DNA of 64,000 bases from Candidatus Fermentibacteraceae bacterium (GTDB taxonomy: Bacteria > Fermentibacterota > Fermentibacteria > Fermentibacterales > JCC-6): contig JAMOUX010000011.1 of NCBI GenBank assembly GCA_027067855.1, forward strand, positions 12,528 to 76,527, given 5' to 3'. The translations under genes and the position numbers were made by a program. Numbering within the stretch: position 1 is the first letter of the stretch; the number at the start of each line of letters is the position of its first letter. Under the pieces are notes generated by a model, which ran no database searches, had not been told where the DNA came from, and was given only the letters and a program-made list of their open reading frames with translations. Shown here piece by piece: positions 1-64,000 of the stretch.

Positions 1-3000
1 GGCCACCACTTCTTCGGCTCCCGCCCCGCGGGCCAGCAGCGCCACTCTCGCCCTTTCCACCACGTTCTTCACGGGTTCGGGAGGCTCGCCGTACCTGTCC
101 TCCAGGTAGGAGCGCCAATCGTCCAGGATATCTTCGCTACCCGCGGTCCAGATGCACCTGTAAACCCTGACCCTCTCGGTGACATCGGGTATGTACCACG
201 GCGGTATGAACGAATCGCCGGGAATCTCCACCCTGACCTCTTTTTCCGGGGCGCTCCCGCTTCCGCCGAGCGCCGCGGCCTCCTCCCTTATCAGTTCCTC
301 GAACATGGAGTAACCGATGGAAGTGATCTGGCCGTGCTGGGAAGAGCCCAGCAACTCTCCGGCCCCCCTCACCTCCAGATCCCTCATGGCTACGTTCCAT
401 CCCGATCCGAGTTCCGTGAACCTCCTTATGGCCGATAACCTGCTCCTCGCCTCCGGAGTGAGTTCGGTTCCCTGGCGGACCACCAGGCAGCAATACGCCT
501 GGTGGTGGCTTCTGCCGACTCTTCCCCTGAGCTGGTACAGGTCGGCGAGGCCGAAGGTGTGAGCCTGGTCTATGATTATCGTGTTCACCCTGGGCAGGTC
601 CAGGCCGGACTCGATTATGGAAGTGCAGAGGAGCACGTCGTACCTGCCCAGCATGAAATCGTGCATGACCTCTTCCAGTTGTTTCGCCCCCATCCTGCCG
701 TGAGCCGTCACCGTCCTGACTCCGGGAAGCATGGAATCGAGTTTCTCCTTCATGTCTCCTATGGAAGCTATCCTGTTGTGCACGAAGAAAACCTGGCCGT
801 CTCTCTCCAGTTCCCTCTTCACCGCCCTGGAAATGATTCCGGCATCGAAAGGCACCAGTTCGGTGTGAACGGGATACCTGTCCCTCGGCGGGGTGGTTAT
901 CAGGGATATGTCCCTGAACCCGGAAAGCGCCATGTGGAGGGTTCGGGGAATCGGCGTGGCCGTCATGGTGAGGGTATCCACATCCGCCCGGAGTTCCCTG
1001 AGCCGCTCCTTGTGGGCGACTCCGAAACGGTGTTCCTCGTCCACCACCAGGAGGCCCAGCCTGTGAAACCTGACTTCACTCCCCAGGAGCCCGTGGGTTC
1101 CTATTATCACGTCCACCTCGCCCAGGGCGAGGCGTTTCAGTATCTTTCTCCGCTCGCTTCCGGTCCTGAACCTGCTGAGCATTTCCACCACCACCGGAAA
1201 CTCGGCGAGCCTGTCCCTGAAAGTATTGTAATGCTGCTCGGCAAGCACCGTGGTGGGTACCAGGACCGCCGCCTGGAAACCCGCTTCCACTACGCGGTAC
1301 GCCGCCCTGATCGCCACTTCGGTCTTCCCGAAACCCACGTCTCCGCATACCAGCCGGTCCATGGGATGTTCCGACTCGAAGTCCTTCATCACGCTCTCGA
1401 TGGTCTTCAACTGGTCAGGGGTCTCCTCGTAGGGAAAACTCTCCGAGAGCACCCTGAAACCGTGTCCGGGCGGCGGCAGGGGCGGCCTTCCGGCAACTCT
1501 TCTCCTGGCGTAGAGCGCCGCAAGCCTGCCGGCTATCTCCCTGGCCTTCTTCCTGGCCGTCGCCAACCTGTTGTCCCATGCCTCGCCGCCTATCCTGTCC
1601 AGTTTGGGTTGAGACCCCTCCGGAGCCTGGAATTTCTGAACCGTGCCTATTTCGTGAATCGGTACCAGCAGCCTGTCCCCGTCCCTGTAACGTATTACGA
1701 GGCAGTCCAGTACCGCTCCCGAAGTCTCAACCTTCTCAAGCCCCTCGAAACGTCCTATGCCGTGATTCCGGTGCACCACGATATCTCCCGGAGAAATCTC
1801 GGTCACATCGGAAAGCCCCTCGCCTCCCCTGTATCTCCTTTTCCTCTCCGGCCTCCGCCTTCCCGAGAGCAACATCCTCTCGACCAGGACCGCCAATCCT
1901 TTTCCGGGCATTCGAAAACCTTCGTGGAGAGATAATACGCCGGTCTCCAGGCGCATGTTCCCGGGTATCATGTCCAGGAATGTCTCCTCCTCCGCCCCGG
2001 TGTCGCACTGCACCGCTATGCGCATACCACGGTCGAGGTCGTGCCGGAAACTTCTCAGCATCTCCTCCACGTGCCCGGTAAAACCTACCTGCGGAACCGT
2101 TTCGTAATACACATCCACCGACTCTCCGGGAAAGGACACGAATTTCACGGTCCTGCGTTCCTCCAGCATGCGTCCCAGCTCTTCCTCCCGGAACACCAGG
2201 TCGTGAAAAGGAAAGGGAACCCCGGCGGGATCGTAGTTTTCACGGTAATACGAAACAGTCTCCCGCAGCGCGTCCCGAACGGCATCCGGTTCAAGGAGCA
2301 GCACCGTGCCGTCGGAACCCACGTAATCCAGTATGCCCGCGCACTTATCGGTGAACACGGGAAGGTAATACTCTATCCCGGGAAAATCGGTGGTAGTCCA
2401 CAGTTTCTCGCTCAGGGGGCTGTCTTCGGGAACCGCCTCCATCGCCCTGTTCCAGTGCTCCGGAAACAGCAACGCCTCCCTGGCGGGCAATATCCTGCAA
2501 CGCTTCACTTCACCGATGCTCCTCTGGGAGACCTGGTCGAAAAAACGTATCGATTCCAGGGTATCACCGAAAAATTCCAGCCTGACCGGATTTTCCAGGC
2601 CGTAGGATCCGATGTCGATTATCCCGCCCCTACGGGCCCATCTCGCCTGCTCCCAGACCCCTTCCTCGCGCCTGTAACCCGCCGCCGTGAGCCATTCCTC
2701 CAATTCTTCCATGGGGATGGTCATTCCCTTTCCGAGTTCCATGCAGGAAAAGTCTCCGGGGGGAGGCACCTTCTTCACCAGGGAAGCCGCGGGCGCGACC
2801 ACCATGCACCTCTCTCCGGATTTCAGGGCGGCCATGCATTCTATCCTGTCCGCCACCACCCCGGGATGCGCGGGTTCACCTGCGAAAGGAAGCGTCTCGT
2901 ACGGAGGGAAGTAATATGCCCGCCCAAGTATTCCTTCCAGGTCGTCCCGGAGATTTTCCGCCAGGGAGATTCCGGGAACCACCAGGACGGTGGGACCGGC

Positions 3001-3147
3001 GAGCCTGTGCACGGAAGCGGCGGCGAAGGAAACCGCCGACGAGCATAATCCGCCCACGGTGGTCGATCCTGATGCCGCGAGCCGGGTAAGCAGTTCGTCG
3101 AAAACACCGTCCCAGAAAAACTCGTTCCTCACCCATCCATGATCCAT
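1..3147 (-). CDS. mfd: Transcription-repair coupling factor Mfd, C-terminus beyond the left window edge
   Basis: Reverse-complement translation gives MDHGWVRNEFFWDGVFDELL... at 3147 and the GDVGFGKTEVAIRAA Walker A motif near 1330. Downstream helicase motifs include DEEHRFGV, TMTATPIPRTL and LLCTSIIESGLD, followed by a TRG-like QLRGRVGRS motif. It is not in the ORF track because it runs off the window. The plus ORFs 502..1935 and 2041..3048 are its antisense. Confidence 0.85.
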   Translation of the reverse strand, partial: MDHGWVRNEFFWDGVFDELLTRLAASGSTTVGGLCSSAVSFAAASVHRLAGPTVLVVPGISLAENLRDDLEGILGRAYYFPPYETLPFAGEPAHPGVVADRIECMAALKSGERCMVVAPAASLVKKVPPPGDFSCMELGKGMTIPMEELEEWLTAAGYRREEGVWEQARWARRGGIIDIGSYGLENPVRLEFFGDTLESIRFFDQVSQRSIGEVKRCRILPAREALLFPEHWNRAMEAVPEDSPLSEKLWTTTDFPGIEYYLPVFTDKCAGILDYVGSDGTVLLLEPDAVRDALRETVSYYRENYDPAGVPFPFHDLVFREEELGRMLEERRTVKFVSFPGESVDVYYETVPQVGFTGHVEEMLRSFRHDLDRGMRIAVQCDTGAEEETFLDMIPGNMRLETGVLSLHEGFRMPGKGLAVLVERMLLSGRRRPERKRRYRGGEGLSDVTEISPGDIVVHRNHGIGRFEGLEKVETSGAVLDCLVIRYRDGDRLLVPIHEIGTVQKFQAPEGSQPKLDRIGGEAWDNRLATARKKAREIAGRLAALYARRRVAGRPPLPPPGHGFRVLSESFPYEETPDQLKTIESVMKDFESEHPMDRLVCGDVGFGKTEVAIRAAYRVVEAGFQAAVLVPTTVLAEQHYNTFRDRLAEFPVVVEMLSRFRTGSERRKILKRLALGEVDVIIGTHGLLGSEVRFHRLGLLVVDEEHRFGVAHKERLRELRADVDTLTMTATPIPRTLHMALSGFRDISLITTPPRDRYPVHTELVPFDAGIISRAVKRELERDGQVFFVHNRIASIGDMKEKLDSMLPGVRTVTAHGRMGAKQLEEVMHDFMLGRYDVLLCTSIIESGLDLPRVNTIIIDQAHTFGLADLYQLRGRVGRSHHQAYCCLVVRQGTELTPEARSRLSAIRRFTELGSGWNVAMRDLEVRGAGELLGSSQHGQITSIGYSMFEELIREEAAALGGSGSAPEKEVRVEIPGDSFIPPWYIPDVTERVRVYRCIWTAGSEDILDDWRSYLEDRYGEPPEPVKNVVERARVALLARGAGAEEVVA

Positions 3148-3165
3148 GCCGGAACTCTCCACGGG

Positions 3166-4569
3166 CTATTCGCCCTCTGCCGAAACTTCTTCTCCGCGGG
3201 ACATGGGCAGGTTACCACCCGTCATCCTGTTCCAGATCTCCTCCAGAACGGACAGCTGGGCGAGGAACAGTTCCAGTTCTTCCCCCTCCAGCGGGTCGGC
3301 GGGGGGAACTATCTCGGAAGACGGATTAACGTAAGCTCCGTTCTTCTTCATCTCGAAGTGAACGTGGGGACCTGTGGAGAGGCCGGTGCTTCCCACGTAC
3401 CCTATCACGTCACCCTGCCTCACGTGGGTGCCGACCTCCTGGCCCCGGGCGAAACGACTCATGTGACCGTAACCGGTTTCGTAGCCGTTGGCATGCCTTA
3501 TCCTCACGATGTTGCCGTAGCCGCCGCTCCAGCCGCGGAACGTTATCACGCCGTCACCCACGGCGTATATCTCCGTTCCCATGGGAGCCGCGTAATCGAT
3601 ACCCCGGTGAACCCTGGTATATCCCAGGACGGGATGCATGCGGGCATCGGAATAGGGAGAACTTATTCTTCCGAAGGGCACCGGCATCTTGAGGAACATG
3701 GTCCTCAGTGACGCTCCGTTTCCGTGGTAATAATCCAGCAGCACCACCGTCCCGGAAGGCGCCGGCGGCTCCGCGGCGTGGAAGAACGGCAGGGCCTCGG
3801 TCATGCCTCCCAGGGAGAACACGTACTTGGCCGCGATTATTCTGCCGAAAGACGTCTCGTTCGACGCCGGGTACCTTATCTCTTCCAGGAGCACCCAGAT
3901 GCTGTCGCCGGGCCGGACGTCGTAATAGAAATCGATGTCGTAGACGAACAGCTTGTTGGCCAGGTTGTTCTCGAAGTTCTTTATGTATGCGACCCTTCTC
4001 ACGGAGTCCCTGGCGGTGACCACACGGCCCGTGGGGGTCAGGTCGCCGGGTACTCCGTTCCCCGCTATGCTTTCCCAAACGGTGCTTTCCACCTCGAGAA
4101 CGACCGCCCTGAGTCGGCGGTAATTCTCCTCGGGCACCCATCCCCATCCGACCGGAGTCCCGGTGCTGTCGAAATCAATGCTGTAACAACCCCTGCCGTT
4201 CCTCGGCCTTCCGAGAACCCTGCTCAACCTGCCCCTGGTGTAAACCGATTCGAGAGTATCGCCCACCCTGACCGAGGTCCATCCGAGGCTGTCCATGAAA
4301 ATATCGCAGCAGTCCAGGTAGCGGGAACCCTCCACCCCGGTTTTGAACAGGAGTCCTCCCAGGGTTCCTCCTTCGCCCACGCAAGCCGTCCTCACCTCCA
4401 GCGTGTCCGCCAGGACGGCGGAGACGGAATCCCTAAAGTCGGCCAAGCCGTCCATGTACCGCCGGAAAGTCCACGACCCGCCGGCTTCACCGTTATAAGG
4501 TCTGCGAAACAGGAGCGTGGCGCCCACCGCAGCCACGAAAAGCATCACCACCAGTGTTTTCGATCTCAC
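3166..4569 (-). CDS. M23 family peptidoglycan metalloendopeptidase (LytM-like) with N-terminal signal/TM segment
   Basis: C-terminal HRGIDYAAPMGTEIYAVGDGVI ... GYGNIVRIRHANGYETGYGHMS ... GYVGSTGLSTGPHVHFEM is the classic M23 HxxxD/HxH signature. The N-terminus has a hydrophobic stretch (LVVMLFVAAVGATLLF). ATGA overlap with the upstream gene. Confidence 0.85.
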   Translation of the reverse strand: MRSKTLVVMLFVAAVGATLLFRRPYNGEAGGSWTFRRYMDGLADFRDSVSAVLADTLEVRTACVGEGGTLGGLLFKTGVEGSRYLDCCDIFMDSLGWTSVRVGDTLESVYTRGRLSRVLGRPRNGRGCYSIDFDSTGTPVGWGWVPEENYRRLRAVVLEVESTVWESIAGNGVPGDLTPTGRVVTARDSVRRVAYIKNFENNLANKLFVYDIDFYYDVRPGDSIWVLLEEIRYPASNETSFGRIIAAKYVFSLGGMTEALPFFHAAEPPAPSGTVVLLDYYHGNGASLRTMFLKMPVPFGRISSPYSDARMHPVLGYTRVHRGIDYAAPMGTEIYAVGDGVITFRGWSGGYGNIVRIRHANGYETGYGHMSRFARGQEVGTHVRQGDVIGYVGSTGLSTGPHVHFEMKKNGAYVNPSSEIVPPADPLEGEELELFLAQLSVLEEIWNRMTGGNLPMSRGEEVSAEGE

Positions 4570-5753
4570 CGCGTCCCGTTTCCTCCCCCGGTTCCGAATA
4601 TCCTGCCGAACAGGGATCTGATCTTGCCCAGATAACGCGGAGGAGGCGGCTTAACCGCCGGCTCCCGTAGTCGTTCCATCATGCCCTCCAGGTCTACGTT
4701 TTCCCGGATCAACCTTACTATCCGGTCTATCTTCGGGGTTTCGCCGGGCTCCACCTTGAATACCCGGCGGTTCAGGATGGAGATGGAATCACCGGCGCTC
4801 TTCTCGGTGTGATACAGTGGTATCCCGACCTCGTGGAAACCCCGGCCCAGAGCCCGGGCCTTCTCCTCGGACCCGCCGCAGAGTACCACGGCGCCGGGAC
4901 CTTCACCGAGAATACCGGACAGTTTCCTGGCTACGATGGCATCCAGTACCTCTTCCCTGCCGGCCGACAGGAGCAGCACGCTTCCCGGGCCGGCCGCTAT
5001 CTCGTCCAGTATTTCCCCGGTTCCGCCGAAGCCGGCGATGAACCCCTCGACGCTCCCCGCTCCCGGTTCCGCGTGAAAACCCAGTTCACGCCCCATCATG
5101 CCCAGGGAAGGCCTGCACAGGTCGCCTACGTACGGTATGTAGCCGAAAACGGTGATCCCGAGCTTCGCGAACCAGGGATCCAGGTATTTTTTCACCTTGT
5201 CGAGCTTGCCCTCGGCCACTCGGTTTATCACCACTCCCAGTATCGGGACCGATTCCTCCCTGAACAGACTGCTGCAAAGAGTGAAGCGGTCTATGGTGCT
5301 GCCTATCCCCGCTTCCAGGATCATGAGCACCGGCAAACCCAGCAACCTAGCAACCCCGGCGTTGCACATGCCGAACACCGATCCCACCCCGGGATGTCCG
5401 GTACCCTCCACCACCACCATCTCCGACATGGAGGACAGTTTCTTGTAGGCTTTGACGACACGTCTCTTCAACCCGGGGGGACCGCCGCTCTCGATGTACT
5501 CCCTGGCGGCGCCGGAAGTCATGGTGAACGGCGCGGAGTACTCGAACGGCACGTCAAGCCCCAGCGAGGAGTTGACGAGGAACGTATCCTGCCCCACGGA
5601 CTTCCCGTCACGCAGAAGGGTTTTCTGCCCCAGCGGCTTCATGAAGGTGACCCTGCCTTCGAGCCTTTCTCCGAACCACGCTATGAGCCCCAGGCTGAGC
5701 ATGGTCTTCCCCGCATCCTTGTCGCTGCCGGCTACGTATATCCCCTTACTCAT
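4566..5753 (-). CDS. BioD-like P-loop plus DRTGG domain protein (phosphotransacetylase N-terminal-like, no PTA catalytic domain)
   Basis: MSKGIYVAGSDKDAGKTMLSLGLI P-loop resembles the BioD-like N-domain of class II Pta. The VLLLSAGREEVLDAIVARKLSGILGEGPGAVVLCGG region resembles a DRTGG domain. The track ORF starts at 5798, but the start was moved to the second Met (5753) because of overlap with upp. Confidence 0.55.
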   Translation of the reverse strand: MSKGIYVAGSDKDAGKTMLSLGLIAWFGERLEGRVTFMKPLGQKTLLRDGKSVGQDTFLVNSSLGLDVPFEYSAPFTMTSGAAREYIESGGPPGLKRRVVKAYKKLSSMSEMVVVEGTGHPGVGSVFGMCNAGVARLLGLPVLMILEAGIGSTIDRFTLCSSLFREESVPILGVVINRVAEGKLDKVKKYLDPWFAKLGITVFGYIPYVGDLCRPSLGMMGRELGFHAEPGAGSVEGFIAGFGGTGEILDEIAAGPGSVLLLSAGREEVLDAIVARKLSGILGEGPGAVVLCGGSEEKARALGRGFHEVGIPLYHTEKSAGDSISILNRRVFKVEPGETPKIDRIVRLIRENVDLEGMMERLREPAVKPPPPRYLGKIRSLFGRIFGTGGGNGTR

Positions 5754-6382
5754 CGGAACCCTTTCCAGGGCGGCCGAACAGGCGATCCCCGAAGTCACCC
5801 AGCCCGGGCAGGATGAAAAGATCAGCGTTCAATTCGCGGTCCACGGATACCGTTATGATCGTGAGGTTTTCGTATTCCACCAGGGCCTCCAGGCCCCGGG
5901 GAGCCGCCGTTATGCTTACCAGGGTCACGTGTTTCGTTCCCTTTTCGAACACATAGTTCACAACGGCCTTCGCGGTTCCGCCCGTGGCCAACATGGGATC
6001 CAGGACGATGGTGTTCCTTCCCGCGAGATCCGGAGAGGAATCGTACAGCCACCGCGGCTCGCCCGTTTCCTCGTCCCTCCGGACGGCCACGAACGCCGTT
6101 TCGGCGCCGGGTATCAGTTCGAGAAACGGCGGCAGCAGGCCCAGCCCAGCCCTCATCACCGGGACCAGCACCGGTGGTTCCGCGACCTTCTCGCCCATGA
6201 TGGTCTCCAGGGGAGTATCCACGCTCACGGGGACCGTTTCGATTTCCCTGGTGGCTTCCACGGCCAGCATGAAACCCAGCCTGTACGCAAGGGCTCGGAA
6301 ACGGTCCGGAGTGGTCCTCCGGTCCCTCATTTCGGTAAGCAGGGACCGGGCAAGGGGGTGTTCGAATTGTATGGTTTCCAAT
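5746..6382 (-). CDS. upp: Uracil phosphoribosyltransferase
   Basis: ETIQFEHPLARSLLTEMRDRRTTP..., VLVPVMRAGLG and DPMLATGGTAKAV (PRPP-binding) are typical UPRTase motifs. The track ORF runs to 6459 and overlaps tyrS. The likely true start is the TTG encoding LETIQ at ~6382, preceded by GGAG. Confidence 0.85.
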
Positions 6383-6476
6383 GTTTGCTCCGGTATTATG
6401 TTTGATGTTACGCGGGGTGAAACATAAGCACCACGACGTCGGTCTGCCAGTTTCAACACCGAAGGGAGATAGTGTC

Positions 6477-7709
6477 TTGAAGCTTCTCAGAAAACTCGGC
6501 GACAGAGGCCTGGTCTACCAGACGACGGCCGAGGAGAAACTGTCGGAACTCCTGGACAAACCGCCGCTGACTTTCTACATAGGTTTCGACGCCACCGCCG
6601 AAAGCCTCCACCTGGGACACCTGGTCCCGCTGATGGTGGCGAGGCACCTCCAGGAAGCCGGACACAGGCCCATAATAGTGGTCGGAGGAGGAACGGCCAT
6701 GGTGGGAGATCCTTCGGGAAGAAGCACAGAACGCACTTTCGAGGAAGCTGAAACCATCTCCGGGTGGGCGGAGTCGCTGAAAAGCCAGATCAGGCGCTTC
6801 GTGGATTTCGATTCCCGTGACGATCCCGCGCTCCTGCTGGACAACCGCGACTGGCTCTCCACCCTGGGGCACATAGAATTCCTGAGGAACGTGGGCCGTC
6901 ATTTCAGCGTGAACAGGATGCTGACCGCCGAATCCGTCAAGAAACGCCTGGAAACCGGGCTCTCGTTCCTGGAGTTCAGTTACAGCCTCCTCCAGGCATA
7001 CGACTTTCTGTACCTCTTTCGCGAATACGGCTGCACTCTCCAGGTGGGAGGATCCGACCAGTGGGGCAACATCGTGGCCGGCATAGAACTGGTAAGAAGA
7101 ACCCTGGGAAAAGAGGCGCTGGGGCTTACCTGTCCCCTGGTAACCACGACATCGGGTGAGAAGATGAGCAAGTCCCAGGCGGGAGGAGCCGTCTGGCTGG
7201 ATCCCGACCTGACCAGTCCCTACGATTATTACCAGTTCTGGATAAACGTGGACGACAAGGACGTGATCCACTTCCTCAAGCTCTACACCTTCATTCCCAT
7301 GGAGGAGATAGCCGAACTCTCCCTGCTTCGGGGCGCCGATATCAGGAAAGTAAAGGAAAAACTGGCTTTCGAAGCCACCTCCATAGTACACGGCCGCGAA
7401 GAGGCTGAAAAGGCCAGGAAAGCTTCCAGGGCCCTCTTCGGAGGAAAGGGCGCGGCAGACGAGGCCCCGGGGCTGGAAATACCAAGGGCGAGACTCGAAC
7501 AAGGGGTTTCCTACATCGACCTTTTCGTGGAATCCGGCTTGTGCGGCAGCAGGAGCGAGGTGAGAAGGCTTGCGTCCCAGGGCGGCCTATACGTCAGGGA
7601 TCGCAGGATAGAAGACCCGTCGGTGAGGCTTGAGCCGGAAACGACCCCGGAGAAATTCCTTCTCAGGGCCGGCAAAAAAAGATATCGCAGAATAGTCATA
7701 ACCGGCTGA
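6477..7709 (+). CDS. tyrS: Tyrosine--tRNA ligase
   Basis: HIGH-type motif (FDATAESLHLGHLVPL), KMSKS motif (GEKMSKSQAGG) and C-terminal S4 domain. The track ORF starts at 6381. An in-frame TTG at 6477 preceded by GGGAGAT, encoding LKLLRKLGDRGLVYQTT, matches canonical TyrS N-termini. Confidence 0.9.
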   Translation: MKLLRKLGDRGLVYQTTAEEKLSELLDKPPLTFYIGFDATAESLHLGHLVPLMVARHLQEAGHRPIIVVGGGTAMVGDPSGRSTERTFEEAETISGWAESLKSQIRRFVDFDSRDDPALLLDNRDWLSTLGHIEFLRNVGRHFSVNRMLTAESVKKRLETGLSFLEFSYSLLQAYDFLYLFREYGCTLQVGGSDQWGNIVAGIELVRRTLGKEALGLTCPLVTTTSGEKMSKSQAGGAVWLDPDLTSPYDYYQFWINVDDKDVIHFLKLYTFIPMEEIAELSLLRGADIRKVKEKLAFEATSIVHGREEAEKARKASRALFGGKGAADEAPGLEIPRARLEQGVSYIDLFVESGLCGSRSEVRRLASQGGLYVRDRRIEDPSVRLEPETTPEKFLLRAGKKRYRRIVITG

Positions 7710-7717
7710 CGGGTGCG

Positions 7718-7741
7718 GCGCCGAAACGCCGCACCGCATCT
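7718..7741. terminator. GC-rich hairpin between convergent tyrS and lipoprotein gene (GGTGCGGCG-ccgaaa-CGCCGCACC)
   Basis: Perfect 9-bp inverted repeat immediately after the tyrS stop. There is no clear U-tract on either strand, so it is a putative bidirectional terminator or RNA-stability hairpin. Confidence 0.4.
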
Positions 7742-7756
7742 ATCGGAATATTCCCG

Positions 7757-8239
7757 TTACCTGGATCCCCGGGAACCTTCGGAACGTCCTCCCCTGGTAC
7801 CGGAACCACTCCTGGAGGAACCCCCTCCCGACGACCTGCCGCCGGATCTGAGCACCATGTTCTTAACGTGGTCGATCTGTCCGGCGAGCGAGGCGTTTTC
7901 CGCCCGAAGGCTGTCCACGGTCGCTTCCAGGGATTCCAGGCGCTGGAGCAGCCCTTCCACGTCTTCCATGGTTATTTCCCGCGGTTCCACGGTCGCGCCT
8001 TCTTCAAGCCCGGACTCCATGGAAAGATGGGACAGTCCGCCTCCACCGGCCTCAATCGACTCCATTATCGCATCTATCTTGTCCTCAATGGAGTCGATTC
8101 TTTCCGTCATGCCGGAATCGAAATCGGAAGCGGCGGATTCCAGGTCGTCCATTCTTTTTTCCATCTCACCTATTCCGGGCACCTCGCATGCTCCCATGAA
8201 GAGAAGCGCGAGAACGACCGGCAAGTATGCGTATTTCAT
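7757..8239 (-). CDS. Hypothetical lipoprotein with coiled-coil region and C-terminal Arg/Gly/Ser-rich tail
   Basis: Signal peptide with lipobox (VLALLFMGAC). Central heptad-like acidic helices (LESAASDFDSGMTERIDSIEDKIDAIMESIE; LESLEATVDSLRAENASLAGQIDHV). C-terminal tail RSGGRSSGGGSSRSGSGTRGGRSEGSRGSR. ATGA overlap with the AMMECR1 gene. Confidence 0.5.
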   Translation of the reverse strand: MKYAYLPVVLALLFMGACEVPGIGEMEKRMDDLESAASDFDSGMTERIDSIEDKIDAIMESIEAGGGGLSHLSMESGLEEGATVEPREITMEDVEGLLQRLESLEATVDSLRAENASLAGQIDHVKNMVLRSGGRSSGGGSSRSGSGTRGGRSEGSRGSR

Positions 8240-8793
8240 CGAGATTCCTCCCTTTCGTCTATCTCCCTTATCACCTGCGCCGTATAGGTATACAGATCCA
8301 CGTCGTTCATCTTCCAGCAGTCCGGAGACAACCCGGCCTTCAGACAGGTATGGGCCAGGAGCGTCTCCCGGTCCCAGCCCTCCTCCGCAGCCACCTGGGG
8401 AAGCAAGGTGCCCGCCCTGTTTCCCCGCCTGATGTAAACTCCGTGTCTGCCGGGAACGACTTCTTCCGGCGACGACGGGACCATCGGACTCAGCAGGGAT
8501 ATCTCTATGTCGAGTTCGTCCACCTCCCCGGGACGGACCGGTGGAAACCTCGGATCCCCGGTAGCCGCTGCGGCCGCCATTTCCACCACGGTCTCACCCA
8601 GCGTACCTTTTCCGATGAAATGACCTATGCAACCCCTGAGCATGCCGTGCTTCTTCAGGGTTACGAACACCCCGCCCCTCCTATGGAATACTTCGTCGGG
8701 AGGCACGTCGGGCAGCCTGTCGCCGGACGCCGCCGCTTTCACCGCCCGCCTGGCGAGTTCCAGTAACTTTTTCCCATCTTCTCTCGAAACCAT
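8236..8793 (-). CDS. AMMECR1 domain protein (AmmeMemoRadiSam system protein A-like)
   Basis: GGVFVTLKKHGMLRGCIGHF... is the AMMECR1 core (LRGCIG motif). Confidence 0.85.
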   Translation of the reverse strand: MVSREDGKKLLELARRAVKAAASGDRLPDVPPDEVFHRRGGVFVTLKKHGMLRGCIGHFIGKGTLGETVVEMAAAAATGDPRFPPVRPGEVDELDIEISLLSPMVPSSPEEVVPGRHGVYIRRGNRAGTLLPQVAAEEGWDRETLLAHTCLKAGLSPDCWKMNDVDLYTYTAQVIREIDEREESR

Positions 8794-8796
8794 CCA

Positions 8797-9615
8797 CTAC
8801 CTCCCGGTGCTGCAGAAACCGGCGAAATAACCCACTACGGCCGAAGTATCCCCCGAGGCTTCCGCCGAAGTGGTCCATGCGATCGCCCCGAATTCTCGTG
8901 AACCGTTCAGGATCGCGTAACGCATAAGGGTTTTCATGGGACCTATCCCGCAGGCTTCGCCGCCCGAGGCCGCCGCCCGCTCCAGGGCTTCGGGATCCCC
9001 GCTGAGGAAGGCATCGATGATCAGTCTGTCCTTGGCTTTGGCAATTTCCAGCGGTTGATAGTGCGACAGGTCGCTGGAAGCGACCACGAGAGCGTGGTCC
9101 CTGCCACGCAGCGCCTCCAGCAGGGCGGCGGCCAACTCCCCGGAAAAATCCGGATCCGTCGAACCCTGCAGCACCACGGTGATTTCGGCGGCGGGCCACT
9201 TAACCTGGATGAAGGGTACCTGGACCTCGGCGGAATGCTCCGCCACGTGGGCGCGGGGTTGGTACACCAATCCGGCGCCCAGGAGTCTTTCCGTCACCAC
9301 GCGGTCCACCGGCGCAACGCCCAGGGGAGTCATGTAACCCTCCCCGTCAAACACGGATGCCCCGTGCACGGGATACCTGTGCGGAGGCGCAACCACCACC
9401 ACCGTGTCCACGTGGTCCGGAGCCTTCGCGAAAGCCGCTCCCGCAGTACTTCCGGAGTACATGTAACCCGCATGGGGGCTTACTATGCCGGTCACCCCGG
9501 GATCAGAGACGACACCGGCCGTTTCCAGGAAACCCTCGACCATTCCACGCAGGGTTTTTTCGTCCCCGGGATAGAACATTCCCGCAACCGCCGGTTTCCT
9601 CACCATATCATTCAA
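8797..9615 (-). CDS. MEMO1 family protein (AmmeMemoRadiSam system protein B-like)
   Basis: AGMFYPGDEKTL ... IVSPHAGYMYSGSTAGAAF ... SSDLSHY is a typical Memo-like motif pattern. Confidence 0.85.
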   Translation of the reverse strand: MNDMVRKPAVAGMFYPGDEKTLRGMVEGFLETAGVVSDPGVTGIVSPHAGYMYSGSTAGAAFAKAPDHVDTVVVVAPPHRYPVHGASVFDGEGYMTPLGVAPVDRVVTERLLGAGLVYQPRAHVAEHSAEVQVPFIQVKWPAAEITVVLQGSTDPDFSGELAAALLEALRGRDHALVVASSDLSHYQPLEIAKAKDRLIIDAFLSGDPEALERAAASGGEACGIGPMKTLMRYAILNGSREFGAIAWTTSAEASGDTSAVVGYFAGFCSTGR

Positions 9616-10336
9616 ACTCCCGATTCATCATATCTTCCATGGAATAAAGTCCGGGAGGCTTTCCCGCCACGAACCCGGCGGCTTTCAGCGCTCCCAGCGC
9701 GAATGTCCTCCTGCCCGTGGCGGCATGAGTCAGAACCAACCTTTCTCCGTCACCGAGAAGATGAAGCTGGTGTTCACCGGGAACGTCTCCGCCCCTCAGG
9801 GAATGGAAACCCAGTTCATCCTTCCGCCTGGGCCCCGCGGCGCCATGCCTGCCCATGATTCTCCGGGACGGACCCATAACCCCCTCCCATGCGGACGCCA
9901 GTTCCAGGGCCGTTCCGCTGGGGCTGTCCACCTTGCCCCCGTGATGTATCTCGACTATCTCCAGGGAGAAATCCTTTCCGAGCATACCCGCGGCGACTTC
10001 GAGAAGCTTGCCCAGAACGTGTATGCCGCGGCTCATGTTCAAGGAGTGGAAAACGGGCCGCTCGACCGCCCATTTCTCCATGAGATCCATGTGTTCCTTC
10101 TCCAGTCCGGTGGTGCCCGTTACCAGGGCCGCCCCGGTGCCTTTCAGAAGGATGTCCAGGTCTTTCCAGGCCGATGGGATGCTGAAATCGATCACCACGT
10201 CCACTTCTCCGGAAAGGGGTACGTCCGGAGGCGTACCGGGAGGCGTGACGTCATATTTCGCAACAACGGAATCTCCGGCCTCGGCGGCCACGGCCCTGCC
10301 CATCCTGCCTTCGCTGCCGAAGATGCAGATTTTCAT
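9608..10336 (-). CDS. dapB: 4-hydroxy-tetrahydrodipicolinate reductase
   Basis: [16 protein letters not shown] Rossmann N-terminus, then EIVEIHHGGKVDSPSGTAL and LVLTHAATGRRTFALGAL DapB motifs. The start was taken at the internal MKICIFG (10336), giving ATGA overlap with dapA. The track ORF extends to 10429. Confidence 0.9.
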   Translation of the reverse strand: MKICIFGSEGRMGRAVAAEAGDSVVAKYDVTPPGTPPDVPLSGEVDVVIDFSIPSAWKDLDILLKGTGAALVTGTTGLEKEHMDLMEKWAVERPVFHSLNMSRGIHVLGKLLEVAAGMLGKDFSLEIVEIHHGGKVDSPSGTALELASAWEGVMGPSRRIMGRHGAAGPRRKDELGFHSLRGGDVPGEHQLHLLGDGERLVLTHAATGRRTFALGALKAAGFVAGKPPGLYSMEDMMNREFE

Positions 10337-11220
10337 CCGGCCAGGCCGGCCCTTTCCATGGCCGCTTCCAGGCGGGGTACCAGTTCTCCGGACATGGCAA
10401 GCAGGGGAAGCCTCACCTCCGAAGTGCATATTCCCATGATTTCCAGGGCTTTCTTGACCGGTATGGGATTCGTCTCCAGGAAAAGGGCCTTCATCAGGGG
10501 ATACAGCCTGTCCTGGATCTTCCTGGCTTCCTCCGAATCGCCTTTCATCGCGAGTTCCATCATCGAGGACATCTCGCCCGGCGCTATGTTGGAAACCACC
10601 GATATCACACCTTCCGCTCCCAGGGCCACCTGGGCCAGGGCTATGGGATCATCCCCGCTCAGAATCGTCATGTCGCAGAGGGATCTTATGGCCGATACCC
10701 TCTCGGCGGAGCCGGCTGCGTCCTTTATGGCGACTATACCGGGATGTTCGGCAAGCCTGGCCACGGTCTCCGGAAGGATGCCCACTCCGGTCCTCCCCGG
10801 AACGTTGTAAACTATCACAGGGCGATCCACCGCATCGGCTACCCTGCTGAAATGCTCCACCTGGCCGTCAGGCGTGGGCTTGTTGTAGTAGGGGGTTATC
10901 AACAGCAGGCCGTCCACCCCCAGCTTCGAAACGGCCAGCGAAAGGTCTATCGAAGTCGCCGTATCGTTGGTTCCGGTACCGGCTATGACGGGAACCCTGC
11001 CTCCGGCGATCTCCAGAACCTTCTCCACCACCCCCAGGCGCTCCTCCACGGAAAGCGTGGCGGCCTCCCCGGTGCATCCGCACGCCAGGAGCCCGTCTAT
11101 ACCTTTCTCCAGTTGGAAGCCGACCAGTTTCTCCAGGGCCGGGTAATCTACCGATCCGTTTCTGAAAGGCGTCGCGAGAGCCGTTATCGTGCCCCTGAAC
11201 AAACCTCTACCCCTTTCCAC
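10333..11220 (-). CDS. dapA: 4-hydroxy-tetrahydrodipicolinate synthase
   Basis: [36 protein letters not shown] ... YNVPGRTG ... IVAIKDAAG is the DapA/NAL TIM-barrel family, with the active-site Lys in AIKDA. Confidence 0.9.
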
Positions 11221-11962
11221 CCGTGAACTTGCCGAAGAAGGGCCTCAGCATCTCCAGCGGAAGCGGGAAGATGGTGGTCGAATTGTTTTCCACGGCTATC
11301 TCGGAAAGTGTCTGCAGGTACCGGAGCTGGAGGGCGGCCGGGTGAGCGTCGATGATATCGGCGGCGTCCGCCAGCTTTTGCGCCGCCTGGTATTCGGCCT
11401 CGGCCCTTATTATCTTGGCCCGCCTGTCCCTCTCCGCCTCGGCCTGCTTCGCCATGACCCTCTGCATGTCCTCGGGAAGGTCCACGTGCTTCACTTCCAC
11501 GGTGCTGACCTTGATCCCCCAGGGATCCGTCATCCTGTCGAGAATATCCTGGAGCTTGGCGTTTATCTCGTCTCTCTGCGAAAGGAGTTCATCCAGGGAA
11601 GCCTCGCCCAGGACACTTCTCAGGGTGGTCTGGGCCAGCTGGCTCGTGGCATACACGTAGTTCTCCACCTCCAGCACCGCGCTTTTGGGATCTATGACCC
11701 TGAAGTAGACCACCGCGTTTACCCTGACTGAAACGTTGTCCAGGGTTATAACGTCCTGGGGAGGCACGTCCATGGTCACCACTCTCAGGTCGACGCGCCT
11801 GATGTGATCAATAAGAGGCCATACGACTATCAACCCGGGGCCCTTTATTCCTATAACCTTGCCCAGTCTGAATATAACGCCCCTCTGGTACTCTTTCAGC
11901 ACCTTGAGAGCCGACAACAGGAAAAATGCCAGAACCACCAGAACCGTTACAAAAGGTCCCAT
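11207..11962 (-). CDS. SPFH/Band 7 (stomatin-like) membrane protein
   Basis: N-terminal TM, then the [11 protein letters not shown]...[35 protein letters not shown] core and a C-terminal coiled-coil ([21 protein letters not shown]). Confidence 0.85.
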
Positions 11963-12321
11963 CAGGGATCTCCTCCCTCTTCCGGCCCGTCCACGGGACG
12001 AACCTTGAGCAACATGGAATCCCCGTCCACGCTCACGACCTCCACAGGGGTTCCAACCCGCAGTTCAAGCCCTTCCCTCTCGGGAAGACACCACCACAGT
12101 TCCCCCCTTATTTCAACCACGTACCTGTTCCTGAACCCTTTAGTCTTCCTGATGATACCGGTGCTTCCTATCATGGACTCCTTACCGGTCATCCTGGGAG
12201 TCTTCTGGGCCTTCAGCCCCAGGTAGAGCTGTACCAGCCCGAGAACGAGCACCACCGCTCCCCCGGCCATCACCGCCGGGAGCAGGTCGGAATTCATGGA
12301 AATGAATTCCGTACGTATCAA
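11962..12321 (-). CDS. NfeD-like membrane protein (short form, C-terminal OB-fold)
   Basis: Small protein with an N-terminal TM helix, a C-terminal beta-rich domain and the conserved NfeD-SPFH operon pairing. The start overlaps the pilT-like stop (ATGA). Confidence 0.6.
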
Positions 12322-13427
12322 TCCATCCTCCAGTCCGTGGCGGTCTCGATACCCTTGAGCTTGAGATCCAGTTTCGTGGGGTTGCTCGCTGCGGATATAC
12401 CCGTATCCTTGTCTATCTTAGCATTCTTTATAAGTTTGTAGATGGACATGTCGAAGGTCTGCATCCCGTACTGCGCATAACTCTTCTCCATGGTCTCCGT
12501 GATCAGGTAGGTCTTGTCGGGATCTATTATGCACTCGGACACGGTAGAGGACTGCACCAATACCTCCGACGCGAGAACCCTTTTAGTGACATCTTCCCTG
12601 GAAGGCATCAGCCTTTGGGAGATGACTCCGACGAGAAGCTGGCCCAGCTGCAGCCTCACCAGGTGTTGCTGTTTGGAAGGGAAGACGTCTATGATCCTCG
12701 AAATGGTCTCCATGGCGTTGTTGGTATGCAGGGTGCTGAGGACCAGGTGCCCCGTCTCCGCCCCGGTCAGGGCCGTGGATATGGAGGTGATGTCCCTCAT
12801 CTCGCCTATCAGGATGACGTCGGGATCCTGCCGGAACACCGATTTAAGCCCCGTGGCCCAGTCCTTGGTGTCTATTCCCACTTCCCTCTGGCATACCGTC
12901 GATTTTATGTCGGTATGAAGGAACTCGATGGGGTCCTCTATGGTGACTATATGGGCATTCCGGCGTTCGTTTATGTACTTTATCATGGCGGCTATCGTGG
13001 TCGACTTGCCGGTACCGGTGGCCCCGGTTACCAAGATGAGCCCACGGGGCTCCATGGTCAGCTTCTTAACCACTTCGGGAAGCCCAAGGTCGTCTATATT
13101 CGGAATATCCAGGGGAATCTTCCTCATGACCAGGGCCGGGGTGCCCTTCTGCCTGTAAATGTTGACCCTGAAACGGAACTGGCCCTTCAGGGAATAACCC
13201 AGGTCCAACTCCTCGCCCGCCACGAACTTTTTCTTCTGCCGCTCGTTGAGCATCTCGATTATGAGTTTGTTTATATGTCCCTGCCTCAGGATAGAGAAAT
13301 CTTCCAGGTGTATTATGTGCCCCGATTTCCTGATTATAGGCTTGGAACCTACCTTAAGATGCACGTCGCTGACGTCGTCTTCGAGAACGGCGTTGAGCAA
13401 CTTATCGATGGTTTTCTCATCTGCCAT
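12318..13427 (-). CDS. PilT/PilU-family type IV pilus retraction ATPase (second copy, lower GC)
   Basis: Walker A (GATGTGKSTT), Walker B (LIGEMRD), Asp and His boxes (TGHLVLSTLHTNNA). The N-terminus MADEKTIDKLLNAVLEDDVSDVHLKVGSKP is typical of PilT. The gene is visibly more AT- and Lys/Ile-rich than its neighbours. Confidence 0.85.
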   Translation of the reverse strand: MADEKTIDKLLNAVLEDDVSDVHLKVGSKPIIRKSGHIIHLEDFSILRQGHINKLIIEMLNERQKKKFVAGEELDLGYSLKGQFRFRVNIYRQKGTPALVMRKIPLDIPNIDDLGLPEVVKKLTMEPRGLILVTGATGTGKSTTIAAMIKYINERRNAHIVTIEDPIEFLHTDIKSTVCQREVGIDTKDWATGLKSVFRQDPDVILIGEMRDITSISTALTGAETGHLVLSTLHTNNAMETISRIIDVFPSKQQHLVRLQLGQLLVGVISQRLMPSREDVTKRVLASEVLVQSSTVSECIIDPDKTYLITETMEKSYAQYGMQTFDMSIYKLIKNAKIDKDTGISAASNPTKLDLKLKGIETATDWRMD

Positions 13428-13983
13428 ACAAACAGTTCTCCCTTACGTAGTGTATAACCGACCCGGGCAGAAGATACCGAGTGTTCCGCCCCTCTGCAAA
13501 CCTTCTCCGAAGCCTGCTGGAGGATATATCCACCCCGGGAATCGTGAAAGTTTCCACTGCTCGAAGCAGCTCCCCGTCACCACGGGGAGCGAAGCCCGGC
13601 CTGGTTCCCGCAACCAGCTTCGCCAGCCCGACAATCTCTTCGGGTTCTTTCCAGTTGTCCAGATCATTCAGACTGTCCATGCCCATGATGAAACAAACAT
13701 CCATGCCCCCGGAAACGAGTTTCCGCAGGAGCCTCACGGTCCAGGACGGCCCCCCGGGAGGCTCCAGGTTCCCCGTCCTCAGCTCCGGAGCGTCCTCCAC
13801 GGCCAGTTCCGTCATTGCCATCCTGTGCCGGAAGGGAGTCACTTCCTCCCCCTCCTTGTGGGGAGGCGTGCGTGCCGGAACCAGTATCACCCCGTCCAGC
13901 GAAAATTTTTCCAGGGCTTCCATCGCCAGTACCAGGTGCCCGAAATGCGGCGGATCGAATGTTCCTCCAAGTATTCCGGTCAT
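13417..13983 (-). CDS. nadD: Nicotinate-nucleotide adenylyltransferase
   Basis: MTGILGGTFDPPHFGHL is the (H/T)xGH motif at the true N-terminus. The track ORF extends to 14235 with an implausible leader. Confidence 0.85.
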   Translation of the reverse strand: MTGILGGTFDPPHFGHLVLAMEALEKFSLDGVILVPARTPPHKEGEEVTPFRHRMAMTELAVEDAPELRTGNLEPPGGPSWTVRLLRKLVSGGMDVCFIMGMDSLNDLDNWKEPEEIVGLAKLVAGTRPGFAPRGDGELLRAVETFTIPGVDISSSRLRRRFAEGRNTRYLLPGSVIHYVRENCLYGR

Positions 13984-13984
13984 T

Positions 13985-14731
13985 TCACAGTCGCCCGAGT
14001 TTCTCCAGGACGTCTCCGGTACGCTCCAGGTCCAGTCCCCCCTCGTCCAGGGCCCTGCGGTAGTACTCACCGGCGGTGTATTTGTTACCCTTCGCGAAAT
14101 ATACGTCACCCATACAAACCAGCACATCCCCGGTGCACGAGGTTTTTCCGTAGTCGTTGAGCGCCTCCCGCAGGTACAGCAGGGCCGCGTCGTACTTCTT
14201 TCTCCTGGCGTAAAATCTTCCGATGAAAAGAGCACGCCTGGCCAGGAGGTCGTTGACGGCGGCCATGAGACTGTCGGCCCGGTCCGCCAGCGGGGAAGCC
14301 GGGTAGTCCTCGTAGAAGGCCTTCAGCCTGTCCCTGCAATTCAGTACCGGGGTAAGGTCCTTCCTGTAGTCGTTCCTTTGTTCCCACCAGATCCTGGCCG
14401 CGTGGAAAGCGCAGTCATCGGCCCATTGGCTCCTGGGATACTCGTTCAGCACCCGGTCCAGGTAGAAGACGGCGTCGCCCCGGAGGCCCTCGCCCGCCTT
14501 CGAGAGCCCCAGCCTGTACAGGTAGAAATCCATCCTGGAGGAACCGGGATATTCGAACATCAGCTGAGTGTACAACCTGGAAGCCCCGTGGAAGTCATTT
14601 TCGGCGAAAGCCTTCTCCGCCAGTTCCTCCAGTTCCCGGATTCCCAGGCCGGCGGTATTGTACGTCCTTCCGCAACCTACGAATGCGGTTGCCAGGGCCA
14701 ATGCGACAGCGAACTTAAAACCGAACCGCAT
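13985..14731 (-). CDS. bamD: Outer membrane protein assembly factor BamD-like TPR lipoprotein
   Basis: The internal start MRFGFKFAVALALATAFVGCG gives a signal peptide plus lipobox. TPR helices with YRLGLS ... YPRSQWADDCAFHAARI resemble E. coli BamD (YMRGL ... YPNSQYTTDA). Confidence 0.65.
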   Translation of the reverse strand: MRFGFKFAVALALATAFVGCGRTYNTAGLGIRELEELAEKAFAENDFHGASRLYTQLMFEYPGSSRMDFYLYRLGLSKAGEGLRGDAVFYLDRVLNEYPRSQWADDCAFHAARIWWEQRNDYRKDLTPVLNCRDRLKAFYEDYPASPLADRADSLMAAVNDLLARRALFIGRFYARRKKYDAALLYLREALNDYGKTSCTGDVLVCMGDVYFAKGNKYTAGEYYRRALDEGGLDLERTGDVLEKLGRL

Positions 14732-15737
14732 CGTCACTCCCATCACTACCGCCGGTCCCGTATTCCAAAGAATCCCTTTTCGCGGCCGCGGCCAGCGCCG
14801 ACCGGGAACGGGAAGCCGGCGAGACCGAACAGGCCTTCCTGTACCACGACAGGGCCCTTTCCGCATCGCCCCGGCCCTCTTCCATCAGGCCGAGCATGTA
14901 AGCCGCTGTGATTCTCTTGCCGGAAAAGCTCGAATCCCATACCTCGAGAAGTTTTTCCCGGGCCTGAACGATCCTGCCGGCTTCCAGGTCCGCGCCGGCC
15001 GTCTCCAGGAGGAGATCTATCCTCCTGAGCCTCATGTCGGGCTCCATGCCGCCCAGCCTGTCCAGTTCCGTCAGCACCGCCAGTTCATCTTCCCTGAGAT
15101 CGGTATGGGGAAGAAGCGCGGCCTTGGCCCTCAGCACGTCTTTTCTCAGGTCAGTCCTGGTCCTGGGTATCCTGTCCAGTTCCACCAGGAAACTCCTCGC
15201 CGTCAAATCCAGTATGCTGTCTCCCTCCGGGGTGCCGGAAAGGCTGTCCGTAACCCCGGAGAGCAGTTCCAGGTGCGAGGCGGCATACGAACCCCTGAAA
15301 AGCCATTCGGTTTCGAACAGGTCTCTCATACCGTATTCCAGGGCCTGGTCGAAACACCGGAAAGCCTGCAGCGAGTCGGAATGCCTGACCATTTCCCAGC
15401 CCAATCTTCGCCAAAGTTCGCCGATTTCCCTGGGATCGATATCACCGTCCCGAGCCGAGAGCGCTTCCAGCGCCGCCCCGGCCTCCGACCGATGACGCGA
15501 CGCCTCATCGGTCTGCGCCGCCAGCACCGCTATCTTGGCGAACTCCAGGAGCAACCGGGGCTGGCTGTCGCTCTCCGCCAGCGCCTGACTGAAGAACACC
15601 ACCGCCTCGGCATAATTTCCGGACCTTGCAAGCATCCTGGCTTCCTCCAGCGGATCCGATGACCCGCTTTCATCTCCACCGCATCCCCCCATTAAAGCCG
15701 GCACGGTGAAAATCAAAGGTAAGAATCGGCTTTTCAT
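14715..15737 (-). CDS. Hypothetical TPR-like lipoprotein
   Basis: Signal peptide plus lipobox (LMGGCGG), then alpha-helical repeats. Confidence 0.45.
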   Translation of the reverse strand: MKSRFLPLIFTVPALMGGCGGDESGSSDPLEEARMLARSGNYAEAVVFFSQALAESDSQPRLLLEFAKIAVLAAQTDEASRHRSEAGAALEALSARDGDIDPREIGELWRRLGWEMVRHSDSLQAFRCFDQALEYGMRDLFETEWLFRGSYAASHLELLSGVTDSLSGTPEGDSILDLTARSFLVELDRIPRTRTDLRKDVLRAKAALLPHTDLREDELAVLTELDRLGGMEPDMRLRRIDLLLETAGADLEAGRIVQAREKLLEVWDSSFSGKRITAAYMLGLMEEGRGDAERALSWYRKACSVSPASRSRSALAAAAKRDSLEYGTGGSDGSDDAVRF

Positions 15738-15747
15738 GGAAGAACAG

Positions 15748-16335
15748 TCATTCGGCCCTGCTCGAATAAAAGAGATAGATCAGACTGGCGACGATACCGG
15801 TGACCACCACGGGTTCCAGTATGCCTCCACCCACGTCCTCCGGAAGATCTTCCGACAACCAATCCCATTCCCCGGAACCTTTCGCGGTTTCGGCTTCACT
15901 CCATGAAACCCTGTCATTCCTGCGACCGCCGGTTCTCAGGTTGTCCAGAACCGCTCCATCGCGGTCCAGGAGAGTGAACATCAGTTCGCACTCGGCTATC
16001 CTGTCCACCTTCTTCGTCCCGATCACCCATGACCTGCCCACGTTCCCGTATTCCACGCGTATTTCCATGGGCCTCACCCTGAGCACCGGCACCGAATCGG
16101 GCCTCGACTCCCCATCCACCACGCCTATGCCACCCTCGCGGAGTACGGAAAGCACCGTCTGCCTTACGAACCAGTTGCCCGGGTGCTCGCCCTCCATCTC
16201 CACGTAAACCCGGTCGACCTCCAGCGCCTCCAGGTGCTCCGCCAACCCCTGCAACGCCGCCTCAAGGGCATCTTCGGCAAGCTCCATGTTGGTCGGAACC
16301 ACGGCGAGAACAGCTGTCATAAGAATGGCATGCAT
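15748..16335 (-). CDS. Hypothetical protein with N-terminal signal and C-terminal TM anchor
   Basis: ORF only. N-terminal hydrophobic segment and C-terminal VVVTGIVASLIYLFY helix. Confidence 0.4.
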   Translation of the reverse strand: MHAILMTAVLAVVPTNMELAEDALEAALQGLAEHLEALEVDRVYVEMEGEHPGNWFVRQTVLSVLREGGIGVVDGESRPDSVPVLRVRPMEIRVEYGNVGRSWVIGTKKVDRIAECELMFTLLDRDGAVLDNLRTGGRRNDRVSWSEAETAKGSGEWDWLSEDLPEDVGGGILEPVVVTGIVASLIYLFYSSRAE

Positions 16336-16439
16336 ATCACAATTCCTTTTCTTGGAAATCCGTGCTCATACGGGTCGGTTCTCCTCTCCGGAAAATGCAC
16401 CGACCGTATATAAAAACTAGGGTAGCCGTCGCCAATCCT

Positions 16440-17696
16440 TCATTCCACCGGCTCCACCATAAGATCCGGGCCCTCCCAGTCCATCACCCTGCATCTCAGG
16501 ACTCCACCCACCGGGACATCCACCTCGAAAACGCAGGCTCCGTCCACCTCCGGAGCGTCGAAAACGGAATGTCCCCGGCGTGGAGCATCCACCAGGACCG
16601 ACAGTTCCCCGCCTTCCAGGAAACCGCCCCACCACGTGTAATGTCCGTCGGCTATCTCCCCTATCCTGGCCAGCCTGGCCCGGACGATCTCCGGGGGGAC
16701 CATCTCCTCCGGCAGGGCTCTCCGGTATTCCGGGGTCCCCTCCTCGTGCCAATACGGAAAAGCCGCTATGATACGTATGCACTCGTGGGCCGACAGGAAA
16801 CCGGCCAATGCTTCGAAATCCTCTTCCGTTTCGCCGGGGTAACCAACTATCACCGTGGTTCTTACCGCCACCGGCACATTCCGCCGGTCCAGCCCGGCAA
16901 ACAGTTCGTCCAGGTCTCCGCCCGTGTAGCCCCTTCCCATTCTACGGAGAATGGAGTCCGCATAATGCTGCACCGGAATATCGATGTACGGCATGATATT
17001 CCGGTATTCCTCCACCAACTCCGCGAACCCCGGAACCACGTGGGCGGGATGGACGTAATACAGCCGGAACCAGGTCTCCGGATTGCCGGAGGCCAGTTTC
17101 TCCAGCAAACCGCGCATTCCCATTACGCCGTGCCGCCACGCGCCGGTGTCCTGACCGACTATCCCTATTTCCGCCGCCCCCAGTCGCGCCAGTTCCGACG
17201 CTTCCCCGAGTATCTCGTCCGGGGGCCTGTTCCTCCCGGGTCCCCTTATCAGGGGAATGGTGCAGTAGGCACAGCCGTTGGAACATCCCTCGGAAACCTT
17301 CAGGTAACGAAAGGCCCGGCCCGCAGGCATCGGCATCTCCACCCCGGAACCCGGGCCGAGGAAAGCGGCGAGCGAAGCCGTGTCCGCCGGACCTATAACC
17401 AGGTCGAAAGCCTCCAGGCCTTCCGAATCGTCGACCTCATACCTGCCCGGGAGGCATCCCGCCAGCACCAGGAGCCGGCCGTCACCGCCGGATTTCCACT
17501 CCGCCGCCTGCTCCATTACCTCCAGGGACTCTTCCACCGCGGGTTCTATGAAGGCGCAGGTGTTGAGCAGAAGCAGGTCGGCTTCCCCCGTTGAATCCGT
17601 AACCATCCATCCCGCCGCTGAAAGACACGTCGCGAAGGCATCGGAGTCCGCTTCGTTTTTGGGGCAACCCAGGGTTACGATGCAGGCCTTTTTCAA
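16440..17696 (-). CDS. rimO: Ribosomal protein S12 methylthiotransferase RimO (radical SAM MTTase family)
   Basis: N-terminal MTTase domain (KKACIVTLGCPKNEADSD), radical SAM CxxxCxxC (CSNGCAYC) and a C-terminal TRAM domain. The likely start is a TTG one nt after the lolA-like stop, preceded by GGGGAC. The track start 17816 would overlap lolA by 119 nt. Confidence 0.8.
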   Translation of the reverse strand: MKKACIVTLGCPKNEADSDAFATCLSAAGWMVTDSTGEADLLLLNTCAFIEPAVEESLEVMEQAAEWKSGGDGRLLVLAGCLPGRYEVDDSEGLEAFDLVIGPADTASLAAFLGPGSGVEMPMPAGRAFRYLKVSEGCSNGCAYCTIPLIRGPGRNRPPDEILGEASELARLGAAEIGIVGQDTGAWRHGVMGMRGLLEKLASGNPETWFRLYYVHPAHVVPGFAELVEEYRNIMPYIDIPVQHYADSILRRMGRGYTGGDLDELFAGLDRRNVPVAVRTTVIVGYPGETEEDFEALAGFLSAHECIRIIAAFPYWHEEGTPEYRRALPEEMVPPEIVRARLARIGEIADGHYTWWGGFLEGGELSVLVDAPRRGHSVFDAPEVDGACVFEVDVPVGGVLRCRVMDWEGPDLMVEPVE

Positions 17697-17697
17697 G

Positions 17698-18300
17698 TTA
17701 CATGTCCCCCGGTTCCAACACCAGGTACCCTTCCGGAACCTCCAGGTCGAAGACGCCGGCCGGAATGGTGTCGTAAATGGAAAGATCCTCCAGGCGATAC
17801 GAAGTGCGATTTCCATTGAAGTCCGTGGTGGAAAAAAAGAACGGCATGCTGTCCGAAAGGGTGAAACCCACTTCCATCAGTCTTATCCCGCCGCCGAAAT
17901 CGCCTTCCAGGATAACCGACAGGCTGTCGCCGGAACCGGTGACCGCGGCGCAGGCGGTGGAATCGTCGCAGCATCCCAGAAGGTACAGGAAATTACCGGG
18001 ACCCTCCCCGTCGTATACCAGCACCTGCCTGGAATCGGGGTCGATGGTATACAGGATTTTCCCGTCATACCCGGTCACCATGCCCTCCGGATCGTCGTAC
18101 GCCAGCTTGAACAGGTCGGGAGGGGCCAGGTGCATGGTTCCCCGGGCGGTCTCCTCCTCCATGGTCAGGGCATGGAACACCGTCTCGGTGAAGAACCCGG
18201 TCACGTAACCGGCCTTTTCCAGCTTCGCCACGAGCGGCGAAACCGGGGTTCCCGCCGCCAGCGCCGCCGTAAGTACGAATAAATACATTCCAGCCTCCAT
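17698..18300 (-). CDS. lolA: LolA-like outer-membrane lipoprotein carrier protein
   Basis: Signal peptide plus an LolA-like beta-barrel pattern (GTMHL...KILYTIDPDSRQVLVYD). ftsK-lolA synteny is conserved, as in E. coli. Confidence 0.6.
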   Translation of the reverse strand: MEAGMYLFVLTAALAAGTPVSPLVAKLEKAGYVTGFFTETVFHALTMEEETARGTMHLAPPDLFKLAYDDPEGMVTGYDGKILYTIDPDSRQVLVYDGEGPGNFLYLLGCCDDSTACAAVTGSGDSLSVILEGDFGGGIRLMEVGFTLSDSMPFFFSTTDFNGNRTSYRLEDLSIYDTIPAGVFDLEVPEGYLVLEPGDM

Positions 18301-18345
18301 GCGGGGATCATTCGGACGAATATACCCGGGAAAGCTCCCGATGTT

Positions 18346-19002
18346 TCAGGGCGCAGGCACTTCTTCCGCCGGTACCGAGGGATCCGCCGCGGCATCGGTA
18401 CCCACCACCACGACCACCCCGGTATGTCCCGGAGCCACCGCCTCTATGATGTCGCCACCGGCCTGCACGGGCACCGAGGTATGGGAAGACAGCCAGCCGG
18501 AAAGGGAATCGGCGACCAGTTCAGCCTGCTCGCGGGACCCTTCGCTGTACAGGACCAGGGTAATATCCGGGGCCCCGGTGTCCTCGACCGTCACCGGCCT
18601 CGTACCCCTGGACGCCATCACCATCTCGAGCCTGTCCACGGTGGAACGCACCGCCGGTATACCCACGATGGCGACCGGCGGAAATGCCGGCCTCTCCGGA
18701 GCGATTTCCGTTCCGACCGTGTCCGCAGTCTTCCCCGACAGATCCGAATCTATGCGCCTGACCCCCATCCCGGCATCTTCCCGCAGGGGCGAATCCGGGT
18801 ACTTGTAGATGAGAGTGTTGAAAGTTTCCCTCGACGCGGTGAGACTCCCCCTCAGGTACTGCTGGCATGCCCTGGTGAAAAGGGCGGTATCGGTTTCACC
18901 GGTCATGTACCCCGAGTGGTCGTAAGCTTCATCACCGCCGCAACCCGCGGCCAGCAGAACCACGCAGGCCAGCAAAGCGAGTTCATACCTCACCATCGTC
19001 AC
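18346..19002 (-). CDS. Hypothetical lipoprotein (possibly LytR_C-like C-terminal domain)
   Basis: Lipobox LLAAGCGG. The C-terminal segment DITLVLYSEGSREQAELVADSLS loosely resembles LytR_C. Confidence 0.35.
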   Translation of the reverse strand: MTMVRYELALLACVVLLAAGCGGDEAYDHSGYMTGETDTALFTRACQQYLRGSLTASRETFNTLIYKYPDSPLREDAGMGVRRIDSDLSGKTADTVGTEIAPERPAFPPVAIVGIPAVRSTVDRLEMVMASRGTRPVTVEDTGAPDITLVLYSEGSREQAELVADSLSGWLSSHTSVPVQAGGDIIEAVAPGHTGVVVVVGTDAAADPSVPAEEVPAP

Positions 19003-21193
19003 CTTCCGTTCTTTCCAGTTCCTCGGGGCTCACCAGCACTTCCCTGGCCTTGCTGCCCTGGAATTGACCGACTATACCGGCCTGCTCCAGCATGTCTATC
19101 AGCCGGGCGGCCCTGGAATACCCCACCTTGAGCTTTCTCTGCAATATGGATATGGAGCCCTGCTGAGTGGATACGACGATGTCCCTGGCGGTCTCGAACA
19201 GCGGGTCATTCATCTCGACATAGGCGGACCCGCCGGCAAGGGATGCATCCTCCTCCGGAAACTCGTACTCGTAGGGAACCTCGGGCTGGTCCCTCAGGTG
19301 CTCCACTATCGTCCTGGTCTCTTCCGTGGATATGAAGCTGCCGTGCACCCTCAGGGGTTCCGGAGAAGCGGCGGCCAGGAACAGCATGTCCCCTTTGCCC
19401 AGGAGCTTTTCCGCCCCGTTCATGTCGAGAATCGTTCTCGAATCGGTCTTGGACTGGACGTTGAAAGCGATGCGCGAGGGGAAATTGGCCTTTATCACGC
19501 CGGTTATTACATCCACCGACGGGCGCTGCGTCGCCAGGACCATGTGTATGCCCACGGCCCTGGCCATCTGGGCCAGCCTCTCTATGGCGGGTTCTATCTC
19601 CCTGGAGACCGTGATCATGAGGTCGGCCAGTTCATCTATTATCAGTACGATATATGGTATTCTCTCCCCTTCGGACTCCGGGGACAGCTTGGAGTTGAAT
19701 TCCCTTATGGACCTCACCCCTATCCTGGCAAGCCTCTTGTACCTGCTCTCCATCTCCTTGACCAGCGCATCCAGAAGCAGGGTGGACTTTTCCCGCTCTA
19801 TCACCACGGGAGCCCAGAGATGCGGGATGTCTTCGTAAATCGAAAGCTCCAGCATCTTGGGATCTATCATGGCCAGCTTTACTTCCGAAGGTCTCCGGGT
19901 AAGAAGGATGGAAGCGATTATCGAGTGGATGCAGACACTTTTGCCGGAACCGGTGGCTCCGGCGATGAGCAGGTGCGGCATGGAAGTCAGGTCGGCGGCG
20001 AAGGGTTCCCCCCTGACCTTCTTGCCAAGGGCCACGGGTATTATCTCGTCCCCCACCTCCTCTATGACTTCCCTCAGGTAAACCGTCTCCGGCACCGGGT
20101 TCGGCACCTCTATACCCACGGCTCCCCGCCCCGGAACCGGGGCCAGTATTCTTATCCTCTTGGCCCGAAGGGCCATGGCAAGGTCATCGGAGAGAGCCAC
20201 GAACTTGTTCACCTTTATGCCCGGGCCGGGCTCCACTTCGAACCTGGTTATCACGGGGCCCGGGTACGAGTTGGAAATCCTGCATTCTATGCCGAAATCC
20301 ATCAGCTTCTCCAGGAGGAGATCTTCCAGTTCTTTCAGCTTCTCCCTGGTCATTCTCACCCTGTGACGCTCGTCGGGCATCTCCAGGCATGATATGGGCG
20401 GCGGAACATAACCGTCGTCACCGCAGTCGCTCCATTCGGCCTGCCTGCGGACGGGTTCCGGGGTTCGAATCTCCCGGCGTGTTTCAACCCTCTTCCTCTC
20501 TTCCCGGAAGGGCCTCGATTCTTCCGGCGCCGGAACGGGTTCCACCCTGAAGGGGACATCCGGCACAACCTCGGGCTCTTCACGGATCCACGCGCTTCCC
20601 GCCCCGTCACGTGAATCTTCCTCCGGGCCCGCGACGTCCCGCTCCGGCTTTCTCCGCGACTTCATTCCTCCAAGCAGGGTCCTGACCTTCAAGGCCAGCG
20701 ACCGCAGGTCGCCGCCTATGTCCCACCCGGTGAACACCACGAGGCTGGTGGTGAACGCCGTGAACAGCACCAGGAATGCTATGGGAGCGCCGGTCAGCGG
20801 CACGAGTATCTCACCGATGCCGGCCGCCACCTTCCCTCCGGGAACCCCGTGGAACTCCGGGACTCCGGCGCTTACCACGAAATCCAGGACCGCGGTGAAG
20901 AAGTATCCCGTCACGGCCAGGGCGGAAAGTATTCGGAAGCCGGCCCCGCTGAACCCCAGGCCCAGGAGGCGCGCCCCCGCCAGGAACAGGAACAGCGGCA
21001 CCAGGACCGACAGCCAGCCGAGTTCGCCGATCATCCAGCTCCGCAGCGTTCCCGGGAACCCTTCCGACGGAACGGCGAGCATCACCGAAACCGCCGTTGC
21101 AAGGAAAAGGACCAGGACTATCAGCACGTTCTTCCACCTGCCGGAAGTCCTGCGCCTGCGCCTGCTTCTTCCGGTCCGCTTCCGGCCGGCCAC
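18983..21193 (-). CDS. ftsK: DNA translocase FtsK
   Basis: N-terminal TM helices, Pro/charged linker, motor domain with Walker A (GATGSGKSVCI) and a C-terminal gamma domain (SISILQRKLKVGYSRAARLIDMLEQAGIVG). The likely start is a GTG at 21193, overlapping the TAG of the upstream HU-like gene by one nt (TAGTG). The track start 21319 would overlap that gene by 127 nt. Confidence 0.9.
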   Translation of the reverse strand: MAGRKRTGRSRRRRRTSGRWKNVLIVLVLFLATAVSVMLAVPSEGFPGTLRSWMIGELGWLSVLVPLFLFLAGARLLGLGFSGAGFRILSALAVTGYFFTAVLDFVVSAGVPEFHGVPGGKVAAGIGEILVPLTGAPIAFLVLFTAFTTSLVVFTGWDIGGDLRSLALKVRTLLGGMKSRRKPERDVAGPEEDSRDGAGSAWIREEPEVVPDVPFRVEPVPAPEESRPFREERKRVETRREIRTPEPVRRQAEWSDCGDDGYVPPPISCLEMPDERHRVRMTREKLKELEDLLLEKLMDFGIECRISNSYPGPVITRFEVEPGPGIKVNKFVALSDDLAMALRAKRIRILAPVPGRGAVGIEVPNPVPETVYLREVIEEVGDEIIPVALGKKVRGEPFAADLTSMPHLLIAGATGSGKSVCIHSIIASILLTRRPSEVKLAMIDPKMLELSIYEDIPHLWAPVVIEREKSTLLLDALVKEMESRYKRLARIGVRSIREFNSKLSPESEGERIPYIVLIIDELADLMITVSREIEPAIERLAQMARAVGIHMVLATQRPSVDVITGVIKANFPSRIAFNVQSKTDSRTILDMNGAEKLLGKGDMLFLAAASPEPLRVHGSFISTEETRTIVEHLRDQPEVPYEYEFPEEDASLAGGSAYVEMNDPLFETARDIVVSTQQGSISILQRKLKVGYSRAARLIDMLEQAGIVGQFQGSKAREVLVSPEELERTEGDDGEV

Positions 21194-21723
21194 TATACCT
21201 GCCTCACCGTCACGTCCCGGGAATCGGAAGGAAACGCCGGGTCTTTCTCGAGCCTGCCGTCTATCCAGTACTGGTACCTGAGCACCTGCCCGGAAACGGT
21301 TTTCATTTCCCCCACCCAACTGCCGTCGGGAAGTTTCTGAAGAGGATTCCTGTCCGGATCCCAGTCATTGAAATTACCCACCACGGAGACCCTTCGGGCG
21401 TTCCGCGCGGAAAGGCAGAGGAAGTCCACGGTCACCTTCCTGCCAAGGCTTTCCCGGACGGCGTTCTTCAGGGTATCGTAAGGCCTGAAGACCGGGCGTA
21501 TCCTGGGAGGTATGTCGATAAGTCCTTCCCCCTGCGGATCCCTGGCCCGCCGTTTCTTGGCCTCCCTGGTCTCGAAACAACCGAATCCTCTGAAATAGAT
21601 GCTTTCGCCGCGACACAACCCCTCGGTCACGACATCGATGAAAGCATCCAGCACCGTCCTGGCCACTTTCCTCCCGACGCCCGTTCTTCGGGCTATCTCT
21701 CCGGCCATCTCGTCCTTGGTCAT
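21193..21723 (-). CDS. HU/IHF-family DNA-binding domain fused to a C-terminal CBM48/AMPK-beta glycogen-binding-like domain
   Basis: N-terminal MTKDEMAGEIARRTGVGRKVARTVLDAFIDVVTEGLCRGESIYFRGFGCFETREAKKRRARDPQGEGLIDIPPRIRPVFRPYDTLK aligns to the HU fold (GFGTFEVRER...NPQTGEEIEIPA). C-terminal VSVVGNFNDWDPDRNPLQKLPDGSWVGEMKTVSGQVLRYQYWIDGRLEKDP follows the CBM48 pattern (GSFNNW...G.W......G.YKF.VDG.W..DP). Start taken at MTKDEM; the track ORF extends to 21786. Confidence 0.65.
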   Translation of the reverse strand: MTKDEMAGEIARRTGVGRKVARTVLDAFIDVVTEGLCRGESIYFRGFGCFETREAKKRRARDPQGEGLIDIPPRIRPVFRPYDTLKNAVRESLGRKVTVDFLCLSARNARRVSVVGNFNDWDPDRNPLQKLPDGSWVGEMKTVSGQVLRYQYWIDGRLEKDPAFPSDSRDVTVRQV

Positions 21724-21876
21724 CGTCCCCCCGGCGGCTGCGGCATGAACCCTGGAACATGCCGATTGCATATCTCTTCTTGGCAACGGAACTTGAAGTC
21801 AATACTTCACCGGGTTCCACCCGTCAACCTGCGTTCCGGCCTTCTCCCGCGGTCCCGGCCCGGTTATCATTTCCCC

Positions 21877-22401
21877 ATGGAAAACGTTTCGGCGCTCAGG
21901 ATATTCATCGGCGGTCCTCCCTGCTCCGGCAAGACGGAGACCGGCAGGCGCCTCGCATCCATGCTCGGCGTACCTTTCCTCGACCTCGACGAACTGGTGG
22001 AGAAGAGAGCGGGACTCCCGGTGCGAAGAATCTTCGGGGAATTCGGCGAGGAAGGTTTCCGGAACCTGGAAAGCGAGGTGCTCCTGGAATGGTCCCGCAA
22101 GGAAGGGCCTTTCGTAATGGCTCTCGGCGGGGGAACTCTTCTGCGCGGAAACAACCTGGAAATCGTTACGACACTGGGAACGCTGGTCATGCTCACCGCC
22201 CCGGACAACATCCTTGCCCGCCGGAACGCCTCCTCCCCGGGTAAACGTCCCCTGGCGGAAGACGGCGGGCGGCTGAAGAACCTCCTGGAATCCCGGAAGG
22301 AACACTATTCGACCCTCCCCGCTCCCATCGACACCGGCTCCATGACTCCCGAAGAAGCCGCCGGGACCGTACTCGCCCTCGTCACCGGGGAAGACGGCTG
22401 A
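21877..22401 (+). CDS. aroK: Shikimate kinase
   Basis: IGGPPCSGKTETGRRLASMLGVPFLDLD is a P-loop NMP-kinase fold with the LID region. It is only the 3-prime 525 nt of track ORF 21097..22401; the upstream part is antisense to ftsK/HU. Confidence 0.85.
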   Translation: MENVSALRIFIGGPPCSGKTETGRRLASMLGVPFLDLDELVEKRAGLPVRRIFGEFGEEGFRNLESEVLLEWSRKEGPFVMALGGGTLLRGNNLEIVTTLGTLVMLTAPDNILARRNASSPGKRPLAEDGGRLKNLLESRKEHYSTLPAPIDTGSMTPEEAAGTVLALVTGEDG

Positions 22402-23425
22402 GAGAATAGTACCTCCCCGGGTGTTGCGCCACCGCCCCGGCCATCTCCAGGGCCAGCAGTTCGGACTGCAGCACGGCGTTGCCCACCCCGGTCGCACGGA
22501 GAAGAAGGTCGAAGTGCATCATGCCCCCGGCCAGGAGTTCGAGTATTTTCACGCCCGTTTCGCTTTCGGGTCTGAAACCTCCATCCTTCGACGGGGATTC
22601 CATCCCGAAGCCGAGGGGTTCCAGCACGTCGGCCGCGGTCAGGACCACTCCCGCCCCGTCCCGGAGAAGCATGTTCGTGCCCACGGAAAACGCCCCGGTT
22701 ATCTCGCCGGGAACGGCGAAAACCTCCCGTCCCTGTTCCAGGGCGCAGTTGACCGTGATCATGGTGCCGCTCCGCTTTCCGGCCTCCACCACCACTACGC
22801 CCAGCGAAAAACCGCTTATGAGCCTGTTGCGTTCCGGAAAACGGAACTTGTCGGGCCGGGTGCCCGGGGGGTACTCGCCGACGATGACCCCCTTTTCCAG
22901 TATCCTGCGGGCGAGCTTACGGTGCTCCGGGGGATATATCACGTCCAACCCGCTTCCCAGCACCGCCATGGTTATGCCGCCGGCCCTGAGGGCTCCCTTG
23001 TGGGCCTCGCCGTCTATGCCCCTGGCCAGGCCGCTCACCACGGCCACCCCCGCGCCGGCGAAATCAGCGGCCAGGGTCCCGGCCACTTTTCTTCCGTAAG
23101 CCGTGCACATCCTCGAACCTATCACGGCCACCGCCGGCATTTCCAGGAAACGCTCCAGGTCTCCCATCCAGAAAAGCGCCACCGGCGGATCCGGTATCTC
23201 GGACAGCATGGCGGGGTATTCCGGAGTTCCGTACACCGCAGCCTTCATGCCCGACTTCCGGGCCACGGCCAGGGCTTCCTCCACCCGAAGGCCGTCGGGT
23301 CGTCCTCCGGGAAATCTCCTCTCCAGGACCGCCACCGCATTTCCGGGACTTTCCGACCGGAGAATCCTTCGCATGTCCTTACGATTAACTCCGCTCCACA
23401 TGGAGAGTTTTAGCGCATGTATCAC
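22382..23425 (-). CDS. dprA: DNA processing protein DprA (Smf)
   Basis: Rossmann-like DprA core (VAVIGSRMCTAYGRKVA ... GVVVVEAGKRSGTMITVNCALEQGREVFAVPG) and a C-terminal winged-helix. Confidence 0.85.
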   Translation of the reverse strand: MIHALKLSMWSGVNRKDMRRILRSESPGNAVAVLERRFPGGRPDGLRVEEALAVARKSGMKAAVYGTPEYPAMLSEIPDPPVALFWMGDLERFLEMPAVAVIGSRMCTAYGRKVAGTLAADFAGAGVAVVSGLARGIDGEAHKGALRAGGITMAVLGSGLDVIYPPEHRKLARRILEKGVIVGEYPPGTRPDKFRFPERNRLISGFSLGVVVVEAGKRSGTMITVNCALEQGREVFAVPGEITGAFSVGTNMLLRDGAGVVLTAADVLEPLGFGMESPSKDGGFRPESETGVKILELLAGGMMHFDLLLRATGVGNAVLQSELLALEMAGAVAQHPGRYYSLSRLPR

Positions 23426-24426
23426 CGGATGGCCTTCCTCAGATTTCCAACCGCCGCAGCCAGCCTCGCCAGGAATTCATCTATCCCTTCGCCGGTTACG
23501 GCGCTCAATTCCAGCACGTCTCCCGGCAGTGATTTCACCGCCCTGCGCCTCTCGGCCTCCGTCGCCAGGTCCACCCTGGAGAGTACCGGTATCTCCTCCA
23601 ATTTCTCCAGTTCGTCCTTGTAAGACAATACTTCCTTCCTGACGATCTCGTATTGCTCCGCCGGCTCCATACGAAGCCCCATCCCCAGGACGTAGACCAG
23701 TATGCCGGTTCGCTCCACGTGCCTGAGAAACCTCAGGCCCAGGCCCGTTCCCCGCCCGGCACCCTCCAGCAGGCCCGGAAGATCCGCAAGCACGAAACTG
23801 AACCCCCTGTCCATCCTGACCACCCCGAGGGAAGGATGCAACGTGCTGAAGGGATAGTTCGCTATCTTCGGCCTGGCGGAAGTCACCCTGGCCAGCAGGG
23901 TTGATTTACCCGCATTAGGTACACCTACCAGGCCGGCATCGGCTATAAGACTCAATTCGAGCCTTATCTTTCTCGAAACACCCTCCCCGCCCCTGGTAGC
24001 CTTTCTGGGAGCCCTGTTGACGGACGTTGCGAAGGAAGCATTACCCTTGCCGGGTACTCCTCCCCGGGCCACGACCAGTCTCTGGCCTTCCCGGGTGAGA
24101 TCGCCGAGAATTTCACCGGTATCCGAGTCGAATACGGTGGTGCCGGGAGGGACTTCCAGGACCAGGTCCTTACCCCGGGCCCCGGTGCGGTTGCCGGAAC
24201 CGCCTGGTCTTCCCCCGCCCGCGCGGAAAATGGTGCCGTTCCTGAAATCCGCGAGTGTGGTCAATCGTCCGTCCACCGCCAGGATCACGTCACCTCCGGC
24301 TCCGCCGTCTCCTCCATTGGGCCCGCCCTTGGGAACCCGGGCCTCGCGGCGGAAGGAGACGATACCGTCCCCGCCCTTTCCCCCGCGCACTTCTATGACC
24401 ACCTGGTCCACGAACCTGCCGCCCAA
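23422..24426 (-). CDS. obg: GTPase Obg
   Basis: Gly-rich Obg fold N-domain (VRGGKGGDGIVSFRREARVPKGGPNGGDGGAGGDVIL) and G domain (GVPNAGKSTLL, DLPGLLEGA). ATGA overlap with dprA. Confidence 0.9.
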   Translation of the reverse strand: MGGRFVDQVVIEVRGGKGGDGIVSFRREARVPKGGPNGGDGGAGGDVILAVDGRLTTLADFRNGTIFRAGGGRPGGSGNRTGARGKDLVLEVPPGTTVFDSDTGEILGDLTREGQRLVVARGGVPGKGNASFATSVNRAPRKATRGGEGVSRKIRLELSLIADAGLVGVPNAGKSTLLARVTSARPKIANYPFSTLHPSLGVVRMDRGFSFVLADLPGLLEGAGRGTGLGLRFLRHVERTGILVYVLGMGLRMEPAEQYEIVRKEVLSYKDELEKLEEIPVLSRVDLATEAERRRAVKSLPGDVLELSAVTGEGIDEFLARLAAAVGNLRKAIR

Positions 24427-24494
24427 TCAAAACCTCCCGTTAAGTTCCTTTTCACACGGCCCGCTCTCCCGGAACAGGCCGCCAGGCGTTCTTT

Positions 24495-26264
24495 TCAGCG
24501 ATTCACCTTGCAGAGCAGGTACCCGGACACCTGCACGACGGGCTCCAGCGGCCCTCCCTCACCCACGGCGGACAGCAGGGCCACCTTCTTCTCAAGGTCT
24601 CCCGGCATGGGATCATCGGCGCAAAAGTACACATAGTCGATCTTCATCCTGCGCAATACCTTCAACTCATCCTCCACGCCATCATCGAAGAGAAGTTCGA
24701 CGCCGTCCGGATGATTCTGCAACACGAGCACTTCGTGATCGGAAAAATACCTCTCCGGTCTCCACAAGGACAGCAGCCTCGTCCCGGGGGGAAGATTCGC
24801 ATTGGTCCACTCATGAAGCGGAAGCGCGGGAGGAAAATCGACGTCCCGAAAGCCCGCGGGTTCGGAAGCGGATACGAAATCGACGATGAATCTCAATCTT
24901 CCGGGGAAGGACGAAGTCAGGAGCACCAAAGGAATGAGAACGGCCAGGATAATCTCCTTACGGGAAGAAAGGCAATGAAAGCCCAGGGCCGCCATTACGG
25001 GCAACAGGAGAAGCGTATACTTTCCTCCCCACGATACCGGGTCGAAAACCACGGAACACACCAATGCGTACAGCAGGATTCCCGCAAGGACAACGGCGGC
25101 CCTCATCCGGCTCCGCCGGAAAAGAACCGGGACTCCGGCGATGAAAACCGATGCCGTCAGGCCCCACTGCAGAAACAGGTCCTTGAGATTTTCCGCCGGG
25201 GATGCGTGACCGTGCTGTCGCAGCGCATCGAGGGCCGGCACCGTTTCGATCCGCCATGCCGCGTCGGCCGTGAACGGGGGAAGGTGGAAGGGATAGAACG
25301 GCTCGCCGGTCACCAGCAGGTTTCTCAGAACGAAAACGAGCGGAACGGCGGAGGCCAGGAGCAAACCCCTGAAAACCCCGGAGCGTTCACCCGATACAAA
25401 ACCCGCAACCAGGACCGGGACCAAAGCGGCCACCGTCAGGAGAACCGTCCATTTCACCCCGATCGCCACGCCCAACAGGAACCATGCCATGGGTTCGTTT
25501 ACGATCTTCTTTCCTTCCAGCGCCCACTTTTCGAAAACGTAAGAGAAAAACGCCGTGGTAAAAAATACGGCCGTCATGTCCACTTTCGCGAATGATCCCC
25601 ATTTGGAGAGGATCGGTGAGGACAACCCGAGAAGCAGGAGGGACATGTACCCCATCCAGCCGAGGCGGAACGACCTCGCCGCCAGAAGAAAAGAAGCCGC
25701 CAGCATGCTCACCTGGAATACCTGCAGTATGCTCAATTGGTCCAGCCTGCCGTCGGACAGAGCCGCGGGCCATGTTGCAAGCATCTCCCCCACGGACGGA
25801 AAAAACGAGAAAATCGTTTCATCCAGTATATGCATCCTTCCGGCGTCGAGCCATCTGTCGGGTTGCACGGCGTACGTGATGAGGGGATCCACCATGCCGT
25901 GAGGCAACGCGGCGTGAAACAGCAGGGAGAGAAAAAGAACCGAAAGCAGGAAAGCCGCCGGGATGAAAAGCCGGAACGGGGATGGTATCCGCGGAGGATT
26001 CCTTCGCAATTTCCGCAGTATGTCCAGCATTCCCACGGACGCGGCCGGTATGATCAGGATGGAAAGAAACCACCTGGTCAGAATGCCGAAAAGCGAGAGC
26101 GGCAACGTGAGGAATACATGCGCCAGCATCCCCGGCACCACCGCCGGGAAAAACCGGTCGCCTCTCCTCCGGGCCGGAACGAGCTTCGTAACCAGAAGCC
26201 CGGTTCCATGAAAGGCCGCCCAGATCAATGCCACGCGAACGGCTGTCCATGCCGCGTGGACCAC
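24495..26264 (-). CDS. Large polytopic membrane protein, paralog A (putative GT-C-like glycosyltransferase), C-terminal soluble domain
   Basis: About 10+ predicted TM helices. Shares blocks with paralog B at 29444..31318 (VRVALIWAAFHGTG vs FRVALVWAAFDGTG; YAVQPDRWLDAGRMHILDETIFSFFP vs YLVQPDRWLNHGHIHFLEETKFSGFP; similar C-terminal ~150 aa). Family not recognised. Confidence 0.45.
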   Translation of the reverse strand: MVHAAWTAVRVALIWAAFHGTGLLVTKLVPARRRGDRFFPAVVPGMLAHVFLTLPLSLFGILTRWFLSILIIPAASVGMLDILRKLRRNPPRIPSPFRLFIPAAFLLSVLFLSLLFHAALPHGMVDPLITYAVQPDRWLDAGRMHILDETIFSFFPSVGEMLATWPAALSDGRLDQLSILQVFQVSMLAASFLLAARSFRLGWMGYMSLLLLGLSSPILSKWGSFAKVDMTAVFFTTAFFSYVFEKWALEGKKIVNEPMAWFLLGVAIGVKWTVLLTVAALVPVLVAGFVSGERSGVFRGLLLASAVPLVFVLRNLLVTGEPFYPFHLPPFTADAAWRIETVPALDALRQHGHASPAENLKDLFLQWGLTASVFIAGVPVLFRRSRMRAAVVLAGILLYALVCSVVFDPVSWGGKYTLLLLPVMAALGFHCLSSRKEIILAVLIPLVLLTSSFPGRLRFIVDFVSASEPAGFRDVDFPPALPLHEWTNANLPPGTRLLSLWRPERYFSDHEVLVLQNHPDGVELLFDDGVEDELKVLRRMKIDYVYFCADDPMPGDLEKKVALLSAVGEGGPLEPVVQVSGYLLCKVNR

Positions 26265-26363
26265 CCCCGGAAGCTCTTCCAGGATACCTCCCGTTCGTTT
26301 ACGATTGCAACTTGCTTCCCCGCCATTTATATCATTCCCCGATTACAATGGAAAGCCGGTAAC

Positions 26364-27914
26364 ATGAAACGCTCGGGATTACACACCCTGGCAGCGCTGT
26401 TCGTCGTTCTTGCCTCCATCTCCTTCTTCCACCCCTATCCCTACGACAACGTGGTGACCAGGTGGGCCCTGGCCAGGCGCCTGGTGGACGACGCTTCCAT
26501 AAATATCGATCCCTACGCCCGCCACACCAACGACAAGGCTTTCCGCGACGGGCATTACTACTGCGACAAGGCGGTTCTGCTCTCGCTCGCCGCGGCGGCG
26601 CCATACGGCCTTACCAGGGTCATCTCAGGCGTGACGGGACGCTCCGTTCCCGACCCCGTCGCAAGGTACCTGGCCGAGAGGCTCCTGGAAACCGGTTCGC
26701 TGCTGCTCCTCCTCCTGTTCCTGCACAGGAACCTCTCGGAGAAAAAACTGCCGACGGCGATACCGGTGACGGCCCTGGGAACGGGCAGCATCCTGCTGCC
26801 ATACTCCACGCTGCTTTACGGCCATGTTCCGGCCGCGATGCTGCTCTTCCTCTGCTACCACTTCCAGGAACGAAAAAGGTACCTGCTCTCGGACATTTCG
26901 GGCGCCCTGGCGGTGGCCGTCGAATTCCCGGTATTCGTACCCTTCGCCGTGATCCTGGCCTACAGGGGAAGGAAGTACTGGACCCCGGCAAGACTTTTCC
27001 GGGCGACGGCGACGTTGGCCGCGACGCTGCTGCCCCAGTTCCTGTACAACGCCCGCGCCTTCGGCTCGCCCTCGGCCATGGGCTATTCAATGGAGGCCGA
27101 AGATGCCTTCGGCGGCATGAAATCGGGCTTCTTCGGGTTCACCCTTCCGTCGCCGCGCTCGCTGTACCTTCTCACCCTGTCCCCGGAGAGGGGCCTCTTT
27201 TTCTACATGCCCTGGACCCTTCCGGGGCTGGCGGGCTTCTTCGCGGGGGGAAAGCCCCGCGAGGTACTGCGCCGGAACCCGCTTCCGGCGGCCGTGATAC
27301 TCTACGTCCTGCTCTTCTCGGCCTACTACATGCCTGACGGCGGATGGGCCTACGGGCCCAGGCACCTCATCCCGGTGATACCGTTCCTGGCCGTGGGCCT
27401 GGGCGGGTTCGTCGCCGGAGACGGAAAAAGAACTTTCATCGCGGCCGCGGCCATGTTTCCGGCCATGCTCCTGGCCCTGCTGGGCGCCGCAGGCGAAATC
27501 CACCAGCCCGTCTTTCCTCCGGACGGCCCGCTTCCCCTCCCCCAGGTGAAAATCGGCCTGGAGATGATGATGCGGGGACACCACTCCCTATGGCTGCCCG
27601 GAACGGCCGGGGTACTGCTGCTGCTTCTCGCCCTGCCGGTCATGCTCTTCCGGGTCGCCCGGAACTCGAAATTCTCGTGGGCCGGAATACTGCTGCTGTC
27701 TGCGTGGGCGGCGGTCGGGTGGCTCTCGATGAAACGGGACATGGGCGGAATAGTCGATTACTACAGGGGAATACTGGCTCAGCACAGGGAAGAATGGAAC
27801 CTGGCGGAAGATTATTACGAAAGGGCCCTGGAGGATCCCAACGCTCCGCCCGTGGTGCGGGAACGCCTCCGTTTCTGCCGAGGCATGTCGGACGGGATGG
27901 GCGAAGGCCCCTGA
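26364..27914 (+). CDS. GT-C fold membrane glycosyltransferase, ArnT/PMT (GT39/GT83)-like
   Basis: DNVVTRWALARRLVDDASINIDPYARHTNDKAFRDGHYYCDKAVLL follows the ArnT/PMT first-loop pattern (D[E/N]xxYxxxARxM...GDW..P...EKPPL). Multi-TM. Start at MKRSGLHT (26364) with GGAAAG upstream. The track ORF 25737..27914 includes an antisense leader. Confidence 0.65.
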   Translation: MKRSGLHTLAALFVVLASISFFHPYPYDNVVTRWALARRLVDDASINIDPYARHTNDKAFRDGHYYCDKAVLLSLAAAAPYGLTRVISGVTGRSVPDPVARYLAERLLETGSLLLLLLFLHRNLSEKKLPTAIPVTALGTGSILLPYSTLLYGHVPAAMLLFLCYHFQERKRYLLSDISGALAVAVEFPVFVPFAVILAYRGRKYWTPARLFRATATLAATLLPQFLYNARAFGSPSAMGYSMEAEDAFGGMKSGFFGFTLPSPRSLYLLTLSPERGLFFYMPWTLPGLAGFFAGGKPREVLRRNPLPAAVILYVLLFSAYYMPDGGWAYGPRHLIPVIPFLAVGLGGFVAGDGKRTFIAAAAMFPAMLLALLGAAGEIHQPVFPPDGPLPLPQVKIGLEMMMRGHHSLWLPGTAGVLLLLLALPVMLFRVARNSKFSWAGILLLSAWAAVGWLSMKRDMGGIVDYYRGILAQHREEWNLAEDYYERALEDPNAPPVVRERLRFCRGMSDGMGEGP

Positions 27915-27924
27915 AACCGGGCGG

Positions 27925-28281
27925 TCACCAGGAAGGCAGACCGTCCGATATGCTTCCGTGATCGGTATCGGCGCCGGGACATAAAACGGAGTATTCGTTA
28001 TCGCCGAACACGATGTCGTAAACCGAGTGTGTTTCCGGGCACCTCAACTTCCCGGCGTTCATCAGGCATCCCGATGTCTCCAGGCCGTGAAGATCGGTAA
28101 ACGTCGAATGTCTCGCGTAGTACATCATCTCGGCCCCGGCCACGGAGCGCATGTTGCTTCTGCAGGACACCTCTTCGGCCTGGTCCCTGATGTTCGAGTA
28201 CTTGGGAATGGCGATCGCCGCGAGGATGGATGTTATCACCACCACCACCATCAACTCGATAAGTGTGAATCCTTTTTTCAT
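27925..28281 (-). CDS. pilA: Type IV pilin (prepilin-type N-terminal cleavage/methylation domain), paralog 1
   Basis: MKKG|FTLIELMVVVVITSILAAIAIP is a class III signal peptide with Gly(-1), Phe(+1) and Glu(+5). Four Cys in the C-terminal globular part. Strong RBS GGAGGAGAG. Paralog of 31373..31753. Confidence 0.85.
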   Translation of the reverse strand: MKKGFTLIELMVVVVITSILAAIAIPKYSNIRDQAEEVSCRSNMRSVAGAEMMYYARHSTFTDLHGLETSGCLMNAGKLRCPETHSVYDIVFGDNEYSVLCPGADTDHGSISDGLPSW

Positions 28282-36314: not shown

Positions 36315-37523
36315 CTACTTGCCGCCAACGGTACTGATAAGATCGAATATCGGGAGGTACATCGCTATGACGATGCCTCCGACTATTCCTCCCAGCAACA
36401 CGATCATTATGGGTTCCAGGGTCGCGGTCAGGCCCGCCACGGCGGTGTCCACCTCTTCCTCGTAGAAGTCGGCTATCTTCTCGAGCATGGTGTCTATTCC
36501 GCCGGTCTCCTCGCCCACCGCAATCATCTGGGTCACCATTCCGGGAAATACTCCCGATTCCTTCAGCGGGTCGGATATGTTCTCGCCGCCGGAAATGCTG
36601 GCTCGGGCCTGCATTATCGCATCGGCCACAACCCGGTTACCGGCGGTCTTGGCCGTGATGGCCAGGCCGTCGAGTATGGGAACTCCACTGGAGACCAGGG
36701 TGCCCAGGGTCCTGGTGAACCTGGCTATGGACATCTTTCTTATCAGTATGCCGAAGATGGGCATCTTGAGTTTTATGGTGTCTATGACCTTCTGGCCGTT
36801 ATTCGTCTTGTAGTAAAGCTTGTAAGCGACGGCAAGGCCGATGAAGCCCAGGATGATGAGGAGGATGTTGTGCTGGACGAACTCCGAAAGGTTCACCACG
36901 AACTGGGTGGGTCCGGGGAGGGAGCTGCCCATATCGACGAACATCTGCTGGAATATGGGAATTACGAAGAGAAGCAGGGCCATAACCACCAGCACCACCA
37001 CTATGAGCACCACCATGGGATACATCATGGCCGATTTTATCTTGCCGCGCAGGGCCACCGACTTCTCCAGGTGGTTGGAGAGCCTGTTGAGTATCGTGTC
37101 CAGGATACCTCCCTGCTCTCCCGCCGCCACCATGTTGGTGTACAGTTCGCTGAAAACGTTGCTGTGCCTGGCCAGGCCGTCGGCCAGGGTGCCTCCTTTC
37201 TCGACGTACTCGGTCACGTCTTCTATGATGTTGGCGAATATCTTGTTGGTCTGCTGCTCACTGAGAATCTGGAGACATTTCACCAGGGGAAGACCGGCGT
37301 TGATCATCACCGCGAATTGCCTGGTGAACGTGGCCAGTTCCTTATCCTTAACGCCGGAGCCTATCACTCCGAACGTGGCTATGTCGAAACCGCCCTTTAT
37401 CTTGGTTACGTTGACGCCCCTCTGCCTCAGCAGCTCCTCCGCCTCGGATTTCTTAGCGGCCTTTATCTTGCCGGACATCTTCCTTCCGGCTTTGTTCGTT
37501 CCTTCCCATCTGAACTCAGGCAT
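36315..37523 (-). CDS. pilC: Type IV pilus platform protein PilC (GspF family)
   Basis: Two T2SSF repeats (FTRQFAVMINAGLPLVKCL...; FTRTLGTLVSSGVPILDGL...) and 3 TM segments. Confidence 0.9.
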   Translation of the reverse strand: MPEFRWEGTNKAGRKMSGKIKAAKKSEAEELLRQRGVNVTKIKGGFDIATFGVIGSGVKDKELATFTRQFAVMINAGLPLVKCLQILSEQQTNKIFANIIEDVTEYVEKGGTLADGLARHSNVFSELYTNMVAAGEQGGILDTILNRLSNHLEKSVALRGKIKSAMMYPMVVLIVVVLVVMALLLFVIPIFQQMFVDMGSSLPGPTQFVVNLSEFVQHNILLIILGFIGLAVAYKLYYKTNNGQKVIDTIKLKMPIFGILIRKMSIARFTRTLGTLVSSGVPILDGLAITAKTAGNRVVADAIMQARASISGGENISDPLKESGVFPGMVTQMIAVGEETGGIDTMLEKIADFYEEEVDTAVAGLTATLEPIMIVLLGGIVGGIVIAMYLPIFDLISTVGGK

Positions 37524-37538
37524 AGCCGCCTCCCATGT

Positions 37539-38609
37539 TTATAGAACGTCTCTTCCCGTTGCTATCATCTGTTCCAGTTCATCAACGTTGTGCGACCTCT
37601 CCAGGGCCATTTCCATGGTTATCACGTTCTTCTTGTAAAGGTTGAACAGGGCCTGGTTCATGGTGCGCATACCGTGCTTGTACCCCGCCTGCATGATGCC
37701 GTATATCTGGTGCAGCTTGTCCTGCCTTATGGTGGACCTCACCGCGGGGTTGCACACCAGTACCTCGGCCGCCAGCGCCCTTCCCGTTCCCCTGGCCTTC
37801 GGCACCAGCTGCTGGGTCATAACGCCGATGAGGACGAACGAAAGCTGGCTTCGCACCTGGACCTGCTGCTCCGAAGGGAACGAGTCGATTATCCTGTTTA
37901 TCGATTCGTAAGTCGAGTTGGTGTGGAGTGTCGCCATCGTCAGGTGACCGGTTTCGGCGATGTTCAGCGCCACCTGCATGGTCTCCCTGTCCCTCATCTC
38001 GCCGATGAGGACCACGTCGGGGTCCTGCCTGAGAACGTATCTCAGGGAATTGGCGAAGGACTTGGTGTCGGAACCCACTTCCCTCTGGTTGATTATGCCC
38101 TTGTCGTGGTGATGCACGTACTCTATGGGATCCTCTATCGTGATTATGTGACAGCGCCTTGTGGAGTTGACCTTCCTTATTATGGAGGCCAGAGTCGTGG
38201 ATTTACCGCAACCGGTGGGGCCCGTCACCAGTATCAGGCCCTGCCTCTTATCCGCGAACTCGTTCACCGCCTTGGGAAGCCCGAGTTCGTCGAAAGACAG
38301 TATCTCGTGAGGGATGGCCCTTATAGCGCAGGCGATGCAGCTTCTCTGGAGGAATACGTTGGACCTGAACCTGGAAAGCCCCCTGACGCTGAAAGCGAAG
38401 TCAAGTTCCTTCTCCAGTTCGAACCGCTTCTTCTGTTCGTCTTTCAGGAGGCTGTAAACAAGGTTCTGAGTATCCTGCGGAGTAAGGGGATCATACTCCA
38501 TCCTGACCAGTTCACCATCGATACGAATCACCGGAGGAGCACCGACCGTGATGTGAAGGTCGGTGGCCCTTCGTTCCATCATCTCCTTGAGCAACGTCTT
38601 GATAATCAT
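37539..38609 (-). CDS. pilT: Type IV pilus retraction ATPase PilT
   Basis: GPTGCGKSTT Walker A, LIGEMRD Walker B and TGHLTMATLHTNS His box. Positioned pilB-pilT-pilC. Confidence 0.9.
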   Translation of the reverse strand: MIIKTLLKEMMERRATDLHITVGAPPVIRIDGELVRMEYDPLTPQDTQNLVYSLLKDEQKKRFELEKELDFAFSVRGLSRFRSNVFLQRSCIACAIRAIPHEILSFDELGLPKAVNEFADKRQGLILVTGPTGCGKSTTLASIIRKVNSTRRCHIITIEDPIEYVHHHDKGIINQREVGSDTKSFANSLRYVLRQDPDVVLIGEMRDRETMQVALNIAETGHLTMATLHTNSTYESINRIIDSFPSEQQVQVRSQLSFVLIGVMTQQLVPKARGTGRALAAEVLVCNPAVRSTIRQDKLHQIYGIMQAGYKHGMRTMNQALFNLYKKNVITMEMALERSHNVDELEQMIATGRDVL

Positions 38610-40415
38610 CTAGGCAGAGTGTCCTTCCCCGGTGTTCCGACCCGAAGACGAAGTCTTCATCCTCTCCAAGACCTCCTTGACCTCGGGGTCGTCCTCGGCG
38701 GTAACCCTCGTCACCTCTTCGAGAGTGGTTATACCGCTCTTCATTTTTTCGACCGCATCCATACGTAACGTGCGCATACCACCCTTAACGCCGAGAACCC
38801 TGAGTTGCCCGGCGGTGGCCTTGTCTATTATCGCCTGTTTTATAACTTTGTCGATGGCCAATACCTCGTAAAGACCTATTCTTCCCCTGTATCCCGACCC
38901 ATTGCAGTTCCTGCAACCTTCCCCCCTATACGTTGTATATCCAGCCATCTCGGCGGGGTCAATACCGGCGGCCAGGTATTCCTCGTCGCTGTACTCGTAA
39001 GGTTTCGCACATTTCTTGCAGATCTTCCTCACCAGTCTCTGGGCCATTATCGCCCTCACGGCCGAGGCCACCAGGAACGGCTTTATACCTATGTCCACCA
39101 ACCTGTTGACAGTACTTGGAGCATCGTTGGTATGTATCGTGGAAAAAACCAGGTGACCGGTAAGGGCCGCCTTTATGGCGATGCTGGCCGTCTCAAGGTC
39201 TCTTATTTCGCCCACCATGATGATGTTGGGATCCTGCCTGAGTATGGCCCGCAGCGCGGAAGCGAAATCGTATCCCATGCTGAAATCTATCTGTGTCTGG
39301 GTCAAACCCTCTATGTTGTATTCGACGGGTTCCTCGGCGGTATGGATGTTGCGCTCCGGGGTGTTCAGCGAACTCAGCGCCGAATACAGGGTAGTGGTCT
39401 TGCCGCTGCCCGTGGGGCCGGTGACCAGCACGATCCCGTAAGGCGAGTTCACTCCCTGCATGAACCTGCCGAGGGCGTCTTCGGGAAATCCCAGCTCCCG
39501 CAGGTCGAACTCCAGGCTTCCCTTGTCCAGAATCCTGAGGACTATCTTCTCCCCGTTGACCGTGGGCACGGCGCTGACCCGGAAGTCTATGGATCTGCCG
39601 TCTATAGTGGCCTTTATCCTTCCGTCCTGCGTCTTCCTCTTCTCGGCTATATTCATACCCGCCAAAATCTTGAAGCGGCTGATTATCTGGGGCTGCACCC
39701 TCTTGGGAAGCCTTCTCACCTCGAAACACTTACCGTCCCTCCTGTACCTGATACGGAGGAACTTCTCGTACGGTTCTATGTGTATGTCGCTGATTTCGGT
39801 TCTGACGGCCTGGGCTATCACCGAGTACACGAACCTCACTATGGGCCCCGACGAGAGATCGGCGTACTCGTCATCGAAATCGTCTACTTCCTCTTCTTCC
39901 TCCTGTATCTCCAGGCTCTCGACGACCTCGAGTTCGTCCTGATCCTCGTCGTAGTCATCTATAGTGTCCTTGACCGAAACCAGGGCGTCCTGCCTGCCGT
40001 AAAGGTCGTTCTGCGCTCTCCGGACCGCCGACGGAGCCGAGGCGTAGACCACCACCTCCTTGCCCACGGCGAACTTCACTTCATCCACGGCGTAAAGGTC
40101 ACCCGGAGAACCCATGGCCACGTGTATGTAATCCTGCTCCGACTTGAACGGAACCAGGAGGAATCTCCTCGCCACTTCCCCGTCCAACTCGTTCTCCAGG
40201 GAAAGATCCAGCTTCATTTCGTTGAGATAGACCGGTTTGACCGAATATATCTCGGCGAGAAATTCGGTTATGAGATCTTCCGGCACCAACCCGGCCAGAA
40301 CCAGCTGGTCAGCCAGTTCTATCTCCCCCGGTCCGTATTCCGCGGCTATCCTGTCTATGTCGTCCTGGGTCACCATTCCGGATTCCAGGAGCATCATGGC
40401 CAGCCTGCTCAGCAT
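38610..40415 (-). CDS. pilB: GspE/PilB-family secretion ATPase with N-terminal T2SSE_N domain (PilB paralog 1)
   Basis: T2SSE_N (MLSRLAMMLLESGMVTQDDIDRIAAEY...), acidic linker, Walker A GPTGSGKTTT, and the tetracysteine Zn motif (CKKCAKP...CRNCNGSGY). Start taken at MLSRL with GGAGG RBS. The 127-aa R/Q/G/H-rich N-terminal extension of track ORF 38610..40796 was rejected. Confidence 0.85.
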   Translation of the reverse strand: MLSRLAMMLLESGMVTQDDIDRIAAEYGPGEIELADQLVLAGLVPEDLITEFLAEIYSVKPVYLNEMKLDLSLENELDGEVARRFLLVPFKSEQDYIHVAMGSPGDLYAVDEVKFAVGKEVVVYASAPSAVRRAQNDLYGRQDALVSVKDTIDDYDEDQDELEVVESLEIQEEEEEVDDFDDEYADLSSGPIVRFVYSVIAQAVRTEISDIHIEPYEKFLRIRYRRDGKCFEVRRLPKRVQPQIISRFKILAGMNIAEKRKTQDGRIKATIDGRSIDFRVSAVPTVNGEKIVLRILDKGSLEFDLRELGFPEDALGRFMQGVNSPYGIVLVTGPTGSGKTTTLYSALSSLNTPERNIHTAEEPVEYNIEGLTQTQIDFSMGYDFASALRAILRQDPNIIMVGEIRDLETASIAIKAALTGHLVFSTIHTNDAPSTVNRLVDIGIKPFLVASAVRAIMAQRLVRKICKKCAKPYEYSDEEYLAAGIDPAEMAGYTTYRGEGCRNCNGSGYRGRIGLYEVLAIDKVIKQAIIDKATAGQLRVLGVKGGMRTLRMDAVEKMKSGITTLEEVTRVTAEDDPEVKEVLERMKTSSSGRNTGEGHSA

Positions 40416-40426
40416 CCGTGCCTCCG

Positions 40427-42202
40427 TCACTCGTTGGCTATTGTCTCTTTGATCACCTCGTCGAAGGTGGTGAGACCCGCTTCGAGTTTCCTTATCGCCG
40501 CTTCCCTGAGGTTTACCATCCCCTTGGCCAAGGCTGCCTTTTCGATGTCTATGCTGTTGGCATCGCTCTCTATGAGCTTCCTTATATCCTCGTCTATCGC
40601 CATGATCTCGAAGATGCCCACCCTGCCTTTGTAACCGGTGTTGTTGCAGTACGAACATCCCGTCCCGGTGTAAAGCTCGACCCCTTTGAACCTGGCCGGA
40701 TCCATTCCCGCCTCTTCGAAGGCGCTGTCCGGTATGCTCACCGGAACCTTGCATCTGGAACATATCCTCCTGATCAGCCTCTGGGAAGCTATGCACACCA
40801 GGGACGTGCTCAACATGAACGGCTCGGTGCCGATGTCGATGAGCCTGTTAATAGTGCTTGGGGCATCGTTGGTATGGGTGGTGGAAAGCACCAGGTGACC
40901 GGTGAGGGCCGCCCTGATCGCTATTTCGCTGGTCTCCTTGTCCCTTATCTCTCCCACCATGATGATGTCGGGATCCTGCCGGAGGTAAGCCCGCAGGGCG
41001 TTGGCGAAAGTCAGCCCGACTTCCTCGTTCATCTGGACCTGGTTGATTCCCTTCAGGTTGAACTCGACGGGGTTCTCCGCGGTCATAATGTTGACTCCCA
41101 CGTCGTTGAGTTCGGTCAGGGCCGAGTACAGGGTGGTCGTCTTGCCGCACCCGGTGGGCCCGGTCACCAGCACAATGCCGAAGGGCCGTCTTATGGCCTT
41201 CCTGAAAACCTTGAGGGGTTCTTCCTCGAAGCCCAGCTTGTCCAGGTCGAGTATCACGGCGGAACGGTCCAGCAGACGGACCTCCACCTTCTCGCCGAAC
41301 AGGGTGGGCAGCGTCGCCAGCCTGAGATCCACGAACCTGTCTCCCACAAGTATCTTCTGCCTGCCGTCCTGGGGCAGGTTGTGTTCGGCTATATTCATAC
41401 CGCCCAATATCTTCAGTCGGCTGACCATCGCCGACCGGTACTTCCTGCTGGGCCTCATGACCTCGTGCAGGACGCCGTCTATCCGGAATCTCACCCTTAC
41501 GTATTTTTCGAACGGCTCGAAATGAATGTCGCTGGCTCCCCTCCTGACGGCATCGGCTATCAGGCTGTTGACCAGCTTCACCACGGGCGAGTCGGCAACC
41601 TCGAAGTTCAGGTCCTCTTCCTCGAGACCTTCCTCGTCGTCCTCTTCGACGACCATGGACTCGAAGACCTCGTCGCCCACCAGCAGGTTCTCCTCTTCGG
41701 AGATGCCCTGTATGCCGTCTTCCCCCTGGGCGCCGACCCCGTTTCTCTTCGACTCCTCCACGGGAACGATGGCTTCCGCTTCCTTGTAATACTTGCTCAG
41801 GGCCTTATTCATCATGCTGGACGCACAGACTCTGGGTTCTATGTCCATGCCGAGGGAAAACCTCAGGTCGTCTATGGCGAAAAGGTTGTTGGGGTCCACC
41901 ATGGCCACCACCAGCTTCCTGCCCTCCCGCCTTATGGGAATGACCTGGTATCTTTTCGCCACCTCGGCGCTCAACAGGGATATCGTGTCCGGATCTATTT
42001 CCATTTCATCCACGTTGACGCTATCGACGCTCTGCTGCCTGGCCAGGAACTTGTTCAGGGCATCCTCGGTTATGGCATTTATCTGAACAAGGTGGTACCC
42101 GATCCTGTTTCCTTCCTTCTTCTGCCTGTTCAGCGCTTCGTCGAGCTGCTTATTGGTTATGATGCCGGAATTAAGCAGGAGCTGACCCAGTCTTATGTTC
42201 AT
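40427..42202 (-). CDS. pilB: GspE/PilB-family type IV pilus assembly ATPase (PilB paralog 2)
   Basis: T2SSE_N (MNIRLGQLLLNSGIITNKQLDEAL...), acidic linker (VVEEDDEEGLEEED), Walker A GPTGCGKTTT and Zn motif CSRCKVP...CSYCNNTGY. Confidence 0.85.
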   Translation of the reverse strand: MNIRLGQLLLNSGIITNKQLDEALNRQKKEGNRIGYHLVQINAITEDALNKFLARQQSVDSVNVDEMEIDPDTISLLSAEVAKRYQVIPIRREGRKLVVAMVDPNNLFAIDDLRFSLGMDIEPRVCASSMMNKALSKYYKEAEAIVPVEESKRNGVGAQGEDGIQGISEEENLLVGDEVFESMVVEEDDEEGLEEEDLNFEVADSPVVKLVNSLIADAVRRGASDIHFEPFEKYVRVRFRIDGVLHEVMRPSRKYRSAMVSRLKILGGMNIAEHNLPQDGRQKILVGDRFVDLRLATLPTLFGEKVEVRLLDRSAVILDLDKLGFEEEPLKVFRKAIRRPFGIVLVTGPTGCGKTTTLYSALTELNDVGVNIMTAENPVEFNLKGINQVQMNEEVGLTFANALRAYLRQDPDIIMVGEIRDKETSEIAIRAALTGHLVLSTTHTNDAPSTINRLIDIGTEPFMLSTSLVCIASQRLIRRICSRCKVPVSIPDSAFEEAGMDPARFKGVELYTGTGCSYCNNTGYKGRVGIFEIMAIDEDIRKLIESDANSIDIEKAALAKGMVNLREAAIRKLEAGLTTFDEVIKETIANE

Positions 42203-42361
42203 TGAGCCTCCAAGCGAATGCGACGAAAAATCATGTTAGTATATATGATTTTCGTACCATGTAAAATTCTAGGTCAAGGATCAAGGGAACACGCTCCCCG
42301 ATTTTTTCAATCATTTAGACATGAGCATATAAAAAAAAGGCGGCTTGGCAAGGTTCGGCAA

Positions 42362-45300
42362 CTAGAAATTTATCATAACCCAGACGTTCAGACCGACGTC
42401 ACGCTGGTCGTAGAGGGAATTCACGCCGTCCTTTTTCCATCCGTATATGCCCGTCAACCCGGCTGTTACCGTGCCGAAATCGTAGTTGAGGGCCGGTTCC
42501 AGGCGCCATTCCTCCCTATCCGACTGCAATTGACCGTCCCGGTAGGCTCCGAAGAGTTCCGCCACCGTCCTGTTCCTGGTAATGCTGAGACTGGTCGTGA
42601 GATCGCTCCGGAAACTTATGCGCAGCCGGTTCAGTATGGGAAGGGGAATCGCTATGCCTCCCGGAGCGCTGAAAGCGTACTGGACCTTCAGCTGTAAACT
42701 GTTGCTCCGGCTCTCGGTCCTCGTCCGGGTACCGGTGAAACTCTGCATCTCCGTCTTGCCCAGGTTGTTGCTGACCGAAATCCGGACGTCGTTGTAAAGA
42801 GTGACATTCAGGTTGAAGAGGGGATTCCAATCGGTCTTACCGGTTTCCGTGGTGGGAGTGTATTCGCCTTCCTCATACCTTCCGCTCTCGATATTCTCGA
42901 AACTGTAACCCACGCCGGCGGACCCCGTCCTGAACAACTTATCCAATCCCGCCAGGCGGCTGAGGCCGGATATCGTAACGGAAATCGACGGCCAGGTCCT
43001 GCTCCTGGTATCGTTCCAGAAAGAAGAGTAGAGACTCCTGTTGTCCGAGGATTTGTATTCCATCCTGACCGACATGCTGGAAACGGGTCTGAATCCTCCG
43101 GAAATCTGCAGGTCCCATCCCTTGTTCCGACCCCATGGAATCCCGTCGTCCAGGGTGGGATCCAGTCCGAACCGGTACCTCCAGCGGGGGATGAAGGTCA
43201 TGTCACGGTACTCGCTCCCCTCGGTCTCGGAGTAGGAGATCACCGGATCGTTTATCATGTTGGCCCAGCGTTCCAGTCTCACGAGGAACCACCGCGGGCT
43301 GCCCGGCTCGGCATCCTCGTCCAGCCTCTCGTCCCTCAGCCTCGCCAGGCTCCGTATGGTATGCACCAGGCCTATTCTCAGGTTGAACCTGCGGGACACC
43401 GTCACCGAAAATTCCGGGAGCCCCAGGGAATCCGTTCCGGAACCGGTATGGGGAGCCAGCCTGGACTGGCCGTACCTGGCGTCGAAAGACACTCTCGGAA
43501 GCAGGTAACCGAAAAGATTCACCTCCTGGGAAAGGCTCACCACCTGGTTCCGGGAGATCTCCCGGCCTATTTGCAGACCCATCCCGTTTTTCCACGGGTA
43601 GAACAGGTCCCTCACCAGCCCCAGGGAACCGCTCGCATTGAAACCCTTCCAGGGATTGAAGGACAGTGACGCGCCCGAAGAGAGGGTCCGGGATACGAGC
43701 GCCCTCGTCTGCACGGTGTCGCCGTCGGCCAGGTTCCATCTCGTATCCCAGGTGTTGCGCCTGCCCAGGGACCAGGAGACCGACGTAGGTCTCAGTCGGA
43801 AGAACTCCAGGACGGGGAGCCTGAACAGCTCCATGCGTCTCAGGTTAAGGGTATACGAAAGCGACCCGTCCGCTGTGCTGCTGGTATCCATGTACATGGG
43901 ACTGCCGCCCCGATTCGCGGCATAGAGATAAGTGAACCTGAAGGGATCGACGAAATACCTGGCGGGCCATCGTTCCGAGGATCCGTCCTTTCTCAGTTGG
44001 AAACCCGTGCTCCAGCCGGTATCCCGGGTCTGCTGAAGCGCGGACTCGTTTTCCGGGAGCCTGACGTCGGAACCCGACTGGAATACCGGCCTGGAGACGC
44101 GCATATTCCACGAGTAGCTCAATGGAGCGTATACGCCCCACAAAGGCGGGGTGAAGCGGTCCAGCCTCACGGTGGTACCGGTACTGTACTCCGTGGAAGT
44201 ATATCCCTGCCCCGCCTTCTTTCCGAGACCGTGAAATTCCGAATCCATGCTCCTGTAGTCACCCTCGATGGAAGCGAAATCCGCCAGGTCCAGGGCGGCC
44301 GACACCCTGTGCGCCGCGCCCCTGCCGCCCAGCGGCCGTCTCAGGACTATGTCGTCGATCCACACCACGGCGTCCAGGGAAGCCGCGGAAGTATTGCGCA
44401 ATCCCAGGCCCAGTTGCATCACCGACGCCATGTTGGGGTTGCCCATCACCACCAGATCGCCTTCCCTCAGGTAATCGAGCCCCTCCCGATCCTTCCGGAC
44501 CTTCAGCCGCACCAGGGCGTCCAGATCCACGGTCACTTCTTTCCATCCTTTTTCGATGGGAGTGGATACCTCGTAATAGTTCAGGCTGTCGGTTCCCATA
44601 CGGTAGAATATTTCCCCCCGGACGTCGGCGTCGCCGTGAACCAGGTATGCCAGTTCACCGTAACCGGTGTAGTCCCCGGGGTTATAGAAGTTCTGCACGG
44701 CTATGCCTAAATGACCGCCGCGAATGTTTTCCGCCGCCAGCAGGACGGACTGTTCCAGCCTCGGTTCGCCGAATTCGTCCTTGCCGGGGTCCACCCCGGG
44801 GGGAGGATCGTTCTTGTACTCGGGGTTGTTCCTGTTATCCACGGTGGAGACCGTGAAAAGTTCCGAGGGAAGCACCGGGATGCCCACCGGTTCCGCCAAC
44901 CTCACTCCGCCGGGTTCCCACCTGTTACCCACCACCTGCAGGTCGTAGACCTCCACCGTGTCTCCCCTGGTGAAACCCGTCATCCAGATCCTCGCGTAAC
45001 TCACCTTCTCCCACGTCGGAGCGCCGTGAACGATGGAAGGTACGCTCACCAGTGCGGTGTCGTTCAGGGGTATCTCCAACAGCATCCACCCGTACTCGTT
45101 GGGACCGGTGACCACGTATTCGGGGTCGTCCAGGGGAACCTTTATCCTGAAGAATGAATTGGACCGGTCCAGAACCCCGTTCCTGTTCAAATCCTCGGTG
45201 TCCAGGTTTCCGTTCCTCTCGGTACCGTTGAGGAGGTGGTATTGTTCGGGATCGGAAGGATAGTCGTCTCCGTCGGGATCGGGATTACTCACGGGGTCGT

Positions 45301-47962
45301 AGCCCGGCTCGTCTTCGCTGAACATGCCGTCGAGCCCGGTATCCTCGTCGCCGGAAAGCTCCCCGTCGTTGTTGAGGTCTTCAGTGTCCAGTTCCCCGTT
45401 GGCCCTGAGGACGATCCGTCCCGCCGTCCTCTCCGGCCAGTAGGAATCCTCGTCCATCCTCTCCCCCAGGTCCAGGTACAGGTTTCCGTTCAGCGCCGCG
45501 CCCGTGGCTCTCACGTAGAGACGTACGTGGGTCTTGTCGGTGAAATCGAGCCCGTACTTGTCGATGCACCTCTGCACTCCGCCCCAGGAGAATATTCCGG
45601 CCGCATCGTCAGGCTCGAAATACAACGTCAGGGTATTGTTCACCCAGTCGTCGGACTCCTGTTCCGTGGCGTAGGGTATTATCTGGCCCTGACGCCACTT
45701 CCTGTACGGGTTGAACCAGTTAACCGTTCCCGGCCGGCTCGTCGCAGGAAGCACGTCCATGGGAAGACCCGGACGGTGCCACGACGCCCTGGACTGTCCC
45801 AGCGGGAAGGATATCTCCGTACCCTCCATGTCATCCACGTAGGCCCTGCCCAGTTTGTTCGGCTCCGGGAAGCTGAAGGCCATCTCGCCCGACACCATGG
45901 CCCTGCTTCGGGATTCCGTGGTTATTCCCGGGATAAAGTTCACCGCGTCGGTGAGAAATTCGGGCCTGGCTTCCAGTCTCGCGTCCATGTCCGCCACGAA
46001 AGTCCTCGTGGATTCCTCGCCCACTTTCGGCCTGTCGCCGGGAGTGCTGGCGTCCTCGAACATGGCGGTGATCCCCACCCACGAACCGGAATCTATGCCG
46101 TACACGGCCCTGGTTCCGAAAAGGGTCTTCCTCTGGGACGCGAACAGCGGCAGGTACTCAAAGGTGACCTTCAGGGTGTTGTCGGGATTCTGAGCCGCCT
46201 GAGCCGCGTCGCCCATGAGGGTAAGGAGACCTATCTCGTAGATGATGGTATAGTCCACATCTCTGACCAGGGTCCTGGTCTGACCGGCCTCCGTCAGAAT
46301 AACCTTCTCGCTGCCCGGTATTATGCCCATCCTGCCCAGGGAATAGGTGGTGGACGCCGCCCTGTAGCTCACCGCTATGAAATACTTGCTGTCCACCGGG
46401 AGCGGGTTGTCATCATGATAAATCGCCGGGTTCCGCACTTTCAGTTTCGGATCGATGAACGGCCTGGTCCGGGGAAACACCAGGAACCCGTTGTCCCAGT
46501 CCACGGCATTCTCCTCGTCGAACAGGTTACCGTCCCCGTTGGTGTCCAGGCCCAGCAACCGGATGAAGGGAACCCCGTCCTGGGTGGGTACCGGGTCTTC
46601 TCCCGATCGTTGAAGGTATATATCGCAGTGAAAGGATTCCCTGACTATGTTGTCGGCTCCCAGGAAGTACCTGTTCCTGAGTTCGTAATTCCATGTAGGA
46701 TACTCTGACAGGGGATTGCTCTCCTTGATGAGTTTCAGGTTCCAGTCACCGCCCCCGGGAGGTATGCTGCCCATGGTATCGCCATGGGCGTTCACGGCCC
46801 ATATCGCCAGCATGTAGTTGTCGTCCACCGGGCTGTTGAAGCGTATAACCCTGGAGGAATCCTCAAGGACAAAGTCCAGATCCTGTCCCGGAAGCAGTTC
46901 GTCCCACCATCCCGTTCCGGTGAGAGAGGTCCCCTCCACGTACCATGCGGCTTCCACCGCCCCGGTCTCCTGGTTGTTGGTGCCGTCCAGGTCGTCCTGG
47001 AAAACCCTTATGGATACCAACGGAACCTGCTGCAAGGTATCCGGCAGTGTTACGAAGAAGTAGTTGTCGGCGGGATAAATATCCAGGATGGTGTCCTCCA
47101 CCATGGTCGCCTGGCCCACGAACTCCGCCGATTCGCTGGACCCGGCTTCCCTGCTTACGATGGTGGTTATCTCGACCGGTCCCACCTGCGCCAGGGCCTT
47201 GGCTCCGAACAGTCCCTTGCTTGGAATACTGTACGAAACGAACTCGGGACCGGTGATGGACAGGCTCACATCCCCCATCTCTATGCTCTGTATGACCTCG
47301 TCCTCGTAACCCTCGTACCTGAGACTCAGGGAACTCTGGGGGCCCACGCTCCTCCGGCTGTCGTGATCCACGTCCACGTGAATCTTCTCACCTATGGTGC
47401 CCTGCAGCTTCACCTGCAGTTCCTGCTCCATCTTAAGGTCGGGGAAAAGAGACCTGCTCTCTCCCTCCGAATGAACGGCATTGGGCCTGTAATGCGTTAT
47501 TCCCGAAAGGGTGATCTTCTGGTGCCCCGTTATGTCCAGCCGCCCGCCCTCTCCTATCGCGCCGGCCAAGGCCGGCGGCATGTCCAGTGGAAGATAAATG
47601 GTGGGGAGCAGGGAAGATCCGTCCCTGGAACTTCTCAGGCAGTTGTCACCGTTTACTTCCCTCCACTTCCGGAGAAGATTCCATTCGACGAACCTTCGGC
47701 GCAGGAAACGCAGGAACCCGGCACGCATGCCGGAAACCGGGTAATCTCCCACGGATATTCTCCAGGCCAGAACGTTATCGCCTACGAAGGGCTCAACCAG
47801 CTTCCAGACGCGGGACGGCGCGACCAGCATCCTGTTCCGGCAGCCGTCGTCCCAGAGGTAGGAGGGAACCGGTTCCGGCAGCCGTATACCGGCCGCTTCC
47901 ACCCCCGGAACCGGGACGAAAACCTGGACGGACAACGCGAGCAGCAGGAAAAAGATTTTCAT
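42362..47962 (-). CDS. Giant (1866 aa) secreted outer-membrane beta-barrel-like protein with Asp-rich Ca-binding-like loops (possibly SprA-like)
   Basis: Signal peptide MKIFFLLLALSVQVFVPVPGVEAAG. DxDxDG-type loops (DTNGDGNLFDEEN; DTEDLNNDGELSGDEDTGLDG; NLDTEDLNRNGVLDRSN). C-terminal third has alternating-hydrophobic beta strands and ends in ...NVWVMINF (C-terminal Phe, OMP signature). The family assignment is uncertain. Confidence 0.45.
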   Translation of the reverse strand: MKIFFLLLALSVQVFVPVPGVEAAGIRLPEPVPSYLWDDGCRNRMLVAPSRVWKLVEPFVGDNVLAWRISVGDYPVSGMRAGFLRFLRRRFVEWNLLRKWREVNGDNCLRSSRDGSSLLPTIYLPLDMPPALAGAIGEGGRLDITGHQKITLSGITHYRPNAVHSEGESRSLFPDLKMEQELQVKLQGTIGEKIHVDVDHDSRRSVGPQSSLSLRYEGYEDEVIQSIEMGDVSLSITGPEFVSYSIPSKGLFGAKALAQVGPVEITTIVSREAGSSESAEFVGQATMVEDTILDIYPADNYFFVTLPDTLQQVPLVSIRVFQDDLDGTNNQETGAVEAAWYVEGTSLTGTGWWDELLPGQDLDFVLEDSSRVIRFNSPVDDNYMLAIWAVNAHGDTMGSIPPGGGDWNLKLIKESNPLSEYPTWNYELRNRYFLGADNIVRESFHCDIYLQRSGEDPVPTQDGVPFIRLLGLDTNGDGNLFDEENAVDWDNGFLVFPRTRPFIDPKLKVRNPAIYHDDNPLPVDSKYFIAVSYRAASTTYSLGRMGIIPGSEKVILTEAGQTRTLVRDVDYTIIYEIGLLTLMGDAAQAAQNPDNTLKVTFEYLPLFASQRKTLFGTRAVYGIDSGSWVGITAMFEDASTPGDRPKVGEESTRTFVADMDARLEARPEFLTDAVNFIPGITTESRSRAMVSGEMAFSFPEPNKLGRAYVDDMEGTEISFPLGQSRASWHRPGLPMDVLPATSRPGTVNWFNPYRKWRQGQIIPYATEQESDDWVNNTLTLYFEPDDAAGIFSWGGVQRCIDKYGLDFTDKTHVRLYVRATGAALNGNLYLDLGERMDEDSYWPERTAGRIVLRANGELDTEDLNNDGELSGDEDTGLDGMFSEDEPGYDPVSNPDPDGDDYPSDPEQYHLLNGTERNGNLDTEDLNRNGVLDRSNSFFRIKVPLDDPEYVVTGPNEYGWMLLEIPLNDTALVSVPSIVHGAPTWEKVSYARIWMTGFTRGDTVEVYDLQVVGNRWEPGGVRLAEPVGIPVLPSELFTVSTVDNRNNPEYKNDPPPGVDPGKDEFGEPRLEQSVLLAAENIRGGHLGIAVQNFYNPGDYTGYGELAYLVHGDADVRGEIFYRMGTDSLNYYEVSTPIEKGWKEVTVDLDALVRLKVRKDREGLDYLREGDLVVMGNPNMASVMQLGLGLRNTSAASLDAVVWIDDIVLRRPLGGRGAAHRVSAALDLADFASIEGDYRSMDSEFHGLGKKAGQGYTSTEYSTGTTVRLDRFTPPLWGVYAPLSYSWNMRVSRPVFQSGSDVRLPENESALQQTRDTGWSTGFQLRKDGSSERWPARYFVDPFRFTYLYAANRGGSPMYMDTSSTADGSLSYTLNLRRMELFRLPVLEFFRLRPTSVSWSLGRRNTWDTRWNLADGDTVQTRALVSRTLSSGASLSFNPWKGFNASGSLGLVRDLFYPWKNGMGLQIGREISRNQVVSLSQEVNLFGYLLPRVSFDARYGQSRLAPHTGSGTDSLGLPEFSVTVSRRFNLRIGLVHTIRSLARLRDERLDEDAEPGSPRWFLVRLERWANMINDPVISYSETEGSEYRDMTFIPRWRYRFGLDPTLDDGIPWGRNKGWDLQISGGFRPVSSMSVRMEYKSSDNRSLYSSFWNDTRSRTWPSISVTISGLSRLAGLDKLFRTGSAGVGYSFENIESGRYEEGEYTPTTETGKTDWNPLFNLNVTLYNDVRISVSNNLGKTEMQSFTGTRTRTESRSNSLQLKVQYAFSAPGGIAIPLPILNRLRISFRSDLTTSLSITRNRTVAELFGAYRDGQLQSDREEWRLEPALNYDFGTVTAGLTGIYGWKKDGVNSLYDQRDVGLNVWVMINF

Positions 47963-48067
47963 ATGCTTATTCTATATTCTCCCGGACCCCGTGGTTCCCA
48001 CCCGGCGGCTGAAACTGAAGTACGCGGCCTGCGCGTTCTTCGGACGGCTTATTATAATGGTGGCTGT

Positions 48068-49441
48068 ATGAAAAAACTCCATGTCTACGTCGTGAAGGAG
48101 TTCATTCCCCCGTTCCTGTTGTCGGCGGGAATCTTCACCTTCGTCATGCTTCTGGACAAGTTGCTGGATCTCCTCGACCTCATAGTGAGCAAAGGGGTTC
48201 CGGTAAGGACCGTGGTCGAGGTCTTCCTGCTCCTGCTGCCGTCCATGGTGGCCGTGGTCGTACCCATGGGAGTACTGGCGGGGGTTCTCATGGCGGTCGG
48301 AAGGCTGGAATCCGACCTGGAAATCACGGCCATGAAGGCTTCGGGCATAAGTATATTCACCCTGGTACTTCCGCTGATGGCGGTTGCGGGCCTGCTGGCG
48401 GGATTGCTGGTCATTTTCAACAACCATGTGCTGCCGGACGCCAACCACATGGCCAAAAACCTCATCCTGGACATAGGATCCATGCACCCTTCGGCCAAGA
48501 TCACCCCGGGCATGTTCATCGACGATATCGAAAACTTCAGAATAATCGTGGAAGACAAGGACGACCTGACCGGCGAGCTGTACCACGTTGTCATACACGA
48601 ACGTATACCCGGCTCCGGAATCAGGACGATAACCGCCGTCAGGGGACGCATGGAGCCCCTGTCCGCCAACAGGTTCAGGCTTCTTCTCTTCCGGGGGCAG
48701 ATGCACGAACCCGACGCGGCGGGCGGCTACAGGAAACTGGATTTCGAAACCTACACCGTGGAAATAAGCAGACCCGAGGAATCCGTTCACAGGGACCGGG
48801 ACAACCGGGGCGACAGGGAACTTTCGGCGGCCCGGATGGCATCCATGGTGGATTCACTGGAAAAAGAGGCGGAGATACTGGGCGACTCCCTGGAACGTTC
48901 GGCCCGAAGCACCATCCTGGCCATCGCGGGAGACACGGTCCTCCCCTCGGGCCGAACCACATTCCTTCCTCCCGACACCGTCGACGCGAGAACCTGGTTC
49001 AACATTTCGAGGAACCACCTGGCCAGGCTGTCGGGCGATCTCAGGAACCTCGCCGACAGAAGGGCGTCGCTGATGCGTAACGCCAGCAGGTTCCGGGTGG
49101 AAATACACAAGAAGTACTCCATACCTTTCGCCTGCCTGGTCTTCGTGCTTCTCGGAGTGCCCCTGGGCCTCTCCACCAGGAAGGGCAACGCCGGCATAGC
49201 CCTGGGGGTCAGCCTCCTGGTGATACTGGTCTACTACATCTTCCTCATCGGCGGAGAGCACCTCGCAGACAGGAGGATCATCCCGCCGTTCCTTTCGATG
49301 TGGCTCCCGAATATCCTCCTCGGCGCCCTGGGGGTGTATCTCACGCTCAGGAGCCTCCACGAAGGCAACCCCGTGCCCGTTCGCAGGATCATCTCCGCCA
49401 TTCGCTCCCTGACCGGCCTTTTCAGGGGAGGATCCCGGTGA
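48068..49441 (+). CDS. lptF: LPS export ABC transporter permease LptF (YjgP/YjgQ family)
   Basis: MKKLHVYVVKEFIPPFLLSAGIFTFVMLL is typical of YjgP/YjgQ, with 6 TM helices and a periplasmic beta-jellyroll insert. It is the 3-prime part of track ORF 46784..49441, whose upstream part is antisense to the giant gene. Confidence 0.8.
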   Translation: MKKLHVYVVKEFIPPFLLSAGIFTFVMLLDKLLDLLDLIVSKGVPVRTVVEVFLLLLPSMVAVVVPMGVLAGVLMAVGRLESDLEITAMKASGISIFTLVLPLMAVAGLLAGLLVIFNNHVLPDANHMAKNLILDIGSMHPSAKITPGMFIDDIENFRIIVEDKDDLTGELYHVVIHERIPGSGIRTITAVRGRMEPLSANRFRLLLFRGQMHEPDAAGGYRKLDFETYTVEISRPEESVHRDRDNRGDRELSAARMASMVDSLEKEAEILGDSLERSARSTILAIAGDTVLPSGRTTFLPPDTVDARTWFNISRNHLARLSGDLRNLADRRASLMRNASRFRVEIHKKYSIPFACLVFVLLGVPLGLSTRKGNAGIALGVSLLVILVYYIFLIGGEHLADRRIIPPFLSMWLPNILLGALGVYLTLRSLHEGNPVPVRRIISAIRSLTGLFRGGSR

Positions 49442-50523
49442 AAAAGCTGGACCTGTACATCACCCTCCGTTTCATCAGGATGATAATCGTCTCCGTAGCC
49501 TCCTTCGTAGTGATCTTCGTCAGCGTCGACGCCTTCGACCATTTTTCCCGCTGGGTGGACAGGGACGTATCCGTGGGAACGTTCGCCAGGTATTACTTCT
49601 ACGGTCTGCCCTACATAGTGGTCCTGGTACTTCCCGTGGCCGTGCTTCTGAGTTCTCTTTTCCTGGTCTCCTCCCTTTCCAGGCACAATGAACTGGTGGC
49701 CATGCGTGCGGCGGGCATCAGCCTCACAAGGATATTCATGCCCCTCTTCGCGGTGGGAGCCCTGACCTCCGTTTTCGAGCTGGCCGTGGGGGATTTCGTC
49801 GTATCCAACGCCACCTACCTGCAATCCCAGGTGAAAAGGGTGGAAATAGACGGCAGGGAACCCGTCGACTACGGAAGAAGAAGCAATTTCGCCCACCGTT
49901 CTCCCGGCGGGGCCATCTTCGAAATCGGGTTTTTCGACGGCCGGGGGGAATACATGACGAACCTGACCGTGGAATGGCTGAACGACAGCGCCGGGGTAAC
50001 CAGGCGGCTCGACATGGACCGGATGGCCTGGAAGGATTCCGCCTGGGTGGGATACGGCGTGACCGAAAGAATCTTCGGACCATCCGGCGCGCTTTCCTAC
50101 GGTTTCCACGACTCGCTGCCCATTCACGGGATAAGGGAAACCCCCCTGGACTTCGGTTCCAGGCAAAAGTCGCCGGAGGAGATGAACTTCCTGGAACTCA
50201 GGAGATACATCGAAAGAGTCAGGCAGGCCGGAGGTGATCCGAGAGGCCTGTTGGTGGAATTCTATCTCAAGTTCTTCTTTCCCCTCTCCAACCTGATAAT
50301 GGTCATGGTGGGCGCTCCCCTCGCCCTGAGGAACCCGAGGAGCGGCAAGGCCACCAGCATCGGCCTCGCCATACTCCTGGCATTCCTCTTCTTCTCCTTG
50401 CTGAGGCTGGGCCAGACGCTCGGTCACAAGGGGGTGCTTCCCCCGCTCCCGGCCGCGGGAGTGGCGGACGCCGTTTTCGCCGCCCTGGGAATCTTCCTCC
50501 TGAGGAGAGCTTCCAAGGCCTGA
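49438..50523 (+). CDS. lptG: LPS export ABC transporter permease LptG (YjgP/YjgQ family)
   Basis: A GTG start overlaps the lptF stop (GGTGA). VKKLDLYITLRFIRMIIVSVASFVVIF is a YjgP/YjgQ signature. Confidence 0.8.
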   Translation: MKKLDLYITLRFIRMIIVSVASFVVIFVSVDAFDHFSRWVDRDVSVGTFARYYFYGLPYIVVLVLPVAVLLSSLFLVSSLSRHNELVAMRAAGISLTRIFMPLFAVGALTSVFELAVGDFVVSNATYLQSQVKRVEIDGREPVDYGRRSNFAHRSPGGAIFEIGFFDGRGEYMTNLTVEWLNDSAGVTRRLDMDRMAWKDSAWVGYGVTERIFGPSGALSYGFHDSLPIHGIRETPLDFGSRQKSPEEMNFLELRRYIERVRQAGGDPRGLLVEFYLKFFFPLSNLIMVMVGAPLALRNPRSGKATSIGLAILLAFLFFSLLRLGQTLGHKGVLPPLPAAGVADAVFAALGIFLLRRASKA

Positions 50524-50626
50524 CTTTCCGGGGATGCTTCCCCACTTGATGGAAACGAACCGGTCCAACCATATTCCAGGGCCGGTTTCAAGAGTGATTA
50601 AACCCGAACCAGAATCGAGGAACAAA

Positions 50627-51709
50627 ATGCCAGAACGCGTATTCAATTTTTACGCAGGTCCGGCCACCCTTCCCTATGATGTCATAAAGGAAGCGGCCAA
50701 GGGCGCTGTTAACTTCAGAAACTCGGGCATGTCCGTCATGGAGATTTCTCACCGTTCCCCCCTCTTCGACGAGATGTTCAAGCAGGCCCAGAAAGACATG
50801 CTGGAGGTGATGAATCTCTCTCAGGACGATTACGCTGTTCTCTTCCTGGGCGGAGGGGCCTCGACCCAGTTCTACACGGTACCCTTCAACTTTCTCAAGG
50901 AAGGAATGACCGCCGATTACGTGATCACCGGCGGCTGGGCCAAGAAAGCGCTCAAGGAAGCCAAGTATTTCGGAAACGCCAATATAGCCGCGTCCAGCGA
51001 AGACCGGAACTTCTGCTACGTTCCCAAAACCTTCCAGCTCACCCCCGGGGCCGCCTATGTGCACACCACCAGCAACAACACCCTCGTGGGAACCCAGATG
51101 AAGAATTTCCCGGAAACCGGTGACGTACCCCTGGTATGCGACATGTCTTCCGACTTCCTTTCGAGAAAGCTGGATTTCGACAGGTTCTCCCTCATCTATG
51201 CCGGCGCCCAGAAAAACATCGGCCCTTCCGGGGTCACCGCCGTGGTGATCAGGAGATCATGGGTCGAGTCGGCCCGGGAAGACGTGCCCACGATGCCGGC
51301 TTACAAGACCCACGTGGACAAGGATTCCCTTTTCAATACACCGCCTTCCTTCCCGGTGTACGTGGTGGGCCTGGTGCTGAAATGGATAATAGAACAGGGC
51401 GGACTGGAAGCGGTGGAAGCGGCCAACGACAAGAAGGCGGCCCTGCTTTATGACTACATGGACGACAATTCCGATTTCTACAGCGGCACCGCCGACAAGG
51501 ACAGCAGGTCCTTGATGAACGTGACCTTCAGGCTGCCCAGCGAAGACCTGGAGAAGAAATTCGTTGCGGAGAGCGCCGCGAAGAACCTCATAGGCCTCAA
51601 GGGACACAGGTCCGTGGGCGGTTGCAGGGCCTCGATCTACAATGCGATGCCCTACGAGGGTGTCGAAGCTCTCGTGGACTTCATGAAGGAATTCAAGCGG
51701 AATAACTAG
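50627..51709 (+). CDS. serC: Phosphoserine aminotransferase
   Basis: MPERVFNFYAGPATLPYDV..., PLP Lys region (IYAGAQKNIGPSGVT) and C-terminal GGCRASIYNAMP are classic SerC motifs. Start at the internal Met (50627); the track ORF starts at 50534. Confidence 0.9.
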   Translation: MPERVFNFYAGPATLPYDVIKEAAKGAVNFRNSGMSVMEISHRSPLFDEMFKQAQKDMLEVMNLSQDDYAVLFLGGGASTQFYTVPFNFLKEGMTADYVITGGWAKKALKEAKYFGNANIAASSEDRNFCYVPKTFQLTPGAAYVHTTSNNTLVGTQMKNFPETGDVPLVCDMSSDFLSRKLDFDRFSLIYAGAQKNIGPSGVTAVVIRRSWVESAREDVPTMPAYKTHVDKDSLFNTPPSFPVYVVGLVLKWIIEQGGLEAVEAANDKKAALLYDYMDDNSDFYSGTADKDSRSLMNVTFRLPSEDLEKKFVAESAAKNLIGLKGHRSVGGCRASIYNAMPYEGVEALVDFMKEFKRNN

Positions 51710-51726
51710 AAATCAACCTGTTGCGG

Positions 51727-55855
<4,129 letters not shown>

Positions 55856-58068
55856 GGCTTCCGTCGGTAGACCACGTCACCCGGCAGGATTCCAACGGGA
55901 TCGATATCCACCGACAGTATTCTTCCGGGAAAATCCCCGACCCCGGCCATGAACCTTCCTCCGCCCCTGTCGGAAAGCGAGTATCTCTTCCATCCGGTTT
56001 CGCGCCTGACCGCCACGGTTCTAAGGATGGATCCCAGGGGAAAATCGGGCCCCGGCTGAAACTGTTCCGGGTGCAACTCGAGTATTCCCGACTCCTCCGC
56101 CCAATCCACCCTAAGCACCGGCACTCCCGGGCGGTACATCCAGGAAAGGTACAGTTCACCATACCGGCCACTGCCGGAAATTCCCATGGCGGACAGCAGC
56201 CGCCCGAAAGAATCACCGGAATGTCTCAGGCTGGCCAACGCCCTGGGAACGGCCCTCTCGAAAGACGGTATCTCGGCTGAAAGAAATTCCAGGACCACCG
56301 GCCCCTTTCCCAGGACCACCGGTTCGTAGGAATCCGACGCTTCGAGAAACTGGTCCGCCAGGGCGTACTCCGTTCCGCCCGCAAGCTGGGTGGCATATAG
56401 GTAGTACTTCTCCAGCGCTTCCAGAAGCAGCTTCATCCGGTCAGCATCATCCCCGGCGGTGAATCTCAGGGTTGTCCATGCGGCAAGAGCATCGTCGAGA
56501 ACGGGTGAGAGGAACGTGCTGCGGGAAAGCAGCGCCTTGGCGGCTTCGAAAACCACCGCCGTTCCGGGAACTTCTTTTCCCGCGGCAATCGAGTCCGCCC
56601 ATTCATCCCTGTCATCGATGGCTTCCAGCATATCTTTCGAAATGAACAGGCAACCCGATCCACCGAGAAGCACCGGCATATCCAGAACGCTGACCAGCAC
56701 GATATCCAGCCTGGCTCCCTCAAAACCGATCACGTTCCACACGCTGCGCGCCAACTCATCGGCCACGGCAGCCAATTCTTCCGTCTCGTCCGGGGAGCCG
56801 GAGTACACCAGGACACCCGCCCCGGATGCCATGGGACGATACCCGAAATTCCCCACCGCCCAGGCCAGCGGCCCGGTGATTCCACCGTCCGGAGAAGCGA
56901 AGGATACCACCAGCACGGAATCCCTGAAAATCTTGTCCGTTTGCCGCATGGGTACATACACGTCGTAACCCGGTTCACGCGGAACGGCTACTTCGCAATC
57001 GTAAGACGCGGGAAAACCACACCCGGGGTAGAACCACATGCCGCACTGGAACGACATCGCCCGGTCCAGGCGCATGCCTCCGGTGATCATGGTATCCTTC
57101 CCCAAAGATGTGAAACCGTTCCAACTGCCGGAGTACACCCCCCGGAAAATCCTGTTCGAATCTCCCACGCACAGGATGGAATCTCCCAGATCCTCCATGG
57201 AACCGGCCAGCACCTGGAACCCGGTGCCTTCCTCGCCCCTGGGAAACATCATGGCCAGGCGGCTGTCCGCCTGGGTCGCACGGAAATCTATCTCCAGGGT
57301 GTCGAGCACGGTCATCCGCCTGAAGGAAGGGCACACGGCGAGGTACAGGTCGTGGTGAACCGAGGGCGGAGGGTCCACGTCGGCGTTCGCTTCGCTGACT
57401 ATCTCGTCCATGGACCGATCCGAAAGATAGACGGTTCTTGCCAGCCCTGAATCCGGCCCCGAGATCCGGGCCCTTCCCAGCAACCCGGAATATCTCGTCA
57501 GGAGAGTGTTCGAGGATACGTCTGCGGATCGCATCGAGAGCACCACCAGTTCGCCCCCGCCCCTGTTCCAGTCTCTCTCTGCGAAACAAGCCTCGTCGGT
57601 GTCGTAGACGATCGCGATAAAATTACCCGCGCCGCCGGGAGAAAACACCTTGATGGTGTCGGCGCTCCGGATTCCATCCTCCTCCAGGCTCTTCAGCCTT
57701 CCCGCGGCGCCTTCCCCTCCCCCTTCCGCCAGGAACGCCGACAACGTGACCGTCCCGTCCCGTGACTTCAAGACAAGCTCCACGTTGAAGCCGTTCCTTA
57801 CCACCAGGGAATCGCCGAATTCCTTCCCGGGGTACTCCAGCTCCACGTACACGCCTTTTCCGGCGTATAGATCCACCGTTTTGTCCGAGGAAACCGTTTC
57901 CCGCTTCATTTCTCCGCGACAGGAGACCGCAACGATCAAAAAGCAGGCGTACACGGCTGCAGTCAGGCGGATATTCAATGTCACCTCCCGGGGAATCGAT
58001 TATATATGCCAATACGGTGACGTCCTGCAAAGCCTCGGGCGGAAAGAATCGAAACCGTCGACGAGGCC

Positions 58069-58800
58069 GTGGCGTGCTTGCAAAATTCCGAAAAACGCGT
58101 GAGGTGCCATATGTACTTCTTGCCCGGAAACATAATGCTGGCGGAGCACATCATGAAGGATTACGCCTTCACCGGTTTTTTCGCCATCGCATCGTTTCTT
58201 CTATTCATATTCCTGCATCTTCTGGGATCCAGGCTTTTCGTAATGGCCCGGGAATCGGGGAACGTGGGGCCGAAACTCTTCGTGGGCATAATGCTCTTCC
58301 TCGGCGTGGCCGGAACGGTAATGAGCTGTTTCGTACACAACCGGGAGGCCTCGCTGCTCCTGGGGTTCCTCTCGGGCCTCCTGTTATGGACCGCGATTCT
58401 CGATATCCCCCAACAACTCGGCTGGATATCCCTGGCCGACCGCTGGGTGCCCTTCGCTTTCGTAGGATTGGCCGCCCTTTGGGTGACCGGAATGTTTTTC
58501 TACAGCTATCTTCCTTCCGCCCTCTTCGGTATGACCGGCTATTTCACGGTGGTATGGGGAATCGAACTGGCAAGGTTCAAAATCATATCCAAATGGGGAC
58601 CATCCTCCCCGGCCGCATCCGCCATGATACTGGTCACCGCCGCCGTGGCGGGCGGAGCCCTGGCGCTGGGCACGGTTCACGGCACCATCTTCTCAGGAAT
58701 AATAGGAGGAGTGCTGTTCGCGGTGTCCATCTGGTCCTCCCTGGAAATAATCTGGGAGAGAGGCATGGCACAGAAGCCGTGGAGCGGCTTTAAAAAATGA
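58069..58800 (+). CDS. Hypothetical polytopic membrane protein
   Basis: Five to six hydrophobic helices. The start may be an internal Met (MLAEHIMKDY). Confidence 0.4.
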   Translation: MACLQNSEKRVRCHMYFLPGNIMLAEHIMKDYAFTGFFAIASFLLFIFLHLLGSRLFVMARESGNVGPKLFVGIMLFLGVAGTVMSCFVHNREASLLLGFLSGLLLWTAILDIPQQLGWISLADRWVPFAFVGLAALWVTGMFFYSYLPSALFGMTGYFTVVWGIELARFKIISKWGPSSPAASAMILVTAAVAGGALALGTVHGTIFSGIIGGVLFAVSIWSSLEIIWERGMAQKPWSGFKK

Positions 58801-60118
58801 GGTAGAACAATCCCGCGTGGACTTCCAGGGGTCCGTGCCCGATGCTTGTATGATATATTTCGTCCGGCAGGGCTTCCCGTATCTGTCCGGTGGCATCCTG
58901 GACGGTCCAGGATGACGCCCGGCCTCCGAAAATGCCCGCCACTCCCGATTGCAGGCCCAGGTGATGGGAGAACAGGTATTCCAGAATGACATCGGCCACG
59001 GCGGCGACGGTGACCGCCGAGGCGTCCGAAACCACTTCCGGGGACCGTACGGCCTGCATGTGGAACAAGAGGTCTCCCCCGGCTTCCAGCCTCAGGCCCA
59101 ACTCGGGGCTCCTCAGGGGAATTCTCAGACCTCCCAAAAGTTCCACTCCCACCATAGATGAATGCTCCAGTCCTCCAGCCCGGATCCCTCCCCGTAAGGC
59201 GGGACCCCATTTCGCGGTTCCAACCCCAACCCTGAGGCATCCCATCAGCGCTTCGCCGTCGGATTCCAAGCCTTCACCCATCTCCAGCGACGTCCACATT
59301 CCGCCGTATTCCATGTACAGCGTAGCCGGGGCGGAGTGTTCCACGGCCACGACCGTGCCGCCATTCACCAAGTACCCCGAGATGAGCCTGGCCCTGGCCG
59401 TACCTCCGGAAACCCGCATCACCTGCATCAGCCCCCTGCTTTTCAGCGTCTCGTACTCCGAAGGATCGTCGGGAATGTCACGGGCAACCGCCATGACCGT
59501 CATGACGGTTCCCTTCTCCAGTCCGACCGTGGCTCCGATCGGAATCGTGAATACCCGCCTGTCGGAAGCGGTGAAGGTAAGCTGCAGCGGAAAGATTTCC
59601 ATCAGCGCCCTGTCCGCCAGCATACCAGCCGCTCTGCGCGCCATCTCGTGCACGTCGATGCTGAAGGGACTGCGGCCTTCCCTCTCGACCACATGATCCA
59701 GGGTTCCGATAAGGTGTCCCGAAGACGAATAGAAGCGTCCCAGGACTTCGACATCGATTTTCACCATGGTCACCAGGGAATCGTCGATGGAGACCGTGCG
59801 CTCCGTGGTGTCGGGATCCAGGAATTCCAGGGCCATGACCACGTCCAGGTCGTAACGCGACGCCAGGTTCTTAAGAGAATCGAGCAGGAGGGCGGGGGAA
59901 GTGAGCAGGAAGGCGTCTTCTCCCAGTTCCACCACGTCGAACCTGCCGCTTTCCTCCATTTTGTCACCCGCGGCCTTCATGATATCGCCGTCCGGAACGA
60001 AGCCGTCGAAATCTATCGAAACCACGGCCAGCTTGGGCAGGTCGGAGGAAAAAGCGGCGGAGACCGCCATCGAGGTTGCCAGAATAATGGAAAGAACGAA
60101 AGTACGATACATATTCAC
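58790..60118 (-). CDS. Hypothetical secreted outer-membrane beta-rich protein (ends in C-terminal Phe), downstream of an ECF sigma/anti-sigma pair
   Basis: Signal peptide MNMYRTFVLSIILATSMAVSAA. The C-terminus ...GLFYLIF is an OMP-like signature. ATGA overlap with the anti-sigma gene. Confidence 0.4.
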   Translation of the reverse strand: MNMYRTFVLSIILATSMAVSAAFSSDLPKLAVVSIDFDGFVPDGDIMKAAGDKMEESGRFDVVELGEDAFLLTSPALLLDSLKNLASRYDLDVVMALEFLDPDTTERTVSIDDSLVTMVKIDVEVLGRFYSSSGHLIGTLDHVVEREGRSPFSIDVHEMARRAAGMLADRALMEIFPLQLTFTASDRRVFTIPIGATVGLEKGTVMTVMAVARDIPDDPSEYETLKSRGLMQVMRVSGGTARARLISGYLVNGGTVVAVEHSAPATLYMEYGGMWTSLEMGEGLESDGEALMGCLRVGVGTAKWGPALRGGIRAGGLEHSSMVGVELLGGLRIPLRSPELGLRLEAGGDLLFHMQAVRSPEVVSDASAVTVAAVADVILEYLFSHHLGLQSGVAGIFGGRASSWTVQDATGQIREALPDEIYHTSIGHGPLEVHAGLFYLIF

Positions 60119-61017
60119 TCCCGGTCCGGCGGCGGTTCCCCGTCGAAAAGGTCTTCCAGTTCGGATACCGGCACGAAAAACACCGTATCCGAGAATTCCC
60201 AGCCAATATACTCATCCCAACCGGAAACGAGGGAATCCAGTAATTCAGCCGTTGCGCTGTCGGGCCGACCGTCGGGATCGAACACCAGTTTAACGGTATC
60301 GGCGGCCCGGGAAGCAATCGTCATGGTGGAAGCGATCCCGGTTTCGAGGTCGCCAGGGGGTTCCACCGGCGAAATCCCGTCGACGGAAAGTAACCGTGGG
60401 GATGCGGAAACCTTGTCTTCCTCCAAAAGCGCTTCCCCCGCCTCCGTCGCTCCGGACAGAAGCATACCGGCCCCGTCGTTCCCGGCCGCGTAAGCGGATG
60501 GTCCGGATCCGCGAAGAGCCGGTAATTCCTCCGCCGGGCCTCCTTCGGACTCAACCGGGGAAAATCCGTCCCGGGCCCTTGCCGCTTCCTCTTTCCGTAC
60601 CTTTTCTTCCACCTCCACCGGAATCGTTTCCGCCGCCGGCCCGTCGCGGTATGCCCCTGGAACCGGGCCTGCATCCGGCGGGACATTTTCTCTCCCGGGG
60701 ATCACGGACCCCGACAGGAGAATCAGCTTCAAGCCCAGGAGGACCGCGATCAGTCCGGCTGCGGCGGGCAGAATGAACCGCCGGCGTGATTTTCCTTCGC
60801 CGATCCTCCGGAAGGTCTCTTCCTCCATTCTCTCGAACACGCTCCCGCCGGGCGGAACGTACGCGTTCCTCCAACTCTCCTCGAGCCTTTCCTGGGATCT
60901 TACCAGCGCCCTGCACCGGCTGCACGATTCCAGGTGTTTCTTCACCGTCTTTGCGGTATCATCCGGCAGTTCACGGTCCATGTACCGCATAAGGGTAGCG
61001 AAATCCGGGCAATTCAT
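60115..61017 (-). CDS. Anti-sigma factor, zf-HC2-type N-terminal zinc finger plus single TM
   Basis: CPDFATLMRYMDRELPDDTAKTVKKHLESCSRCR (C...H...C..C), TM helix (FILPAAAGLIAVLLGLKLILL). Overlaps the ECF sigma stop. Confidence 0.65.
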   Translation of the reverse strand: MNCPDFATLMRYMDRELPDDTAKTVKKHLESCSRCRALVRSQERLEESWRNAYVPPGGSVFERMEEETFRRIGEGKSRRRFILPAAAGLIAVLLGLKLILLSGSVIPGRENVPPDAGPVPGAYRDGPAAETIPVEVEEKVRKEEAARARDGFSPVESEGGPAEELPALRGSGPSAYAAGNDGAGMLLSGATEAGEALLEEDKVSASPRLLSVDGISPVEPPGDLETGIASTMTIASRAADTVKLVFDPDGRPDSATAELLDSLVSGWDEYIGWEFSDTVFFVPVSELEDLFDGEPPPDRE

Positions 61018-61622
61018 TCGTATTCCTCCAGCAACGCCCCCAGTTCCTTTCTGACTGCGGCCCTGGCCCTGTTCAGCCTGGACATGACCGTTCCGAGGGG
61101 TATGTCGAGGCTCTCGGCTATCTCCGTGTAACTCATCCGCCGGTCCACCCTCAGCACGAACACCGCCCTGAGAGAAGGAGTCAGCTTCTCCACGGCCCTG
61201 TCCACCGCCCGGGCGAGCCTCCCGGCCTCTTCCGACTCCGCGACATCGTCACGTAACCGCTCACGGTCTCCCCTTCCAACGGACTCGTCGAAAACCGACT
61301 CACTTCTTCGCTTCTTTTTCCGGGCGAGGTTGATGGCCAGGTTAGTGGTGATCCTGTACATCCAGGTGAAAAACCTGAAGCGGGTGTCGAACCTGTCCAT
61401 CGCCTCCATGGCTCTGAGAAAAGCATCCTGCGTCACGTCCCAGGCATCGTCGTCATTGGAACACATCCTCCTCGCAACCCTGTATACCCTGTCGGCGTAC
61501 TTCCGGAACAATTCTCCGAACGCATCCCTGTCGCCGCTAGCGGCCCTTTCCAGCAGATCCAGATCCGGATTCGGGTCGCGGTCCCCCGCCGCAAGCACCC
61601 ACAGTGATACAAACGGAATCAT
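61014..61622 (-). CDS. RNA polymerase sigma-70 factor, ECF subfamily
   Basis: Region 2 (FGELFRKYADRVYRVARRMCSNDDDAWDVTQDAFLRA) and region 4 HTH (MSYTEIAESLDIPLGTVMSRLNRAR). Confidence 0.85.
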   Translation of the reverse strand: MIPFVSLWVLAAGDRDPNPDLDLLERAASGDRDAFGELFRKYADRVYRVARRMCSNDDDAWDVTQDAFLRAMEAMDRFDTRFRFFTWMYRITTNLAINLARKKKRRSESVFDESVGRGDRERLRDDVAESEEAGRLARAVDRAVEKLTPSLRAVFVLRVDRRMSYTEIAESLDIPLGTVMSRLNRARAAVRKELGALLEEYE

Positions 61623-61635
61623 GTTCCATTCCCTC

Positions 61636-62091
61636 TCAGAAACGGAAGAAAAGCTCGGCCCCGAGGCCGGTCTCCTTCCGGAAGACCTCGTTCTCGGTCT
61701 CGAAGGAGTAGAGATAGGCGTCCACGTAAGCGTCCAGCATTCCGAACAACCATGCCGCCGAAGTGTACCAGATCAAGTCGAGCCGTCTCGAGACGTGTCT
61801 CAGGTACGAGGCATCATCCCCCGACGACCTCGCCTCCAGGGCGGCCAGATGCTCCGCCAGCAGCCATCCCAGCAGGCCCAGTTCGACGGAACCCATGACG
61901 ATCCCCTTGACCGGACGCTCGTTGTAAAACTGTCCCCACCCCGGAATTACCGCGGACCTGAGCAATGCGCCGGTCGGATTTTTCTTCTCCACCATGGGAA
62001 TACCCGTGTCCCGGCGCACGCTGTCCCGCCCAGCGGGCACATCATCTTCGCCGGACGAAGGCTCCGTCGCCGCGAACAAGCAGCATACCAT
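61636..62091 (-). CDS. Hypothetical protein (possibly DUF5683-like)
   Basis: IPGWGQFYNERPVKG plus a hydrophobic helix. ORF only. Confidence 0.35.
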   Translation of the reverse strand: MVCCLFAATEPSSGEDDVPAGRDSVRRDTGIPMVEKKNPTGALLRSAVIPGWGQFYNERPVKGIVMGSVELGLLGWLLAEHLAALEARSSGDDASYLRHVSRRLDLIWYTSAAWLFGMLDAYVDAYLYSFETENEVFRKETGLGAELFFRF

Positions 62092-62105
62092 GAAAAACAG
62101 TGCCG

Positions 62106-62867
62106 TCAGGTAACGACCCCCCTGGAACTGTTCAGTATGAAATCCGCAAGGTACCCGTCGTCTTCCGGACGGGAGTCGTCCTCCAGGATACGCCTGGCCT
62201 TGTCCGTAACGGTTCCATCGGACCTGAACAGGTACCTGTAGAGCCGCCTTAGGTTTTCCAGGCGCTCACCGGATATGCCTTTCCTGCGCAGGCCCACCGA
62301 GTTGAGAGAGATTACCGCCAGGGGGTTCCCGGCCACCAGTACGAAAGGAGGCACATCCCGGTTCACCCGGAATCCTCCTCCCACCATGGCGTACTTTCCT
62401 ATTCTCACGAATTGGTGTACGGGCACCACTCCCCCGATGGTGACATCATCCTCTATCACCACGTGTCCGGCCATGTTCACGGCGTTCGCAAGGATGACCC
62501 TGTCACCTATCACGCAATCGTGGGCAATGTGGACGTAAGCCATAACCAGGCAGTCCGAACCCACCACGGTGCGCCCCGATTCCACCGTTCCCCTGTTTAT
62601 GTTGGCGAATTCACGTATGACGGTACGATCACCGATGACGAGTTCGGTCCTCTCCCCCTCGTACTTCAGGTCCTGGGGATCCGTCCCCACCACGGCGGAA
62701 GGACCTATGCGGACATCGTTTCCCAGAGTGCAGGGCCCCCGCACAAAGGCATGCGCCCCCACCACCACTCCGCTTCCCATTCGAACCTCCGGGCCTATCA
62801 CGGCGTAAGGTCCCACGGTCACGTCACCGGGAAGTTTCGATTCCACTACAGCGGTGGGATGTATCAT
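62106..62867 (-). CDS. lpxA: Acyl-ACP--UDP-N-acetylglucosamine O-acyltransferase
   Basis: MIHPTAVVESKLPGDVTVGPYAVIGPEVRMG... shows left-handed beta-helix hexapeptide repeats, with a C-terminal helical domain. Start at the internal Met (62867), giving ATGA overlap with lpxC-fabZ. Confidence 0.85.
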   Translation of the reverse strand: MIHPTAVVESKLPGDVTVGPYAVIGPEVRMGSGVVVGAHAFVRGPCTLGNDVRIGPSAVVGTDPQDLKYEGERTELVIGDRTVIREFANINRGTVESGRTVVGSDCLVMAYVHIAHDCVIGDRVILANAVNMAGHVVIEDDVTIGGVVPVHQFVRIGKYAMVGGGFRVNRDVPPFVLVAGNPLAVISLNSVGLRRKGISGERLENLRRLYRYLFRSDGTVTDKARRILEDDSRPEDDGYLADFILNSSRGVVT

Positions 62868-64000
62868 TTTTTCTTCACCAGCATGGCCATGAGCATGGCT
62901 TCCGCCGCCACCTTTCCGTCCACCCTGGCCACTCCCTTCATTTTGCACATGGGCCCCCTCCTCTGAACCATTTCAAGTTCGAAGATCAATTGATCTCCCG
63001 GCCATACCGGGTTCCTGAAGCGCACCTTGTCCAGGCCAGTGAAGTATACCAACCATTCGGAAGGATCGTCGACGGAGTTGAAGAGCATCAGACCCCCGAC
63101 CTGGCCCATCGCCTCGATCACGAGCACCCCGGGCATTATCGGCCTCCCGGGAAAATGTCCCTGGAAAAAGGCCTCATTGATCGAAACGTTCTTCAACCCC
63201 ACTATCCTCTTGTCGGGCTCGACCTCCAGTATCCTGTCCACCAGGAGGAACGGGTACCTGTGGGGCAGCAGGGACATTATGTCGGTCACATCCCACTTCC
63301 CATCCGTCAACAAATCGGTCCCACTCTTCCTGCACGTCCGGTATATCGCCCGGACAAGTTCTATATTGGATGCGTGCCCGGATTTCGCCGAGATGATGTG
63401 CCCTTTCAGCCTGGCGCCCAAGAGGGACAGGTCCCCCAGGAGGTCAAGTATCTTGTGTCTGACGAACTCGTCCGGAAACCTGAGGGGCGTGTCGTTCATG
63501 ATACCGTCGTCGCTCACCACCACCGCGTTGTCCAGTGTTCCCCCCTTTATGAGGTCCTTCTCCTGGAGTTGTTTCACATCTTCATACAGACAAAAGGTCC
63601 TGGCGGGAGCTATCTCGTCCCTGAAAGTCTCCGGGGTAATGTCCAGGGACAGGTACTGGGTTCCCAGTACCGGATGATCGAAATCTATGGTGAAACTCAC
63701 TTTCAGTCCGTCGTAGGGCACGGCGGTGAGGGTGGCTCCGAAAGCTTCCACGTTAACGGGCCTGTCTATGGTAATGACCTTGCAGGGTTTTTCGAGTTCA
63801 ACGACACCGGCTTCTTCCAGCACTTTCAGGTAACTCCGCACCGATCCGTCGCTGGGTTCGGGAGGCTCGTCGGAATCGATCTCGATGATGCAGTTGTCTA
63901 TTTCCAGGCCGTACAACGCCGAGAGTACGTGCTCCACCGTATGAACCTCGTAATAATCGCAACCCAGGGTGGTACGCCTCGACTGTTCCTCAACCTGCCT
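62864..64000 (-). CDS. lpxC-fabZ: Bifunctional UDP-3-O-acyl-GlcNAc deacetylase / 3-hydroxyacyl-ACP dehydratase (LpxC-FabZ fusion), N-terminus beyond the right window edge
   Basis: LpxC region (HTVEHVLSALYGLEIDNCIIE ... HKILDLLGDLSLLG) followed by a FabZ hotdog (RYPFLLVDRILE...HFPGRPIMPGVLVIEAMGQ). The frame is open to the window end. Confidence 0.85.
   Translation of the reverse strand, partial: RQVEEQSRRTTLGCDYYEVHTVEHVLSALYGLEIDNCIIEIDSDEPPEPSDGSVRSYLKVLEEAGVVELEKPCKVITIDRPVNVEAFGATLTAVPYDGLKVSFTIDFDHPVLGTQYLSLDITPETFRDEIAPARTFCLYEDVKQLQEKDLIKGGTLDNAVVVSDDGIMNDTPLRFPDEFVRHKILDLLGDLSLLGARLKGHIISAKSGHASNIELVRAIYRTCRKSGTDLLTDGKWDVTDIMSLLPHRYPFLLVDRILEVEPDKRIVGLKNVSINEAFFQGHFPGRPIMPGVLVIEAMGQVGGLMLFNSVDDPSEWLVYFTGLDKVRFRNPVWPGDQLIFELEMVQRRGPMCKMKGVARVDGKVAAEAMLMAMLVKKK

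Follow-up and report, generated by a model that had tools for sequence, protein, structure and literature searches.

Among the genes of a 64,000-nucleotide stretch of contig JAMOUX010000011.1 from a Candidatus Fermentibacteraceae bacterium (the window, by which we mean the whole of the DNA analysed), one that lies directly ahead of ftsK encodes an HU-family nucleoid protein with a carbohydrate-binding module of family CBM48 at its C-terminus, and the question it raises is what such a module contributes to a protein of the nucleoid. HU is the most widespread chromosome-packaging protein of bacteria and is normally a bare domain of 90 residues. The original prediction considered the architecture unusual and offered two explanations for it, namely that the protein tethers the nucleoid to glycogen or that a CBM48-like fold has been repurposed. 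Our preferred reading, to which we attach a probability of roughly 45%, is a housekeeping HU with a recruited, non-canonical handle, heading an operon in which ftsK is coupled to it. The features on which the argument depends are collected in Table 1.

Table 1. Positions of the fusion gene, its domains and its neighbours in the window.
Feature	Position	Strand	Basis and remarks
HU-CBM48 fusion CDS, 176 aa	21193..21723 (stop included)	-	ORF and sequence
HU domain, residues 1-94	21442..21723	-	PF00216; PDB HU matches; Foldseek 5lvt; invariant residues
DNA-binding beta-arm, residues 53-75 (RRARDP...IP)	21499..21567	-	Alignment to HU structures; R58, R61 and P63 in 81/81
CBM48-like beta-sandwich, residues 95-176	21196..21441	-	Linker of ~2 residues after HU helix 3
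W121 codon	21361..21363	-	AMPK beta1 W100 equivalent by HMM alignment; W in 80/81
Near-invariant loop M128-Q-K-L-P-D-G-S-W136	21316..21342	-	L131-W136 in 81/81; M128, Q129 and a basic residue at 130 in 78-80/81
G-rich Shine-Dalgarno-like run GGGGGGA	21726..21732	-	2 nt 5' of the fusion-gene ATG; putative, from sequence only
GAGG, Shine-Dalgarno-like, for ftsK	21202..21205	-	Within fusion codons R174-Q175, 8 nt before GTG; putative ribosome-binding site
TAGTG, fusion stop and ftsK GTG start, one shared base	21191..21195	-	Sequence; contig gene call
ftsK, 736 aa from GTG	18983..21193	-	ORF; FtsK_alpha, FtsK_SpoIIIE and FtsK_gamma domains
Predicted lipoprotein, ~200-216 aa, conserved, downstream of ftsK	18346..18996	-	Only a weak BamD-like N-terminus; lolA next
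aroK (shikimate kinase), divergent	21877..22401	+	ORF; PF01202 in all loci

A two-domain protein fixed in one phylum

The fusion occupies a single unbroken frame that opens with ATG (MTKDEM...), and a TTG upstream, at 21786, is a possible longer start; almost all homologues are exactly 176 residues long, beginning MT[KR][DE]EL, and the gene call of the source contig gives a 100% identical protein (P0001). Both domains that the original prediction named are borne out by Pfam matches above cut-off. Residues 1-89 match Bac_DNA_binding (PF00216) with an E value of 5.5e-22 and 78.2 bits against a cut-off of 22.4, over profile positions 1-89 of 90; HU proteins match the same residues in a sequence search of the PDB (E ~1e-14), and Foldseek aligns this half with 5lvt at a TM of 0.86. 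The fold is that of HU, with a pair of helices, a three-stranded sheet whose arm is extended, and a helix at the C-terminal end. Residues 104-157 match CBM_48 (PF02922) at 28.7 bits, the curated cut-off being 22.4, and precomputed matches to this family are on record for most members of the fusion family. The related profile AMPK1_CBM (PF16561) remains under its cut-off in the window protein (16.9 bits against 26.8), and matches to it are on record for some relatives. In the PDB sequence search the N-terminal CBM48 of GlgB matches residues 79-167, and the domain has the beta-sandwich fold of the CBM48/CBM20 type; the monomer model has a pTM of 0.60, at which the inter-domain geometry is uncertain.

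The N-terminal half is a generic HU and not an orthologue of HU-alpha, HU-beta, IHF-alpha or IHF-beta, since the NCBIfam equivalog cut-offs are not reached (best IHF-alpha, 55 bits against 111; HU-beta, 43.8 against 157). HU hallmarks are plain in it: R45, G46, F47, G48, F50, R58, R59, R61, P63 and F79 do not vary across 81 sequences, and by alignment to HU structures P63 is a proline of the intercalating type. We take R58, R61 and P63 to be the DNA-contact arginines and the arm-tip proline in the numbering of B. stearothermophilus HU. Classical HUs (L. lactis 5LVT, Thermotoga 1RIY and B. stearothermophilus 1HUU) are 35-39% identical to residues 1-94 and have in common with them the fold, the length, the dimer-core phenylalanines, the arm arginines and proline 63, but lack the folded C-terminal domain of 82 residues. 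Cysteines are conserved at C37 and C49, which is atypical of HU, and at C103 in the added domain. No second HU gene was found by tblastn in the 64-kb window, and the fusion appears to be the housekeeping HU of its phylum, judging solely by its ubiquity and conservation.

The fusion was recovered from 84 protein clusters and from 59 GTDB species representatives; all of the latter that have a name belong to Fermentibacterota/Hyd24-12. Among the loci examined there is a single conserved one per genome. The architecture is fixed across the phylum, and has never been lost in the 59 species. It is also as rare as had been supposed: the two domains occur together in only two 50%-identity representatives among 1.84 billion proteins, and an exhaustive HMM search finds no HU+CBM48 protein other than the Fermentibacterota fusion. 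Candidates for further fusions proved to be tandem HUs (P0127, P0163, P0171, P0173, P0183, P0186, P0191, P0209 and P0217) or an HU with WD40 repeats after it, probably the product of a chimeric contig (P0097), while P0085, considered as a distant relative, is an N-terminal fragment of GlgB. A literature search returned nothing relevant on HU+CBM48 fusions or on Fermentibacterota nucleoid proteins, and the fusion is neither common nor already annotated as such, database records naming it just 'HU family DNA-binding protein'; the HU-CBM48 architecture is previously undescribed. Stand-alone homologues of the C-terminal domain, of ~94 residues, do occur elsewhere, as they might if neighbouring HU and small CBM48 genes had been merged by a frameshift, mis-assembly or a wrong gene call, but this is already refuted by the repetition of the 176-residue product across clusters (independent assemblies) and species genomes and by the failure to see any split version within the phylum; the fusion is a real, single protein.

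Mycobacterial HupB/Hlp and Streptomyces HupS also extend the HU core at its C-terminus, in a lineage-specific way that alters how the nucleoid functions; there the additions are low-complexity, Lys/Ala-rich DNA-binding tails, whereas here it is a folded, neutral beta-sandwich. The Ig-fused HU-HIG subclade of Bacteroidetes (PDB 4FMR) likewise has HU followed by a C-terminal beta-sandwich, and likewise falls within the FCB superphylum. However, HU-HIG genes are multi-copy and fast-evolving and have no conserved operons (Burroughs et al. 2017, PMC5499826), while the fusion is slowly evolving, has a fixed operon and carries a sandwich of the CBM48 class. Membership of the HU-HIG clade was rejected on the grounds of the operon, the high conservation and the profile scores, PF00216 at 78 bits outscoring PF18291 (HU-HIG), for which there is a weak and partial match of 28.6 bits over residues 2-52 only.

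A carbohydrate-binding fold with a decayed canonical glycan site

The suggestion of a nucleoid-glycogen tether fares poorly on residue conservation. Positions were mapped on AMPK beta1 and frequencies taken from 81 fusion-family sequences. AMPK beta has three main residues in contact with the glycan, and the family retains an equivalent of just one, W121; the FN.W motif is kept in 80 of the 81. The other two vary, and about 90% of members lack them: Lys stands at position 151 (the K126 equivalent) in 9/81 and Trp at position 158 (the W133 equivalent) in 7/81, whereas a comparison set of ~620 CBM48 repeat copies, drawn from the other top matches of the profile search, keeps the three at W 93%, K 86% and W ~79%. 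Asn occupies the place of N150 in about 30/81 at most, and the fusion CBM ends about 4-6 residues earlier than that of AMPK, in the loop that bears AMPK L146 and N150. Hence the family does not have the canonical contact set of the AMPK-beta/PTST/SEX4 type (W100, K126, W133, L146, N150) and, as judged from the alignment, its canonical glycan site has decayed. It also differs from the CBM48s of GH13 branching enzymes (E. coli GlgB, 1M7X), AMPK beta, SEX4 and PTST in being attached to neither an enzyme nor a kinase scaffold.

The closest relatives of the C-terminal domain are stand-alone proteins of ~91-105 residues, annotated 'isoamylase early set domain-containing' (P0237-P0353), from Verrucomicrobia and others, which are 35-47% identical to it. 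With profile A2 these score 64-74 bits as single domains, against about 30-36 for GlgB and the repeat proteins. They have in common with the fusion F-x-C in the first strand and the motifs PM, PD[GR][SA]W, Y-x-F and VDGxL..DP, and have likewise lost the K126 and W133 equivalents; position 146 is H in the stand-alone proteins and Q in the fusion family. By score and motif, the C-terminal domain of the fusion belongs with this small CBM48-like subfamily, whose shared losses and own motifs make the repurposed fold the better fit of the two original explanations. The stand-alone proteins have no signal peptide and are cytoplasmic. The four genomic contexts that were read contain no HU or ftsK neighbour, no glycogen-gene neighbourhood and no consistent functional clue; a conserved neighbour of ~300 residues, present in two of the four, has no Pfam, NCBIfam or PDB match.

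Glycogen may still be the ligand, in which case the fusion would act as an adaptor, weak alpha-glucan binding by each domain being compounded by avidity over many DNA-bound dimers. PhaF and PhaM tether PHA storage granules to the nucleoid and so lend this some support; the concept of a DNA-binding module joined to a storage-polymer module is alike, but the folds are unrelated and the likeness is one of analogy only. Binding of alpha-glucans by the added domain remains plausible, given the W121 platform, its GlgB-like sequence (including the above-threshold CBM_48 match) and the glycogen metabolism of the phylum: CBM48s of the GlgB type, its nearest relatives of solved structure, bind malto-oligosaccharides while lacking a W133 equivalent (PMC6243121), and the genomes of Hyd24-12 encode full routes for making and degrading glycogen, with no pathway for any other storage polymer (PMC5030696). 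The adjacency of ftsK would also fit a theme of segregation. Nevertheless we consider the adaptor unlikely, because to the lost contacts must be added the finding that mutating both tryptophans of PTST together abolishes its starch binding (PMC4339375), the sub-threshold AMPK1_CBM score, and a stand-alone subfamily that has the same losses and no glycogen genes around it in the contexts read. The outcomes that would follow from it, either glycogen or soluble glucans held on the chromosome for partition or a compaction responsive to carbon storage, are doubtful to the same degree.

Whatever its ligand, the added domain is under selection about as strong as the DNA-binding half, to judge from mean pairwise identity (55% against 61% for HU) and invariant columns (13/82 against 15/94). 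Within the near-invariant loop, L131, P132 and S135 are unconserved in multi-repeat CBM48 proteins. The domain might instead extend the nucleic-acid interface, adding lateral DNA or RNA contacts that alter bending or bridging as the basic tails of HupB do, and the short linker would set it beside HU helix 3, with a few conserved basic positions (R/K96, K/R130 and R174); accessory DNA-binding domains (wHTH) exist in other HU clades (PMC5499826). A conserved role of this kind is very improbable because the net charge of the domain is about zero and varies across the family (mean 0.1, with extremes of -9 and +7; the HU half averages +4.9). Moreover, D133, E139, D155 and D161 are invariant and acidic, R174 may be constrained by the AGG of the putative embedded ftsK ribosome-binding site, and the fold class is that of a carbohydrate-binding module and is not known for binding nucleic acid. 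Finally, an inert appendage, there simply to keep the HU dimer stable or soluble, or a frozen accident that binds nothing itself, would agree with the decayed site and with the fact that no partner or ligand has been identified, but is a most improbable account of a domain with near-HU conservation, an invariant surface-loop LPDGSW in 81/81, no loss in any species, and relatives that are kept on their own in other phyla.

The junction with ftsK

The overlap with ftsK that was originally described is confirmed: the fusion stop TAG occupies 21193-21195 and the in-frame ftsK GTG 21191-21193, and the contig gene caller picks the same start. Overlap or abutment is found in nearly all of ~60 loci, as a 1- or 4-nt overlap or a gap of 0 to 2 nt, the junction taking the forms TAATG or TGATG, ATGA or GTGA, and TAGnTTG; GAGGCAG precedes it in most loci. 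No terminator was found between the fusion gene and ftsK, and the arrangement leads us to infer that ftsK is translationally coupled to the fusion gene. Promoters should lie in the 153-nt spacer between aroK and the fusion gene (21724-21876), in which there is no match to the sigma-70 consensus, a scan that is uninformative for this phylum. Nearly all loci have the cluster aroK / HU-CBM48 > ftsK > lipoprotein > lolA, and the order, with a radical-SAM gene after lolA, is preserved down to 47% identity. In E. coli the order is lrp-ftsK-lolA, and ftsK may have kept its neighbours by descent, without any functional connection.

A proposed housekeeping HU with a recruited handle

In the reading that we prefer, of a housekeeping HU with a non-canonical handle, the HU half would form the usual dimer, binding and bending DNA through its proline-tipped beta-arms, as its conserved hallmarks suggest. 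Each dimer would display two CBM48-like modules, which, with the linker near-absent after the last HU helix, presumably stand on the flanks of the HU body, away from the arms, if other HU structures are a guide. The module would have been recruited from the small cytoplasmic stand-alone family and, because in that source two of the three canonical contacts to alpha-glucan were already gone, it is most likely a handle for protein contact or for a ligand other than canonical glycogen; probably it is neither a classical glycogen anchor nor an extra DNA-binding surface. Protein contacts could include a bridge between HU dimers or a partner in division or segregation. The fusion gene would head the operon, with ftsK translated by re-initiation at the overlapping stop and start, and this would keep the output of FtsK at a constant, presumably low, proportion relative to that of the fusion protein.

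It is distinctly unlikely, yet worth stating, that the Fermentibacterota chromosome is coated by a nucleoid protein that also binds glycogen, the W121 platform multiplied by avidity producing a scaffold for granules. If true, glycogen granules would be shared out together with the chromosome when the cell divides, or the compaction of the nucleoid would be linked to the state of carbon storage; this would be a polysaccharide counterpart of the hitch-hiking of PHA granules, built into the main HU and co-expressed with FtsK.

For annotation, the locus carries two cautions, that a CBM48 Pfam match alone does not imply glycogen binding, and that the label 'HU family DNA-binding protein' conceals half of the fusion. 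Although the organisms have not been cultured, so small a protein should be easy to study in recombinant form. Throughout a whole phylum, what appears to be the main HU bears a fixed, folded accessory module, and the binding target of that module would reveal a new wiring of nucleoid proteins to other functions such as storage metabolism, division or higher-order DNA bridging, as well as giving a first insight into the function of a widespread but uncharacterised family of cytoplasmic CBM48-like proteins of ~94 residues.

The HU–CBM48 fusion and its distribution

The HU protein with a CBM48-fold domain fused to its C-terminus is a real, phylum-wide and strongly selected fusion that heads an operon with ftsK. 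Its reading frame lies on the minus strand and, in the ORF listing of the window, reaches the TAG at 21193–21195 from as far up as a potential TTG start at 21786. The true start is the ATG at 21721–21723 (MTKDEMAGE...), giving a protein of 176 residues; homologues form 84 protein clusters, almost all of 176 aa and with the N-terminus MT[KR][DE]EL, and the source contig (ENA ERZ27262658 k141_552240, 178 kb) carries an identical protein call.

Pfam places Bac_DNA_binding at residues 1–89 (E 5.5e-22) and CBM_48 at residues 104–157 (28.7 bits against a curated cut-off of 22.4); AMPK1_CBM, with a cut-off of 26.8, reaches only 16.9 bits. Sequence searches of the PDB match residues 1–89 to HU proteins (E ~1e-14) and residues 79–167 to the CBM48 of GlgB (E ~1e-5), and similarity to the GlgB N-terminal region is also seen in NCBIfam. 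The HU/IHF similarity in NCBIfam is generic and lies far below all equivalog cut-offs, so that identity with a named HU/IHF orthologue was rejected. In an AlphaFold2 model computed from 34 aligned family sequences (mean pLDDT 90.6, all residues at least 70), the HU pattern of two helices, a sheet with its arm and a helix at 83–93 gives way, some two residues further on, to a beta domain of seven strands; the pTM of 0.60 makes the placement of the two halves relative to each other unreliable. HU 5lvt and the N-terminal half can be superposed with a TM of 0.86, and this superposition, with the Pfam and PDB matches, upholds both domain calls of the original prediction.

Across 81 family sequences the RGFG-F core (R45, G46, F47, G48, F50), I71, P72, F79 and the arm residues R58, R59, R61 and P63 are invariant, and the mean net charge of the HU half is +4.9. 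All testable defining features of the HU superfamily are present in the protein, which its sequence identifies as a member, and the HU half very probably dimerises and bends DNA normally, as a nucleoid protein. Three cysteines are conserved in the family: C37 (68/81), C49 (78/81, within a GFGCF core) and C103 (74/81); if close together in the folded protein, they might form a metal or redox site. In HU proteins generally, T, S or K is the usual residue where this family has C49.

The 84 clusters were retrieved from 5.8 billion proteins by a word-indexed search. Their source names all point to Fermentibacterota (Ca. Fermentibacteraceae, Aegiribacteria, Sabulitectum), and the records are annotated as 'HU family DNA-binding protein', 'nucleoid DNA-binding protein' or 'hypothetical protein'. 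When one genome per GTDB species was scanned, 59 species proved to carry the gene; those with a name, among them Ca. Fermentibacter daniensis, Ca. Sabulitectum silens and Aegiribacteria MLS_C, all belong to Fermentibacterota/Hyd24-12, and just two other matches turned up, both plain Bacteroidota HUs. The full-length profile was also run exhaustively with HMMER against 1.84 billion representatives at 50% identity; the best 150 matches listed (floor ~93 bits) comprised only two full-length representatives (176 and 178 aa), fragments, and otherwise many-CBM48-repeat proteins or tandem HUs. The architecture, originally described as unusual, is thus bound to Fermentibacterota in these searches; since an independent fusion scoring below ~93 bits would fall outside those 150 matches, its rarity beyond the phylum is likely rather than proven.

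No description of an HU–CBM48 fusion was found in literature searches. A survey of HU architectures reports TM, FtsN/SPOR, LysM, wHTH, Ig and glycine-rich fusions, and a search of it for the term 'carbohydrate' found nothing (Burroughs et al. 2017, PMC5499826). The nearest parallel in architecture is the Ig-fused HU-HIG of Bacteroidetes, which belongs to another HU clade, has another type of sandwich and evolves at a different tempo in a different gene context; assignment of the present protein to HU-HIG was rejected on clade, tempo and context.

The frame appears broken in two species representatives (loci L026 and L065, Ca. Sabulitectum silens): one has an in-frame stop at codon 5, the other a probable frameshift, and these breaks are likely to be sequencing or assembly errors in the MAGs. 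In the representative search, a 196-aa protein (P0097) carries at residues 1–99 an HU domain of the family type (152 bits against the family profile), followed by WD40 repeats in place of the CBM48 domain; it is most likely the product of a chimeric or misassembled contig and, if real, would represent a second type of HU fusion within this lineage.

Junction with ftsK and gene neighbourhood

Gene order is constant in loci down to 47% identity: aroK (usually divergent), HU–CBM48, ftsK, a gene for a lipoprotein of ~200–216 aa, lolA and a methylthiotransferase-like radical-SAM gene. The overlap with ftsK in the original prediction is present in the window, with a GAGG 8 nt upstream of the ftsK GTG, within the last HU–CBM48 codons. 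In all fetched loci taken together, the stop and the ftsK start share 1 nt (TAATG, TGATG) or 4 nt (ATGA, GTGA), or the start lies 0–2 nt past the stop (TAGnTTG), and these three forms together account for nearly every species; no terminator-like site was found between the two genes. The sequence prerequisite of translational coupling is therefore present phylum-wide, and translation of ftsK would be coupled to that of the fusion gene.

Part of this arrangement may be inherited gene order. In E. coli K-12 (NC_000913.3, 931000–940000) the order is lrp-ftsK-lolA-rarA, so a small DNA-binding-protein gene before ftsK and lolA after it are not specific to the phylum; the adjacency of ftsK and lolA, with such a gene upstream, is common to these very distant phyla.

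Features of the window and of two loci encoding stand-alone CBM48-like proteins
Feature	Coordinates	Strand	Remarks
TAGTG junction	21191–21195	-	HU–CBM48 TAG stop and in-frame ftsK GTG share one G
Predicted lipoprotein, ~216 aa	18346–18996	-	Overlaps ftsK end, precedes lolA
Shikimate kinase gene	21877–22401	+	Start at ATG 21877 gives 174 aa; P-loop GGPPCSGKT retained
Conserved ~300-aa neighbour	L069:4102–4998; L075:3996–4949	+	Directly upstream of stand-alone CBM48-like gene

The lipoprotein, whose ORF as first listed from an upstream GTG begins MTMVRYELALLACVVLLAAGCGG, is kept at the same place in all loci read (202–216 aa) and has no Pfam match, the one similarity being a weak BamD-like N-terminal match of 24 bits. 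Shikimate kinase is called at 146 aa on the source contig; homologues at other loci have 173–182 aa, and the database call looks too short.

Origin and glycan-contact residues of the CBM48 half

With a domain-only profile, the closest relatives of the C-terminal domain are a large set of stand-alone proteins of ~91–105 aa (P0237–P0353; 64–74 bits, 35–47% identity) with no signal peptide. Fused and stand-alone domains share the motifs F-x-C, A..VS.VG.FN.W, PM, PD[GR][SA]W and Y.F.VDG.L..DP, and the fused module derives from this older family of small cytoplasmic CBM48-like proteins.

The stand-alone family ('isoamylase early set domain-containing protein', loci L069–L076) is apparently uncharacterised and predicted to be cytoplasmic and CBM48-like; its characteristic conserved motifs are F-x-C, PD[GR][SA]W and GHH.Y.F.VDG.L, and it conserves C103 and lacks equivalents of AMPK K126 and W133. 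In the four genomic contexts read, neither HU nor ftsK nor glycogen genes are linked to the family. Two of the four, on contigs that look PVC-group-like from neighbouring domains, share a ~300-aa upstream neighbour (copies 66% identical) with no Pfam, NCBIfam or PDB sequence match, which may be a functional partner of the family.

Glycan-contact residues were compared after the AMPK beta1 CBM sequence had been confirmed against PDB 1Z0M and aligned to the family HMM. The ~620 CBM48 repeat copies come from the other top profile-search matches, mostly secreted multi-repeat proteins.

Residues at positions equivalent to the AMPK beta1 glycan contacts
AMPK beta1	HU–CBM48	HU-fused (n=81)	Repeat copies (~620)	Stand-alone (n=117)
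W100	W121	W 80/81	W 93%	W 116/117
K126	151	Q20, C13, S12, R11, K9	K 86%	A 85/117
W133	158	L34, R14, W7	W ~79% of aligned copies	L 80/117
N150	171 (approximate; aligned in HU-fused family alone)	N 30/81		

Many of the secreted AMPK1_CBM/CBM48 proteins carry 4–18 tandem repeats (P0086, P0089–P0096, P0101 and others), a common type having ~480 aa, four repeats and a signal peptide; they retain the canonical W-K-W and dominate the top of the exhaustive search.

In Arabidopsis PTST, mutation of both equivalent tryptophans abolished starch binding (PMC4339375), and with the residue losses this indicates that the canonical glycan site of the fused domain is largely gone. The stand-alone relatives show the same losses, so the decay is older than the fusion with HU. 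The C-terminal half is CBM48 by profile and fold and failed the canonical-residue test, and the label 'glycogen-binding' is therefore not transferable to it.

Possible roles of the added domain

Conservation in the CBM half comes close to that in the HU half (55% vs 61% mean pairwise identity), with 13 of its 82 columns invariant. L131-P-D-G-S-W136 is invariant in the HU-fused family and E139, Q146 and R174 are nearly so, at positions without conservation in the CBM48 repeat proteins. The net charge of the CBM half has a mean of 0.1 and a range of -9 to +7, which is at odds with a conserved nucleic-acid surface. We tentatively suggest, with low confidence, that the added domain could be a non-canonical binding handle, which would be displayed twice per HU dimer and might serve a protein partner, dimer–dimer bridging or a ligand other than classical glycogen.

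The possibility raised in the original prediction, that the fusion tethers the nucleoid to glycogen, is weakened by the residue analysis, since the K126 and W133 equivalents vary and are mostly lost; the most striking reading, a nucleoid that serves as a scaffold for glycogen, is weakened with it. We still regard a glycogen adaptor as an unlikely alternative worth keeping because W121 is retained and the domain remains GlgB-like in sequence, because GlgB-type CBM48s lack a W133 equivalent yet bind oligosaccharides (PMC6243121), and because Hyd24-12 genomes encode glycogen metabolism in full and no pathway for any other storage polymer (PMC5030696). The fusion itself is solid and undescribed in the literature searched, and the binding properties of its added domain are easy to study experimentally.

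Follow-up and report, generated by a model that had tools for sequence, protein, structure and literature searches.

The largest gene of the window (the whole stretch of DNA that was analysed, 64,000 nt) is a minus-strand open reading frame with an ATG start, 1866 codons and a TAG stop. Its product begins with MKIFFLLLALSVQVFVPVPGVEA followed by AG, which by inspection is arranged in n, h and c regions like a Sec signal peptide, and ends in GLNVWVMINF, the last residue being a Phe (F1866) that is at least 90% conserved in the SprA family alignment. The two marks of outer-membrane targeting, a Sec signal peptide and an aromatic-ended beta-signal (VWVMINF), are both present by inspection, as the original prediction had claimed. 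As listed in Table 1, type IV pilus genes lie downstream of this gene on its own strand, while the genes directly upstream, an lptF/lptG pair, lie divergently on the opposite (plus) strand.

Table 1. Features of the sprA locus, with positions in the window
Feature	Position	Strand	Basis
sprA/sov orthologue (T9SS outer-membrane translocon, compact form)	42362..47962	-	ORF, HMM, phmmer, Foldseek
Sec signal peptide, residues 1-23 (MKIFFLLLALSVQVFVPVPGVEA, followed by A)	47894..47962	-	Translation, by inspection only
EF-hand-like acidic loop 1, residues 473-484 (DTNGDGNLFDEE)	46511..46546	-	Motif scan
Acidic loop region, residues 855-935	45158..45400	-	Motif scan, D/E density
Pfam SprA_N match, residues 955-1295	44078..45100	-	Pfam search
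About 26 long (12-23 residue) predicted beta-strands, residues ~1196-1866, ending in the beta-signal	42365..44377	-	DSSP on AlphaFold model
Candidate sprA promoter, GGGAAC-N18/19-TAGAAT box	47970..47999	-	Intergenic alignment
lptF-like LPS-export permease, divergent from sprA	48068..49441	+	Gene call; Pfam LptF_LptG
lptG-like LPS-export permease	49438..50523	+	Pfam LptF_LptG
AT-rich sprA-pilB gap, 159 bp	42203..42361	-	Composition, motif inspection
pilB	40427..42202	-	Pfam T2SSE/MshEN/T2SSF, gene calls
Second pilB	38610-40415	-	Pfam T2SSE/MshEN/T2SSF, gene calls
pilT	37539-38609	-	Pfam T2SSE/MshEN/T2SSF, gene calls
pilC	36315-37523	-	Pfam T2SSE/MshEN/T2SSF, gene calls

The protein scores 394.1 bits (E 1.3e-117) against TIGR04189, the NCBIfam equivalog model for the T9SS outer membrane translocon Sov/SprA, of which the cutoff is 200 bits, and 60 bits against Pfam SprA_N (PF14349; cutoff 27). 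Using phmmer, it was matched to Flavobacterium johnsoniae SprA (PDB 6H3I/6H3J; E~5e-29) over four stretches (residues 159-305, 526-732, 871-929 and 1159-1347) that keep the order of the F. johnsoniae protein. A clear match to a different family, such as a TamB-like or adhesin-repeat protein, had been named as evidence that would speak against a barrel of this kind. Neither Pfam nor NCBIfam returned one at E<=1 for the LptD, Omp85/POTRA, TamB/DUF490, adhesin-repeat or secretin families, and the Secretin (PF00263), Secretin_N and N0 domains were likewise absent from the protein (Pfam, E<=1).

Next, the structure was predicted with AlphaFold as two overlapping halves (residues 1-1200 and 667-1866), based on alignments of 39 sequences each. 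The mean pLDDT was 82.8 for the C-terminal half (model m434f47e59c4c) and 74.6 for the N-terminal half. For both halves, the only strong Foldseek matches in the PDB were the SprA chains 8GL8_A, 8GL6_A, 6H3I_A and 6H3J_A, with E-values of 6e-56 to 1.5e-47 and 1.4e-58 to 5.9e-37 for the two halves (1e-58 to 1e-37 in all); nothing else was comparable, the next folds having E>=4e-6, and no secretin structure was among the fold matches listed for either half. The C-terminal half reached a TMq to SprA of 0.58-0.60, a value for a half-model and not for a closed full barrel, and identity to SprA in the structural alignments was only ~15-18%. DSSP assigned ~26 long strands to residues 1196-1865 and ~10 to residues 140-700, giving ~36 when summed over the two half-models. 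A hallmark of the SprA/Sov family is a single-chain giant transmembrane beta-barrel of 36 strands with an extracellular cap and a lateral opening. The C-terminal amphipathic beta region of the original prediction corresponds to the ~670 C-terminal residues predicted as 26 long beta-strands, which would form the main part of the barrel wall, with a modelled fold that matches the SprA barrel. The curated model, the similarity to 6H3I/6H3J and both AlphaFold halves agree on the SprA-like T9SS translocon barrel that had been proposed for this FCB-type genome, and the gene is a clear orthologue of SprA/Sov by sequence and fold.

The same prediction had described DxDxDG-type loops of a thrombospondin-type-3 or EF-hand kind, of which only part holds. 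A motif scan of the 1866-aa protein retrieved zero strict DxDxDG motifs and zero TSP3-type motifs, and the Pfam TSP_3 and EF-hand models gave no match at E<=1. The scan did yield four loops of the relaxed form [DN]x[DN]x[DN]G, at residues 473, 862, 893 and 924, compared to 0.32 expected from shuffles (P~0.001). Two of these, DTNGDGNLFDEE (473-484) and DLNNDGELSGDE (862-873), fit the 12-residue EF-hand loop pattern, a resemblance at the motif level only. In the first, G471 and D473 are at least 90% conserved in the family alignment. Residues 855-935 hold two LDTEDLNxxGxLD repeats (including the EF-hand-like loop at 862-873) and an NPDPDGDD loop; D/E density rises to 27-32% over residues 821-920 versus 13.6% overall, and pLDDT is low over the region. 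This stretch aligns by phmmer to residues 1086-1153 of F. johnsoniae SprA, and in 23 SprA homologues E861, D862, G876, D899, E923 and D924 do not vary. Judged from these alignments, the acidic loops rank among the most conserved SprA motifs and are not thrombospondin repeats. The conserved EF-hand-like loops are a family feature, presumably of extracellular or cap inserts, and possibly serve as structural metal sites.

In total, 169 homologues were retrieved at E<=1e-10, more than 55 of which are full-length Fermentibacterota orthologues of 1845-1903 aa with 50-72% identity. All homologues in this identity range come from Fermentibacterota/Aegiribacteria MAGs, the nearest being named Candidatus Fermentibacteria, Aegiribacteria or Sabulitectum. 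Those with ~25-30% identity, named SprA in their source, originate from Cloacimonadota and Eiseniibacteriota MAGs and unclassified bacteria; SprA relatives are found in many FCB lineages. The Fermentibacterota clade is set well apart, with identity falling from 50% to ~31% without intermediates. The homologue names, together with an LpxC-FabA/FabZ fusion (62864..63937) that the original prediction had already pointed out as FCB-like, place the host in the FCB superphylum, as an uncultured member of the Fermentibacterota (Hyd24-12/Aegiribacteria group). Public Fermentibacterota MAG records still label the gene "hypothetical protein".

Upstream, the lptF-like and lptG-like genes have as best NCBIfam matches TIGR04407 LptF (195 bits, below the cutoff of 230) and TIGR04408 LptG (215 bits, below the cutoff of 240), respectively. 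Three minus-strand ORFs (47972-48790, 48787-49197 and 49234-50646) had been considered as upstream genes; they have no family matches, and the gene calls give lptF/lptG on the plus strand. A divergent lptF-lptG pair adjoins sprA in 19 of 57 non-Fermentibacterota loci, and this arrangement, with a common intergenic region, occurs in at least eight FCB lineages. The deeply conserved, cross-phylum neighbour of sprA is lptFG and not pilB. In the 105-bp divergent intergenic region, a GGGAAC..TAGAAT box ends 6-7 nt before the sprA ATG. GGGAAC and TA..A are invariant across six aligned Fermentibacterota intergenic regions, and the pattern is found at the same place in eight loci (L001-L004, L007-L009 and L012). 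In the window it occurs once, versus 0.41 expected. From this conservation, transcription of sprA seems to start at a promoter of its own in this region, head-to-head with lptF-lptG. Such an arrangement across phyla hints at co-regulation of the translocon and LPS export, which is plausible because T9SS cargo is anchored to LPS, but it is only a lead; a literature search for an SprA-LptF link returned nothing relevant.

Very probably, the gene product is the outer-membrane translocon (SprA/Sov) of a Fermentibacterota type 9 secretion system. By analogy with the F. johnsoniae structures (PMC10994853), SprA would be exported through Sec and inserted by BAM as a single-chain giant barrel with an outside cap and a lateral opening. 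Cargo with a C-terminal sorting domain would enter from the periplasm, bind a PorV-type carrier at this opening and be pulled out with proton-motive-force energy from a GldLM/PorLM-type motor (PMC10994853). A complete T9SS in the source organism is assumed here. The other T9SS components, GldK/L/M/N, PorV/U/Z/Q and SprE/T, most of which the original prediction had suggested looking for, were not found by Pfam and/or NCBIfam in essentially all genes of the 64-kb window or in the 7.6 kb beyond its right end, nor were proteins with a T9SS C-terminal sorting domain. Since T9SS genes usually lie dispersed over a genome, their absence from ~72 kb says little. Two conserved proteins of unknown function (719 and 442 aa) gave no match in PDB sequence searches.

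Another possibility might be that Fermentibacterota keep the barrel without the canonical T9SS motor and ring, as an orphan or repurposed SprA with another outer-membrane function, e.g., as a generic export/uptake pore or, together with LptFG, in envelope biogenesis. The lack of partners and of cargo within ~72 kb would fit this, as would a length ~540 aa below that of the characterised SprA, the cross-phylum lptF-lptG neighbours and the abundance of envelope-biogenesis genes in the wider region (bamA-skp-lpxD-lpxC/fabZ-lpxA, bamD and lolA, with BamA encoded by a separate gene just past the window end). However, ~72 kb is a narrow base given the scattering of T9SS genes, the score lies well over the equivalog cutoff with the family-invariant residues kept, comparably short SprA proteins are found in other FCB phyla too, and a gene near SprA at the distant locus L005 codes for a protein whose tail faintly matches Por_Secre_tail/FlgD_ig. 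A repurposed barrel is therefore considered unlikely.

The original prediction had also raised the idea of a novel outer-membrane conduit linked to the pilus system, and its observations on the locus are accurate: pilB lies on the same strand 159 bp away (~160 bp had been given), the gap has a GC content of 40.3% versus 59.6% for the window, and no secretin is nearby, with no Pfam match among the ~55 window genes or in the 7.6 kb past the right end. In addition, pilMNOPQ were not found in the window. The order sprA-pilB-pilB-pilT-pilC, on one strand, is present in all nine distinct Fermentibacterota loci examined, whose SprA proteins share 50-72% identity (eight with the full pil set, while L007 ends inside pilB), and extends phylum-wide to a fixed sprA-pilB-pilB-pilT-pilC-pilS-pilR without a secretin in the cluster. 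No canonical terminator was found after sprA in the gap, where a T8 run follows the stop, and transcriptional read-through from sprA into pilB may occur.

The gap itself points the other way. Only 0.35% of 159-bp windows have a GC content as low, and each of the window's three lowest-GC spots is located upstream of a pilus gene. It holds a sigma-70-like promoter, TTTACA-16-TATACT (42265..42238); among Fermentibacterota orthologous loci the gap measures 88-270 bp, with TTGACA-type boxes in L004, L010 and L011. A sigma-54 promoter search of the window gave no match in the gap; pilin genes of the window have sigma-54-like boxes of their own, although such matches are overall no commoner than chance and just a single one, in front of a pilin gene, stands in a good position. 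Rfam returned no match over the whole window. From these motifs, transcription of the downstream pilus genes most likely starts at a promoter within the AT-rich gap.

The gene order also carries little functional signal, because unrelated flanking genes (an aminotransferase, ligA, GH57 and an ECF sigma cluster) are equally syntenic in the Fermentibacterota loci. Outside this phylum, sprA is beside pilB in 0 of 76 loci; one of these, L026, has a weak 67-bit ATPase match 3.6 kb downstream of the SprA match. The pilus adjacency appears to be a chance gene order peculiar to this lineage and not the sign of a new pilus channel, and the pilus genes (36315..42202) are context only, outside the translocon. 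A compact SprA coupled to the type IV pilus machinery, as or feeding an outer-membrane exit for pilus-related proteins, or in a milder version an ancient functional connection of the T9SS pore with LPS export, is very unlikely. Co-expression with the pilus ATPases in which SprA takes the place of a secretin, helps one, or secretes pilus-associated proteins is judged highly improbable: next to the confinement of the adjacency to Fermentibacterota, the promoter-like gaps and the lptFG neighbours, the SprA fold is capped outside and opens laterally (PMC10994853) and is therefore unsuited to a pilus fibre. Another kind of giant envelope protein (TamB/AsmA-like, LptD/BamA-like or a Ca-binding thrombospondin-repeat adhesin), as the large size, the acidic Asp/Asn-Gly loops and the neighbouring lptFG might suggest, can practically be discarded: HMM, phmmer and Foldseek results refute these identities, with no such family matched at E<=1, Foldseek E-values of 0.05-0.1 for LptD versus 1e-58 for SprA, and acidic loops that are family-invariant and align with the corresponding F. 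johnsoniae stretch.

With the SprA/Sov identification, a function is given to the largest gene of the region and the more exciting idea, a new pilus conduit, is removed. It suggests that a phylum of which the genome descriptions name only type IV pili also has a type 9 secretion pore; literature searches retrieved no T9SS report for Fermentibacteria, Aegiribacteria or Hyd24-12. Compact SprA forms of ~1.85 kaa with diverse sequences could be of use in delimiting the minimal translocon and the motifs it conserves best, the acidic LDTEDLNxDG loops among them.

Compared to known systems, the protein belongs to the same family as F. johnsoniae SprA (Fjoh_1653; 6H3I, 6H3J, 8GL6 and 8GL8) by curated HMM, sequence and predicted fold. 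The two share a Sec signal peptide, a C-terminal Phe, a run of long barrel strands and the conserved acidic region (F. johnsoniae 1086-1153). With 1866 aa versus 2403 aa, the Fermentibacterota protein is ~540 residues shorter, a difference spread over several inter-strand inserts: according to the alignment offsets, ~150 residues are missing in F. johnsoniae 295-675, ~65 in 880-1086, ~90 in 1153-1461 and ~235 in the C-terminal third. F. johnsoniae SprA has PorV, Plug, PPI, SprE and SkpA as partners. Porphyromonas gingivalis Sov falls under the same equivalog model (TIGR04189) and is likened via this model only; the same role, an export pore for CTD cargo, is presumed. In P. gingivalis, T9SS cargo is anchored to A-LPS.

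Type IV pili usually have a secretin, such as PilQ or GspD, as their outer-membrane channel. The likeness to secretins is that of an outer-membrane channel encoded beside pilus ATPase genes, but PilQ/GspD are multimeric, while SprA is a monomeric giant barrel without Secretin or Secretin_N domains and unrelated in fold and family. Closer counterparts are the short-form SprA proteins of Cloacimonadota, Eiseniibacteriota, KSB1, Latescibacterota, Calditrichota, Gemmatimonadota and Zixibacteria (~1750-2300 aa, many 1800-2100), which align over ~94-100% of the length at ~25-30% identity, many of them also with a divergent lptF-lptG. The downstream pilB-pilB-pilT-pilC set is found in Fermentibacterota alone and not with these other FCB short forms. 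The family is a known one, and what is added is its Fermentibacterota member, a compact form of SprA.

[quoted passage not shown] It scores 394 bits (E 1.3e-117, curated cutoff 200) with TIGR04189, the NCBIfam equivalog named "T9SS outer membrane translocon Sov/SprA", and 60 bits with Pfam SprA_N (cutoff 27). Among PDB sequences, phmmer returned only F. johnsoniae SprA (6H3I, 6H3J and 8GL* entries, E ~5e-29), in four collinear segments. The structure was predicted as two overlapping halves, with a 39-sequence alignment each and mean pLDDT values of 74.6 (residues 1-1200) and 82.8 (667-1866). For either half, the top four Foldseek matches in the PDB are SprA chains (8GL8_A, 8GL6_A, 6H3I_A and 6H3J_A), at E 1.4e-58 to 5.9e-37 for the N-terminal half and 6e-56 to 1.5e-47 (query TM-score 0.58-0.60) for the C-terminal half. 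The runner-up folds (MtrB, TonB-dependent receptors, SusC, CBM11-like jelly roll) reach E 4e-6 or worse, and LptD, another barrel suggested for comparison, only 0.05-0.1. The first reading of the original prediction, an SprA-like T9SS barrel, was right.

The description of the gene itself also holds, with two corrections. By inspection, the N-terminus MKIFFLLLALSVQVFVPVPGVEA/AG is laid out like the claimed Sec signal peptide, and the C-terminus (...GLNVWVMINF) ends in the claimed Phe. The acidic loops had been described as DxDxDG-type and TSP3/EF-hand-like; a motif scan found no strict DxDxDG in the protein and Pfam TSP_3 and EF-hand models do not match it, whereas the relaxed form [DN]x[DN]x[DN]G occurs four times (residues 473, 862, 893 and 924; 0.32 expected from shuffles, P ~0.001), in two cases also fitting the 12-residue loop pattern of EF-hands. 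The family's best-conserved segments include "NGxLDTEDxNxDGxLxxxEDTGLDG" and "INGTEGNxRLDTEDLNxDGxLD", E861, D862, G876, D899, E923 and D924 are invariant across 23 diverse homologues, and the acidic segments align with F. johnsoniae SprA residues 1086-1153. Judged from these alignments, the loops are an SprA family feature and no add-on, with putative metal binding only. The second correction concerns the minus-strand ORFs upstream of sprA, which are spurious as genes; lptF and lptG lie there instead, on the plus strand.

A database search gave 169 homologues at E<=1e-10. An identical protein is encoded on a 178-kb metagenomic contig, and the next homologues are full-length (1845-1903 aa, 50-72% identity), all annotated "hypothetical protein" and, where named, from Candidatus Fermentibacteria, Fermentibacteraceae, Aegiribacteria or Sabulitectum. 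Identity then falls sharply to ~31% and lower, where some are called "cell surface protein SprA" (Cloacimonadota) or "T9SS outer membrane translocon Sov/SprA" (Eiseniibacteriota). GTDB species representatives hold at least 510 relatives, the nearest at 71-72% identity (one MAG; Aegiribacteria MLS_C); the best 80 of these include Fermentibacterota, Gemmatimonadota, Cloacimonadota, TA06, WOR-3, KSB1, Zixibacteria, Latescibacterota, Calditrichota, Ignavibacteria, Bacteroidota and others. Papers on Hyd24-12/Fermentibacteria and Aegiribacteria speak of type IV pili and not of T9SS, and no link between this phylum and T9SS was found in the literature searched. The protein is a compact SprA family member in a phylum where the family is undiscussed, already recognised by the curated HMM. 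Beyond annotation, the only leads are its head-to-head synteny with lptFG and a conserved promoter-like box.

A divergent lptF-lptG pair within 2 kb upstream of sprA is found in 6/6 Fermentibacterota species representatives, in two distant metagenomic sprA loci (L005 and L006) and in 19 of 57 non-Fermentibacterota loci with enough upstream sequence, the latter covering at least seven named FCB lineages. By lineage, the pair occurs in KSB1 (3/3), Latescibacterota (3/3), Calditrichota (3/6), Bacteroidota MAGs (2/4), Gemmatimonadota (1/2), Eisenbacteria (1/1), Krumholzibacteriia (1/1) and unnamed or unclassified MAGs (5/12), and is absent from Ignavibacteria (0/19) and Cloacimonadota (0/3). Considering window positions 47963-50523 and homologous loci L003-L012, L021, L023, L027, L032, L035-L037, L039, L059, L060, L062-L066, L070, L073-L075, L085 and L086, this pairing is far beyond chance for single-copy genes and may reflect co-regulation of a T9SS pore with LPS export; no mention of it was found in the literature searched. 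The intergenic region shared by sprA and lptF measures 105-125 bp in Fermentibacterota and carries a GGGAAC-N18/19-TAGAAT box, at the same position in loci L001-L004, L007-L009 and L012. This is a candidate sprA promoter, perhaps with an ECF-type -35 element. Only 6-7 nt separate the box from the sprA ATG, so the mRNA leader would be very short or absent. The window also has an ECF sigma/anti-sigma pair, 13 kb from the box, in a cluster syntenic in a 56%-identity relative.

The wider region is full of envelope-biogenesis genes, with bamD and lolA in the window and bamA-skp-lpxD-lpxC/fabZ-lpxA at its right end and just beyond, including the LpxC-FabZ fusion noted in the original prediction. An ORF elsewhere in the window joins an HU-type DNA-binding domain to CBM48, a carbohydrate-binding module, an unusual domain combination.

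Features in and around the sprA region (window positions unless a locus is named)
Feature	Position	Strand	Remarks
sprA ORF	42362..47962	-	5,601 nt, ATG start, TAG stop, 1866 residues
GGGAAC-N18/19-TAGAAT box	47970-47999	-	conserved
lptF	48068..49441	+	divergent from sprA
lptG	49438..50523	+	divergent from sprA
PilB-type ATPase (MshEN + T2SSE)	40427..42202	-	next same-strand gene after sprA, 159 bp away
Best sigma-70-like promoter, TTTACA-16-TATACT	42265..42238	-	in sprA-pilB gap
Tandem PilB-type ATPases	38610-42202	-	full-length, 591 + 601 aa, both MshEN + T2SSE
pilT	37539-38609	-	after second pilB, then pilC
PilS/PilR-like kinase + sigma-54 activator	33241-36286		adjacent to pilus genes
Type IV pilin genes	27925-28344; 31373-31780	-	interspersed with large polytopic membrane protein genes (24495-31318)
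GGCAT-N5-ATGC boxes	31803-31818; about 28322-28337		sigma-54-like -24/-12
Lowest-GC spots	28214-28478; 31694-31944; 42147-42403		directly upstream of pilin 2, pilin 1, pilB
LIC_10190-family proteins	24495-26264 (-); 29444-31318 (+)		polytopic membrane
LA_3751/3752-like putative glycosyltransferase	25737-27914	+
Extra PilT-like ATPase	12318-13427	-	25 kb off
bamD	13985-14866
lolA	17698-18300
HU-CBM48 ORF	21193-21786	-	197 aa; CBM48 = isoamylase N-terminal
ECF sigma/anti-sigma pair	60115-61622	-
Conserved cluster	55825-61622 (-), 58021-58800 (+); L003 (homologous locus) 1-5971		in order: ECF sigma, zf-HC2 anti-sigma, 442-aa protein (weak DUF6340 match), opposite-strand gene (229-259 aa), 719-aa protein (no family or PDB match)
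Envelope-biogenesis block	62106-64000; L087 (locus past right end) 1-9517		bamA, skp (OmpH), lpxD, lpxC-fabZ fusion, lpxA; lolC/D-like ABC genes, clpB

The ~72 kb of genome inspected contain no other T9SS component and no cargo with a C-terminal sorting domain (CTD), the weak spot of the T9SS reading; T9SS genes are usually dispersed, so this absence is weak negative evidence. An orphan or repurposed SprA appears improbable.

The proposed alternative, a novel conduit linked to the pilus system, is very unlikely. In its favour, the window holds no secretin, as claimed, and none of pilM/N/O/P/Q, and the order sprA-pilB-pilB-pilT-pilC is fixed in 8/8 distinct Fermentibacterota loci of sufficient extent (L007 ends inside pilB). 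However, a class-V aminotransferase, ligA, a GH57 amylase and the ECF sigma/anti-sigma cluster are just as syntenic in those loci, so the adjacency has little functional information, and pilB adjoins sprA in 0/76 loci outside the phylum. There, other genes follow (e.g. purL or rimP-nusA-infB), and locus L026 alone has a weak 67-bit ATPase match, 3.6 kb downstream of its SprA match. Downstream of pilC in the window come a PAS histidine kinase, a sigma-54 response regulator and, further on, two type IV pilin genes with membrane glycosyltransferase-like genes. The polytopic membrane proteins encoded among the pilins may serve pilin glycosylation; the L004 counterpart of the LA_3751/3752-like one matches PMT_2/DUF8201. 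The short gap before pilB is AT-rich as claimed (40.3% GC against 59.6% for the window; equally low in only 0.35% of 159-bp stretches). It contains three sigma-70-like promoters (0.7 expected) and no canonical terminator. Orthologous loci have gaps of 88 to 270 bp, and in three of them a TTGACA box directly follows the sprA stop. With the window's lowest GC directly upstream of pilus genes, the gap is best read as the pilus operon promoter region, into which transcription from sprA could still run on. Sigma-54-like boxes precede both pilin genes, in agreement with the PilS/PilR-like kinase and sigma-54 activator nearby.

As an SprA/Sov orthologue, the window protein would work as carried over from the F. 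johnsoniae structures (PMC10994853). It would form a giant single-chain barrel, capped outside and opening laterally, which CTD-bearing cargo would enter from the periplasm, binding a PorV-type carrier at the lateral opening, extraction being powered by a PMF-driven GldLM-type motor via an energy relay. At 2403 aa, F. johnsoniae SprA is ~540 residues longer; phmmer alignment offsets spread the shortfall across several inserts, not one end. The half-models show ~26 long strands (12-23 residues) in 1196-1865 and ~10 more in 140-700, a total near the 36 strands of the F. johnsoniae barrel (PMC10994853), summed over the two halves of a putatively closed barrel.
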